Shown piece after piece: positions 1 through 63,085 of a stretch of 63,085 bases of DNA; positions within the stretch are counted from its first letter, which is position 1, and each line of letters begins with the position of its first letter. The notes below the pieces were generated by a model. That model worked only from the letters and a program-made list of their open reading frames with translations. It had not been told where the DNA came from and did not search any database. Source of the DNA: Hydrolagus affinis (taxonomy: Eukaryota); NCBI GenBank assembly GCA_012026655.1, contig JAAILG010001683.1, positions 1-63,085 of the forward strand, written 5' to 3'. The position numbers and the translations under genes were made by a program.

Positions 1-44
1 GAACTTTTCGACCTCCCCTACGTGTTTCACCCCTTCCCGAACAC

Positions 45-139
45 TCCCCTCCCAGCTCGGGTCACACGCCTCCTGTGCAGCGCCTTGGGACGTCCTCCCG
101 ACGTGAAAGGCGCTTTATAAGTTTAAATTGTTGTTGTTC
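45..139 (+). mobile_element. Short retroposon family B (L2-type 3' end, (TTG)n tail)
   Basis: ccagctcgggtc...gcgccttgggacgtcctcccgacgtgaaaggcgct...ttgttgttg. Confidence 0.8.
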
Positions 140-482
140 ACAGTTTTGAACAAAAAGGATGCCATTGAAAGTTGAACGGTGATGAATGATGAGTGCTGCA
201 CTTGAAGAGAGTTATCTAATGCTAACTCTTTATATTGGAAAACCTCATTGAAGGAAATATGGGAGATAATAAATGAGCATAGCATTCTGCTTGTCACAGG
301 CGCCATCAGGAATCTAGATTTCAATCATTTTCACATAACGTCTTGGGATGGTAAACAAAAGCTATACTTACATCAGATGCACTCAATTCCTACAAATAAA
401 ATTGTCTATTGGAGCTCTTGACCATTAGCTGATGGTAAATACCGTGATGAGTTTACATTGCCACATTTTTGTTTCAACACAG

Positions 483-514
483 GAATGTGTAAACAAATTG
501 CGGTGAAGACAGCT
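483..514 (+). CDS. Candidate 32-nt internal exon of an unidentified plus-strand gene (xMCKQIAVKTA)
   Basis: Acceptor catttttgtttcaacacag| and strong donor |GTAAGT. Joins in frame to 1085-1168. No homology recognised. Confidence 0.35.
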
Positions 515-778
515 GTAAGTTTATTTCTACCTAGTTAGCACTGAGGATTCTTACCAAAAGCAAGTTAAATATGTTGAATTGTTGGAGTTGTATTGGATAT
601 TGTTATTTACTTAACAGCCAGTTTGACCGTGTAATTTTAACTGCTAGATTTGATTTTATTGCCCGTGATTTATCTAAACTACATTTTTATTTAGAACAAC
701 AGAATGATACAATTGGTTGCAAAGTAATTTTTTGGAAATTGTAACTTTAACATTTATTTAAAGTTTACTTTCAACAAA

Positions 779-900
779 TAACAACAACAATAACAAAATT
801 ACACATGTATAGCGCCTTTCATGTCAGGAGGACGTCCCAAGACGCTGGACAGTCACTATTTCAGACCCAAGCTGGGGACAGGGGGGTGGGTGAGGGAAGG
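779..900 (-). mobile_element. Retroposon family B
   Basis: Reverse complement of the same core with a (CAA)n tail. Confidence 0.85.
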
Positions 901-1084
901 GTGGATTATGAGATAAGAAACGCTGATAAGTAAAAAATCACCAGAGTCAGATACCTGACTGACTTAAGAATTACATTTCAATTTCAAGACATGGAGCTTA
1001 CTGATAAAGGATGGGGAAATCATATCTTCAAACCTGTTAAAGTAAATCGAAGGGTTTTGAAATGTTTTTGATATGTAACTTTAG

Positions 1085-1168
1085 CAGAAACTTCAGACCT
1101 TTGCCATAGAGAATGGTGGTACGCGTCTAGGTGAAATCCGTGAAGAGAACCCAAATAGCCTAAAGTAG
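1085..1168 (+). CDS. Candidate terminal coding exon of the same unidentified gene (QKLQTFAIENGGTRLGEIREENPNSLK*)
   Basis: Tandem NAGNAG acceptor tttagCAG, open frame ending in TAG TAA, followed by AT-rich UTR-like sequence with several AATAAA. Confidence 0.3.
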   Translation, partial: QKLQTFAIENGGTRLGEIREENPNSLK

Positions 1169-2789
1169 TAATCAAAATCTCCTGTGATTGTGCACATTTA
1201 ACAAAGCCTCATGCAATGCAAAAGGGTCTTCAGCCTTTTGGTCAGTGCTTGGCTTTGTTTTCAAAAGAATAGTTTGAAACCTCATCCTCTCTGATGCTTC
1301 CCTGAGAGAGCGTGGGACTGTCCTAAAGTGTTGACAAGCAGGAGCTCCAGCTGTCAGTAACTTTACATCTTGCTCAAAAGAGACCTGTGCTTTTTTTTTC
1401 ACTGGGGTCATACCCTTCTTTGTTAATAGAACTACTGGTTTCCATTTAACAGGGTCTGGTAAGAGACACTGCCATTTTTACTAAGCAAAAACATCTTGAA
1501 ATAGAGCTTCTGATAACTGATAACATTTCAAAGATTTTTGTTAAAAAAAACACAGCAGACCCGAAAGAAAACCAATTCCTTTGAAAATCATTGTGTTGAG
1601 ATCTTATCCACTGAGCCAAGATTGATTGTTCACTTAAATGTCATGCGCTGCGTTACAAAGATTTGTTTTTACTAATTGTAATATTGCTAGGAAAAGGCAT
1701 CAGCAAAATGTATTTCAAGTGTTGTATTGTTTAAAAATAGAACATTGTTAATATTAGTTATTAATATTTCTTCCTTGCTCCTATTACTTGTTGCTGTGTT
1801 TATACCATCAGTATAGATTCTACATTTTGATGTTCAACAATTCAATTGCTTTTCCTTTTTTAAAAAAAATCTTACCCTCCCTCAGTGCTCAAGTCAGCTC
1901 GTTGACATAATCAGTGGGACGCAAAGTGATCTCAGCTTGTTTGCGTTTAATCTAGCTAGACCTCATATATTACAGACTGTGTTTTCCTTAGTGATTCCAA
2001 TGGCCACTTTGATAGTCCTTTTTGTGCATTCATTCTTGATAACCACCTCTTTCCCTATTCCTCCACCCACCCACCGCACCCAGCTAAATGTATTTAGTTC
2101 AACCACATTCAAATAGGATAACGTTAGGCCTGGCTCAGTTTTCTCTCCAAATAGTTATATTTGGCTGCACAAGGATAATGTGCTGTAATGTAAATAATTT
2201 GAGTTGATGATAGTTTTGCAGTTAGATCTGTATTTACAAGATAACTCATCAATCACATGGGTCTTCAGACATTAGACTCGAATAAATTAGATATGAACAG
2301 TTAAAATAAACAGTTTAGTACAGTGTTTAATTCTGGACAGCAGCCATCAATCGCTGCAATTACAGAAATGACCTGTATCTGTCAAAACAGACATGTCATC
2401 AACAGAAATTGTGGTACAGTAGTAGAAGTGTGAAATATGCATGAAAATCATGTCTTACGTTTTTTTTTAATCTTTAAAGCCCAAGCTGAGAAACACTGAA
2501 AATAATTGAACTATTTGTGTGTGTGTGTGGCTTTTAGATTGTTCAGAAGTTTTAATTCTGGCTCTTCAATCCTGGGCTAATTGCTATTTTCTGACTAAAT
2601 TCTACAATGCTGCACTCCTGGCTCATTTGGACAATTTAAGCAGCTCTTGGTTCTGATTTCAAATTAATGAATTACTTAATTAACCACAGTTGGTGTGATC
2701 TCAAGCAGCAGTTTGGATTAGTAACACTTGGGGTGTGGGTGAGTCTTGTCAACAGTTGAGCGAGGCAATCACATAATTAACTTGGCTAT

Positions 2790-2843
2790 TTGATGCCTCC
2801 CGACGTGAAAGATGCTATACAAATGAAATTGTGTTGTTGTTGT
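2790..2843 (+). mobile_element. Retroposon family B, 3' fragment
   Basis: cctcccgacgtgaaagatgctatacaaat...ttgttgttg. Confidence 0.7.
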
Positions 2844-3004
2844 TAAAATATGCCTTTAATCCAGGGAGTCCAAAAACATGACACTAAATTGTTTTGTGAC
2901 CACTCACAATCCAATGCTTCAGTCTGCAACTCTGTCCACATGGTTCAAACAAAGAAAACATGGCTTCTGAAACATTAAAATCCATTAAGATCCACTGACA
3001 AGGC

Positions 3005-3068
3005 TTCAGTGCTTTGGGACATCCTCCTGACGTGGATGGCGCTCTGCAGATGTAATTTTGCTGTGTTA
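3005..3068 (+). mobile_element. Retroposon family B, 3' fragment
   Basis: gctttgggacatcctcctgacgtggatggcgct. Confidence 0.65.
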
Positions 3069-6000
3069 TTAGGTGGTAAGTGGTTTTAAACAAATATATA
3101 TTCAAAAAGAAAGTTCTGGACTTCTGATATATTGCCTATTAATTGAATATTGGGGTTTGATGCCAAAGAGATTTCCTTGGATTGTGTCCATTCCTTATCA
3201 CTGGCATCAATGGATTTGGTTTATTTGGTTCTATTTTGCCTGAATCCATATGATAGCGTAGAGCTGCAATTTTTGCTTTTGTTTTCAAAATAGCACTAAT
3301 AGTGATCCGATAATTCAGTAACTGTGGGGATTTCAGCGATTGGCAATTGTCACTTTCAGCATTTGATCAATTTGTGAACCATACTGAATGTTGTATTTCA
3401 CGAGTAATTCAATATTTTGGAAACCTCATTGTTTAAGGGTGACGGAGAAATACAGCAAGACAGCAGACATCAATTTACCTGTTGTAACAGTTAAGCTTTT
3501 GGAAATTTTCCATAACTTTACAAACAGTCATTATAAATAAATGCAATTGGCATAATTTGTCCATTCTGTCATTCGTTGCCTGAAGCAGATTTTAACTGAA
3601 CAGTGGATTAATTTTTTTTCTTCCTTGTAATTTAATCTGGCGCCAATACAATTCAGTAAAATAATATTTACAAACATATCTGTTGCTAACTCCTATTGCT
3701 TTCAACACCATCTCATTCCTCCCAATTTTGTTATAAATATTAACAGTATTGGTACTTAAAGATTTGCGTTGGCATGAGTTACTGTTTAGTGCTCTTAGGT
3801 TTATTTGTGTTCATTTTTTTTCCAAGCTGCTTTCATATTGCTTCCCTGTAATATTATTAGTAGAAAATGTGTTACAATACAATGATTTTTTTTACGAATA
3901 AATCAAGGTGTGAATCAAGTTTTTAATAAGTTTCAACATTTATTTGAAACAGTTTAGAGACTGCAACTTGCATACTGATTCACAGAGTAGGATCAATAGT
4001 TTTAAGGTCAGATACTATTTTATTGAGTTGAGTGTTATCTGGAAGGAGGTAGAGAGGTGCAGGTTTAAACCTTAGAAACTTTATTATCTGCAGGTGGTCT
4101 CTGTTCAGTAACAGCCAATTGTTGCTGAATTGTGCTTCATTTTGTGTTGTGTGCTCATCGCTCTTTCTGTTTTTGCTGTCTTTTGAAAGGACAACTTTGT
4201 TTAGATATTGTTTTACATTTATTAATGTAGAAGCAGCAAGACAAAATCCTGATCCTGAATAATCTTTGTTGTTACACAATATTAAATGGCATTAATAGGA
4301 CATTGCATTTTCTTTTACCACTCCACATTTTACTTTACCTCTCTTTGTCTCTCTCTCGCTCTCTCTCTTGAAGAGCACTATCTTCAGTAATATCTGGTCT
4401 GTATGGCATGCTGCTATACTGGACAGTATATTTTCCCTCAAGGCTATTGGAGGACTTGTATTTCGGTAACATGCTTATTTATAGTACGTTTAGCCACAGC
4501 ATTCCAGTTTAAATAAAACTACAGTATTTTGCTACAGTCCACCCTTGTGTATTGTGTTCACGTCTCTGCCAAATAGTGTTTTCCAACCTAGAAATGATAG
4601 TCATGAAATCCACACTAATTGGTTTAGTGTATGATCACCGAGGACACAAAACTCCCCATTAATTCAATCAGACTTGAGTATTGTTTTACAGACTCCCAAC
4701 AATTTTGGTATATTACTGCCAGGGCCAACGGAAAAGTGGTGGCGGCAATTTTTCCTCAGTATCTGCTGTAAATAGATATTGGCCCAGATTTTCGCCCATT
4801 TACGAACATTTGCTGCAGCTGAAATAACTTGCCTCTGTTTTTCTGGTATCACTATCAGATTATGGGGCCTTGTGGATCTCCAGACTTATTGTTTTCCAAT
4901 TAAGAAATTTCTAATAGCCATTTACATAGTGGCTGTTTTCTTTAACTTCATCTACTCCCCTCGCTCCCAATTACTGTTTTATTGCATGTAAAGTGCTTCT
5001 AAGCTTACCCAGTAAAGTCTGCAAAACTGTATTTTTTACATTCCTTCTTGCTTATGGGTAGCCTTCTGGGTGAGCTCAATCTCTAAAATTTAAGATGAGT
5101 CAGGAACATTATGTAATTTTTAATCTATAATGGAATTTTTATTACTGGACTGTCCATTTTTAATGTTAAGAATTTACATGATTATTCTCTTTTAATACTG
5201 TTGGAGAGATGAGATTTACATTTCGTTGGTCTGAGTTGGAATTGAACAGATATTTCAAAGCTTAACCTTCTAAACCTTCATATTTATGTGGTTAGGTAAA
5301 GTTCTTTGGTCTTGATGCCTTTCTACACATTTATTATTTAACTGTATAGAGCACTTTAGGATAAGTAATGCATCATTGAATATTTCTGAGACTGATCCCA
5401 AATTTTATACATCTCATCAAAATGAATCTGCTTAGTAAGGTAGTCCTACTTCAATAGAAGCAAATATCAAATACTTTTAATACTGTAAAAAAAATGCTTA
5501 CTGGGTTTGATGAAATTAGAATTTTAAAATTTGTCTGAGGACCATTCTTGGGTTTAAAAATTGCTTTTTATTCCACCTCATCTCACCTATGTTGGACACT
5601 AGGAGGGCACTAAGTTTTGATCAATTTAATTGTATTGGCTTCCAGGTCAATGTACATGTTTTAGGTTTCATGATTTGGGAATATGTACTGTGTGATTTAT
5701 GTATTTACTTTGATCATGTGTAAAAGGTAACATTGTTATGAAGGGCATGCTTGGAGGTAGTTTCATTAAACGAACTGCTTCTACTTCCATAAGCGATTAC
5801 AACTTATGTTCTGTAGTGCTTTCACATTTGTGTCACTGAAAAGCAAAGATTATCATCATTACTGGTGTCAAAACACCTTGCTGTTATAAAGCTGCAGTAC
5901 TGCTTTTGTCTGTTAGAGGGAGCTTTACTTACTAATAGAAGAGGATATGATTTCCCCTATACAATAAACACTATATCAATAATCCACAAATACCTAAGTT

Positions 6001-6714
6001 ATTAGGAGTATAAGAACAACATAGGACATTCGTGCTTTCTTTCTATAGATAAAAGGAATGTGCCATTATGTAGAAAAACTTTTTTGATTTGTGGGTTTGA
6101 ACTACTTGTATACATATTCAATAGACATAGAAATCCATACAGCACGAGTTGCGAAAATTCTTTCCTTATGCCTCCACGCGGAGGAGAGCAACTATAGTTC
6201 AGGATTGAAAAGAGTTAATGTGTGTGTTGGGGTGGGGGGAGAGTCAAACAAGTTCATAAGTTCACTTGGTGATAGAATCACTCTTGTTTGAGATTGTGAT
6301 TAATTAGGTCCAGGCGGCTTATGTTTTTTTGGCCTCTTGAGAACCGTATGCAAGCTAATTTAGCACAATCTTTAACAGAGAATCCATTCTTCAGTCAAAT
6401 ACAGATGAATGTAACATACAGTAGAAGGCAGTGAGTGGTTTAGCTAATCAATTAATCTACCTAAAACCTATATATTTTTCTTTGCTGTAAATTTATGTAC
6501 ATGTTCTTGCAGTGGTGTAGGAAGATTGCCATGAAGAAGTCGATGTTAAAACTGATCCTGATCAACAACAACTGGTGTTTATATAGCGCCCCTCATGCAG
6601 GATAGCGTCCCCCAGCACTTCAGATTTTTTTTAAAATCATCTAAAATTTATGTTGAATTCTATCACTGTTCCTTGATAGTTTTTTTTACTACCTTTCTCA
6701 AGCAGCTGTTGATG

Positions 6715-7118
6715 TTCGAGTCTAGACAGCTGGTGTCTAGAGAATATTCCATGTGGAAAACATGTTAGCAAGAGAATCGAGGGCGAAAGGCCATACTCTT
6801 AAACTTGAGGCTAAACCATTCAAAAGTAAAATAAGGACACCTTTTTCTCCACACAAAGGGTGGCATGAGTGTGGAATTCACTCCCGCAGAGGACAGTGGA
6901 GGCAGAGTCAATTGAAAAATTTAAAAGGCAAATGCTATTTGCCTTTTAACTTTATTTTCAATAGAATTGAAAGGCAAATACTTGATGGACAGGGTTGTCA
7001 AGGAATGTGGAGAGAGAGCGGCGAGGTGGAATTGAGTTGCGATTCAGCCACGGTCTTGGAAAATGGTAGGAAAGGTTTGATGGGCTAAATGACCTTTGTC
7101 TGTTCTGATGTTTCTATT
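6715..7118 (+). mobile_element. CR1-clade LINE 3' end (decayed ORF2 C-terminus and 3' UTR)
   Basis: Frameshifted SRAKGHTLKL...KIR..F.TQRV..VWNSLP matches the CR1 ORF2 terminal motif. 3' end atgggctaaatgacct...ttctat. Confidence 0.8.
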
Positions 7119-10100
7119 ACAGCTGAGCTCGATCCTACTTTCCATTGACATCCACCAGAGCACTCTCCATGTCATCTTTTATTTGATCAGTCTCTTGTGA
7201 ATTAGACGAACCAATAGATTTCTGTGAACTATATGGTGCATCAATTTTTTTTAATGGCAATTTATTCCACCTGAAGCTCCAGACCATCCTTTGTGAGTTT
7301 CTCCATATCCTAGAAAATGTGTCCTCAATGAACTGCCAGAGTTCATGATAATAATTGGGCTGGGAACAGATACATTTATCATCTGAGAAGAAATTCAGGA
7401 TGGAGTGCGTGGGTAGCTGGTCTTCCAATGTATACAAGTGATACAATACGCGGTTGGCAAACTTAAGGCCCTCTGATTTCCTATGGGAGCGTCAGGTTTC
7501 AAATACTGAGTGTTTTTTTTTCTCCTTAACTCTAAATAGAGTATTCTGAATCTTACTTAAGTCTGGAATTTTAAGCAGAACCATATTTAATGTGTAACCG
7601 AACCCAGGGCTATCATTTTTTGTATGGTTTTATATGATATAGGGGTTCTTAAAGTAGGTAAGATTGAATGTTAAACATAATCCTTTTCATGAGGTTTGGA
7701 TGGAATATGTGATACAATTTAAGCAATCAAATAACTTATTTCCACAAAACACATGATACGTTCTAAGCACTTCACTCGTTTGTGCATGATGTGAGACATG
7801 ATGATTCTACAGGTTTGTTCCTTACACAACATTACAATTTCAAACCGATTTTTAGTTTTTTTTAAAGAAAAAGACACATTCTCAACGTGGCGGAGTGAGC
7901 CCACTTCATTGTGTTGGTATTGAAAACCTTTCTAAGGTGCACAGTCTCTTATCCTTCATAACAGAGGCGAGGCCTCGACAGACCTCCTTCTAATAACTTG
8001 TCTGAATCTGAGGGCAGAGTCTCTGCTTGTCTCCCAGACTGAATGTCGTGCCACGTGAATAAGGCAATTTTTATAAAGCGCCTTTAGGGCACCGACAGAT
8101 GAAATTCAATCAGCAACAAACTTCCTTGACTGGTCTGAGTGTTACTTTAAATGAATGCATTTGCTTAGCAGATCCAAATCAAAATCCAATACTGTATTTG
8201 CATTGCTGGGGGGAGGGGGGAAGCTAATAGTTCACAACAACAACTTGCACTTATCTAGTGAAGAATAGCATCTCAGAATGCTTATGTTTAACGTAAGTTT
8301 AAATTACAGCTTGGGGGGAGCACATAGTCTGAAAATCACTGCTGCTGAAACCACCTCTTTCAGGTGATGGCAGGATAAGAATTCCAATTGGATTTGCACA
8401 AACTTAATGCTGATTAATACTCTACATTTCAAAGCAAATTGCAATGATTTACCACCCACCGTAAAGTGTAACTTCAGTATTAAAAATTTGGAGCTTGGTA
8501 ATTTTACAAAGTGAAGTTGTAAGTTGGTTTAGTGTAATTCCCCTTATACCCGAACACATGCTGAAGTTTCATACTGTATATAATTAGGCTTCTACCAGTG
8601 AATAAGCATATTTGATAAAAGTGCTTAATTGATTTCCTACTGGGGTGTTTCTTTACTAATAATTCTTAAATACTGAATGTTAAGAATTTTCCATCTAGCT
8701 GATAAGGTCTGCCACAGGACTCACTGCTTTCCCTATCCTGTTCCTAGTTTTATGTTATATAAAAAAGAGTGTAATTTTAAATGATCATCGATCGCATGTA
8801 CTCTCAGCTCCTCAAGGTGAAGAACATCAGTGCCTGAGACTGGAAACAGTGAGAATATGAAGTCCACCCAGGCCAAAAATAATAACACGGTCAAATTGAG
8901 GGTAAATCTCCGGTTAGTGATTTTAATGATGTGGCTTGTTCCTCAACTTCTACAGAGATACCTGCTGCGTCACTAATGTGATTTTTTTTCACCCACTCCC
9001 CGTACCAAAAATCTTTAAGGACTCTCCAAATCAAATCCTATTTCTGCTAGATAGGAGGAGGTTCTGTGCTGTGGTCTTCCATTCACTAGAAACAGATGAA
9101 ACTGTGCAAAGTCCAAAGCACAGATTTTCTTGCTCAGGTTCTTTCGAAGAGGTGAACATATACTTAACCTGCTGTGCGACCCTGCCTCACGTTTGGTTCT
9201 ATAGTTAGCATCAGTGGAACTTCATGGGTAACTTCACAAATAGGGGGAGAGAAACTCTGAAGCTCTTTATCTTCCCCGAGTAAATATTTCTGGTTCTATT
9301 TCAAGTTGGGTCCGTCTTTCATCCCGCCCACAGATTCCATCTTTCACCTTCTTCTGTCTGGTCTCAATTTTGTCTGGACCTTTGTCGTCTGAAATATTGT
9401 TAGAGAGCTTATGCTTCAGAAGGCGAATGTCATTTTCATCAGAATCCAATAAAGTCCTGCCACTGGCATGACAAAATACTGCTACTGACTGTAGCTTGAG
9501 GATCGTCTAGACTTGGAAAATAGGCATTAAGAGTGCTGCAGGTTCAGGCGCGTGGATTTTTACACAGAGATAACTTGCTATTCCTGGGGATATGTGCTAC
9601 TGCAAGACGTTTTGCTGGCTTGGGGGTTAGACTACTCTACACCTTTTGTGTGTCGTGGGAGTATCTTGTGTTTTCCACACCTAGAGCTACTTTATTGGTG
9701 TGTAGCCATGCTTCAGTCATTTATTTTTTGTTGCTGCTCCCAGACGGAATGAATTGCCGTGTAATGAACAAGGGAAACTGAGCACATACGGCAGACGCTC
9801 AATTTCAAAAGTGTCACTCGGCTGCTATGAAACACAAGTAATTCTTTCATACCAGACTAAACAAGAATTACATAGATCTGCTAGCAGCTAAATCAACAAT
9901 GACTGAATTGTCAAGTGTGTATCTTTCACATCAAGCAAAACCAAATCACAGCAATATATTCCCAAATTATTAACGTAAGTGCCACTACTGAGTAATCCAC
10001 CTGTTGCTGTAGGATAATATATTTACATTTTGATAACTTGGGTTAATTGTTTGCTTTCTCCGAGCACTGCTTCACGGATTATTTTCAGAATCGATAGCCC

Positions 10101-10528
10101 GGGTTGCCTAAGGTGGATCAAAACTTGCGTGAATATATTTAGATTGAATCTCCTCACCAGTCTCCTCTGCTTGGCTCACACATTTTCACACTTATCCTGA
10201 TCCAATGCCTCACGAGAGCTCAAGGAAAATTACAACTTGTATTCATATAGCACCCTTTTTGTGTGGGGCAAAGTGATGTGTTGGGGTGGGGGGAGTTAAG
10301 GGATATTCATAAATGTTGTAAATCAGACAATAAATTATGGAAATCAACATTGTGTCAGCTCCTCTTATGTAAGGCTTTGCCATACATGCTCAGACCAGCC
10401 ACAGTTACTCAATAACTGGTGCAGAGCAAGAGTCCTAACCTATTGGCATATTTCCCCTGGTTGGACTGTAACATTTATTGTTTGTGTAATTCTCTTACTT
10501 CTAGTGGTGATAATTCTTCCGTTGACTA

Positions 10529-10571
10529 TCTCTCTCTCTCTCTCTCTTTCACACACACACACACACACACA
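10529..10571. repeat. Compound (TC)n(CA)n microsatellite
   Basis: Seen directly. Confidence 0.9.
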
Positions 10572-11693
10572 TGCTCTCTCTTACACACTGCCACCTCCCC
10601 CCTTCTCCGCGCACACTCACACACACAGACATACACCAAAAAAAAACAACCCTCTCTTCCCTTTATCTTGATTGCCAAAATTTATACCTCGTCTGAGAGT
10701 GTCACAATGTTTAGTCAACTCTTGGCAACACCAAGCTCAATCGATTAATACAGAGTTTGGATTGTGTTTCAACAGAAGATAGAGGTGTAGCTGTGCAGAT
10801 TTGTTTGCTTTATAGAGAGCTGCCTATACTGCAGCCATCCTGTTGCTCTTGTTTCTGTGATTTTGAGCTATGAGTGCACACAGACTGAAGTCTTTGACAC
10901 TTTGAAGGTGGGCGTCTAATCTACCAAACGAATGAAGGTGATTAATAACGACAAGCAAACAAAGAATTGGCTGTGGGACAAAAATGTTAATTGAAGGTTA
11001 GGTTCCAGCATTTCGAATCTTTAGCGCATTGCACAATAAACAATTAACATTTACAGCCAGCAAACAGGCTGAAACCAACAAATAAAGCCCTTACCCAAAA
11101 GGAATTTGAGTTCAATGTCCACATAAAATTATCACCACTGCTAGCTCCATTTGCCTTATCATTAATTAAGATTGCGAATGAGCTAAACGAGAGCACCTTG
11201 GAAAAGTTCAACACACAACCTTTTCAGAAACGCAGAAAGGCCAACAAAACCCTTCCTTTTTGACTGGTGCGACCTCAACTTGCGTATTGTCTCACCGTAT
11301 CCTGTAATCCTTTTTTCCTTTCCGGAACCCTATCTATTCGTCTCTTGAGGCCCACTCACGCAGTTCAATTCACTGACCTTCTTTGCCAACCGGATCTACA
11401 AGTCTAGGCAAAAACTCTTCGTCCAATTACCGTTTGCATTCAATTTTCAACCCGTCTCCTGCTACCTGAAACCTTAGTCACAGGAAAGAATTTGCTGGGA
11501 TCGACGATACCGATCCCCTTCGTAATCGTGACATTCCACATTTCATTTCAAAAATCGACTTGTCTCGTGCGTGCCGCCAAAAAGCCATTTCAAGTGCTAT
11601 CAAACTGGCAAGTCATGGAGGCAATTACCACATGATACAACTTGCACAGCTTTTTGCTGGTAACTCCTCACAGTCAAGCACTGGATTCTGAGG

Positions 11694-11844
11694 AATAATA
11701 ATGACAAGCTTTGCATATGTTATAGCACCCTATCGTGTCTTAGCGACACCTCAAAACGCCTCACGGAATATAATATAATGTAACGTGAATTTCACAGAAT
11801 ATACATACTGTAAAGTGAATTGACTGAATATTTTTGTGGGCAAA
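11694..11844 (-). mobile_element. SINE family A, degenerate 3' fragment
   Basis: Matches the shared cacagaatatactgtaaagtgaattgactg segment. Confidence 0.7.
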
Positions 11845-13030
11845 ATATTATTGATTCCTGTTCCTGTAGAAATCCAGTCACTTTACCGAAGGCAGACCAC
11901 AATGTCCCTCAGTCATGATGTGAATGACCCATTTTATCTGGGTGGGGGGGATCCAGAACCTTAATCATTCTGTCACAAAAAATAATATTACAGCATTTTT
12001 GGGTTACCGATTTAATTGTGGCTTTGTTGGTGTCTGTGTGGCCTTCAGCGGCAAAGTAAATATTCTCAGTTGTCAAATTATCAGAGGGACTAGCAACGAT
12101 CTGATTAACTGTAAGGACCCCCTCTGTTTGACTGGGTGAGCTCTGGTAGTTGGTATACACAACACACACACACACACATGCCAAACAGCTGCACGCCAAC
12201 AATTCTCAGGGGCACTGTCTAATTTGTTGAATTACAGGGATTGTGCTTGGCAATAAGAAAGGCCTGTTACAGCAGCTCATGTTGAAAATTGTACTCCTGA
12301 TGCCTTCCACATGCTGTTGTTTTTGCTTCAGTCCGTTCGGCGGCTGTTTAATTGAACTTCCATCCGGTCACCGAAGGAAGCCAAACCCCTGAGCTGAAAG
12401 GACCTACCTGCGTTTACCTGATTAGTTTATTTTCATTGGGACTTTCTGACTTGAGTGTCGCCAGTGTGACTGGACCACAATAGCAGGAAAGAAGACAGGT
12501 TCCTTCCTCCCAGTCGCTCGCCAGCAGTTGAGTTTGGAGAGATCGCAGCCAGTATATTCACTCGGTTGATATACTCTTATAGCACTGCCTGCCTACCTAA
12601 ATGTTGAATTTAGATCCATGTTTAAGCTTTAGTGATGGAATAATAAGGGAGTTGGAACATGAGTCACTTGACTAAATTACCTTTACCCTGCAATTACTTT
12701 GAATTGCAACCAGCATTTTGATGTTGGTTTTGCATTATGGTAATTCGTGGCTGCAATGATCATAAAATCTGCTTCTTTTGGGATTCTTTAATGAAAAATC
12801 TGGATATTGTTTAGTACAAATGGGAGTATTCTGCAGAGTTTAATCAAAAATAAATGTTTGAGACAGAAAAACAGGTTATCACAGTTTGAACAGCCAGACG
12901 GCAAGCTGTGCCCTAACCCAACACATACAATAAACTTTGCATTTTATATACCCCGGTTTATGTTGGGAGGATGTCTCAAAACAATACTCAGGATTTACTG
13001 TGAAGTGTAGTGACTGGGTAGGTGAACATC

Positions 13031-13327
13031 ATAGTAATCCTTGCATTTGGTATAGTGCTTTTTACATCTTCTCAAAGCACTTCACAGAATATACTCTAAA
13101 GTGAATTGACTGTATGTTCGTGGGTGAAATGCGGCAGCCAATTAGGTACAGCGGTGTCCCACAAACCGTCGTGGATTAAAATGACCAATTTATTATTGTG
13201 GTTTTTTTTCTTGAGGAATTATTATCAAGTGTGTGGAGTAAGGAAACTTGCCCAAGGTTTCGCCCTGTTTGGAATTGAACCCAGGTCTCTTGCTTGTAAG
13301 GCAAGCACTCTAACCACTGAGTTACAG
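13031..13327 (-). mobile_element. tRNA-derived SINE family A, full length
   Basis: tRNA-like head with A box and B box (GGTTCAATTCC), shared body, and a 3' end matching family consensus ctatatcaaatgcaaggat(tat)n. Confidence 0.9.
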
Positions 13328-15041
13328 TGCCGCACAACAAATAAGTTTAATGAACTTGCCTCAATACTCAGCAAACGACCATTAGACAATTTAACATACA
13401 TGGAGCCAACGTGTATCAAGCATTGACTGATTTTTTTATCCTTTGGCTTTTTCTCATCTGAAAATGGTTGTAGGAACCATTGTTAGTCTGCAGGAAAGCA
13501 ACTTCTCCTTCACTTTAACTACTTAAAACCTCAATTCTTTGCCTCCTCAACACATTGCAATAGTACAAACGTGAGGAAACCAAGAACTTACTTTCTAACC
13601 CACGACATTTTCTATTGCTCAATCTGTCATTTGGTGGTATGACAATTAAATTAATCACAGGAAGGCACCAGCAGAAATAATAAACATTTTGACAGTAATG
13701 CCTCCAAGTTTCATTCACATGTATCAATTAAAGTCTTGAGTGTTCTGAGAGCTTTCTGGGATCTTTCAATGGTGACAACTAATACTTAAGCAAATATTTC
13801 TGTCAATTCATTGTATGTCCTGTGGCATTTTGTCTTTTTTTTTCATGTAAGACGACCCTTAGCTGGAATTAAATCATGGGCCTTTTAGGCAAGAATAATT
13901 GAGATGAACTTTGATTAATTGATGTTTCTGATTTAAAAATGTCGAATAACAGGGACTAATTGTTCAGTGGGGAATCCTTAATAATGACGATTGAGTCATA
14001 AATAGGAATTCCTCCGGTTAAATGGAAATAGGGTGTAGCCAAAGCATAGGAACTCCGCTCCGTAAATAGATGGCTTTGGAGCACTATTCAGTGGGCCTTT
14101 GTGGATTTCTTAGTGTGACTGAAGAGAGCTCCGATTTGTGATTGTGGAGTCTGTATTGTTAGGGAATTGTGTTAGAAAACAACTGCAAATTTTTACAAAC
14201 AAACGTGCTCGGAAAGGACGCAAGACATTAGCATTGCACGATAATCCAAAGGTGAAGGTTTGAGTCTTTAGGAGGTGAACATAATTTTTTTTTACTTAAT
14301 AGCAACCGTGTCTGCTGGTATAACCCGATGCCCCCATGCAGAACACAGAAGTCTTTTGTCAAGTAATTTTAAGATTGGTCTTTAGTTATTTCAAAGCAGA
14401 AATGAGCTCAGTGTGGTGATTCTATAGAATGCGTGTAGGAACAAATTGCAGGTACTATAATTTTCGAGCGAACCTTGGCAGTGAAAACAAAACTTTTGCC
14501 AATCCAGGAAAGTTCACACCCTGATGTCACTCACTTCTTTCTTCAGTGGTATTTTAATCTGGATTTGTAGCAGGGTGTGTAAGGGTTTAATGAAATGTCT
14601 TCTTGCCATAACCAGTCTGACTGATTTGGGGGGGATTCTCATGACTGAATAAGCTCTTAATTACACCTTTCCACAGAATGGCACAGAAAAGAAAATACAT
14701 ACAACATTATATGTGAGAGAACAATGCGGTGTCTAATCTTTGCTATTAGTTCAAATGAAAAACCTCAGTTCAGTAATTGCAAAGCATAGTACTGTGCTAT
14801 TTACAGTGGAGGTGGCATGTGAAGCTGAATCATGGTTTCTCTTGAGAGAAATGTGAACCCCTTTTTTTTCTTGGTCTTGTTTGTGTTGTCTAGTCTGTTT
14901 TCTTTACTAATCAATATTTTGGATGCTGTTTCCTGGTACTGTGTCCAAGTGTAAATCTGCAAGCAAAGATGGCTATTTCTGTACTTTTTTTAATATCGGA
15001 GTCTAACATGCGTGGATTTGCAATATGCAATTTGTAATAAG

Positions 15042-15098
15042 TGCTTCGGGACACTACCCCGTGTGAAGGGCGCTATATAAATGTAAGTTGTTGTTGCT
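15042..15098 (+). mobile_element. Retroposon family B, 3' fragment
   Basis: gtgaagggcgctatataaatgtaagttgttgttg. Confidence 0.65.
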
Positions 15099-15125
15099 GT
15101 GTGTGTGTGACGACTGTGACGTTAG

Positions 15126-15333
15126 AATAAAAATAATCCTTGCATTTGATATAGCGCTGTTCACATCTTCTAGATGTCTCAAAGCACTTCACAGAATGTA
15201 CTGTAAAGTGAATTGACTGTATATATGTGGGTGAAGCACAGCAGCCAATTGTGCACAGCATTGTCCTATAAACAGTCATGGATTGAAATGACCAATTTAG
15301 TATTGATGTTTTGGGGGAAGGGATTGTTATTAG
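15126..15333 (-). mobile_element. SINE family A, 5'-truncated
   Basis: Body and tail match other copies. Confidence 0.85.
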
Positions 15334-16502
15334 AATCCAGTGTTTCCACAGATCACCGTGATGCACTCCCAGTGATCAATCATATAATAAAATATATGCA
15401 TTGCTGACCACGCACTAATCAGAAGTAGATGCAAAGTGTGGAGGTTTTTAAGAGCTGTACAGTATACAGTACTTGATTCAGCTCCAAACCAAGACACAGA
15501 TATTAGGCGCGGCCCAAACAGGTTTGAACGTCTTCTCAAATGTCAAATACATTAATCCTACATTGTGAGCAAAACTTACAAATATTTAACTATTAATTCC
15601 ATGAGCTCCATTAGAGATACAATACACTGCACAAATTTACATTTATATAGCGTCTTTCACGTCAGGAGATCTTTCCAACCCGCTTAGCAGTATCTACACA
15701 TAGAAGCTTGGAATAAATCAACTACCACTGTATAAATAGATTATCTACATCCTTTTGAAATAATGTCTGCTTTGCCTATCGCAAGTGCACAGCTGTAAAG
15801 GAGCTTGTGAATATCAAATACAAAACTTGTTTTAATTCTATTAACATAGGAACTGGCAAGTTTAGATAAGATGTTCAAACTGAATGCTAAGGGGTTTAAT
15901 AATGATATCCTTTTAACAATCGCTGCATGATTATTCCCATAAGGCCATAAGATGAACACTAAATACTTTGCACCACTGAATGTTTTTAAAGAATATTTTT
16001 TTCTCTCTCCACCACGCCAAGTATATCCAACCCTTGCAACTGAAGTCTTTTTTTTTGCCAAATCTTTTCAAAGTAGTTTAAATTGTATGTCAAACGTGCA
16101 ATTGTTTAAAATGCAAATTTTTGAACTATTTTTATGATAATTTGCCTCCAAATACAACCTTTTGCAAGAATGGTGGGGACACCCATCCACGGCAAAAATT
16201 AATTGCCTGAAATTGTATCAAATGATGTTGATTCCTGCTGATTCACCACATGTTTTAGTGAGTGTAAAAGCAAACATGCCGTGTGACATGCCTTGTAATT
16301 TTTAAAAGCTGAATGTGGCAGTTCTTTTTAAGTCAATTACCGTGTGATTTATGAGCCCAATTAAACTCCTGCACTGCTGGTGGCTTGCTGTGCGACTGTA
16401 GTTGGCAGCCGACAATATTTGAAGACATTAATGCCAATCAATGAAAATTATTTTAAGTATAAATCAAATCTGAGGCATTTCCAAAATGCTCCATGCATTA
16501 AT

Positions 16503-16900
16503 CCGGTGAGCCATCCAAACTGGGAAGATCTTTGGTTTGACGCCTAGGCTGTGTACGATTGGTACTTGGGGACACTAGAGTTGGCCTCAACATCCTATAT
16601 TTGAGAGACAAAAATGAGCAAGAGTTCCTGATTTCAGTTTGACTTGAGTCAAGCGAGTTAATCCCCCTTGTGATCCAATGGTGTGTGTGTGTAAAAAAAA
16701 ACTGCTCTTGTCCATCATTGCAGCAACCTCCCCATGGCAGAGTTATCCATGTGAATCCTTAGTGTGGATAGATTGGAGGTCGACCGTTAGGCTTCCCGTG
16801 GAACCGAACAATTGTTGGCAATCTTTGACAAAGCTCACATGAAGAATGACCGTCTGTTAAGTGAGGTTTTTGCAATCCTATGGCGTTTGCTGGAACAACT
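16503..16900 (+). mobile_element. LF-SINE-like relic
   Basis: gagccatccaaactgggaagatc...ttggcctca...agagttcctg and gctcacatgaagaatgacc are collinear with my recollection of the LF-SINE consensus; not database-checked. Confidence 0.5.
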
Positions 16901-18504
16901 AGATGATGTAATGAAATCCACACAAACTAAGGATTGTCCATGACTATTAAGCTACTAAATTATTAATTGAAAGAAAATCTAATTATTTTGATTTAACTTA
17001 AAAGTAGATTAAAAACTGTACGTATTCTCATCGGTGCTTGAAGTTACCAAAGCAACGTTTCCACTGAACTTAATTTTCTTTTTATTCAGTAAGTGTTTTT
17101 TTAATTCCCTAATCAACTGACAGGGAAAAAAAATGTTGCCGATAATTTAATTCAAATGAAATGGAACCTTAAATAAGCTGTAAATTAAGATGTTTGCACA
17201 CCATCAGTTTTCAAAGAAGCATGTTCTTACTTTGGACTGTTGTTTGACTTGAGTCAAGCTAGCTAATCCCCCATGTGATCCGATGGTGTGTGTGTAAAAA
17301 AAACTGCTCTTGTCCATCAGTTTCCCACAGTGAAAAAGCCCAACACTGCCAGATTCTGACAAACAGGATCATCTGCGATGCTTGATGTCTGCACTAATCT
17401 CACTGGAGCAGAACATCTGTAAAGTACTTTTTAATCTGTCTGTTTTTGACTTGGCAGCAGTCGTGGTCAGTGCTGAAACACTCGTGTCTCATTTGAAATT
17501 CCAGCATTGTTTTGCTCTCCTGTTGGGTGGATAAAATGAAAAGGATTTTTAATTCAAGAGGACGGCTTTACCCATTCTATTCCAATTGGAAAGTCCATTC
17601 AGCAGCCAACATGCCAATGGTGTTGAGGGTTAAGCGGAGCAATAGACAGGTTGCGCAGACTTCAAAATGGTCGAACGCTCGCTTCCCAACTCAATTTAGG
17701 TGTTGGATTGACTTCCAAGAGCTGCCTATTACTTCAGCTTGCTCAACTCCATTCTTCATTGCATGGAATGAAATGCTATTCTTTCTCCAGGCAAGTGCAA
17801 AAACTAATCAATCCTACTCCAACAGTATCTCTTACCACCTAACAGTAGTGGTTTTGAGGCTGGAAGCAAAATGCACCTCCCTCAAGGAGGATATTCTCTG
17901 AGATGTGGCCTATATAATTAAGCACAGGAAGTTTCTTGGAGGGGAAAAAAATCCCCTCAATGCTTTGGAAGCACCTGGATTGAATTTTGGCTTATTTATT
18001 TAAAATATGATGGATTTTTTTTGACGCTACAGGAACCTGTTTCAGCTGATGGATGAACGGGAATTTAAAAACAATAGTTTGGGCCAATTTGTTTTCACGT
18101 AAGATAATTTTATTGAAACATCTAATATTGTGTCTCGGCAGAAGTTAGATCCGCGATATCTAGAGTACCATATGTGACCCCTAATTATTCTTTGGGAAAT
18201 CTTCAATCTGTAATATCCTAAGCAGTTCATTCAGTGCTAGAACACAATTGGTCTGTTCCCTATCAAAAGGAACTCATTCACAGAGTACTGTACAACTTTA
18301 TTCATGTAACCTTCAGCTGCCAATGTTAAGCTGTCAGATTTCAGGAGAACAATTAGTGGTGAAGATGGATGATCATGTTGAGGATCTATCAACAAGACTG
18401 GCCCTGTTGCTATACTCTGAATTTTCTTACCCTACAATCTGGATTTATTAAGTTTACAGTTAGAGCAATGATTAGACAAGCCATGGCTCCTATGTTTTGA
18501 AAGG

Positions 18505-18690
18505 AATTGTATCCGAGGGGACCTTAACGAGGTGTATAATAAGATTTTACACGGTGTTGAGAAAGTAATCGCAGGAAAATCCTGCAGAATAATAGGAGAG
18601 AAAGGTTTAAGAGTTCCAAGGTGACTTTCTGGACAGATAACGGGATGTATTTCTGGAAAGATTGCAGAGGAAGCAGGCTGGATAATCTGG
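18505..18690 (+). mobile_element. CR1 LINE ORF2 remnant
   Basis: cgaggggaccttaacgaggtgtataa...attttacacggtgttgagaaagta reads as a decayed RGDLxEVYKILxG motif. Confidence 0.55.
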
Positions 18691-20494
18691 AAGAATGAAA
18701 GCAAATAGTATCAAGTCCGAAACAAAATTCACCCAAATTTTTATTTTGAACACCGTATGAACGTTGCTTTTAAAATTGTTTAGCTCCTTTGTCACAGATT
18801 TTTCGAGGACTTTCTGATGGGGTAGGGAGTCCATGAATTTTGAAGTTATTTGAGGTCCTGCTTTCAATGGATAGTTTGCATCAAAATAATTATTTTCATC
18901 ATCTGCACACCTACACATTTTAAATGTTATAGGAATCATTGTGTTGGCCTATAGAGAGACCGAGCTGCCTCTGATTTCTTATAATTGACTTATAATTGAT
19001 TTCTAGATCAATTATAAGTGCCTCAGTTGAAATTAGCCAGTTCCTGTATGGCCTACATTGGCTTTACGCTAAGGTGTATTGTATATTTTGGGAAATCATC
19101 AAAGGGAACATTTTCCTGTGCACCGTTCATGGTGAGGTTCGGCAACAGATCCAGGGGCTATCCACTGGAATTATTCATTCCTTGTGTGCGCTGTAAGGCT
19201 CCTTCAACAAGTTCAACATCCGACAGATCATTAACCGCGGATCTAACTTCTGTACGTGGCATTGTGTCGAAAGCTAGAGGAGCCTGCAGGAAACGTGCTG
19301 ACTGCTCAAAGACTGATTTGTAAAGAGGTTTAAGTCGGGACGGCTGGTATTTGAGACAACTTTGTTTCCAGAATTCTTCTTTGAAAACTTTGAGTAAAAT
19401 GTTAGGCAGTCGGTTTTTTTTTGCTCGCGCTGCCTTTTAGACAAAATTTATGTCTGAGGGATGAACACGTCGCCTCCAGGTATAGCAAGTACAGACAGCT
19501 TATTTTCTGATTTGCCCTCCCCCACCAACCCTTTCTGGATAAAATACATCTTATATCTATCTGTGTACCAAACCAGGTGCTGCAATTAGATTACATTTAG
19601 TAAATTCATGTAGCATTTCTGGCCCTAAAACGTGGCTGGAATTAGTCATGATCGAAAGTTATACCTTTGCTGTTTTTAAGCCAACAAGTGAAGTGTGCTT
19701 GCAAATTCTTGTGTTTGCACGTTCTTGTGGAGCTGGAATTACAGGCAATGTATGCAATACATATAATTTGATGACAGTTTATTCTCTTCAGTTTATAGGT
19801 GAGTCTGCTGCACATTGGATGAGACATGTTAAAATCCACTGACTTGTATTGTTAAACAACTTGTAATAAATAATATACACTCACTTCATCTTCAGAAGCA
19901 AGTGCTTCTGAAGTTATAGTAATGAACGAGTATGTTTGTACGTAATTTTTTTCTCCAAAAAAAATGCTTCTCTTCAGCACCTTAGTTATTCTGCACACTT
20001 TCAGACCGTGCTCTGTTCAGTTGAAAGCACAGCCCATGCCACCCTGTGGCAAACGTACGCTAATGCAAGTAATGATCATACGTGAGCGGATCTTTCAGAG
20101 TTCTGCACTGCAAGATCCCAATAGCTCACAGTTAAGTAACCAGACATAACGCAGATGGAAGTCTGGGATGGTTCAAATGCCTGTCTCTGCACTGTTGCTG
20201 ATAATGGCTTTGGATGAAAAGGTTAAATCATTGCAAACGTAGCTGCTTTGTTTAACTGTCTTGCTGTGCATTCCTGGCGCGAAAAAAAACCTGATGTAAA
20301 TCTCTGCAGTTGTGAAATGTAAACCCAAAATGACAAAAGTCGGGAGGGGGAGTGGGGGAGGGGTGGGGGGGGGGCTTGAGAAAACACACACATTTGAGCT
20401 GAATTGTTAGTTTGTGTTTCTATTATTGGATGCTAAAATCCAATTGTATTAAAGTGTCCCATTCTCAGTTGGCCATTTGTGTATACAGGTAAAC

Positions 20495-20560
20495 AATCAT
20501 AATAACAAAATGACATTTGTATAGCGCCTTTAAAGTCGGGAGGATGTCCCAAGGCGCTGT
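20495..20560 (-). mobile_element. Retroposon family B, 3' fragment
   Basis: tatagcgcctttaaagtcgggaggatgtcccaaggcgctg. Confidence 0.75.
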
Positions 20561-21049
20561 AGAGTATTTCACAAACCTTTAAGTGCAGCAGGTGATAGGC
20601 TGGACACACACCCTGGGTACATTATTGGAAAGGGCCTTTTATATGTTGTTTTGGCGGACTTTCTGGAATGGACTCTATACTAGATTGTATTGAAGAGCAC
20701 CTGAATCAGTAGTGGGGTGAAACCCAGGCTTGAAGTGGTTTTTCATCTTGGTTTTTTTTAAGACACCATGTGGATCATATTGAACCTTGGAAGCTAGATT
20801 TATGGACAGCTGAGTAGGTGTGAGTAATGCCACGGATTGGTATAAGTATGAAAGTAGAACCCATTACATTTCGAAGCTGACTAACTTTCAGTTCAGGACT
20901 GGGTCAGCTGGGTTTGAAATCAACCACATTTGATCCATCTGTAGCTCTGTTCAGCCCCTATCGAACCTGTAGACAGTCCAGAGGCATCAGGTTTATCTTC
21001 TAGCACGATCTTCTAGACCCTCCTTATCGATCGTGCCTTTTGCCGCCCT

Positions 21050-21172
21050 CCCACCTCCCTCCCCGACTACCCTGCTCCTCTTCCATTGCTCGGGTCCCGT
21101 TCCAATTGTTCAGCGCCTTGGGACGTCCTCTTGACGTGAAAGGCGCTCTATCAATGCAATTTTGTTGTTGTT
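21050..21172 (+). mobile_element. Retroposon family B
   Basis: gctcgggtc...gcgccttgggacgtcctcttgacgtgaaaggcgct...ttgttgttg. Confidence 0.8.
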
Positions 21173-21569
21173 TTGTAGCATTTACTCACAGATAAATAAT
21201 TGGCTCATTGACATGCTTATCAAGTGAATGCAATAAGGACGTCTTTTAGCCCTTTCATGGGTAGAAATCTCTGCGTCGTCTGAACAAAAGACTGGACATC
21301 TCAAAAGAGCAATAATAATGTACTGTAGTGTGGAACAAATTTCAAACAGTCGAAATGCATGAAATAACTAAATAAACTTGGCAGGACAGCCACATGTGAG
21401 CCTCTTCAAAGGCGATCAGTTCTGCTCAATATTGGCTGATGCAGAGACGGATTTCTGCCTCAAGCCTGATGTCAAACGAAGGGTCCGTGAACCTTAAGGA
21501 GGACAAAAGTCATATAAGTGCTGGGATCTCTCTACTCTATGTTAAAAGGTGAAAATATTTGAATGAATA

Positions 21570-21790
21570 GGAGGAACTTCCTTTACACAGAGGGTGGTGC
21601 CAATGTGGAAATCACCACAGGAAGCTGTGGTCGAAGCAGAAAGCATCAATGTATTTAACAGCCATATATGAAGGAGCAGGGAAATTGAGAGGTATGGAAG
21701 TAGGGGTAGAAGAGGTTCATGTGGAGTGCCTCAGACTAGTTGAGCTGAATAGCCTATTTCTGTTTTATCGTGTTGTGGAAGTAATTCTAC
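21570..21790 (+). mobile_element. CR1 LINE 3' remnant
   Basis: aggaggaacttcctttacacagagggtggtgccaatgtggaa (RR..FTQRVV.MW) and a 3' gctgaatagcctatttctgt end. Confidence 0.7.
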
Positions 21791-22810
21791 ATACGTAAAA
21801 TTAAACGCAAATATTTGCACCATTTGAAGTGAGTTGATAGCTCTTGTATTATTGAACTAACATACTACTTCCTCCTGTTAATGGGTATGGTGCTGTAACA
21901 AAAGACTTTCAGCAATCGGCTGGCGGCTATATTTAAATAGATTAGAAATGACTGGAGTCAATAATCGCAATTTACCAGACCTAGATTAAATCCTGCATTG
22001 TCAGTTTAACACTAAACCTTGAGGATTCCACAGTTAATCCTATGCAGGCATGTTTGATGTTGCATTAAAGCATAGATCAACACATTCTTCCAAATTTCTA
22101 ACTACATGCACATCAAAGATCTGAGTATAAATGTTTGTTAATCAGATTTAAAGGTGATGTTTGCTTTTTTCCGGATATTTTTAGTTTCTGTGGTTTTAAA
22201 CATTAGGTACTGGAATCCTTCCCTACAAAAAAACATGTGCCCGTTATAAATAGTAAATTCGACATACAAGTGGAATTACACCAGGATCATAGTTTCTTTT
22301 CATTTTTGGATTCTGGTAAAAAATACTTCTGTTTTCAATTTTGGATTTGGGGTGAAATGGTTCACAATTTGATTACACTGTAAAATGCAACCCCCAAAAT
22401 TTGTTTGCATTTCATATGAATAATCGGTCTTTACTTTAAGATTTGTTACGCAGTTTTGTACCCTTACGAGGACATGTTTGAACTGCCGTAGATAACATAT
22501 GGTCACAGTTATACCTCGGGAGCTTATTGATCTCTTGGGGGAATTGAAAGAGTCTCTCTAGCTTTTGAGAAACAAAATGTTGTGTTGAATCAAATGTGTA
22601 CAAAATTGCAAGCTTATGTCAATTTTGATAGCAAAACTCTATAGCCAGAGGAACTGTCCCAGGAGAAAATTGTCCCAGAAGTTTGTTATTGAGTTGGGAA
22701 TTACACGAATCCCCGAGACTTGCACACAATCAGATCAAAATGGAACAAAATTACACAGCAGTTGAATGAAATTTCAAAAAGGTCCTGATTCGTATGTTTA
22801 CCCATTGATC

Positions 22811-22816
22811 TTTATT
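22811..22816 (-). terminator. Candidate BBOX1 polyadenylation signal AATAAA (3' UTR about 0.6 kb)
   Basis: First AATAAA on the minus strand after the stop. An ATTAAA variant lies at 22990-22995. Confidence 0.5.
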
Positions 22817-23124
22817 TTGTAATTCGTGGCACAGCAAGATTTCAAAGTGGTACACATAACAATCATGGCTTGACATCATTTGGGGGCAGCTATATCTTCG
22901 GTCTATTATTGCTTGTTCACATTGAAACAGATAAAAAAAACCATTGAAGTAAGTCGTGACCTATATATGTTCAGCCTGACAGGAGACAATTTAATCCATT
23001 CTGTACTCTATGAATTGCAATTAAAAAGCAGTATTCAATTACTGTCAAACCAAATTTGCCATACTCATTTTCCTTGGAAAATGTAAAAGAAAAACCAGAG
23101 CCATAAAGTGAATGGCCGACTACA

Positions 23125-23217
23125 CCCCCTCCTCCTGAAATCCAGCTCGGGTCCCAAAACATCCCTGTCATCCTCCTGACTCGAAAAGCGCTATACAAAT
23201 GTAAGGTGTTGTGTTGT
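23125..23217 (+). mobile_element. Retroposon family B in the BBOX1 3' UTR (antisense to the gene)
   Basis: ccagctcgggtc...tcctcctgactcgaaaagcgctatacaaatgtaaggtgttgtgttg. Confidence 0.75.
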
Positions 23218-23407
23218 ATTTTAAATCTATTTCACTAGAAGGCACTTGTTTGAATTTCTTCTACCTGAAAAAACTGAGATAATTGATTTTCCTATCCATT
23301 GGCCATTGGTTTGCGGTTTGTATCATGAGCTGAAATCTCAATCCCAATGAATCACTTCTCTGTCGGAAGAGTATGATTACTGGTGATTATTTAGTAAACC
23401 ACTTAAT

Positions 23408-23571
23408 TCAGTCATCAGCTGCTTTGATTATTCTTTTGAGGCAACGGAGTCGTGACATAACCTCATCCCAGTCCACGTAACCACCTTCCAAGTGTCGGGT
23501 AGAATTCCCTGTAGTAATGTAACTCTGACGTCCATGCAGCAACCTCCAGTTATCAAACGTTATCATATCTC
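23408..23571 (-). CDS. BBOX1: BBOX1 terminal coding exon 7 ([17 protein letters not shown]...IIKAADD*)
   Basis: Acceptor ttgttgttcacag|, TGA stop at 23410-23408. Lies within ORF 23408..23593. Confidence 0.95.
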
Positions 23572-26500
23572 CTGTGAACAACAACAACAACAATTACACT
23601 TGTATAGCGCCTTTCACGTCGGGAGGGCGTCCCAAGGCACTGGACAGTCACTGTTTCAGACCCGAGCTGGGGTGTCGGGGACGGGGAGTGTGGAGGGTTA
23701 AGTGAACAGAAACATCATGGGACAATTGTCAGCTGTTTCATTACTTTGGTTAAATAATCCACTTACAACAGGAAGGATATCTTATCCCTTGCCAAAGGGT
23801 TGTACAATCTAGATCCCAATTAACAATTAATATTGATTTGTCAATTACTGTCGATGGCCTTAATTCGCCCGAAACCTTTTCAAATATCGTTGTGGAGCTG
23901 AATGGTATTTGGAATCCGAGACAGCCATAGGTTAACTGAGAAGTACTGCACTACACAGAGATGTCTTATCGTGAGATTGTTTCTTGATCGGTAGTTCACT
24001 TTGCTGCTGCTTTCAGATTGGAAACCTGATCAAAAGCTAATGGTTTCCTTCCTTCTCCCTTTCGTTACAATTGCAAGGCAGAAACAGACTGCCGTGCAGT
24101 TAAATGAATCAGCTTGAAAAGTGCAACTGATTCATTCATAAAACTACTTGATAGTTTAGGAAGTTAGAGCGATCACTGCTCCTCGCTATGCAATGTAATA
24201 ATAATAAGAATCCTTAATTTGATATAGCGCTTTTCACGTCCGCTAGACGTCTCAAAGCGCTTGACAGAATATACTGTAAAGTGAATTGACTCTATATTTG
24301 TGGGTGAAACGCGGGAGCCAATTGCACACAGCAGTGTCCCACAAACAGTCGTGGATTGAAATGACCAATTTTATTATTGTTTTTTTGAGGGACAAGATTT
24401 TTAAAAACAAAAACGCATTATACACTGTATGTAATTGCTTGAATATTGCAGTGATAGTCTGATAGGAATTTCTGTTCTGTTCTCTGGATTGCCTCACCTG
24501 CTTCCATCTTGAAGGTGACCAAATTCTCCGGCTTGTAAACCAAGTTCTCGAATTGCTTGAGAGCGGAATAGAACGGGTGGACCTGCTCCACAGGTATATC
24601 GAAGACAGAGTCCCGAATGGCATCACTATAATTAATCCGAACAACATTTCCTTTGTGATCCAACCTGTGCAAAAACGATAAAGTATACATTTATTTCATA
24701 TAGATACAGTCTAGAAACAGCTCCTTTTTTTTATTTTAAGGTTACAGTAAAGTCCACTGTTTGGTCTAGTCTTCAAACAGTTTTGCAGAATAAAATTGCC
24801 TTTTGGAAAGCAGTAACTTTGGTTACAGAGCATCTGGTAATGTCCTCGTATGGCCTTAAAAGCTTAAAGGATATGAATGGGCAGCTTTCGGGACTGAAGG
24901 AGACTCTTTCTGATTGTGTGGTTTAATCTGACATTGCGGATCAGGGACTGGCCAAACTACTGAGTACTGAGGCTAGGTTTGTATATCATAGACAAATCGA
25001 CGTTCTTTTTTGTGGTGTGTTTTTCTGTGTGCTGAGGTGTAGCTGGAGGTGGAATGTTTCCCCCTCTCCATTTTAATGCTGACTCCAGTGAAGAACAGCA
25101 CAGGGCAAACATTCAGCGAAGCTTCCTCTATTTACCTCGGCAATTGACTTTAAACCCTAAATGTTTAAACCCTTTAAACACTCTCTCTCTCTCTCTCCCT
25201 AACCACCTCCTTCCCATTGCAACCATGTAAATGTTCCATATAAAATCTGAAGCAAAAACACACATTTGTTGACCTAAAGAGGCAAACACTGCAGTCTTCA
25301 TGTGAAAAGGATAGCCGACAAAAGTCATCCCAATAAAAGCAAATCATTCAACTATTATGCCACCAGATGGCAGTAACACTGAATTTGTGAAGTTACTGGT
25401 ACCTTGATAGCCAGTAGATATTTATGCTGAATGGCTTTCAGGTACTTTTTAATACAGTATTTGTATTGAATAATTTAATAGATGCGATTGGAATAATTTC
25501 ATGAGATTTAATCCATAAATCAATGCAGTTAAGAGTATTTTATCTGAAGAAATGTGCATTTCGGGATATAGTCAGTTTTCTTACGATTTCATATATTAGG
25601 CCGTTCAAAATGTGACATTTTAATAGAGTAATGGGAGAGCAGCTGATCAGGGCTGTCCTTCCAACCTAACAATGTCAGTTATAGGCAGGTAAAAGGGCTG
25701 CTGAAACAGTCTGAAAGGATGCTAGTAACAGTAATAATAATACTCCTTAAATTTGATTTTGTGCCTTCATATCGCATTGCAAAAATGCTTTTAACGTTTC
25801 CTTTAAAAACGTGACCAAAAATACGAGTACATCTTCAGCAGAGGGTTCGCGTTTTGCAAGAGTATGTGCACGCGTGACTTTAAAGAATAATACGGAATCC
25901 AAACGCACTGTTGGGGAATGTTTGGAAAGAAAAGCGTGGAAGAGATCTCAGCTTGTCGGTCTGTGCCAAAGGGTCTAAAGATGGCCTTGGGGTATTGTAT
26001 TTCTACTGACTCTTGCATACACATGTGTGCAGTGATCTCCCAGCTTGGAGGAGGCTGAAATAAAGGGAATCTTTGTTCCTTCCAACAAACCCCTTCGTGG
26101 GAAGGGTTTTAAGCCCTGGTTTCCAGCACAGAGGCTGACACTGATTATTTACTTGACGCTTTAAGAAGGGAGCATTTATCTTGAGTTGAGTTTGTGAAAG
26201 GGGCCTCCTTTGTTTGGAACGGACCGGACAAGCGAGGGGGACTACCAAGGCTTGGTGCTCCCTGAGCCTTGGCATGTGTTCTGGGAGATTATTACAATGT
26301 AGTCATCAGCACCGATGGTCCTTTGGCCCAGACATTGTCCTCAGCCAGACGTAATTGTGCTCTATTACCATATGGACCTCGACTGGGAGAAAGGCCAAGA
26401 AAATGGGATTGGAAGACTTGAGTATCAGATAGCGTTGTTGATTGACGTGTGGACTCTGTGCTTTTAAACTGCTTTGCTAAGATAAACAGCAATTTCTTAG

Positions 26501-29500
26501 TGTATTTGGACGTTTAATGTTTACTCTGTAAGTATAAATGGCCACCTGCAAATAGACACTGTTATGTCATCTGTTTGTTCTGTACCTACTCTATGGTCTT
26601 GTTCTTGGACTGCACAGAGAAATCGCAGTGATCGACGCCGATATCTGTGAAGTCAACCAGCGTGGTGGTAAGGATTCGGAAAGCTTCGGGACTGTGTTGT
26701 TTGAGTTGACTGGCGATGTGGAATCCATCAGCGATTTTATTTTCACCTCCAACCTTCGCTTGTTTGATGCAGTGGAGAAACTGAAGCTGCAAACACAAGT
26801 TAAAGGTTCACCTTTAAATGAATTTTGATAAATATTGTCTTGAAATGAATCTGTCTCTTTCCGTTTTGTCTGTGAAAGATTCAGGTTTTATAGTAACACT
26901 CGAAACGCTTGTCGGAGGCTTGAACAATCTTCAAGGGTGGAACAGGCCGAATGGCTTATTGGAGAGGCTTATGGCAGTGCAATGTAAATTCTATTACACC
27001 TATTAAAGTGCTAGGAATCGCAGAGCAAAAATACATTATGTTTAGAGCATTCATTACATCAGTGCACGGAGGAGCACTGTGTTCAGTTGTCATCATTAGA
27101 CCGAGAAATATATCCAGACAGAGGAAAAGTATTCTGAGAAAGGCAACGAAAATGATTTTACAATTTTATTTGATTGAGCTATAAAGGGAGGTAATTTTTT
27201 TTATCCTCCAGCGGTTAGAGGATAAATTTGCTGAAATGAACTAAACCGATGAGGTAGTTGCACTTTAGGGTAGGATTGCCACAGCTGTTCAAATTGATGT
27301 AGTGCTGCCAAAGGCTGCAGTAAACACTAACCCAGCATTAAAATGGGAATTAGATCTGAATGTGTGTGGAAGCTTAAATGTCTGCAGGCGCTTGTAGGTG
27401 AGATTGAGTCATTGGTGCTTCGTACGTAAAAGTGTTTACAACAACAACAACTTGTGTTTACGAGGGGCAGGAGCGCTCAACAGTGGCGGACCCTGATCTC
27501 AAGCCTTTGGGTGGGAGAGGGGTAGGGGGGATGGAGGAGGTGACCCTAAGCACAGTCGCAGTGGAAAGCCTTCAGTCATGATGTAATAGGGGGTGGATGG
27601 GGACAATGTGGAGGGATTGGGGAAAATGCCCAAAGTTTTGGGGGAGCGGGGGTGGGGGGGAGCGGGGGGGGCAGTAGCTGAAGTTGCCCTTGTGTTCTTA
27701 ACAATTTTATAACATTTTATAAATAAACGCAAGTTACTTATCATCGGTACTCTCGGTTTCTCAGCTGAACATTCTAGTGGCAAATGAATCCATTTCTATT
27801 TCTCCAGTGAGGATTGTGCCGTCTCTGGCACTTAGGGCTATTTCAACTGGTATGTTGGTAATGATGTGTGGTGACTGTTCAATTGTCGGAATGCTATTTT
27901 TTTTTGCCTTTTTCAACGAAACGGCTTACCCCGAACAGCTTTTAAGTCTTAAAATGAAGACCTGTTTTCAATTATTGAAATTTCAAAATTTAACTACCTG
28001 AAATTGACACAGCAGTGCACTCGATATCATCTTCCGAGGATATTGACAGAGCAGGAAATCAAACTCCTCATCAATGAGATGTGGAGGAAGTAAAACCGCA
28101 GAAATAAACGAAGTCAGAACCAGTAGATTGCCAAAATGTCACAGCGAAGAAGGAAGCCATTTGGCCCATCTTTGAAAGAGCTGTCCGATCAGTTCCACTC
28201 CCCAACTCTTTTCCCATAGCCTTGCAAATTTTTGCTTTCAAGAAAGTTATTAGGGAATTAGTGTCCACCACCCTTTCAGACAAGGCAGTGCTTTCCAGAT
28301 AGTAACAACTCGCTACATCATTTTTTTTGGCTTATCAACTCCTCTCTTGTTCTTTTTTCAACTCTAATAATAATAATAATCCTTGCATTTGATATAGCGC
28401 TTTTCCCATCTTCTAGACGTCTTAAAGCGCTTCACAGAATATACTGTAAAGTGAGTTAACTGTATATTTGTGGGCGAAACACGGCAGCCAATTTGCGCAC
28501 AGCAGTGTATCACAAACAGCCGTGAATTGAAATGACCAATTTTTATTATTGTGTTTTTTTTGGAGGAATTATTATTGGACATCTTAGGAGAACCATGTAT
28601 TCCGAGATCTCTAAGGCAGGAATCTTCAGATGTTTTTCCTGTTGTTTGTGTTTCCGGGGAGTTGTTTTGTGGGATGGGCGATTCCAGCCATAATTCTTTG
28701 ACCATTTATAATCACCGTTTCTATCCAGTTCCAGCTCAGGGCAACTTCCACCACAAACGCAATGTTCACCATTTCAACTATAACCTGACCACTGCCAATT
28801 CTCTTAGTCAGCACATGCATCCTTCAAAGTCCATTCAATTGGCAAGAATCTCTTTGTCCTTATGTTCAGCAGAATGAAATGGGAGACCTATAATACACCT
28901 TGCATTTGATATAGTGCCTTATCATGTATTTGAGATGTCTCACTGTGCTTCACAGAATATACTGTCAAGTGGAATTGACTGTATATTTGGTAGGCGATGG
29001 AGTTTCACGCACAAAGCAGACATAAACTAGATTAACTTTGCACAACAACGAGATACAAGGCGCTTTAGCTGGATTGTTTTATAATCTATGTTTGATGGCT
29101 CACATTCTCTAGCAGTGACATGTCTAAACTTTCAATCCAAGAATAGAAGCCCATGTGTTCCTCTGTAAAACAGAACTATGCTAACCTGTAGTCTATGGCA
29201 TTAATCAATGGCACAGTCCCGTCAATCTGCCTTAGTCTCACTTTCTTCACTAGTCATTTTATTGCTCGTAAGAGACCAGCAACAACAACTGAAAGAAATA
29301 CCCCAATCTTGTGATATAGAAATAATGATTCAAAACTGCATGGTTCGAACTCAGACCTACCTCAAATCCCACTTGCAACTATAAACATTAATTTGCTCAA
29401 TTTATGGAATGTTACTGCTAAGGATTGCTTCTCGTAGATTCTCCTACATGTCACGGTTACTAAACAAGTATACTTTGTGCGTTCATTACTATTATTTCCC

Positions 29501-32500
29501 CAGTGTTCCAGTGAAATAATGGACTCCTTTTGGGGAGAAGGAAATCATATAATTCTTTCACAATGGGATAGTTTACATGTATATCTTGACTTTAATAATG
29601 GATAAACAGGACTATGGGAAAAAGCAGGTTTGAGCATTATACAGAGGGGGGAGGGGGAGGGGGTCATAGGAAGCAAAGCTTACAACCCTTTCAGAAAGTG
29701 CTTAGACCCTCATAAACACAATGGAAGTCTTAATCTATAGGTGTCACAGAGCCATAATCATAGCAAACATCTTCGATCAGTTTGAAGATCCAAACACTGG
29801 CATTATTCCATCACTTCCCAATTTGAATTATAATCCAAAAAGAGATTTTTTTTAAAAAAAAGAGTGGAAAGCATTTAAAGCCATGAAGTAAATACTTTCT
29901 TTTCATAGGGGAGCTGGCTGAACAAACTTACAATGTGTCTTTCATTAAAGCACAAAGAGGTTTTCCTGATGTTCCGCTGTGTGGAAACGCATTGTCCCAA
30001 CGTACGGCTGAATTTCCCATTCATCATTTCTGTGAATCTGAACCAAAGACAAGCGCTTGAGTAATAAACAGCTGTCAGTATTAATTCATTTTCTAGAAGA
30101 AATTCTAGTCCTCGCTGTTGGTATTATAAACCTTAGCGAGTGGTTGCAATTTGAAAAAGGTAGACATTATTGGAGAAAAAAAATAATATTTTGCTATTCA
30201 TCCATTGTAGACATCCAGTGCATACTGTCTACATAGTGCTGCCAGCCCAAACCTAAACATGTACCACACTATTCGGTACCACAGGTGAACTGAGAATGGA
30301 TGTTTTCATTCAATGGAAGACTGGAGTGCGATGTAGAACAAGGTTTGTATTAGCCGTTTATTTAGAGGTTAGACATCGAGGGGAGCTTGGTAATCTTAGG
30401 AATGCTTCTCCAGATGCACAAGGACAGTACACAGTGGCAGAGAGAAAAAAAAAGTTTGTCGGGAAACTAAAGTTTTTTGTATACTTTTACAAATGCAAAC
30501 AGATTTAAAATAAAAAAAAAACATTTTATAACCTGAGTTTCCCTGACTACCACAACTTGCTGCCAGGCTTCCTCCTTCAAATGGGAAATTGAGACAGTCT
30601 AGGCCACAGAATTCCTGATGGCATACGTCATTGGCACTGTACCGTCAAACAGCTGAAAGGTGAGAGTTCTGTTTAGCGTACAGTTCTTGTTGCCGCTTAC
30701 TCGTTCCATCAAGACCTACTTCAGTTGACGTGAGCTGGTCCAAAATCTTTCAAAATGACAGATCTATGACAGAGGAGCAGCCTAAGAGTATCCAACAGGG
30801 GTGGGTGTGTTTTCTCAGCTTGTGCAATGCATGGAATGATCTGCTACTGTGGAGCATTTGGCCTTTGAGGTTTCAGTAGAATTGAAATTTGGGCATTAAA
30901 TAAATCAAACTGTCAGTAAGGATGTGTGACTAGGAGTTTGTTTTTTCTCTCTCCCCAACTGTTTAGAGTAAAGCTATTGAGCAGGATTCCAACTTTAACC
31001 CTCTAATTCGGTGGATTTCACACCACTGGCGTTCGAAATGTTAGGCCATCGTCACGAATGACTGATTTAACCTGAAGCACTCTGAACAAACGGTCAGAAA
31101 ATAAAGCGTTCTTTTGAGGGAGATGGATTTTTTTTATTTTTTATTCTGCCCTGCTCTCCAAAGTATTATGCAGTTATTAGGCTTCGATGGAAGTAAGCTG
31201 TTACTTTATCGAGCATAATGCTGGGTGGAATCAAAATATTGAAGTAGTGGAAAGAGTTGCAATTTTAGTGAGTCTGTCTTTTTTTAAGCAAGCGACTAAC
31301 TGGTGGAATGTGTTTTTTTTAATTAAATCAATTTTTGTTGCACGATGTCTTTTAATCGAGAACAGCTTCCTTGTCATGTTGCATGACCGGTATACAGAAT
31401 TTATCACACACGAGTGAGAGGACAAGACACTGGGGCATTCCCATCCTGTGAGCCTACAGCTGTGCAATTACTCTCACCTTTCATAAGTGCTTGGTGTACC
31501 CTGGAACCTCTTCTTCGCTCTCCTTCTCTCTCTGTGATTGCACCTTGGTCCCAAACATATAGCAAACAACTGAGGGATATTTTGAAATCTCATCACCCAA
31601 GCCCTCTTGGCATGTTTGATGTATGGATGTCTGGTCTACAAATGGTCGAGGGTCAAACTAAATTGGTTTATGAGCTATTGAATTTAAAATGGAAGCTGGA
31701 GCCTCAGCCAACTGTCCTATTGGACTTGACAGCAATATTTTTTTTATGGATTTCCCCACCCCCATGTCCACGCTAAAGCTCTTTATTTCCCTTTGCAGAC
31801 TTCTGTTGACCTCCACTGACGTTGCTGTCAATTCCCTTTCCAGGGAATTCTTCTTTGTTTCTCTTTCATACAAAACTCTTTAGATACCAAACATTATCAG
31901 AGTTCATCCCCTTCTATTGATTATGCACCTGCGAGGCACCCGCAGTGAACGACTTGCCAGGTTTTGGTGCAGCAAGCTAACATATTTTAATGCGAAGACT
32001 TGGTTTTAGAAGGTGTACGACTCCTCCGCCCAAACATTAATCATCCAATGTTTTACATGCACCAGATGTTGCTGGGCCTTGCAATGGAAGATTTAATAAC
32101 AAGGGAAACAGATGTTGTGGAAAATCCTTTATCAAAGAAAATATCAAAATGATTAGCAATCTGATTCTTTCAGTCAGAGCCTTGCATTGTGCTTTCAAAA
32201 TGGTTGGTACATTTTTATTTCATTAAATAATTAATCTAATACTAAATACACTCTCGTGGGAGCATGTCTTATTACGGAAGAATAGAAGCTGATCACACAT
32301 ATGACTTCAAAATCTAATTCAAAGGGAATTGTGAGAAAATTTAATTTTCTGCACAGACCTAGATCATTTGGCCTGTTGTGTCTATAATCCTTTGATTTGA
32401 TATCGCACTTTTCACATCTTCTAGATGTCTCAAAGTGCTTCACAGAATATATTGTAAAGTGTATACTGACTGAATATTTGTGGGCCAAACGCGTCAGCCA

Positions 32501-35500
32501 ATTGCACATAGCAGTGTCTCACAATCTCACAGTCGTGAAATGACCAATTTATTATTGTTCGTTTGTCTTGAGGGATTATTATCATTATCAAAGTTTCGCT
32601 CTGCCTGGAATTGAACCCGGGTTTCTCACTTGTGAGGGGAGTCCTCTAACCACTGAGCTACACTAGGTCTCCACAGTGTTTTTGCCATTGTCATATGGTT
32701 TTCTAAATTGATTCTTTTTAAATCTTACTTTCCATCTCTCTTTCTGTATTGTTTTATAATTTTTCTGCTTTGGTGATGAGCCAGCTTCCTTTTGAACTGA
32801 AACTCACCCGCCCTCATGTAGTAGAATACCAATTTTTACAGCTTGTGTTGTGGAAACTCACATCTTTATGTAGCTGTTTGCTCTTGGACACCACACTGCT
32901 CCACAGTTCACCTGATAGGTTGCTGGAAGCACTACAAACTAATCGTAGAGGCGGCCAGGTGTTTCTACGCACCACTGTAGCATTCTCTATAAATCATACA
33001 AATGCTTCATATAATATTCAATGTTCCCCTGAAAAAAACAAACTCCTTGTCCGAGAGAATCGTTCCCTCTCGCCAGTTTGTAATAACTGTGAAAAAAAAA
33101 GTAGCGCAGAGGCTATTGAAACTTGCATAAAATGGTAAAATTGTACTGAGTGTAACTCATTGCAAATCAGTCGGTAGCCACCGGAATGAAGGTTTCCAAT
33201 TCCGACTATAGCATTATAATTATGGCCGTGTGCAACGATTGAATTGAATGCTTCTTGAGGAACACAGCGCTGCGAAGACACTTTCAGCAGTGGCAAAAAT
33301 AATCTTTCAAATGCGTGGATCTCTGAAACTTGTGGATAGCCGTGCAACACTGTACTCTATTGCTGTGGTTAAATTCGATTTGCATATTTTGAGGAACTGA
33401 GAAGCGAAGCAGGCCGATGGCCTTTGTTTGCTGAACCTGGAACAAATGTGATCAAAACCACAAACGCTTATAAAAGGGGCCCCTCGACTGTAATTAGAAA
33501 GTAAGGAATTCCAGTAAATTCTGTATCGTTAACAGTAAATTATGATAGACGTAAAGCCACTTGATACTATTTTTAGTGTAAACTAAGCTTTAAGGACGAC
33601 AGTAATTGTGATGACATCTCGGGACCAGATAAATCTCCCAAATATTTGGGAATGTCGACGCTTTGTCAACATTTGCTTGACTAACTTACTACAGTACTAG
33701 GTAAAGACAGACGTGTGGAGTAAGGAAAATTGCCCAACATTTTTCCCCTGCCGGGAATCGAACCCGGGCTCTCGCCTGCGAGGCAAGTGGTCTAACCACT
33801 GAGCTACAGAGATATAATATGCAGTATTAGTTCATATTGTATCTCTTTGGCTTCCCTTCCATGTATTTGTGCTATAGAATAGAAACACCCAGAATCCAGG
33901 GGCCCAGACAATGCAAACCTCCTAATGTGCTTTTTGGCTAAATCCCAAATAATGTATAAAATGGACTGTACTTGATTGAAATAAAAACAGGCTGGAAATC
34001 GACATCAGGTCAAACAGCATTTGAAAGAGAAATCTGGGCTAATGGTAAAGAATCGTGGCTGGAACACTTCCCCCACCTCCACCACCCCCACCTACCTTCC
34101 TCCTCCTCCTCCTCCTCCTCGCTGACTGACCTAATGAGAATTAAGAGCTTACTGGTTTAATTTCACACTTTAACAGTTTTTAACCTAAGAATGCACGACC
34201 AGATGGGATATTGTTTCAGCATTCTAAAACTTCAGGAATTGATCAAAAAAAGTAGAAGGCAAGTCTGTATATATTTTCTTTTTTTTAAAAAAGACTGGCG
34301 TGTGAACTTTGGAAGAACGCAAGCATTTACCTCAATTGGTTCCCCAGAGATCTGATGTGCCCCCAATGCACCATCAGCATTTAGATGAATACTTGACACT
34401 GGACCCCAGTGAAGATGAAAGTGTTTTTCCTTCTCACTCTTCCTCTCTCTTCCCCCTCTTTTCCCTCCCTAGACGACAGCAAGATTAATCACTGGACCAC
34501 ATGGTAACATGGATGTGATTCTCTTGGCCTGGTCCGACTGTCCGGAGATCAGATACATATTCCTCTCTCAGTGTTAGTTCATCACAAAGGAAAAGGCTTA
34601 ATTAGTGATGAGTAAAGTAACCTGCCTGTGTCGCAATGGCAACAAACCTTTGCCAGGGTACTGAAAGTACAATCCACCAGATTCTCTCTGCAAATAGGCT
34701 TTGAGTACAACTAGTCCTTGGTGAAATACAACCAGCTGGAATTGTGTCCAGGTGCCAGAAATTATTAATAATTTGGTATGCATGATTTGAGGAATAATGC
34801 AAGGGATTTCAAGCAGATAGGGTTCTATGCAAAGCAGAACTCAGTGTACTGAGATAAGTGAGTGACTCATACCTGGACCTTCTGTTTGAGAACCTCAACG
34901 TTCACTAAGGCAGTCTTTGCAAGGGATCACAAGGGAAGATATTTATGTATCAGTGACAATTCAAGACAACAACGAAATTAAGGGACCCAAATCAATACGT
35001 TGAGTTTCTACCATTAGAATTGTATTGTAAGAATGGCAAAATAAATTAGCTTTTAGAAAATATACATGCACTTAAAATTCTCGAATGTTTTCTTGTGTTC
35101 GGTGACGGGTACTATGGTTACTGCGAAACATTTTGGCTCATTAACTTGAACTTTCGTTAAGTATAGCGCAAGGACTTTTTCATCAGAAATGCCCATCCAG
35201 TTCCAAGATTTAGTCAACAGTTTGTAGATCATTTCCATTTCATGCAACTTGAAAGAAATTTACTCAAGTAAAATTTCCATCTGGATATAATCCTGTGTCC
35301 CCATCGGTGGAAGGCACCATTACATCACTCAATCGATTACAGTGAAATACCCCAACCTCTGATCCCTACAATACTTGCCTTGGTGTACAACATTCTGCTA
35401 TTCAGCAGTGAGAATACCAGTCTGTCCCTGTACTCCTGTAACAGCAACTGCTTTCGTCTCTCCTCCAACAGTGATTGGAAACATTCACAAGACTACTCAG

Positions 35501-36539
35501 CATCTCTCTCTCTCGTGTGTTGCAAATACGTGATTTTACTTTTTTTCCCCCTTTTTTAAACATTTGTGGGAACGGTAGACTGGACTAGTGGGGATCGAAC
35601 TCCCAGTTAAACAGACAAGCTGGCTAATGCTGTGTAAGCATTGACAGGCAAACGTTTTCACTGAAAATAAGAGCAGGCAGGCTTTGAACCTGACTGCCAT
35701 GTATCACACAGCCTGCCACAGGTTATTTTATATTTTTCTCATTAATAATTTTTACAAAGTAATTTCAAAGGAAAGATTTTAGGCAACAGCAAAAGTTCTT
35801 ACCCCCGGGGGATTGTGCAGTGATGGGTAATCTGTGTGCAGGCTCAGATTCCCAGATGTGTAGGCCAAATTGTTGGCATCAATCTTATCCTCCACTTGCC
35901 AGGTATACCTTAAATTTTTTTTCAAAAAAGCACATAAAATCAAGTTAGCCCACAATGTGTACTTGCTAAATTCACCCTGAGATTTGATGTGGCTCGATTG
36001 GGTCTAAAACGGAAAGACAACAACAACAGTTTGGACTATTTCTTGCCTTTAAACTATTTCCTTTTCTCTGTCGGTGCAATCATTTGTGTTTGTGCAATTT
36101 GCGAAGCACACGCATCATGTTAAAAATGTCAAGCAATGTTACACAAGTATTTTGGACATGTTTACGGCAATTGCATAGAAACGGGTCGGCAGTAAGAATT
36201 TACTCCTCAGCACTAACCTTCGGAAGAAACTACAATTGGGAATTGGTTTTTAATCTTCTTATTTTGGTAATTTTTCAAAATTGCTGCAGTAATTAAGGTT
36301 TCCTCTCGAGAGCTCTTTTCTACAATTTATATCTCTGAAATATTTGTGTATTCCGTGAGGCTTAATTTTTCAAAACTTTGCATTTTTCGTTTGTCTCTTT
36401 TAACGTTTTCATTTGGTTAGGATATTCATTCAGAGGACAACTAGCTGGCGGTATACAAGATTAGGTAGGGTCAAAGGATTCAGCGCCATGGGACGTCCTC
36501 TCGACGTGAAAGGCACTATATAAATTTTTGATTGGTTGG

Positions 36540-36593
<54 letters not shown>

Positions 36594-39500
36594 GGCATGA
36601 CGTAACTGCAGTTCGAAAAAGTTCGAAAGTCAGCATTGTGCAGTTCATTTGACACATTATTCAAACTTCAGCATAAAGTTTGTCTTACACTGTTTGTTAA
36701 CCCACCTTCGGCTAAAAATTTTTACGAGCTACAATGTGATCGATTGTGCAGCATTAAATATCAGAGACCATGAAACTAAACTTGGCTGACATTGATGTTC
36801 CAACAACCTGAGGCCCTTTTTTAGAATTCAGATAATGTAGCAAAGGTTGTTTGTTCCATCAATATTTATCTTTTCACAGAGACTTCCCTTGTGGATTCCT
36901 GGAACATAGGACTGTGAAGCGTGTGTTACGATCAGCCAAGCTGTTTATTTTTTCTTGAAAGAATCTGAGAGTTAAGCAATATAAAAGGGCAAGACAAACC
37001 ACACTCAAATAAGCTGCAAGTATAATATCAAATTCATATAATAGTCGTTTCGTATTTCAAAAGTTCTTGAATGATGAACTATTCAACATTCACAAAAGTA
37101 CTCATCTAAAAAATAAAATAAATTGAATTATGATTCTTCAAGCAACATGAAATGCATTTTGTATAATGGCCTTTTGTGTTCAAGTTTGTACTACTAAGGA
37201 CACTCACAACAAAAACAACAAAATTAAATTTATAGAGTACCTTTCACTCAAGACTTGATGTACCAGGAATGATCACTGGTTACTGTGACATAAAGGGGCC
37301 ACTCAGACTCTCCTAAGTTTGCTGAGAGATGAACAACTGTGTCGCTCAGCGGGGATCGAGGGATGAGGTGCCAATATTAATAATCATTATAATATTTCAA
37401 TGGATATGATAGTACCTTTCATACCGGGAGGATTTCTCAAAGCGCTTCAAATGCTTTGCAGTGAAGTCTAGTAACTGTATTTTGTAGGTCACGAGGACTG
37501 AACGAATATTCTTTGGCTTTTTAGCCTTGAAAATAAATATATGTTGCAAAATAAACTGCAGAAAGTAGACCTGAAACAATACTTTAAAGTTTTTGAAAAC
37601 TTATTGCGTGCGCTGATGCACATGTGGGTTGAGTGGTGGGGGGAGGCAAGCAATGAAGGTGGCTATTTATTTTACTTCTACTTTGTTATTCTTTGCAAAG
37701 CACGCTGTCTAAAGGGCACTTTTGCTTCATTAAGCACACTAAATGGTTCTTTCAGTATCATTGCAGCTGTGATACAGTATGGGGTATGTATAATGCAATG
37801 TCACCACATCTGCTGCACATTTGAAGACTTGACTGCTGCTTTATGCTGCAAAAATTAAGCTCCCAGTTGGTCATTAGTACCCACTTGTCGCAGTTTTATA
37901 TTGATGGTTTGAGTGTTGCACATCCCCTGACCACGGGTTTGTGAACTTTGGGTTTGGCTGCCTTCTGCTCTCCAATTTGAATTGCCTCATTCAATGAAGT
38001 GAACATTTCACCAGATGCTTAAACAGCTTAAAAATCTTAGGCTACTGTTTAAGTTTCAGTTTTTTCCTCCCTTGTCTGCAAGAGAGTATAACCGTCAAAT
38101 AATTTCTAATGTGGTACAGTAGAAGCCCGTTTATCCGGCCCCTCGGGACCTGGCCAGTGCCGGTTAAAGCGCCTGCCGGATATTCGGCAGAAAACCCAAC
38201 ACAAAAAAACATTAAATTGTTTTTTTTTTATTGAAAACGTAGCATATTAATAATAGACTAAATAATCATTCATATGATAATATAATATATAAATAATAAT
38301 TATAATCATTTTACACACAGTGACTAGGCAATTCAGAGAGATCTTTAAACCAGTGCAAAAGTTACACGTCTGAATAACACTGTTCTCATTGGGGGCAGAA
38401 GAGAGTTATTGAGAAAGCAGAAAGTGAGAGGCGGCCACTCAGTTCAGTTAACTTTCTTTCCAAAAAGCCTTGCGATGCCTGTGTGTGTGTGTGTGTGTGT
38501 GCGAGTGTGCACTAACTTGAATCACTGCACTCTGTAAAACGAGCATTGCAGAGATGAGTCTTTTTTATTAAAATAAAAGCCAATGAATTGATCTGCAAGC
38601 TTTGCTCAGGGTGATTTGCTGTTTTGTGGCTAAATTAAATCTAAATTAATCAACTCACCCTGCTCTGCCTCTCAAAGAGTACACTCCGGAGAGTGCATTG
38701 CTTTACAGTACCAGCAGCATTCTGAGCTAGCGCCACCATCAGGCACCTAGTAGCAGCATTCCAAAATACTGACGCAACACAAAACACCCAAAAAATGCAT
38801 TTTTCTGGATAAATTCCGGTTAATCGAATGCGAGCTTTTTTTGCGGTGCCGGTTATACGGAAGTTACAGTTGATTGGGTCACGGATAAACGGGCTTCTAC
38901 TGTATTTTCAAAAGGCAGGTTTGATCAGGCCTTAGTACCAAGGTGAATCAAGTGGAAAGCACCAACAAAGTAAGGGGGTCAATAATTAGCAATGCGAGAG
39001 GTTGCTCCTAAATACACTGCTTGCTGCACTCCAGCGCTGCTGCCATCCTGATTTAATGTTTACCACTCAAGCTTTTTTGACAGGCTGTTATTTACGGTTT
39101 CTATTTTTTCACTCCATTTTCCACTTTATTGGAAGCAACTACCCAGAAAATAATGACCATTTGAAAGAAAAAAACAAGCCAAAAAAACAAGCTGGAAGAA
39201 TTTTCCAAACGAAAACCCTAACCATTGTTATGGTCATCATTTTGCTATTTACGAGAAAACCACGAGAAATTGATGGCACAGCAAAGTCCATTTGGCCTTT
39301 AGTGTCTTTCCTGTTTCCTCAATAAGAACCTTTTGCATGCCTTTTCTTATTTACCAAGACTCTCCTCTTCGATGGACCCATCCATCGGCAACTCCTAATC
39401 CCCCACTTCCCTCCCACACCCCATCCTCAGCTCGGGTCTGAAGCAGTAACTGTCCAGCACCTTAGGACGTCCCCCTGACGTGAAAGGCGCTATACAAGTG

Positions 39501-42500
39501 TAATTTTGTTGTTGTACCAGCATTTTCTCCATACCCTTATACTGAAGCTGTAAACTTGCTACATAACATAATAATCAAATTATTAATAGTAAATAATTCT
39601 TGCAATTGGTATAGCACCTTTTATGTCAGGTGTAATTGTCAAAGTACTTCCAAGATTTATAGTTAAGTGTTAGTGCACTGTGTATTTTGAAGGCGAACAC
39701 GGTAGCCAATTTGTGCATGGTATTGGTTAAACACCATGATTTTTATATAATGGTGACACATAATGATGACTGTATTTGGGTGTCTAAGAGGATCACTCAT
39801 ATGAGCTGAAGAGCATAATCTCTGAGAGCCACTGCAGACTCGATGGACCGCTGCTAAATTTTTGTGAATCTATGAATCTCTATTTACTCAGTCAATATTG
39901 CATTTGGCATATGTGTCGTATTACACAAGTAGCAATGGCTCATTTATTATCAAATGTGGGCTTCTATAAAAGCACCATAACGACCCAATTTCTGTGTCCT
40001 AATCTGGAAAGAATGCATTTTTGTGCCAATTTCTTTTGCATCTTTTGAAGTACAGTATAGACAAACAGGATTATTTTTGCTACCCGCACACTATAAATTT
40101 TTCAATGGAAGAGCCGCAGAAATTACAGAAAATGTTTACAAAAAATCGAGTCCCACAGAAAAATAGCGATAAAAATTCTCTGGGAGACCCAGACATATTG
40201 GCTGTGGAACCTGGAAAAGATTATACCAAAACATATTTTTCGAACAAAGTAAATCCAGTAAAGAGGAGATGGGGTGTATGAGGGAGTGGGGCAAAGAGTT
40301 CCAATTGACTTGTTGAAAAAGACTTATTAAATCTATTCTAAATTATTTTTAAAAAAACGTTACACTGCCAAACTCCAATTCTCCAGAGGAAAAAACTGCT
40401 TATATAAGTATCCTAGCCAGACAACTTTAATAGAAAGAAGGGAGTCTTATTTTCTGAAAAGCTAAAAGGATTATGATTTGATTTTAATACTCTTCTGCGT
40501 GTTTCCATTGCATTGTTTTTCTTAAAAATAAGGTAGATTGATTTGTGTTTCTACTATTTGTTGCATATCCCTTTGAAAAATTTATTGAAAACACAAACAA
40601 GGCTTTCTGTACAATGGGTCTTTGACTTTAAACCATATTAAAAGTGCTGGTCACGGTCTTATGTCAAGAATACTCTCAAGGCTTCAAGGCAGGGTGGTGG
40701 TGAAGCAAAGCATGTTCTTTTCCTGTTGATGTGCTGTGTTTGGTTGAGAATTTACAATGAGAAACCTTGATTGGTTTGCACCTGAGCTGATCACTGTCGA
40801 ATGAAGTTCATAGCGGCAAAATGTAATGTACGGCACACAGGAAATCAATTCATTGATTATAAACCTTATATGCCTTATATATTGGACAGTATGATGTTGT
40901 TATTTTATTTATTCTGGCTTTGTGGGCGCTAGGAGAGACACCTTGTTCCAAATATCAACAGAGATTAGAAGAAACAGACGAAAGGGCGAGTCTAATTTTC
41001 TTTTCACTCAGAATTTAGTTTGAAGCATTTGTTCTTTCAATTCGTGCTGTAGATGTTTAGATCGCTTTTACTTGACTGTAATGTTACATTTTCAATGGCA
41101 CAGTGTGTGTGCGCTTGTGTATCTGTGTGTGTGGAAAATTTAAGAAACCAGTTGGCTCCCATGGAAATTGTTATTTTCCAGGACCTTCCAACAGCCTAAG
41201 GTTTTAATAAAAGCACAGAGATTCATGGCATATAATGTAAATGTATATTACACTCTCTCACGCTCTATTAGCCACAGATACTAGTACCAGTGAGTCTGAC
41301 AAACACTGATCATCTGAGACTATGCAGAAAAAGCCCAACTTTTTTCAATGATTGATGCTGGCATACTCTATAATAATAATAATAATGCTTGCATTTGATA
41401 TAGCACTTTTCACATCTTGTAGACAACTCAAAGAGCTTTAGAGAATATACTGTAAAGTGAATTGACTGTATATTTGTAGGTGAAACGCAGCAGGCAATAG
41501 TGCTGGTTCCTTTGATGAAGATAACTACTCTAATTCCAATCCACTATATGTTCAAAGCAACACTAACATTTTCTCATTTAAAAATATTTCCATATCTTAA
41601 AAGATATCCTGTGTTTAACCTGGCAACAACATTGGCCAAGAAACCACAAGAGCTCTGTTATTTCATTTCTACGTACACAATGATTAACGTATGAAGCAAT
41701 CTTGCAAATAAATGTATTTTTTTTACTGACGCCAATTTTATACTGGCCTACTGATGGTTTCACACAATAACATAATAATCAGAACAAATCTGATTATGTC
41801 ATTGTATTTATTCAGTATAACCTGACAATACACATCTGTATTAGGATAGTCTCTGATATACACAAACTTGTTTTTATTTGGCCAATACAATGTTAAAATA
41901 TATCCATCAATTTTGAATTATTTCTGCACATACAGCAAATTTTACATATGTAGCGGCCAGATAAATATTTTCAGTTTGTCTTTCTCCTATCTTAAAAAAA
42001 GTTTATTTGAACTAAATGTTATTATTTGAACTAAATGTTATTATTTGAACTAAATGTTATTATTATATTATTACAAATGGTTATTTTAATGGATATTTCT
42101 AGTTTATTTGAACTAATTAAACTTAGCAATTCAGATGGAATAGTGATGGGGGAGGATAAGGAATTCTGAAAATAACATGTCGATAAAGGGAAACGTTCCA
42201 CCATCTGGAAGATGTCAGCTCATATAATTCATTCTGAGACCTTAAGAATGTCATAACAATGAATTTCACTTACAGCATCTGTTCACTAGGAGTCATTAGT
42301 ATTTTTTGTATGTCTGCAAGTATTATACGTTCAAAAATTAAGACCTATATTACTCATTGTAGTGCTGGTTTCCAACATTTTCTGTTGGGCTTCAACGGCT
42401 CAAATTAATTTGTCTTTGCGATGGATCTCTCCCAACAATTCTCAAACCCCTCAACCTGACTGTGAACACTGGTTCCAGCGAGTCTCACAATCACTGGTCA

Positions 42501-45500
42501 TCTGGGAGAATGCAGGACAAATGTACTGTTCTTTCATTACTGACAAAAGTAGAAGTACTCTTTAGGGTGCTTCTTATATAGCCAAATGTAGCATTATCTG
42601 GGACGGAGTGACAGAACGTGTCATCACTCATACAGCTCTAGCTGGGGCCACTGTGATTGCAACCGTGGTGAAAGGAGCTTCAATCAGAATGTCATTACCA
42701 ACGCAAAGAGATGATCGTTGCATGCAACAACCCACCCCGCCCACACCACCCTTTCCCAAAAACTAGTTGAAATAGGCCTAATTTACAGGTTACTTGCCCA
42801 TGTTATCTGCCCAGAGCATTGCCGACAATACAATCAGTAATGCTCAGCGACTCTCTGCAATGGTGTTTCCGCCCAGACGATGAACTCAAACAACAACAAA
42901 TTACATTTATAGAGCGCCTTTCACGTCGGGAGGACGTCCAAAGTCCCGACATGAGCACGAACCCACAATCTTCTGACTCTAGAATGCTACCAGATGAGCT
43001 AGGCTGATGACTTTGATGCTAAATCATGGCTTGGGCATTAGGCAACATTTCTGTCAAATTAAGCCCCCAGTGATTCTCTACTTTTGGTGAGTTTCCATTT
43101 GCTGATTTGTGGCATTACTCCAGGAAGTTCTGCTGAGACAGGGAGGGAGAAAATAAAGCAAGTAACCAGAGTACCATTCTCATGCACCTTCTGCCAGGAA
43201 GATTATAAATTGTAATAGCTGAGGTTTCAGACCTCATTTACCAGACTTAGTTGGTAATGGGAGGCTGAGCACAGTAATATAATATAAAATAAGGGTGTCC
43301 ATGGTGACTATTGAGCAATATAATAATAATGATAATAATAACACTTGCATTTGATAAAGCACTTTTCACGTCTTCTTGACGTCTCAAAGCGCTTCACAGA
43401 ATATACTGGAAAGTGAATTGACTGCATATATGTGGGCGAAACGCAGTAGCCAATTGCGCACAGCAGTGTCCTATTAATAGTGGTGGAGCCTGGCACCGAG
43501 CTGGGAGATGCTGATTGTAAGCTCAGTCAAAGAGGATTGACTCCAGGCATATTCTGAAAAAGGGGAAGGAGGGCGCAAGGTGGAGGGATAGAGGGAGAGT
43601 GTACTAGCTTTGGGGCATAGTGGCTGAAAGCCCAAGACTATGAAATCAAATACATTTGAGGAGCTTGAACTCTTAACAAAAAAAACTTGCATTTAGGGAT
43701 CCAGGTTGAAAAGTCCCAAAACTATTTAAAAAGTTTAAAATGTGAAAGAATGCATGTATTTACCACTTCATCCAGTGTAAATAACAGACAGGGTAATCAG
43801 AATGCTGTAATATTTAGTGACCATTGACAATTTTTTGCTTTACCTACCCATAAAATGTCATCCTGTGGTAGCCAATCCTCTCGATCACTTTGGTAACTTG
43901 TCCCTTTTCCGTCGGAGCACCTTTCAGCACTGCCATTCCTACTCTCCGAAGACTCCTGAGCCACTGATACGCAACTTCATCGTCATTGAGCACCCCATCA
44001 AAGGTGGTTGTAGGAATCTGGAGGTCTGAGCCCCAGTACTGCTTCTCTGTAAAACAAAAGATTGAAAATCCAGATCAGCTTGTGTTGCACTATAAACACA
44101 AGATGGTAGTGTTCTTTGCAAGAACCATAAAATACTATGAGCAACCAAGTCAATGGAGGTAAAAAATCTATATATTTTAAAAATACCCTGTTAGGGTGTA
44201 CACTAAAAGAGCAATCTTTTAGTAATGCAGCTTACCTGAACTCCAAACAAGAATCTAATAGTAATCCTTGCATTTGATGTAGCGCTGCTTCACAGAATAC
44301 TGTATACTGTAAAGTGAATTGACTATATATTTGTGGGTGAAATGCGGCAGCCAACCCGTCGTGAATTGAGTGACCACATTATTATTGGGGGGTTTTCTTG
44401 AGGGATTATTATCAGGCGTGTGGGGTAAGGAAACTTGCCAAAGATTTGGCCCTACTGGAAACAAAAACCAGGTCTCTTGCCTGCGAGGCGAGTGCTCTAA
44501 CCACTGTGTCTCCGCATACAATGTTTGTTGGTGGAGAGCTACTGTTGATCCAATGGAGTGTGGCTAATGAAATGTTAGAATGTGAATTAAGATAAGTTCT
44601 GGATATTTAAATGTTCTGTTTGAAGAGCCACTTACTCACACAGAGGGAGATCTTATTTCTGGGTGCTCAGCTATTAGTGGTCTGACATACCTTGTAATGG
44701 CCACTTACAGAATAAGCACTAGTGGGATCTTGGTTTCTTGCCCAGGAAACAATAGGAGTTGTTAATGATGGACTGTTCATAAAAGTCTCAACAAGTCGTT
44801 CATTGTGTGCTTATGAGAGAAATTCAGTTTTACAACAAAGAAGGAACGACTCTCTGCATTTAGTGAATGGTACATTATAGCGACAATTGCTTACAGGAAG
44901 GAGTTGAGAGAAATCTTGTTCATTAATACAAGTATTTAATATTCATTATGTAGTTTACGAATGAAGCAGCTGGCGGTACACAGGTGAATGCCAGAGTGAA
45001 CATTATCTAAATCCAGGCCAACTAATACATTTATGAGACTGCAGCCTCAGAATTGTTTCTTTTTACCAGGGGGCGAGTATGAATTCTTGCATCTGTAATG
45101 TGATGTGTATACAAAACAACTGAAGAGCCTGTTAAGCTTGTTTAAGCTTGTGTTTTTCTGACACCCAGAAGAAAAGCTTCCCGCATCTTGTGATCCATAT
45201 CACAAGCAATGCTCAGAGTTACACCAGTGGTAGGAATGAGATGTACCCAGAACAATGCAGTCACACATTGCGATGGGATTTTTCGGCAGACATTGCAACG
45301 CGATTTGGCAAATTAGAACCCAGTACAGGCACAACACAGCATCGTAATAACACCAATAATCCTTTCATTTATTTCAAGTGTTACGATAGATTAAGAGCCC
45401 AAATACAGTACTCTCCTCGGTACAGGTCGGGTCTAGCAAACTCTGGAGTTGTAGCCGATTGTATTAGTTTTGTTTTATCTTACATTTCTCCTTCATTTGA

Positions 45501-48500
45501 TTTCACACAACACATAACAGCAACATTTCCTCTGGACAAAAAGAACCAGAGATGAAGCCAAGCAGAGAGAGAGAAAGGGGGAGGTGGGGAGAGAGCAGGT
45601 GTGATCCTTAAATGGCTCCAAAATGGTAGCAATTGTACTTGCAGTATTCTCTTGTGGGTGGCCCAGTTTTGTTTTCATTTGAGATGTATTATTCTCATCA
45701 CCTCTTCCTTTGACTTGCAAGTAAGTGATCGGAATGACGTCACAGAACTCACAAGGTCATTAGAATACCTTTGACTCAGAACAAGAGGAGCTTAGCTCTA
45801 GGGATCGTATTTGACTGTCTTAGTGCCAACGCAGCAATGATCTGTTTGCTGCCAAGAGACAAAGAAAATGTTGGTTGGAGCCTGAGTTGGCCTCCGCAAT
45901 TCCAGTTTGTTCACCTCAAAATGTGTGTGCTGGAAATGTTGAAAGCATTAGGTAAAAAGTGGCTACTGTGTGTTGCAGAAATGTGGTGTGACTGGCTGAT
46001 AGACTATATTGTGGCGCTCCTGTGGCTCAGTGGTTAGAGCACTTGTCTTGCAAGCTGGGGAGACCAAGCTGGGGAGATCTGTGTTCGAGGTCAGGGCGAA
46101 ACCTTGGGCAAGTTTCCTTACTCCACACGCCTAATAATAATCCCTCCAAAAAAAACCCACAATAATAAAATTGGTCATTTCAAAAATCCACGATTGGGTG
46201 TGGGACACTGCTGTGCGCATATGGCTGCCGCGATTCGCCCACAATAAAATGTGGAAAGCGCTACATCAAATGCAAGGATTATTATTATTATTATTACCAC
46301 CATTTATAACATAGTACAATTGGACAGGCAACACATATTATTGAAAACTCAACATGTGACAACTTGGCCTTTCATTTTAACACATGTTAAACCATGGCAC
46401 AAGAGCATTCCGAATCTTTGACATCCTCAGATAAATGGTGTCCTATCATTTATGACTTATACAGAATATGAAAGTTGGCACATTCCCTTTGTAAACGTCA
46501 GCATCTGAAACTTCAATAAACCAAATTTAGCAAGCTTCGGTGAGTTGGAATAGTGTAGAATGCATACAGCTGATGCCTCCAATGCTGGGTTTTTATAAGG
46601 TACTCTTGAAAAATCTGTAAAATAAATAAATGGACGCTATGAAAAATGTTACGGGAGGCCTACAAGCGAGGGACTTAACTGAAAATATTTCACGAGCATT
46701 GCAGGGTAACCGGTTCCTCAAAGCCATAGCAGTAAAGTCACTCCATCAACATCAATCCTTGCCATTTTCTCATTGGATTCCGTCTTTATATCATGGGGAG
46801 TGCAGGTATCCCACAGTCTAGATCCGAAACCATATCCCTTAAAGTCACAAACATTTGGAGCCCAATGCCTCCGAAGAACTTTGAAACATTTTGCTGCTGT
46901 CTTTTGGGGATTAGTATTGCAAAGTAAGACTGCAAAAGACAGGAAATTGTTGGGAGGGCCTTTTAAATCATCTTGTTGACAGAATGTTTTCAGTGATTTA
47001 AATTTAAGCATTAACAGATTAAATTACAATGTATAAAGACTAGTTTTACCCGACATCTCAATTAGAATATTTATATAATCTTAACTCCAGACTATGTTAT
47101 GATATTATTATTATTATATATAGAGCAAGGTGTAAGATTTTTTTTAGTGGGAGAGTATTACTTGTTTCCAATTCATTAAAAAGGTGGACAAATATAAGCC
47201 TTGTATGTAGTTGAATTTTAAATAGCAACAACATGCTGTGAACTGCCTCTGATTTAAGATTCCCGGGGGTGTACAATACATGGAGTAGTGTGAGTTGGGA
47301 GCATCCAAAGTGGTTAACTAAAGAAAGGCTCTCATTGAGGGGACTGACTTCTGTTTTAGAAGTGGACTGACTTACTGTGTGTTCTTATAAGAAGAAATGT
47401 TCAATACTTTAGGGACTGATCAGTAACCTTTATGGTTGGTCGACGAACGCATTTTTCTGTATTTAATTTTTCTTCACTGTTGGCCACACTATCAAGGTTA
47501 TCAAAGCTCAGTCAAAGCTCACCATAACTTTGGTGCAACTGGTGAGGGTGTTTGACCAGCTACATCTTGACGCTCCCCAATAAATTGTTTGCGATCAATT
47601 GGTTGGAGACCCCTGCTCTATAGGTTTTGTGAATAAATGTCAATGACAGCTGTGAAGGCGATATGTGTTCAAAAACTGTACAAATCGGAGGAGTAAAGCA
47701 ATTTTAATATCACCATTGTAAAATACCATTACTCCTCTGATGTTACATATACGTAAGTATAGTACAGTCAGAGTCAATGCTACTGTGTTTGTAGATCAAT
47801 TGAACAACTATAGCTGGATAATGTAGTTATTTGCAGGTGGCATCTGACATCACCAGTATAAAGCACACCAAAATCACTTTAATAACAATTGGAAAAAGGG
47901 TAACGGCTTAACAATACTGGCCTTATTCACTGCAATTTCCATCTGCTGTCATCGTCAACCTTTGTGAACGTCAGCCTTGTGGTCAGGATAATAATAATAA
48001 TAATCTTTGCATTTCATATAGCTCTTTTCACATCTTCCAGATGTCTCAAAGCACTTCACAGAATATACTGTAAATTGAATTGACTGTATATTTGTGGGTG
48101 AAACGTGGCAGCCAATTGCGCACAGCTGTGTCCCACAAACAGTCATGGATTGAAATGAACAATGTATTATAGTTTTTTTGAGGGATTATTATTAGGGGTG
48201 TGGAGTAAGGAAACTTGCCCAAGGTTTCGCCCTGCCGGGAATTGAGGGTCTCTTGTTTGTAAGGCGAGTGCTCTAACCTCTGAGCTACAGGATGATATGA
48301 GCAATTTAGAATATTGGTCAACAACCAAATGGTGCCATTAAATATGACAAAAGGAATTCATATAAATGTTGTTGCCACATACACTCAGTTATTTATGATG
48401 TATCTTACATTACAGATGCATTTACAGGACCATAAACCAAATATTTTCTTATCGTTGAATTCCAAGTTTTCCAATTCCCAGAACTATTCAAATCTGGTTA

Positions 48501-51500
48501 AAAAAAAAAACTTTCCATTCAGCTCATATAATTGCTTCACAAAAAATGGTGTGTAAGTCACAATTGTCTGTGTAGATAAAACATTGTTCATTATTGTTTC
48601 CAACATTTGGGGAATACATTTATTTTACAATTAGAGTGGAAACTTAAAGGATTTGGCACTTTTATTGGTGCCTCAAAAATAATTTGAAAAATTAGATTGC
48701 TAAAACTCCTGCTCACAAATCTACAGTTATGTAAAAACTCTGTATTTGGAAATGAAGAGCACCCCTTTTGAGTGACTCCGAACAGGACAATTCTGATGAA
48801 TACTCTGTATGCTTTCCTGTGGATATACAAGCAGGAATGTGCTATGTGAACTGTACTCGCTCTGCCATGTGTGTTAACAATTCTACTGTGAATCAGCTGT
48901 AAATTTAAACAAATGTGAACTGGCATTTGCAGTGTAAACTGGGATTAAGTCAAATCTGGAAACCATTAGAGGACCCCAGTAATCGCAGAAATAACTGACT
49001 ATATTCCCAGATGAAGCAACTGATCACCAAGCTGCTTCCTATGCTGCATTGTGAACTCACAGGATTTGGAAAACACGAATAGGTCTTGGGGTAGTCATAC
49101 TGCAGATTTTATGTCAGTCGACATTAAAAATGCAGAGAAATGATGCAAAACCGAAGTGTAGCTTGGTTTAGAATAGCAACCTCAGCGTAAAAATCTCCCT
49201 CCAATTTGGATCACGTCCATCAATGATTCTCAAAGAGTGCAATTGGGGTCACAAATTTGGTTCAGAGTCATTCTGGAAAACTAATCTTGTCTCATTTTAC
49301 AAAGCGAATTAGCGAGAAGGTCACACAATTTAAAGAGAGACGAGCATTCCAAACTTTAAACCTTTGCAAACAGGTCAAATACCTCTCACAAGAATAAAAT
49401 TCAGTGTAAATGAAGGAAAAGTGGTTGCTTTGCACTGGTAAGCTTTTTCTCTTCCCAGTTCTGAAAAGAATATACAAAATGCCAGCCTCCCTCTCTCCCT
49501 CTTTTGCTCTCTGCTGATTTCATTTGCTTTGTGGCAAATGATTTACTTGTGAGCGCTACATACACGTGCTGCATTCATTGCACAAGATAAAATGAATCTT
49601 GAAAATAATTTACATTTTGATCTTGAGCATTCAGCACTGTTGTGGCAGCCATTTTGTTCCTTTCAGACTTTGCTTTTTAAAACAATGTTTTTATCATTTG
49701 TTTTGCTTTTCAACAAACAAAAAAATTAATTTATTTTCAATACAGCCCTCTCCTTCAATAACTCAAAATAGCTTGATGAAAAGAGACTGCTGCCAGGCTC
49801 TCTCTTGCTCTCAATTATTTTCAACTACATTATGTTATTTCTGCTAATAGGAGAAAAATTGGATTGAGGGTTGTTTATTCAGCAAGTCAAAAGCCTCACT
49901 TGTAGGGTGGTCCCAGCTCTTAGTGTTGTACACTTTCTGTTTCTCCTCCTACCCTTCCCCCCAATCCAGACTGCTACCAATCATTCTGGTAGGAATCAGC
50001 ACCTAGGGAAGGGGAAAGGTGAGCTCAGCAGAGAACATTCTTGTTATGACTTGAAGGCACAAATCTTTCACAAATGTTGTACTTGGCATTTTATGTTACC
50101 AATGCACAGGGGGGCGGTGGGGGGGGGGGGATCTGGACCATTGATCATCTCCAATCTTGTCTGTTCGGGATGTCTGTAATCCCAACAATTGACAATTTAC
50201 TTCAGTCCGATTGGCTTCTGTTTTGGCCTGCTGGCCGTCTCGACACATGTGGAAAGCCGTAATCATACTTTAGGGTCTGCAAATCCAACTTTTAAAAGGT
50301 CTACAGATGTAGTGTTTCACGTTTTGGCTAGTACGGATTGTGCACTCTCTCTCTCTCTCAATCTCACCCCGGAGGGATGTACCATTTAGCTAATCATGTA
50401 ATTTCAGGTAAAGGTTGGCAACAGCTATGGCTAGGGACCTCCAGAATGTGATTTGTATACAAGAGTATAAATTGGTCCCATAGCCTCAGGAGGATGTTCC
50501 AGCACGTTGGGACGTTTCCCCCTAACGCGTGGGGAGCTATACAGATGTAAATTGTTGTTATTGTTTAACCACTTTAAAACTTGTTTGCTATTGTGAACAC
50601 TGGCAATCTTCCCGCTACTTTTCTGGCTAGGACACTCTCTATTAGTTAGGGTTGGATTTGCTGGTTCAACGCGAGCTGAATGCAACGAATTGGAAGTGAT
50701 CAGCCAGTTTCTCACAAGTCCTGCTAACGAGCCAGGTAGCCTGGTTGGTCCATCATGCACTCGGCCGAGCTCAGAAACTGGACGACCAACATCGTCGCAA
50801 AGGACTGACCTTAGATTGCATAAAACACTTAGAAAAACTTAATTCATTACCTTAGATGTCACATAGTTGCTGATTTGCGGTACAGCATTTTTTCCAAGGT
50901 TAGATTCAACTTGGATTTAAATCTGGAAAGCAGCACTGATGACAGGCTTATGGAAAACGGTAACTTTTTGGGGAAAACATCTAATTGAGTAATGAAGGAG
51001 CTGGATGTATTGCAGAAGGAGAGATTGATAGACATGTTGAAAAGGTAGATAAGTGTCATCGAGAGCAATCGATCAGGTTTGTTTGGCATAATGGTATTTT
51101 CCCCTTTCCTTAAAGCCCATACGCAAGATTGGATTTGTACCAAAATTGGAAAGAACCTCTCCATCTGGTCATTTTCATATGATTTCTCTTTGGAATCGAT
51201 TCAATGCAAATGCAGACCAAGAAAGAATCTAACACATAACTTTCTCCTCTGGAGCGCACTGCTAAGAATCAGGTGCCAAGGGATACTGATTCAACAGCAA
51301 CAACTGACATTTAAACATCACTCTACTCCAGGGGTAGTAACTCATTGACAAGTCCGTGACAAACAGCAGTATGTTTGATTGGAATATCAGGACACAATTA
51401 TGGGTTATGCTTCGAAAGGTTTGAGGTCTGTTGTTTTGCAAAATGTAGCAAGTCAAAGAGTAACGTGGAAAGTGGTATTTTTTTTAATGGGCTTGTGACC

Positions 51501-54500
51501 TGAATTAACAACAACAACAAAATTACATTTATAGAGCGCCTTTCACGACAGGAGGATGTCCCAAGGCACTGAAGTTTTTGAGGTACTACAACAATTTGTT
51601 TAAACACACAGAATGTTTCTGTTGTGCATAGCATTTGAATAATTAATGTTTCTTATGAACCTTTTTTTTTTAAATGTAGTCACAAACCATAGCAACCTTT
51701 GCAGCATTTTTGTCTTTTTATTCTTAACCTAAGCCTTGCTTAATAAGTATTAATAAGTATTGGAGTTTAATGCCATTTCAAAACAGCAAAATAGTTTTAG
51801 TTTACATCTCCACTGCTGCTTCTTTTTTCAACCGTGAACTAAATTTGTGTGTGAGTAGCTGTGGTTTGTTCTTTATCCTAATAATTTACTGGATTCAATT
51901 TTTTTAATATAATCTCACTGTTGTATTTTTTTCAACATCCATTGCAAGGAAACAAACAGAACAAGGAACATACTCTTCAAGATGCTTAAATTGCTGTTTC
52001 TATTGAAGAGCGTATCCAATGCTTTAAAAATGTCATCAAATATTTATGAATAACCTTTTGCCATCAGCCAGATATTGTATCAACTCTTGTATAAGCCATT
52101 CCAGAAATGAATGTGTCCAGCCGATTCCTATATGATTACGTAATCCAGACAACCATGAAATAATATGCTCATTCATCGCCAATCTGTATACTTGGTGAGT
52201 CAGACCCCGTAATGTAGTTGATCTTACAATTTCACAGTTGTCAATGGTTTACATATCTCTCCTTGGGAACTTTCAGAAGACAAAGTCTTCAAGTAATTGC
52301 TCTAATAGAAAAGAGTACACATAACATTTTGGTCATTCATCCCCAGAAACACACGCAGAACATGAAAGGTTGAACGTCTGAATAATAATTGCATGAAATT
52401 AAACGTGATTTCTAATCCCCAACATTTTACACAAAATCTCTGAAAAAATAAACACAAGTGGTAACTACTATTCATATTTCGCATATCTGATTGTCGAGAG
52501 TTGGATCAGAAATCAATTTCCTCTTTTATGCAATTTCAACTGTTTGTAGGCATTCTCCTGATTCCCCACCAACATTTCTGTTTATCCAAGATTTGAGAAC
52601 AAAATAGCTGCTATTTAAGTAAATATTTTGCATGTGTTTTTTTCAGAACTAAAATTTCACTTAATTTCAAAGCACCGCGGTGATAGATATCATGTGGAAT
52701 GTTCCCCCTTTGTTGCCAAACATAGCAAAGTTTGTGTTTGACTTCAGTAAGGTTTATCTGGTTCGAAACCCCTGGTTTGTTAAAACTTAACATTAAGTAG
52801 CATTCTGCAGCAAAAAAAACATAGTTTGGATTTTCAGAAGAAAACAAACATTGTGACTTTTTTGAACTGTAGCACACAGATTTGTTTGATTGTGTGTTGT
52901 TCCAGTTTTCAAAGAAAAAATTTATCTTTCTACCTTGAGGTTACATTTAAGGTATATTTAGGCTAGCGTAAGCAATGATTACATGTAATGGTTATAGGTT
53001 TACTGTAAACTGCAACATTAGCAGTTGAACTTGGTTCCAGGGAGAAAGGAAAGAAGTTGTTACAGGGACATTAAGGTCTATGAATATTTCTTTACTTTTT
53101 TGGACATCTGGAGTATTTCAAGTGAAACAGAAGTACTGTACAAACAAATCTTTCTTTAATTCATGGCAAGGTAAGGAGAGCACAAGTCTGTCTAGACTGA
53201 TACACTGTGAATTTCAGTGGCTTCTAAATGGACGAAAACAACAGCTAATTTGTACACAGCAATGTCCCTTCAAATGCCATGAAATGGGTGACCACTATTA
53301 TTTAGAGGAATGCTGGGCATAGCACCAAAGAGCAATACATTCTCTTTTCAAACAGTGTTACTCAATATTTAACGTTCACTTGTACAGACTGACGGGACCT
53401 GGGTTTTAATGTCTTGTCTGAAGGACATCTTATGTAAAGCAGCATGTAAAGGATGCATTGATAGAAAACATTGATAGACGTACATTGATGGAAAGCAACA
53501 GATGGGACTTTGTGAGAGCAAAGTCCTTTCCAGTCAGAATGGAATCGTGTTTACAGAATCCAGGCCAGTCAGGATTATATTACAAGTACAGAATTTTGTT
53601 TACACTGTGTACGATACACAAACTCCCCAAGAAGCTTCTCCAAATAACGCTTTGTCCCACAAAAATGATCAGCTGGAACTGCCACTCAGGCTTTTCACAT
53701 TCTTTGTTACCAACCATTAAACTCTCGGAGACTCTGTGTCCCCGTGAAATTGTTGTTAAGTGTGCAAGAGAGATCTGGACTGCTGGCCTGCAGATTTTCT
53801 TTCCCTGCCTGACCAAGCTGAGGTCTTGTAATGAATCCATCCACAGGCACCACTCAAAGGGCACACAAGCTGCCTCATTAGTGGAAAGAATGAGCTTTTC
53901 ATTAGTTGAAATAATAATTAATAACATGTTACATTAGTGGAAAAAGAGAGATGCCGTGTGTATCCCACAAAGAAATGCTTGAAATATGGAAAACAATAAT
54001 CTGCTTTATAATAAGTTCATGCTGTAAGACTTCAGCAGTTTATCATAAATATAAATGTGTAACTTATGGAGGAAGTGTTATTTATAGTACTGGACTCATA
54101 TGGGTCTTCAACTTATACAATTTTGATACAGAGGTGAGAGTGCTATCAAATAAGCCAGGCTGATGCCCAATTATTTACATATACATACTGTACATTGATA
54201 AAGCAAATCTTGTTCGACAATGTTGCATTGAACGAAGGTTGGACTCTTCATGGTGAAATCAAAAAAATATTACAGGAGCTATAAATGTGGGTAAATATGG
54301 CATATGAGAAAAATATCTACTCATAGGCAGTCATAGGCACTTGGGATTCCAATATCTACTCATAAGCAGTCATAGGCACTTGGGATTCCAAGAATACAGA
54401 GGGAGCTCTGTTTTATCTGTGCTCATCTGACAAGTAAGTTAACAGTAATTCTTCTGCAATTCTGTAAACTTTCCTACTTACTGGAAATATATGTGTAACA

Positions 54501-57500
54501 ATGGAGAAAAATGTGAATGTGAAACCCAACTAATTTGGGCAAGGAGGGTATACTGCCGAATTATATATATTGTATATTGCCACAAAATATATTGTGAGGG
54601 TATTTTTTCTGTATACATATATGTAGTCATATATGGAGTCCTGTAGCTGAGTGGTAGAGCACTCGACTTACAAGTGTGAGACCTGTGTTCGAATCCAGAC
54701 AGGTCAGGCCAAAACCATGGGCAAGTTTTCTTTCTCCACATGCCTAATAATAATCCATCCAAAAAAAAATAATAAAATTGGTCATTTCAATCCACAACTG
54801 TGGGACACTGCTGTGCTCAATTGGCTGCCACATTTCACACACAAATATACAGTCAATTCACTTTACAGTATATTCTGTGAAGTGCTTTGAGACGTCTAGA
54901 AAACGTGAAAAGTGCTATATCAAATGCAAGGATTATTATTATTATTATTATATGTCTAGAGCCATGGCCAGAATGTGGCGAGCACACACATGGGTGCGAT
55001 TACTCAATGTAGCACCAGATCAAAAGGAATAAAAACAAGTAATAAATCTAAATTAATATTTCAAGTTCTGTCATTTTAATGGTGCTTTGTATTCAATTAA
55101 GGAATTGAGCACTCGCCCATTAATGAATGTAGTCCAAGATTTATAAATCACTGTGCAAATTGTTTCAATTATTTTCCCAAACTGCCTATTTTTAGTTCAT
55201 TCTCCAGTATTTTATTACCGACTTAGAAAAATGTTAAATTTAAGTCATTCCCTTGAAAAACATTCTCATATACATATAAGAAGATAGGTTCAAAAAGTGC
55301 GTCCAATGGATTGTTTGGGTGATGCAACAAAACATATTGTAAATGGAATTCTTGTCTCAGATCACTCATAATTTATAATTAATTCGAAATTCAATTATTG
55401 AACGTTTTAGGATCAGTACCTGGCATTAGACTAAGATGAAGACCTGGACGTTTAATTCATTAATAGATCCCACATTTGACTGGACCGAGAGAGATGCACA
55501 AACAAGAGAGCTGTTATGGTACTACAGATCCCCGGTAAAGGTGTCTATCTTACAAATGGTCACTAAAATATATAAACTGCAAACAACAAATTATATTTGT
55601 ATAATGCCTTTCACGTCAGGAGGTTGTCCCATTGAGGTTGTCCCATTGATTCCCTGACAAGCGTGAGACCTGTGTTCAAATCCAGGCAGGTCTAGGCAAA
55701 ACCTTGGGCAAGTTTCCTCACTCCACATGCCTATATAATAATCCCTCCAAAAAAAATTGGTCATTTCAATCCACTACTGTTTGTGGGACACTGCTCTGTG
55801 TAATTGGCTGCCGCATTTCACCCACAAATATACAGTCAATTCACTTTACAGTATATTCTGTGAAGCACTTCTGTGAAGTCTGGAAGACATGAAAAGCACT
55901 ATATCAAATGCAAGGATTATTATTATTATTTATTTTTATTATTTGGACCTGAGCTGGGAATTGGGATCAGGAGTAGTGGAGGGCCAGGGAGGTTTGGGAT
56001 AGGAGGCCCACCGAAGGCACGGTCGAAGAGGAGGGACTCGGAACAGAACTTTAAACGTGGTGACGTGCACCATTTTCATTCCTTTATTTTCTACTTGGAA
56101 ATTTTATACCACTACATTTTGATTCCTTTGATTACCTTGAATAATATAACCATGGTTGTGACAAAATACCAAGTACAGGTTATATTTAGAGGTCATTTTT
56201 CTAACAGTATGCATCAACCAGACATGATTTTCAGTTAAATCAGCAAAAACTGCAGTATAACAGTTTATTAGTCTGATTCACATTACAGGAAATACTTTGA
56301 GACGCCTTCTAGGATGCAATCTCCAGCTGCTTTTTAAAAGTTAAAATGTTCCTGAGCATTCCACTAAAACCTCAAATTTTTTTAAGACAGCAGGCAATCC
56401 CACCATGGCTTTAAAATTTTAAACGAAATAGTATTTGGGTGTTAGATATATGCACTACTTTGCTTAGACATTCCTTGCTATTGACTGACATTCACTAATC
56501 ATTTAACAACAAACAATTTAACTACTGATCATCAAATCATATGATATTTCATGACAGAAGATCATCATAACTGGATCGTCTTATCCCAGTCACTTGGAAT
56601 TTCTCTTTGGCTCCAATATCTATTTTATACTGGAATGCGCTAAATCCTATAGCAGTACTCCCAACTGCAGCCAAACTAATGTTTTATAAGAAGGGCTAAG
56701 AGTACACATTTATTGGCTATTACATTCCTTTTTAAGCAAATGTTGGAGAGAATAAAGCCCTTAATTAAAAGTATATTGTTCTTTCAACATCTCCAAATGG
56801 GACAGAGTTTCAAGATTGGTCTCTTTCACCCCAGTGTTAAGACTTGATTTCTGCATTCATTATATTTGATGATGTCTCAAAGTGCTTCATGGCTGCATGA
56901 TTGGACACCAAATTAGGAGGAAGGCAGATGAGTATGTGGATGGTCGAAGAGTTGGGTTTTAATGTGGGGTTGAAAAATAGAAAACTATTTTGTCCATTTG
57001 TCCACTGGAGCGAATTCTAACCCAACATTCCTTTCCAGTAGCTATTTTCCACTGGATTAAAATTCTGTGATCCAGTGGAATGATTGGCCCAGATGTTTGT
57101 GTGAAGTCAGGTAGACCTGGAAACTTTCAGAAACACTTATTTTCAATCTGGCATACACACACAGTGTCCCAGTTGCTCAAGGCAGGCGAGACCCTGGCAG
57201 TTTCCCCTATAGTGTTCACAGCACTAAATCAATCTTGCATGTTCTGACAAAGGAAGTTGAACAAAACTTTCCATGCAAGTAAGTTGAAGTCATAAGCCTG
57301 AAAAGAATTTTCAACAAAGACTTTTTATTAAATAGTAAGTGTTTTGGCATATGAAATGTAGTTTTATAATCAACCATGAGGCACATAAATTGCTTTTGTT
57401 GCAACCAGATGTATTGCTTTATATAGATTTAACAAAATCTATTTTTTAAAATACTAACGCTTTTATCACGAATTAGGGTGCAATTTAAGAATCAATTCGT

Positions 57501-60500
57501 TAATTGACTGCAAATCTGATTCAGAAGGATGGTGATTAAAATGATGTGGGCAGAAAATTCCGCTCTGAATAGTTGCAAACCTTGGCATGTGCGCTTTTAT
57601 AGTAATGAGGAAAACTCATTGAATTACACCCATTACCACGGTTAGTAATTTTCCCAACCAGTAGAATATCACCCTATCATTTTATATACCTTTTGTCATT
57701 GATTATATAGCTAGAGGCATTATACTTAGGATGTATCCTGATTTTTCATTTTCAATTGGATCAGTATTGGCCATGGAACAAGAAGGGTCTGTGTATTCAA
57801 TCTAATTTAAAAAAATGATTAGATTCTGAAATGGCTGTGTTAATTTTGGTGTTAATTTTCCATCACAATATTTTTGGAAGACAAAGTCCAAAATTTTATT
57901 GTGTATTAAAAAAAATGAACACCTGTACATTACATTAACTCACAAGAAGGTTACGTTGATAAGCTTAGTTGAAGATCGCCAGGAAGAAGGCTCAATGTGG
58001 AGCATAAACGCCGGCATAGACCAGTTGGGTTGAATGGCCTGTTTCTGTGCTGTAAATGCAATTCTATGCAAGTATCAATGATAAAAAAAAATTTAAATGA
58101 CTTCATGTTTGTAAAACGTAATCAAAGAATTATGTTTGGATGTCACCAATTAGTAGATAGACCAAACTGTCTGTAAGTTCCTGAGCCTTGGGGAAATTTC
58201 CCAAGTTGTCAATCAAGCAAAAAAATGAATGGGACTATGTATACTCACGGATGAATATGCATCTGACCCTCTAAAATATCACCGTGTTTGTGCATTTAAC
58301 CATAACATGGTTTGTTTAATTAAGTAGCAGAGAGAGACTTTAAATCAACAAATTTGGTACACCCTGAAAACATAACGGCTTTTGATTTCATCAGCAGACT
58401 GACAGGAACTTAATCGCTTGAGTGCACAACCAATGTTCCAACCAAATATTATACACCTTTTTCCCCAAACTGGCTGGTATCAGATTAAACTCGGCATGTT
58501 TTCTATATTACAAAAGTAAGCAAACCAGTCACTTTCTTCCTCATCTCCAACAAATATTTTAAAATCTTTTCACATACAGTATGTTTAAAAAGTTGCAGTC
58601 ATAAACAGCAGTGAGTTTGTTTATTGCACAGTACCCACTGCTGATAGTTTCCAGTGTCCTTTTCACGCCACATTTTCTAAAAGCTCTTTTTTTAAAAGAG
58701 TGTTATTTTGTTTTATTTACGATTTGAAACTGATTTATTTGAGAAAGGATATTGATAATAATAATATTCCTTTGCTTGTACTTTGCCCCTTAAACTGGGA
58801 GTCAACAACTCTGTAATGTCTTGCATCATCTCAGACGAGGATGTTACTTTTGATAAGATTCACAAGGTTTCTGATGAAGACGGGAAAGAAAGCTAAGTGA
58901 AACAATCTCCCGTGAGCGTGTAGATATCGTATAGAAACGCCTTGCTGTCGAAGAGTCTCCGCGCAATTGTTTATACAGAGAACACATTGGTGATTCAGTT
59001 GGAAATGATGTATTGAAGTCAGAAATAAAAATAATAAATATCTTGGAGACTGTGTGGCCAAAAATAGTTTATTTTTTACTATTGGGACTTCGGATCAAAT
59101 CCGGCACAGACTAAGGGATGAATGTCTCCACTCTCCAGTGGCGATAGAATTCCTAAATGAAGTAAAATTTGGGCTCGTTCAACACGGCCAAGTCCTAATT
59201 GGCACAAGTCCGTGGTACAAAAATGCTTGTAAGCAGCAATAATTAGTGATAAATTGCCTGTCTCAATCTGCGATGTACGTTTGAGAAATAAAATGTATTG
59301 CCTCAAAGCAGCAGGGGAAGCAATTCTGAATGTGGGTTAGAATAAACTGTTGAAGAAAATAAGGGTTCCTGAATTTTCGCATCCAGCTCCCGATGTTAGC
59401 TAAGCTGAAAGCACTGTATACTCCTCAGTCTCAAAACAGGTACATTCCCCAGTCTCGACCTCAGTAACTTTAACGAGCCCTAACATCAAAACACTGAAAT
59501 GTTATACTCAGAAATAAAAATTGTTTTACAGGACAATTTATTGGGTGGATCAGTTATACTGTGTGCTGATATGGACCAGACCATTTTGCAAAGAAATCTA
59601 CGGGGCTACATAATAAATACAGGGTAAATGTAATATGCTATAATAAATTAAGTAGAGAATAATACAATTCTCTACTTAATACTTTTCCTTATGTGGCAAA
59701 ATAATGAAAACAATTTACCCTATAACAATTCTACAAACTAGTGCTGGAGCACATGCAATAATAGTAAATATAAGTTATACATGATAGATTTCCAATATGG
59801 GTTATAGAAATAATGTGCAAAAGGTTTCAGTAAAGCTGATATGAACTCGATGGCTTTGAAAGAAAGGAAGATATTTATCTGCGCAGTAATAATTGGAATG
59901 ACTCAGGAAGGAGGTAGAGATGTGTGAACTACAGCAGCTATCATTATTGTTTCTAATGGGTTGTAAGGGAATTAATTTACATAAAGTGCTCTGCCATCTT
60001 GAATTACATGGTCTATTGGGTTGGGAGTGAACTCTGGTGAAATACGCTTGTTTAAGTTAAACATCAGAATGAAGGTCACATCTTCATTCTGAATTGAATC
60101 CAATGTTCTATCACCAAAAGTGCTGTTAAAAAAAAACATCTAGTTTCATTCTTTACAACATCAGTCAATGCTCTGTATTCATTCCTTACTTACTGTCATA
60201 AATGTAATAAGAATTATAACTGGAACAGCTCAAAAATCTTGTGCCAATTACAAACCTTGAACTTTATCCTTCAGAGTGGGACTGGTCGTCTGAAATTACA
60301 TTGTCTGTGATTTACATTCTCTTTACAGTCTATAAATAGAACAAATTGATATACAAGATCCTCTCGATGGAATATAGCCACTGCAAACATGTTTTACATC
60401 CACTGGATACTTACATTTCAGTAATTACAGTATGTGAAAACCAGACATATTTACATTGTATAAACACAACATACAGCTAATTTAAACCTTCAAATGAAAA

Positions 60501-62255
60501 TACATTTGGAATAATTATTTGGGGCTGCTAAATTCTTAGCAACTAACTAATCAAAATACCAACTCATTGGAAATTAGGATCCTGGCCCACATAATATACT
60601 GTTGACACTGCCAGCCCAATTTTGTGCAAAATAACATGTCTAACTAACAAGCAAGATATAGCAAAAGTAGCAACTTCTGTTGATGCAGTATGAAAAACGT
60701 TTAATGTCACTGGAAGCAATATTCTGTTACTAAATTCACTGGACAGTGAGTTTAAAAGATCCCAATTTGGGCTCTTGGCAAGATTGCTAGCAACTAAACT
60801 AAGCTGACATCTTATTATGTACATGCAAATTTATGTTAAATGTCTCTCTCTTGACCCTTACATTTGATTGTCAATATATATTTTCATATGTATATATATA
60901 ATATTGTGCTATAATAATAATCAAATGTAAGAGAGCGATAGATCAATAAACCGATTCAGGGCAGACACTATGTATGAAATTATTCACGATTTAGCAATTA
61001 CATTCTTACCTGTTAAAAACAAGTCTTCTTGCAATTTTTCTCTTCTTGATTTGGCAAAACATCTTTGCTTCAACCAATCTGCATTAAATTCACTGATGTG
61101 TTGGTCAGGCCAGGTGACTGAAATCTGGAGGTAAAGATCATCATTGCGGACTTAAAAAGTTGCAGTCAGTCAACCTGTCTGTTTACTTGTAAGCGCAATA
61201 AGAACTAAATTATTATTCGTAATGGCAAATGCTTCAATTATTATGAAAATAAAAACAAAGTAGCTCAGCATATTTAAGAAATGTTATCATTCCATTAGAT
61301 ATTTGGGGAGAGGACAAGTTTACAGGGCTATGTATGTGGAGAGAGTGGGGGAATGGGATTAATTTGGATAGTTCTTTCAACGAGACATGATGGGCCGAAT
61401 AGCCTCCTTCTGTGCTGTATAATTCTATGATTGTATTCTAATTCGCACAACACTAGCTCAAAAGGTCAGGGTGTGGATTTATATTGTGTTCACACACACA
61501 AATACTGCTGAGCTCAATTGATCCATCACAGCAAATGACTGAGTGGAACTAAGGAACAATCCACTCCCAAATTTGCAACCTTGTTATTCTGAATGAGATG
61601 GAAGTGATGAAGAACCAACAATTTTCAAACTGGTATTTTTACATTACATTCAGTAAAGTTTTCAAGCAATTGTAATACAGTATTTCATCATCATCTTAAC
61701 ATCTAAACCAAAATGCAGAAAACAAAAACAGAGGACAGCTTCGTAAACAGTCCTTTATTGAAAGATAACAATGTGAGGGGTGGGGGGGAATGGTTTGATT
61801 AATCTGAGTAAACACTACTATTGTTAGTATAATTTAAAAGCATTATTGTAAAGACTAGGAATTTTTGATAGTCAAAATACCTTTGCTGAATTGGTTAGGG
61901 TAACTTTCTCTGCAACCACATTCACATCCAGATCTGCAAGGGTAATCTTCCGTGCTTTGGCGGAATGCAAAAAGCACTGGGAACATTGGCAATTATCCCT
62001 TAACCACACGTAAGGATACAGACTTCCGCTTCCATCTTCCCAACGGACCTTGATGCATCGATCTTCATCATCGGCCTCCACTTTCATGATAGGTTGAATC
62101 GTTGCATTCACTTTCAAAGCTGAGGATGTATGTGGTCTGCAGCCTTGAAAAGGATGAGTGAGCGCTTTCTGTGGAGTCTCTAAGCTTCGGAAAAAAGCAT
62201 GTAGGTTTCTCCTACCATAGAACAATCTAGCTGTTTTGATGACTGATCTCCACAT
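23408..62255 (-). CDS. BBOX1: Gamma-butyrobetaine dioxygenase, spliced CDS join(62255..61881,61124..61010,44046..43848,35908..35803,26786..26590,24664..24498,23571..23408), 440 aa
   Basis: Seven exons joined by GT-AG introns give one uninterrupted 1323-nt frame. Motifs: [15 protein letters not shown] and WPDQH (Zn site), SLHTDYP (HxD), [10 protein letters not shown] (distal His), [11 protein letters not shown]. Exon boundaries fall where I recall them in vertebrate BBOX1. Confidence 0.95.
23577..23697 (-). mobile_element. Retroposon family B abutting the last BBOX1 splice acceptor
   Basis: Well-conserved core; the (TTG)n tail runs directly into ttcacag|exon 7. Confidence 0.88.
24196..24391 (-). 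mobile_element. SINE family A, 5'-truncated, in BBOX1 intron 6
   Basis: Body and tail match other copies. Confidence 0.85.
24498..24664 (-). CDS. BBOX1: BBOX1 coding exon 6 (167 nt, [19 protein letters not shown]...TFKMEA)
   Basis: Acceptor tttttgcacag|, donor CAG|GTGAGG. Lies within ORF 24418..24690. Confidence 0.95.
25358..25375 (+). promoter_or_regulatory. Candidate CTCF-binding site in BBOX1 intron 5
   Basis: tgCCACCAGATGGCAGta matches the CTCF core consensus CCACYAGRKGGCRS. Confidence 0.55.
26590..26786 (-). CDS. BBOX1: BBOX1 coding exon 5 (197 nt, LQFLHCIKQ...[12 protein letters not shown])
   Basis: Acceptor ttgtgtttgcag|, donor AGA|GTAGGT. Lies within ORF 26586..26798. Confidence 0.95.
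28130..28312 (-). mobile_element. CR1 LINE 3' end
   Basis: Minus strand reads tgtctgaaagggtggtgga...ggctatgggaaaagagttgggg...atgggccaaatggcttccttc. Confidence 0.75.
28365..28577 (-). mobile_element. SINE family A, 5'-truncated
   Basis: Body and (TAT)n tail match other copies. Confidence 0.85.
28889..28997 (-). mobile_element. SINE family A, 3' fragment
   Basis: Match to the 3' stem-loop region. Confidence 0.75.
32384..32662 (-). mobile_element. SINE family A, near full length
   Basis: Head TGTAGCTCAGTGGTTAGAG...GGTTCAATTCC, plus body and tail. Confidence 0.88.
33711..33811 (-). mobile_element. SINE family A, head only (tRNA-like Pol III promoter)
   Basis: TAGCTCAGTGG A box and GGTTCGATTCC B box, running into SINE body ttgggcaattttccttactccacacg. 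Confidence 0.85.
35803..35908 (-). CDS. BBOX1: BBOX1 coding exon 4 (106 nt, [35 protein letters not shown]), carries the HxD iron ligands
   Basis: Acceptor tttaag|, donor GGG|GTAAGA. Strong motif match; not in the ORF track. Confidence 0.95.
36481..36590 (+). mobile_element. Retroposon family B 3' end with the tail replaced by a (GATT)n microsatellite
   Basis: cagcgccatgggacgtcctctcgacgtgaaaggcactatataaa followed by a GATT/GGTT array. Confidence 0.75.
38117..38902. mobile_element. Non-autonomous Tc1/mariner (pogo/Tigger-like) DNA transposon or MITE, 786 bp
   Basis: Perfect 21-bp TIRs CAGTAGAAGCCCGTTTATCCG (38117-38137 and 38882-38902), TA on both flanks, no transposase ORF. Confidence 0.9.
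39405..39514 (+). mobile_element. Retroposon family B
   Basis: cagctcgggtctgaagcagtaactgtccagcaccttaggacgtccccctgacgtgaaaggcgctatac...ttgttgttg. Confidence 0.85.
41371..41498 (-). mobile_element. SINE family A, 3' part
   Basis: Tail and 3' body match. Confidence 0.8.
42003..42059. repeat. Minisatellite, 3 x 19 bp TTATTTGAACTAAATGTTA
   Basis: Three perfect tandem copies; a partial fourth copy at 42101-42116. Confidence 0.95.
42887..42942 (-). mobile_element. Retroposon family B, 3' fragment
   Basis: caacaacaaattacatttatagagcgcctttcacgtcgggaggacgtcc. Confidence 0.8.
42952..43008 (-). mobile_element. tRNA-derived head of an older SINE
   Basis: Minus strand tcagcctagctcatctggtagcattctagagtcagaagattgtgggttcg has A/B-box-like segments. 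Confidence 0.45.
43317..43472 (-). mobile_element. SINE family A, 3' part
   Basis: Tail and 3' body match. Confidence 0.85.
43848..44046 (-). CDS. BBOX1: BBOX1 coding exon 3 (199 nt, [12 protein letters not shown]...[10 protein letters not shown])
   Basis: Acceptor cttttgttttacag|, donor TGG|GTAGGT. Phases match both neighbours. This frame is not in the ORF track. Confidence 0.95.
44256..44506 (-). mobile_element. SINE family A, internally deleted
   Basis: Head, partial body and tail match. Confidence 0.85.
46016..46296 (+). mobile_element. SINE family A, with a 14-bp tandem duplication in the head
   Basis: GTGGCTCAGTGGTTAGAGC head, caagctggggaga x2, (TAT)n tail. Confidence 0.88.
47988..48292 (-). 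mobile_element. SINE family A, full length
   Basis: Head, body and tail all present. Confidence 0.9.
51507..51572 (-). mobile_element. Retroposon family B, 3' fragment
   Basis: (CAA)n tail plus core. Confidence 0.8.
53225..53435 (-). mobile_element. Old Deu-domain SINE relic (SacSINE1/AmnSINE1-like)
   Basis: Minus strand ccttcagacaagacattaaaacccaggtcccgtc...gtgaacgttaaa...tttgaaaagag...gggacattgctgtgtacaaattagctg resembles the Deu domain as I recall it; not database-checked. Confidence 0.55.
54312..54389. repeat. Tandem duplication, 2 x 39 bp
   Basis: aatatctactcata(g/a)gcagtcataggcacttgggattcc twice, one mismatch. Confidence 0.95.
54638..54950 (+). mobile_element. SINE family A, full length
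   Basis: GTCCTGTAGCTGAGTGGTAGAGC...GTTCGAATCC head, body and (TAT)n tail. Confidence 0.9.
55582..55631 (-). mobile_element. Retroposon family B, 3' fragment
   Basis: gcctttcacgtcaggaggttgtccca. Confidence 0.7.
55652..55930 (+). mobile_element. SINE family A, lacking the A box
   Basis: B-box region, body and tail match. Confidence 0.85.
57985..58068 (+). mobile_element. CR1-related 3' tail fragment
   Basis: gtggagcataaacgccggcatagaccagttgggttgaatggcctgtttctgtgctgtaa...ttctatg. Confidence 0.7.
61010..61124 (-). CDS. BBOX1: BBOX1 coding exon 2 (115 nt, [23 protein letters not shown]...LQEDLFLT)
   Basis: Acceptor tttacctccag|, donor CAG|GTAAGA. Translated by hand; not in the ORF track. Confidence 0.95.
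61295..61432 (+). mobile_element. CR1 LINE 3' end in BBOX1 intron 1
   Basis: atgatgggccgaatagcctccttctgtgctgtataattctatgatt. Confidence 0.75.
61881..62255 (-). CDS. BBOX1: BBOX1 coding exon 1 (125 codons, MWRSVIK...TLTNSAK)
   Basis: First in-frame ATG after an upstream in-frame TAG (the ORF-track start at 62291 is GTG). Contains [19 protein letters not shown]. Donor AAG|GTATTT, phase 0. Confidence 0.93.
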
Positions 62256-62387
62256 TTTTTCGAACTTTTTGTTGAAATATTTCCAGTACACTTGCCACCA
62301 ACAATGAACTTCCTCTGCAGCCTAGACAATATTCCGAAGTTGTTTTGTGGAAACCGAATTCTCCAAGCTCAGCGTTCAACGGTGTTT
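62256..62387 (-). other. BBOX1: Probable 5' UTR part of BBOX1 coding exon 1; implies a non-coding first exon further upstream, not located
   Basis: Acceptor-like ccttcactgtttttactag| precedes 62387; no ATG between it and 62255. Confidence 0.5.
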
Positions 62388-62930
62388 CTAGTAAAAACAG
62401 TGAAGGGTTTTAGAATTTACAAACAAGCGCAAGTGTTTGAATAAATATTGGCGCTTTATAATCTTCAGGACTAGTCAGTGGGGAGGGCTACGTGTATGTT
62501 TTTTTTTAGGGACCAGAGCAACAAAGAAATGACCAGAAAAATGTGCTCTGCAAATTATGGATCAGTCTTGTATATGAAAATCTAATTTGGGAACCTTTAT
62601 CAAGGTTTTTTTTTAAAAAAACTTTTACTGAACAGACTGTGGGCTAACTATCCAATGCTAACAGTTGCTATGCTATCCCCAAACAAACAATGGAATATTT
62701 GAACATTTTTCTGATAATAGTTCTGTGATAGAGTTTGACTCCTATTGTTTAAGCAAATTCAAGAGTGAATTCGATAGCTATTTTGCCCAGATATTGATTT
62801 GAGGAATATTGCATATTCAATCTATATTTTACTGTGGTCTGATTTTTTTTAAAATGCTGTTGCTGTGAATGTGAGGAAAGTAGGGTAATGTGGCTACTCT
62901 GGAAGGATGAGTTAAGGATGTTTGTACGCG

Positions 62931-63027
62931 ACTGGCTGAAATACAGTCAATTCACTCGACAGTGTGTGCTTTGAGACGTTTTGGAATTGGTGATGAGTGG
63001 CCGTATCGAATGAATGCCAGGATTATT
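62931..63027 (+). mobile_element. SINE family A, degenerate 3' fragment
   Basis: atacagtcaattcact...ctttgagacgt...ggattatt. Confidence 0.6.
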
Positions 63028-63085
63028 GCTACAGATAAGCTAGGCCCTGCCATAAGTAAGATGCAAACAGGGAGGGTTGGTTGGG

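Follow-up and report, generated by a model that had tools for sequence, protein, structure and literature searches.

Reviews describe carnitine biosynthesis as a pathway that begins in mitochondria and ends in the cytosol, and they describe mammalian BBOX1, the enzyme of the last step, as cytosolic (PMC11016064, PMC13622191). TMLHE (trimethyllysine dioxygenase), a BBOX1 paralogue with the same fold, catalyses the first step; it is described as a mitochondrial matrix enzyme (PMC11907856) and stays mitochondrial in mammals. Yeast Fmp12/Aim17, a distant homologue from the same dioxygenase family, is mitochondrial and has a shortened N-terminus, its size being consistent with presequence removal, according to one study (PMC5348986). 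ALDH9A1 and AKR7A2 have an internal Met preceded by a presequence (PMC13219423, PMC13622191); they depend on 4-20 nt leaders or a weak first context together with a conserved second Met, whereas the BBOX1 gene analyzed here has a long leader and an unconserved Met57. Annotated BBOX1 proteins of non-mammalian vertebrates, 430-460 aa long (for example Callorhinchus XP_007885855.1 and Gallus XP_004941389.2), share the N-terminal extension and Met-Trp start of the protein described below.

The 63,085-nt stretch of Hydrolagus affinis DNA that was analyzed (the window) carries BBOX1 on its minus strand. Seven coding exons, with ag/gt at all six coding introns, yield a spliced product of 440 aa:

61881-62255, minus strand: coding exon 1 (375 nt; extension plus GBBH-like N-terminal domain; ATG at 62255)
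61010-61124, minus strand: coding exon 2, reached by an RNA splice from exon 1
43848-44046, minus strand: coding exon 3
35803-35908, minus strand: coding exon 4, with the iron ligands H254-x-D256
26590-26786, minus strand: coding exon 5
24498-24664, minus strand: coding exon 6
23408-23571, minus strand: coding exon 7, with the third iron ligand (DNWRLLHGR) and the stop

Domain searches placed PF06155 (GBBH-like N-terminal domain) above cut-off at residues 61-118 (E = 3e-10) and gave TauD matches on exons 5 and 7; exon 1 matched human BBOX1 structures (E = 2e-15). The Fe(II)/2-oxoglutarate core ligands were intact in the 440-aa frame (HTDY at 254, DNWRLLHGR at 393), and a zinc-binding Cys motif at 84 was accompanied by the downstream His in WPDQH. 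The mammalian orthologue (human 387 aa; PDB 3N6W, 3O2G, 4BG1) has the same domains and metal ligands, and the window core was identical to the primate-cluster representative at 223 of 385 positions. In a core tree built without TMLHE, the window gene was sister to Callorhinchus BBOX1 (100/100) within a gnathostome clade (100/100). Family searches of the genome, which is fragmented into 245,464 contigs, returned only this gene, TMLHE-like exons and one broken processed copy, with no second, cytosolic BBOX1 gene found. The TMLHE-like exons were only 27-33% identical to BBOX1; from known motifs and this low identity we take the fragments (L003, L006) to be TMLHE. Judged by its sequence, the gene is an intact holocephalan BBOX1, orthologous to vertebrate BBOX1, and by orthology its product would hydroxylate gamma-butyrobetaine to carnitine. 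ORFs at 1.2-19.4 kb of the window matched no family above cut-off in the domain search.

Mammalian BBOX1 begins at the column of T52, without the residues that precede it here. The features of this extension and its boundary are:

62103-62255, minus strand: residues 1-51, forming the N-terminal extension and predicted to comprise a mitochondrial presequence and a linker (net charge, conservation, Callorhinchus model)
62217-62255, minus strand: predicted amphipathic helix, residues 1-13 (helical wheel, shuffles, low-confidence model)
62127-62138, minus strand: R40-P41-H42-T43, predicted processing-peptidase site (R-x-[HQ]-[STA]-type motif)
62100-62102, minus strand: T52 (ACG), homologue of the mammalian start Met (alignment to human Met1)

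The preliminary description had counted about 51 residues ahead of the human start, five Arg, one Lys and no Asp or Glu among the first 25, and an in-frame Met57 at 62087 (A at -3) that would yield 384 aa; the alignment of T52 with human Met1 and the 440-aa spliced frame bear these figures out. The net charge was +6 in residues 1-25 and +8 in residues 1-51. The window contains 2248 ATGs on both strands, 129 of which stay open for 51 codons, and three of these 129, this start included, have at least six Lys/Arg and no Asp/Glu in 25 residues; the same combination was found in none of the 365 25-residue segments of the enzyme core. Identity to the Callorhinchus extension was 72% (36 of 50 residues), and 10-23 positions were identical in other gnathostomes. 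The Callorhinchus model gave a pLDDT below 50 for residues 1-4 and 7-50 (block values of 28-45 for residues 1-50 and at least 86 for residues 51-100), and on this model the extension lies outside the folded domain.

Two elements within the extension resemble parts of a presequence. On a helical wheel M1, W2, V5, I6, A9, F12 and Y13 share one face with R3, K7 and R10 opposite, and the Callorhinchus model contains a low-confidence helix at residues 3-12. Amphipathicity compared with shuffled sequences depended on the length considered (P = 0.07 for 11 residues, 0.02 for 13, 0.05 for 14 and 0.55 for 18). A similar trend was observed across orthologues, where the first 11 residues exceeded their own shuffles (P ≤ 0.1) in 82 of 122 extensions and the effect faded to 41, 36 and 28 of 122 at 13, 14 and 18 residues. 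At the other end, the motif R-x(1,2)-[HQ]-[STA], which was chosen post hoc, occurred in the last 26 residues of 71/122 extensions compared with a mean of 15.8 and a maximum of 26 in shuffles; it was absent from the remaining 51/122. Presequence cleavage sites follow an R-2/R-3 rule, with Arg at -2 or -3. Asp and Glu made up 1.8% of extensions versus 13.5% of cores and Arg 9.6% versus 6.4%, 114 of the 122 extensions had at most one acidic residue within the first 25, and 98 began with Met-Trp. A cleavable mitochondrial presequence is the likely identity of this extension, which is poor in acids and rich in Arg, begins with a predicted amphipathic helix and, across orthologues, frequently ends in an R-x-[HQ]-[STA] motif.

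Of the 126 named non-mammalian gnathostome entries among the protein records, window included, 122 had an extension of at least 38 residues; none of 91 named mammals and none of 20 mammal-like rows without a species name had one. Five transcript-derived rows without a species name that start at internal Mets were left out of this count. The four short named non-mammalian records were a sturgeon model, an alligator isoform X2 and two birds flagged partial; the honeyguide RefSeq protein is 388 aa. The suggestion in the preliminary description that other non-mammalian orthologues might already be annotated with the extension was correct, long BBOX1 proteins being present in RefSeq/UniRef, and the frame is conserved across vertebrate groups, but its view of the extension as special to this lineage does not hold. 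A lineage-specific gain was rejected, every sampled gnathostome class except mammals having the extension. Presequence-like starts were also seen in amphioxus, acorn worm, starfish, crustacean and sea-anemone homologues, and named invertebrate outgroups had long, basic, acid-free N-termini. On this sequence comparison the extension is the ancestral state and mammals are the exception. When the label 'no extension' was placed on a tree of 48 cores, built from the core only, it changed once, on the mammal stem (100/99 support), and a single loss there, as judged from protein records, is likely.

We therefore favour, with a probability of about 0.8, the reading that the conserved 51-codon extension is a presequence, that the Met1 product is imported and makes carnitine in the matrix, and that this arrangement was lost once, on the mammal stem. 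Initiation would occur almost only at Met1 and give the 440-aa product; the helix at residues 1-13 would be recognised by the import machinery, cleavage would fall near R40-T43, and catalysis would take place in the matrix, the compartment in which its paralogue TMLHE works. The butyrobetaine substrate could be made in the matrix or exchanged through CACT; a review reports both butyrobetaine pools in mitochondria and exchange by CACT (PMC13622191).

The start region also contains a leader and several internal ATGs:

62256-62387, minus strand: 5' leader within the exon that carries Met1 (132 nt lacking any ATG, with a stop in frame near 62322)
62105-62218, minus strand: three out-of-frame ATGs between Met1 and Met57 (starts 62218, 62200, 62107)
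62085-62087, minus strand: Met57, an unconserved ATG in frame with Met1, at the second position of strand 1

RNA from one low-depth sample of a close relative gave 222 reads on 61850-62480 and covered the entire exon 1, extension included, with coverage falling to 1-2 reads at 62092-62157 in run X3. Loose read ends in the exon 1 region were confined to two positions, 62389 (11 reads) and 61881 (34 reads), and 33 reads carried the splice from exon 1 to 61124. Reads leave the window at 62389, and the exon before it, located on a different contig, ends AG/gt; together these place the acceptor at 62387. This single acceptor lies upstream of Met1, and no alternative acceptor inside the extension was seen in the 222 reads of this sample. 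The leader measures 164 nt or more, and no ATG occurs in its exon part or in 476 bases of genomic sequence preceding the upstream donor.

The preliminary description had raised dual localisation as one possibility; some ribosomes would skip Met1 and start at Met57, giving a cytosolic enzyme of 384 aa in addition to the mitochondrial form. Met57 matches Met1 in having A at -3, Met1 has T at +4, and the intervening ATGs, which open ORFs of 12, 6 and 7 codons, are in weak context (T at -3). Between -8 and +9 relative to the start of the core, 61/122 orthologues, both holocephalans included, have some Met, and ALDH9A1, the preceding pathway enzyme, is reported to be dual-localised in this way in human cells (PMC13219423). 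However, the Met57 column, which corresponds to human Gln6 within the first beta-strand and not to the mammalian start, holds Met in just 2 of 126 records and mostly Arg or Gln in the others. A Met57 start would also lose I56, which begins strand 1 and is Ile, Val or Met in 121/122, and three out-of-frame ATGs would have to be passed. The leaky cases reported in the same study have either a leader below 40 nt or an unfavourable context at the first start (PMC13219423), in contrast to the long leader and A at -3 of this gene. A conserved second Met that spares the folded domain, the other trait of leaky dual starts, is found at the mammalian-start column in birds and crocodilians and not at Met57. 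Met occupies the T52 column in Callorhinchus, coelacanth, 20/20 birds, 2/2 crocodilians and 7/21 lepidosaurs, and in 0/47 teleosts and 0/23 amphibians; the window gene has Thr in this column, with a private Met five residues downstream. No in-frame Met was found from residue 4 to core residue 9 in 35 of the 122 extended proteins, so an AUG-started short form is impossible in those 35. We consider a leaky Met57 start in this gene unlikely.

Less probable still is a translated and conserved extension with another role, such as a tether to the outer or another membrane, partner binding or stability control, which would leave the enzyme facing the cytosol. The lack of significant amphipathicity over 18 residues (peak hydrophobic moment within residues 1-30 not significantly greater than in shuffles, P = 0.13) would fit such a role, as would a Met-Trp start more fixed than most presequences require and an Atlas search with residues 1-56 that gave no usable match. 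Against it, composition is kept while the sequence of the extension diverges, the cleavage-like motif lies close to the core boundary, and no hydrophobic anchor is present (9-residue hydropathy peaks at 0.8 and no uncharged run exceeds 6). Strict PTS2 signals were found in 0/122 extended proteins (loose ones in 8/122, the window protein not among these) and PTS1 in 0/122; a secretory signal peptide and a peroxisomal signal were rejected on these grounds. Finally, that the extension is an untranslated leader or a longest-ORF habit of annotation is close to refuted: pipelines tend to choose the first in-frame ATG and a few records begin at the core, but the open frame, Met-Trp start and biased composition recur in every jawed-vertebrate class but mammals, identity to Callorhinchus is high, and the 35 proteins above have no alternative Met.

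The reading preferred here also includes a proposed history of the mammalian start. In the amniote ancestor, an internal Met may already have stood where the folded core begins, and this Met would have become the sole start in mammals once the upstream one was lost. AGXT (alanine:glyoxylate aminotransferase) is a parallel, in which the compartment shifted through loss of an upstream start and an internal Met became the start; AGXT lost its presequence repeatedly within mammals, whereas BBOX1 apparently did so once, before monotremes split. A broader proposal, for which we put the chances somewhat below even, is that most animals finish carnitine in the matrix, where all four steps would be possible, that the amniote ancestor used two starts, the second Met being retained in all 20 birds and both crocodilians examined, and that the mitochondrial form was deleted in stem mammals, whose liver and kidney thereby came to export carnitine made in the cytosol. 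For fish, amphibians, reptiles and birds, the textbook division of the pathway, based on mammals, would in that case be wrong.

If the extension is a presequence, the cytosolic last step of carnitine synthesis is likely a mammalian speciality, and a metabolic relocation would be dated to the mammal stem. Work on carnitine and BBOX1 inhibitors in zebrafish, Xenopus, chicken and farmed fish would need rereading, since both substrate and drug would have to pass the inner membrane, and the two arrangements would offer a natural test of how matrix- versus cytosol-made carnitine affects fatty-acid import. Our search of open-licence PMC and bioRxiv literature found no report that BBOX1 of non-mammalian vertebrates carries a targeting sequence; the fish or bird enzyme may already be assigned to mitochondria in older biochemical work or proteome tables. 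In one study, a fly gene was picked as the 'orthologue' by its absence of a targeting signal (PMC4982618), and choosing invertebrate 'orthologues' in this way relies on what would be a derived mammalian trait.

BBOX1, the enzyme of the last step of carnitine synthesis, lies at the end of the window on the minus strand (the window is the whole contig). Its exons were found using the Callorhinchus protein as query, with borders set at ag|gt, and this analysis revealed an ordinary BBOX1 gene of seven coding exons and 440 amino acids with the Zn and Fe ligand motifs. The features discussed here are as follows:

62387, minus strand: acceptor of the first coding exon
62255, minus strand: ATG (Met1) opening a 375-nt exon
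62103..62255, minus strand: N-terminal extension, residues 1-51, ahead of T52
62087, minus strand: in-frame internal ATG (Met57)
61881 to 61124, minus strand: splice following this exon

The human start Met aligned with T52 and human Gln6 with Met57. The exon and the alignment bore out the preliminary description, which reported an extension ahead of the human start with 5 Arg, 1 Lys and no acidic residue in its first 25 residues. As a chance control, 2248 ATGs were counted in the window, 129 of them open for 51 codons; at least 6 K/R with no D/E in 25 residues was found at 3 of these 129, BBOX1 Met1 among them, and in 0 of 365 25-residue windows of the core (BBOX1 without the extension). Compared with the nearest relative, Callorhinchus milii BBOX1, identity was 330/388 positions in the core and 36/50 in the extension.

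Transcription of the extension was analyzed in three poly(A) RNA runs from one sample of a close relative (8 fixed differences over 631 bases). A total of 222 reads fell on 61850-62480, with coverage from about 62389 to 61881 that ended in both flanking introns. Loose read ends occurred at two places only, the upstream border (11 reads) and the downstream border (34 reads), and 33 reads joined the splice from 61881 to 61124. First mates all mapped to the plus strand, as expected for a minus-strand transcript and a usual stranded library. In runs X2 and X4 the extension was covered as deeply as the core; in the shallow run X3 coverage fell to 1-2 reads at 62092-62157. The extension is present in mRNA. 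An upstream exon on another contig (L004) ended AG|gt, which places the acceptor of the first coding exon at 62387 and, together with that exon, gives a leader of at least 164 nt. The exon-2 part of the leader contained no ATG and one in-frame stop; the nearest genomic ATG further up lay 476 bases ahead of the upstream donor. We observed, about 165 bases ahead of this non-coding exon's donor, TCAAGGTCA (L004:1361-1369, contig G000:C41049), one 9-mer picked out after the fact, which by consensus we take to be a candidate ERR/SF-1-type nuclear-receptor site.

Homologues were drawn from 17 of 17, the best 120 of 492 and the best 120 of 381 matches, plus cluster members; named records were counted, leaving out unnamed non-mammalian transcript rows, fragments, some duplicate isoforms and invertebrates. 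The N-terminal comparison suggested in the preliminary description revealed that the frame is kept: among the matches listed, 122/126 non-mammalian gnathostome records, the window included, carried an extension of at least 38 residues. By group, again among these matches, it was found in holocephalans (2/2), elasmobranchs (6/6), non-teleost ray-fins (3/4), teleosts (47/47), the coelacanth, amphibians (23/23), lepidosaurs (21/21), crocodilians (1/2) and birds (18/20), and in no listed monotreme (0/3), marsupial (0/14), placental (0/74) or unnamed mammal-like row (0/20). The four exceptions were a sturgeon model, alligator isoform X2 (isoform X1 has 440 aa) and two birds flagged partial. A honeyguide RefSeq protein has 388 aa, and two woodpeckers of the same cluster were long. 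Honeyguide records and the 388-aa alligator isoform (P0267, P0108, P0072) begin at the mammalian-start Met; these forms could be genuine short isoforms of archosaurs or mark a second loss. Five of the unnamed rows left out begin at internal Mets and may be truncated contigs.

In a maximum-likelihood tree of 48 cores, with the extension taken out, vertebrates grouped as expected, and the label 'no extension' required a single change, placed on the mammal branch (100/99). Long, basic, acid-free starts were present in named homologues from amphioxus, acorn worm, starfish, prawn, crab and sea anemone. Together, the single change and these outgroup starts are read as loss in mammals. In a distant search with a crude filter (at least 3 K/R, at most 1 D/E), 62 of 89 anchored rows, most of them unnamed and maybe including non-orthologues and bacteria, had an extension, of which 43 passed, and 24 were short. 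The extension is the ancestral state, and the tree and counts do not support a reading of it as special to this lineage; the surprise is mammals, not Hydrolagus affinis. The platypus protein has five extra residues similar to the end of the lizard extension, possibly a remnant of a reptile-like extension. Platypus and two unnamed placental-like rows (P0231, P0209, P0219) have 5-7 residues before the usual start.

The composition of the 122 extensions among the matches listed was distinctive, with Asp and Glu at 0.9% each compared with 7.4 and 6.1% in the cores, and Arg at 9.6% compared with 6.4%. At most one acid occurred in the first 25 residues in 114/122, net charge was at least +3 in 102/122, and 98/122 began Met-Trp, in a pattern approximating M-W-x-S/A-V-A-K-x-L-L-R-x-K. 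The first 11 residues exceeded their own shuffles in amphipathicity (P ≤ 0.1) in 82/122 of these extensions, falling to 41, 36 and 28 of 122 at 13, 14 and 18 residues; this fading with longer windows suggests a short helix. For the window protein the values were P = 0.07 (11 residues), 0.02 (13), 0.05 (14) and 0.55 (18), and its best 18-residue hydrophobic moment was not significant. Compared with the window, both related samples carried Leu to Pro at codon 18 (window 62203), so that a helix breaker is tolerated in residues 14-25; codons 1-13 showed a silent change only, and differences were also observed at codon 31 (62164) and codon 71 (62044-62045; Arg, Cys or His). The motif R-x(1,2)-[HQ]-[STA], picked after inspection of the sequences, occurred in the last 26 residues of 71/122 listed extensions (shuffle mean 15.8, maximum 26), at a constant distance inside each class, and is a putative processing-peptidase site. 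In an AlphaFold2 model of Callorhinchus BBOX1, confidence was low for residues 1-50 and the fold began at strand 55-61. A sequence check found no hydrophobic core in the extension and no peroxisomal signal. Conserved composition with divergent sequence before a folded domain is, judged from sequence, what a matrix presequence looks like, and we consider the extension real, conserved and likely a mitochondrial presequence (probability about 0.8).

Under this reading, translation from Met1 would yield a 440-aa precursor whose short N-terminal helix would be recognised for import; processing near R40-T43 would leave a linker of about ten residues, and the mature enzyme would act in the matrix. 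Such chemistry is feasible there because the paralogue TMLHE, according to PMC11907856, works in the matrix with the same cofactors. The butyrobetaine substrate could be made locally; the relevant data are mammalian and comprise a predicted mitochondrial signal in mouse Tha1 and aldolase activity of SHMT2 (PMC11016064) and, as reported in a preprint, butyrobetaine produced in mitochondria by ALDH1B1 or by a targeted isoform of ALDH9A1, with exchange through CACT (PMC13622191).

Dual starts in general draw support from the presence of some Met near the core start in 61/122 listed orthologues; 35/122 lacked any in-frame Met between residue 4 and core residue 9, which means that a short form started at an AUG is not a general feature. 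The mammalian-start column is ACG in the window and Met, among the matches listed, in Callorhinchus, the coelacanth, birds (20/20), crocodilians (2/2) and lepidosaurs (7/21). This Met is more interesting than Met57; it likely predates mammals and became their sole start. There is precedent, in AGXT, for an enzyme changing compartment when an upstream start is lost. Met57 itself, correctly described earlier as having A at -3 (as does Met1), is a weak dual-start site, and the leaky scanning proposed for it is disfavored by a column that is Met in 2/126 listed records (mostly Arg or Gln), by the loss of I56 that it would entail (Ile, Val or Met in 121/122 listed orthologues), by three intervening out-of-frame ATGs, and by a long leader compared with the 4-20 nt of the leaky ALDH9A1 and AKR7A2 mRNAs (PMC13219423).

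Long non-mammalian BBOX1 proteins are present in RefSeq, as the preliminary description anticipated. The last carnitine step is given as cytosolic with no species caveat in PMC11016064 and PMC13622191; other papers describe a fly BBOX1 candidate selected for absence of a targeting sequence (PMC4982618) and mitochondrial yeast Fmp12 (PMC5348986). The main texts of PMC12718117 and PMC13219423 contained no mention of BBOX1, and passages of PMC12594208 no localisation. Among open-licence PMC and bioRxiv papers, we found no statement of a non-mammalian vertebrate BBOX1 presequence or its mammalian loss.

Family searches of the fragmented genome assembly revealed no further intact BBOX1 gene. A broken processed copy (L005:952-1692, contig G000:C1837) had coding exons 3-6 fused without introns (91-94% identical), about 90 bases of intron 6 after exon 6, frameshifts and a stop, with no exon 1 or 2 within the stretch examined; this structure suggests retrocopying of an incompletely spliced transcript. 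TMLHE-like exons were observed on two other contigs (L003:1500-1670, L006:498-791). Downstream of BBOX1, window 1172-19436 held several 90-130 codon ORFs with no Pfam, PDB or Atlas support, and no neighbouring gene was identified there. Short high-copy repeats, probably SINE-type, occurred at 61340-61440 and about 14 other places (such as 24196-24299, 28365-28469 and 54843-54951); the repeat at 61340-61440 matched large numbers of DNA contigs and of RNA reads, in both orientations. In the chicken record P0113, six residues are inserted where exons 4 and 5 meet, which probably reflects alternative splice-site use in that model.
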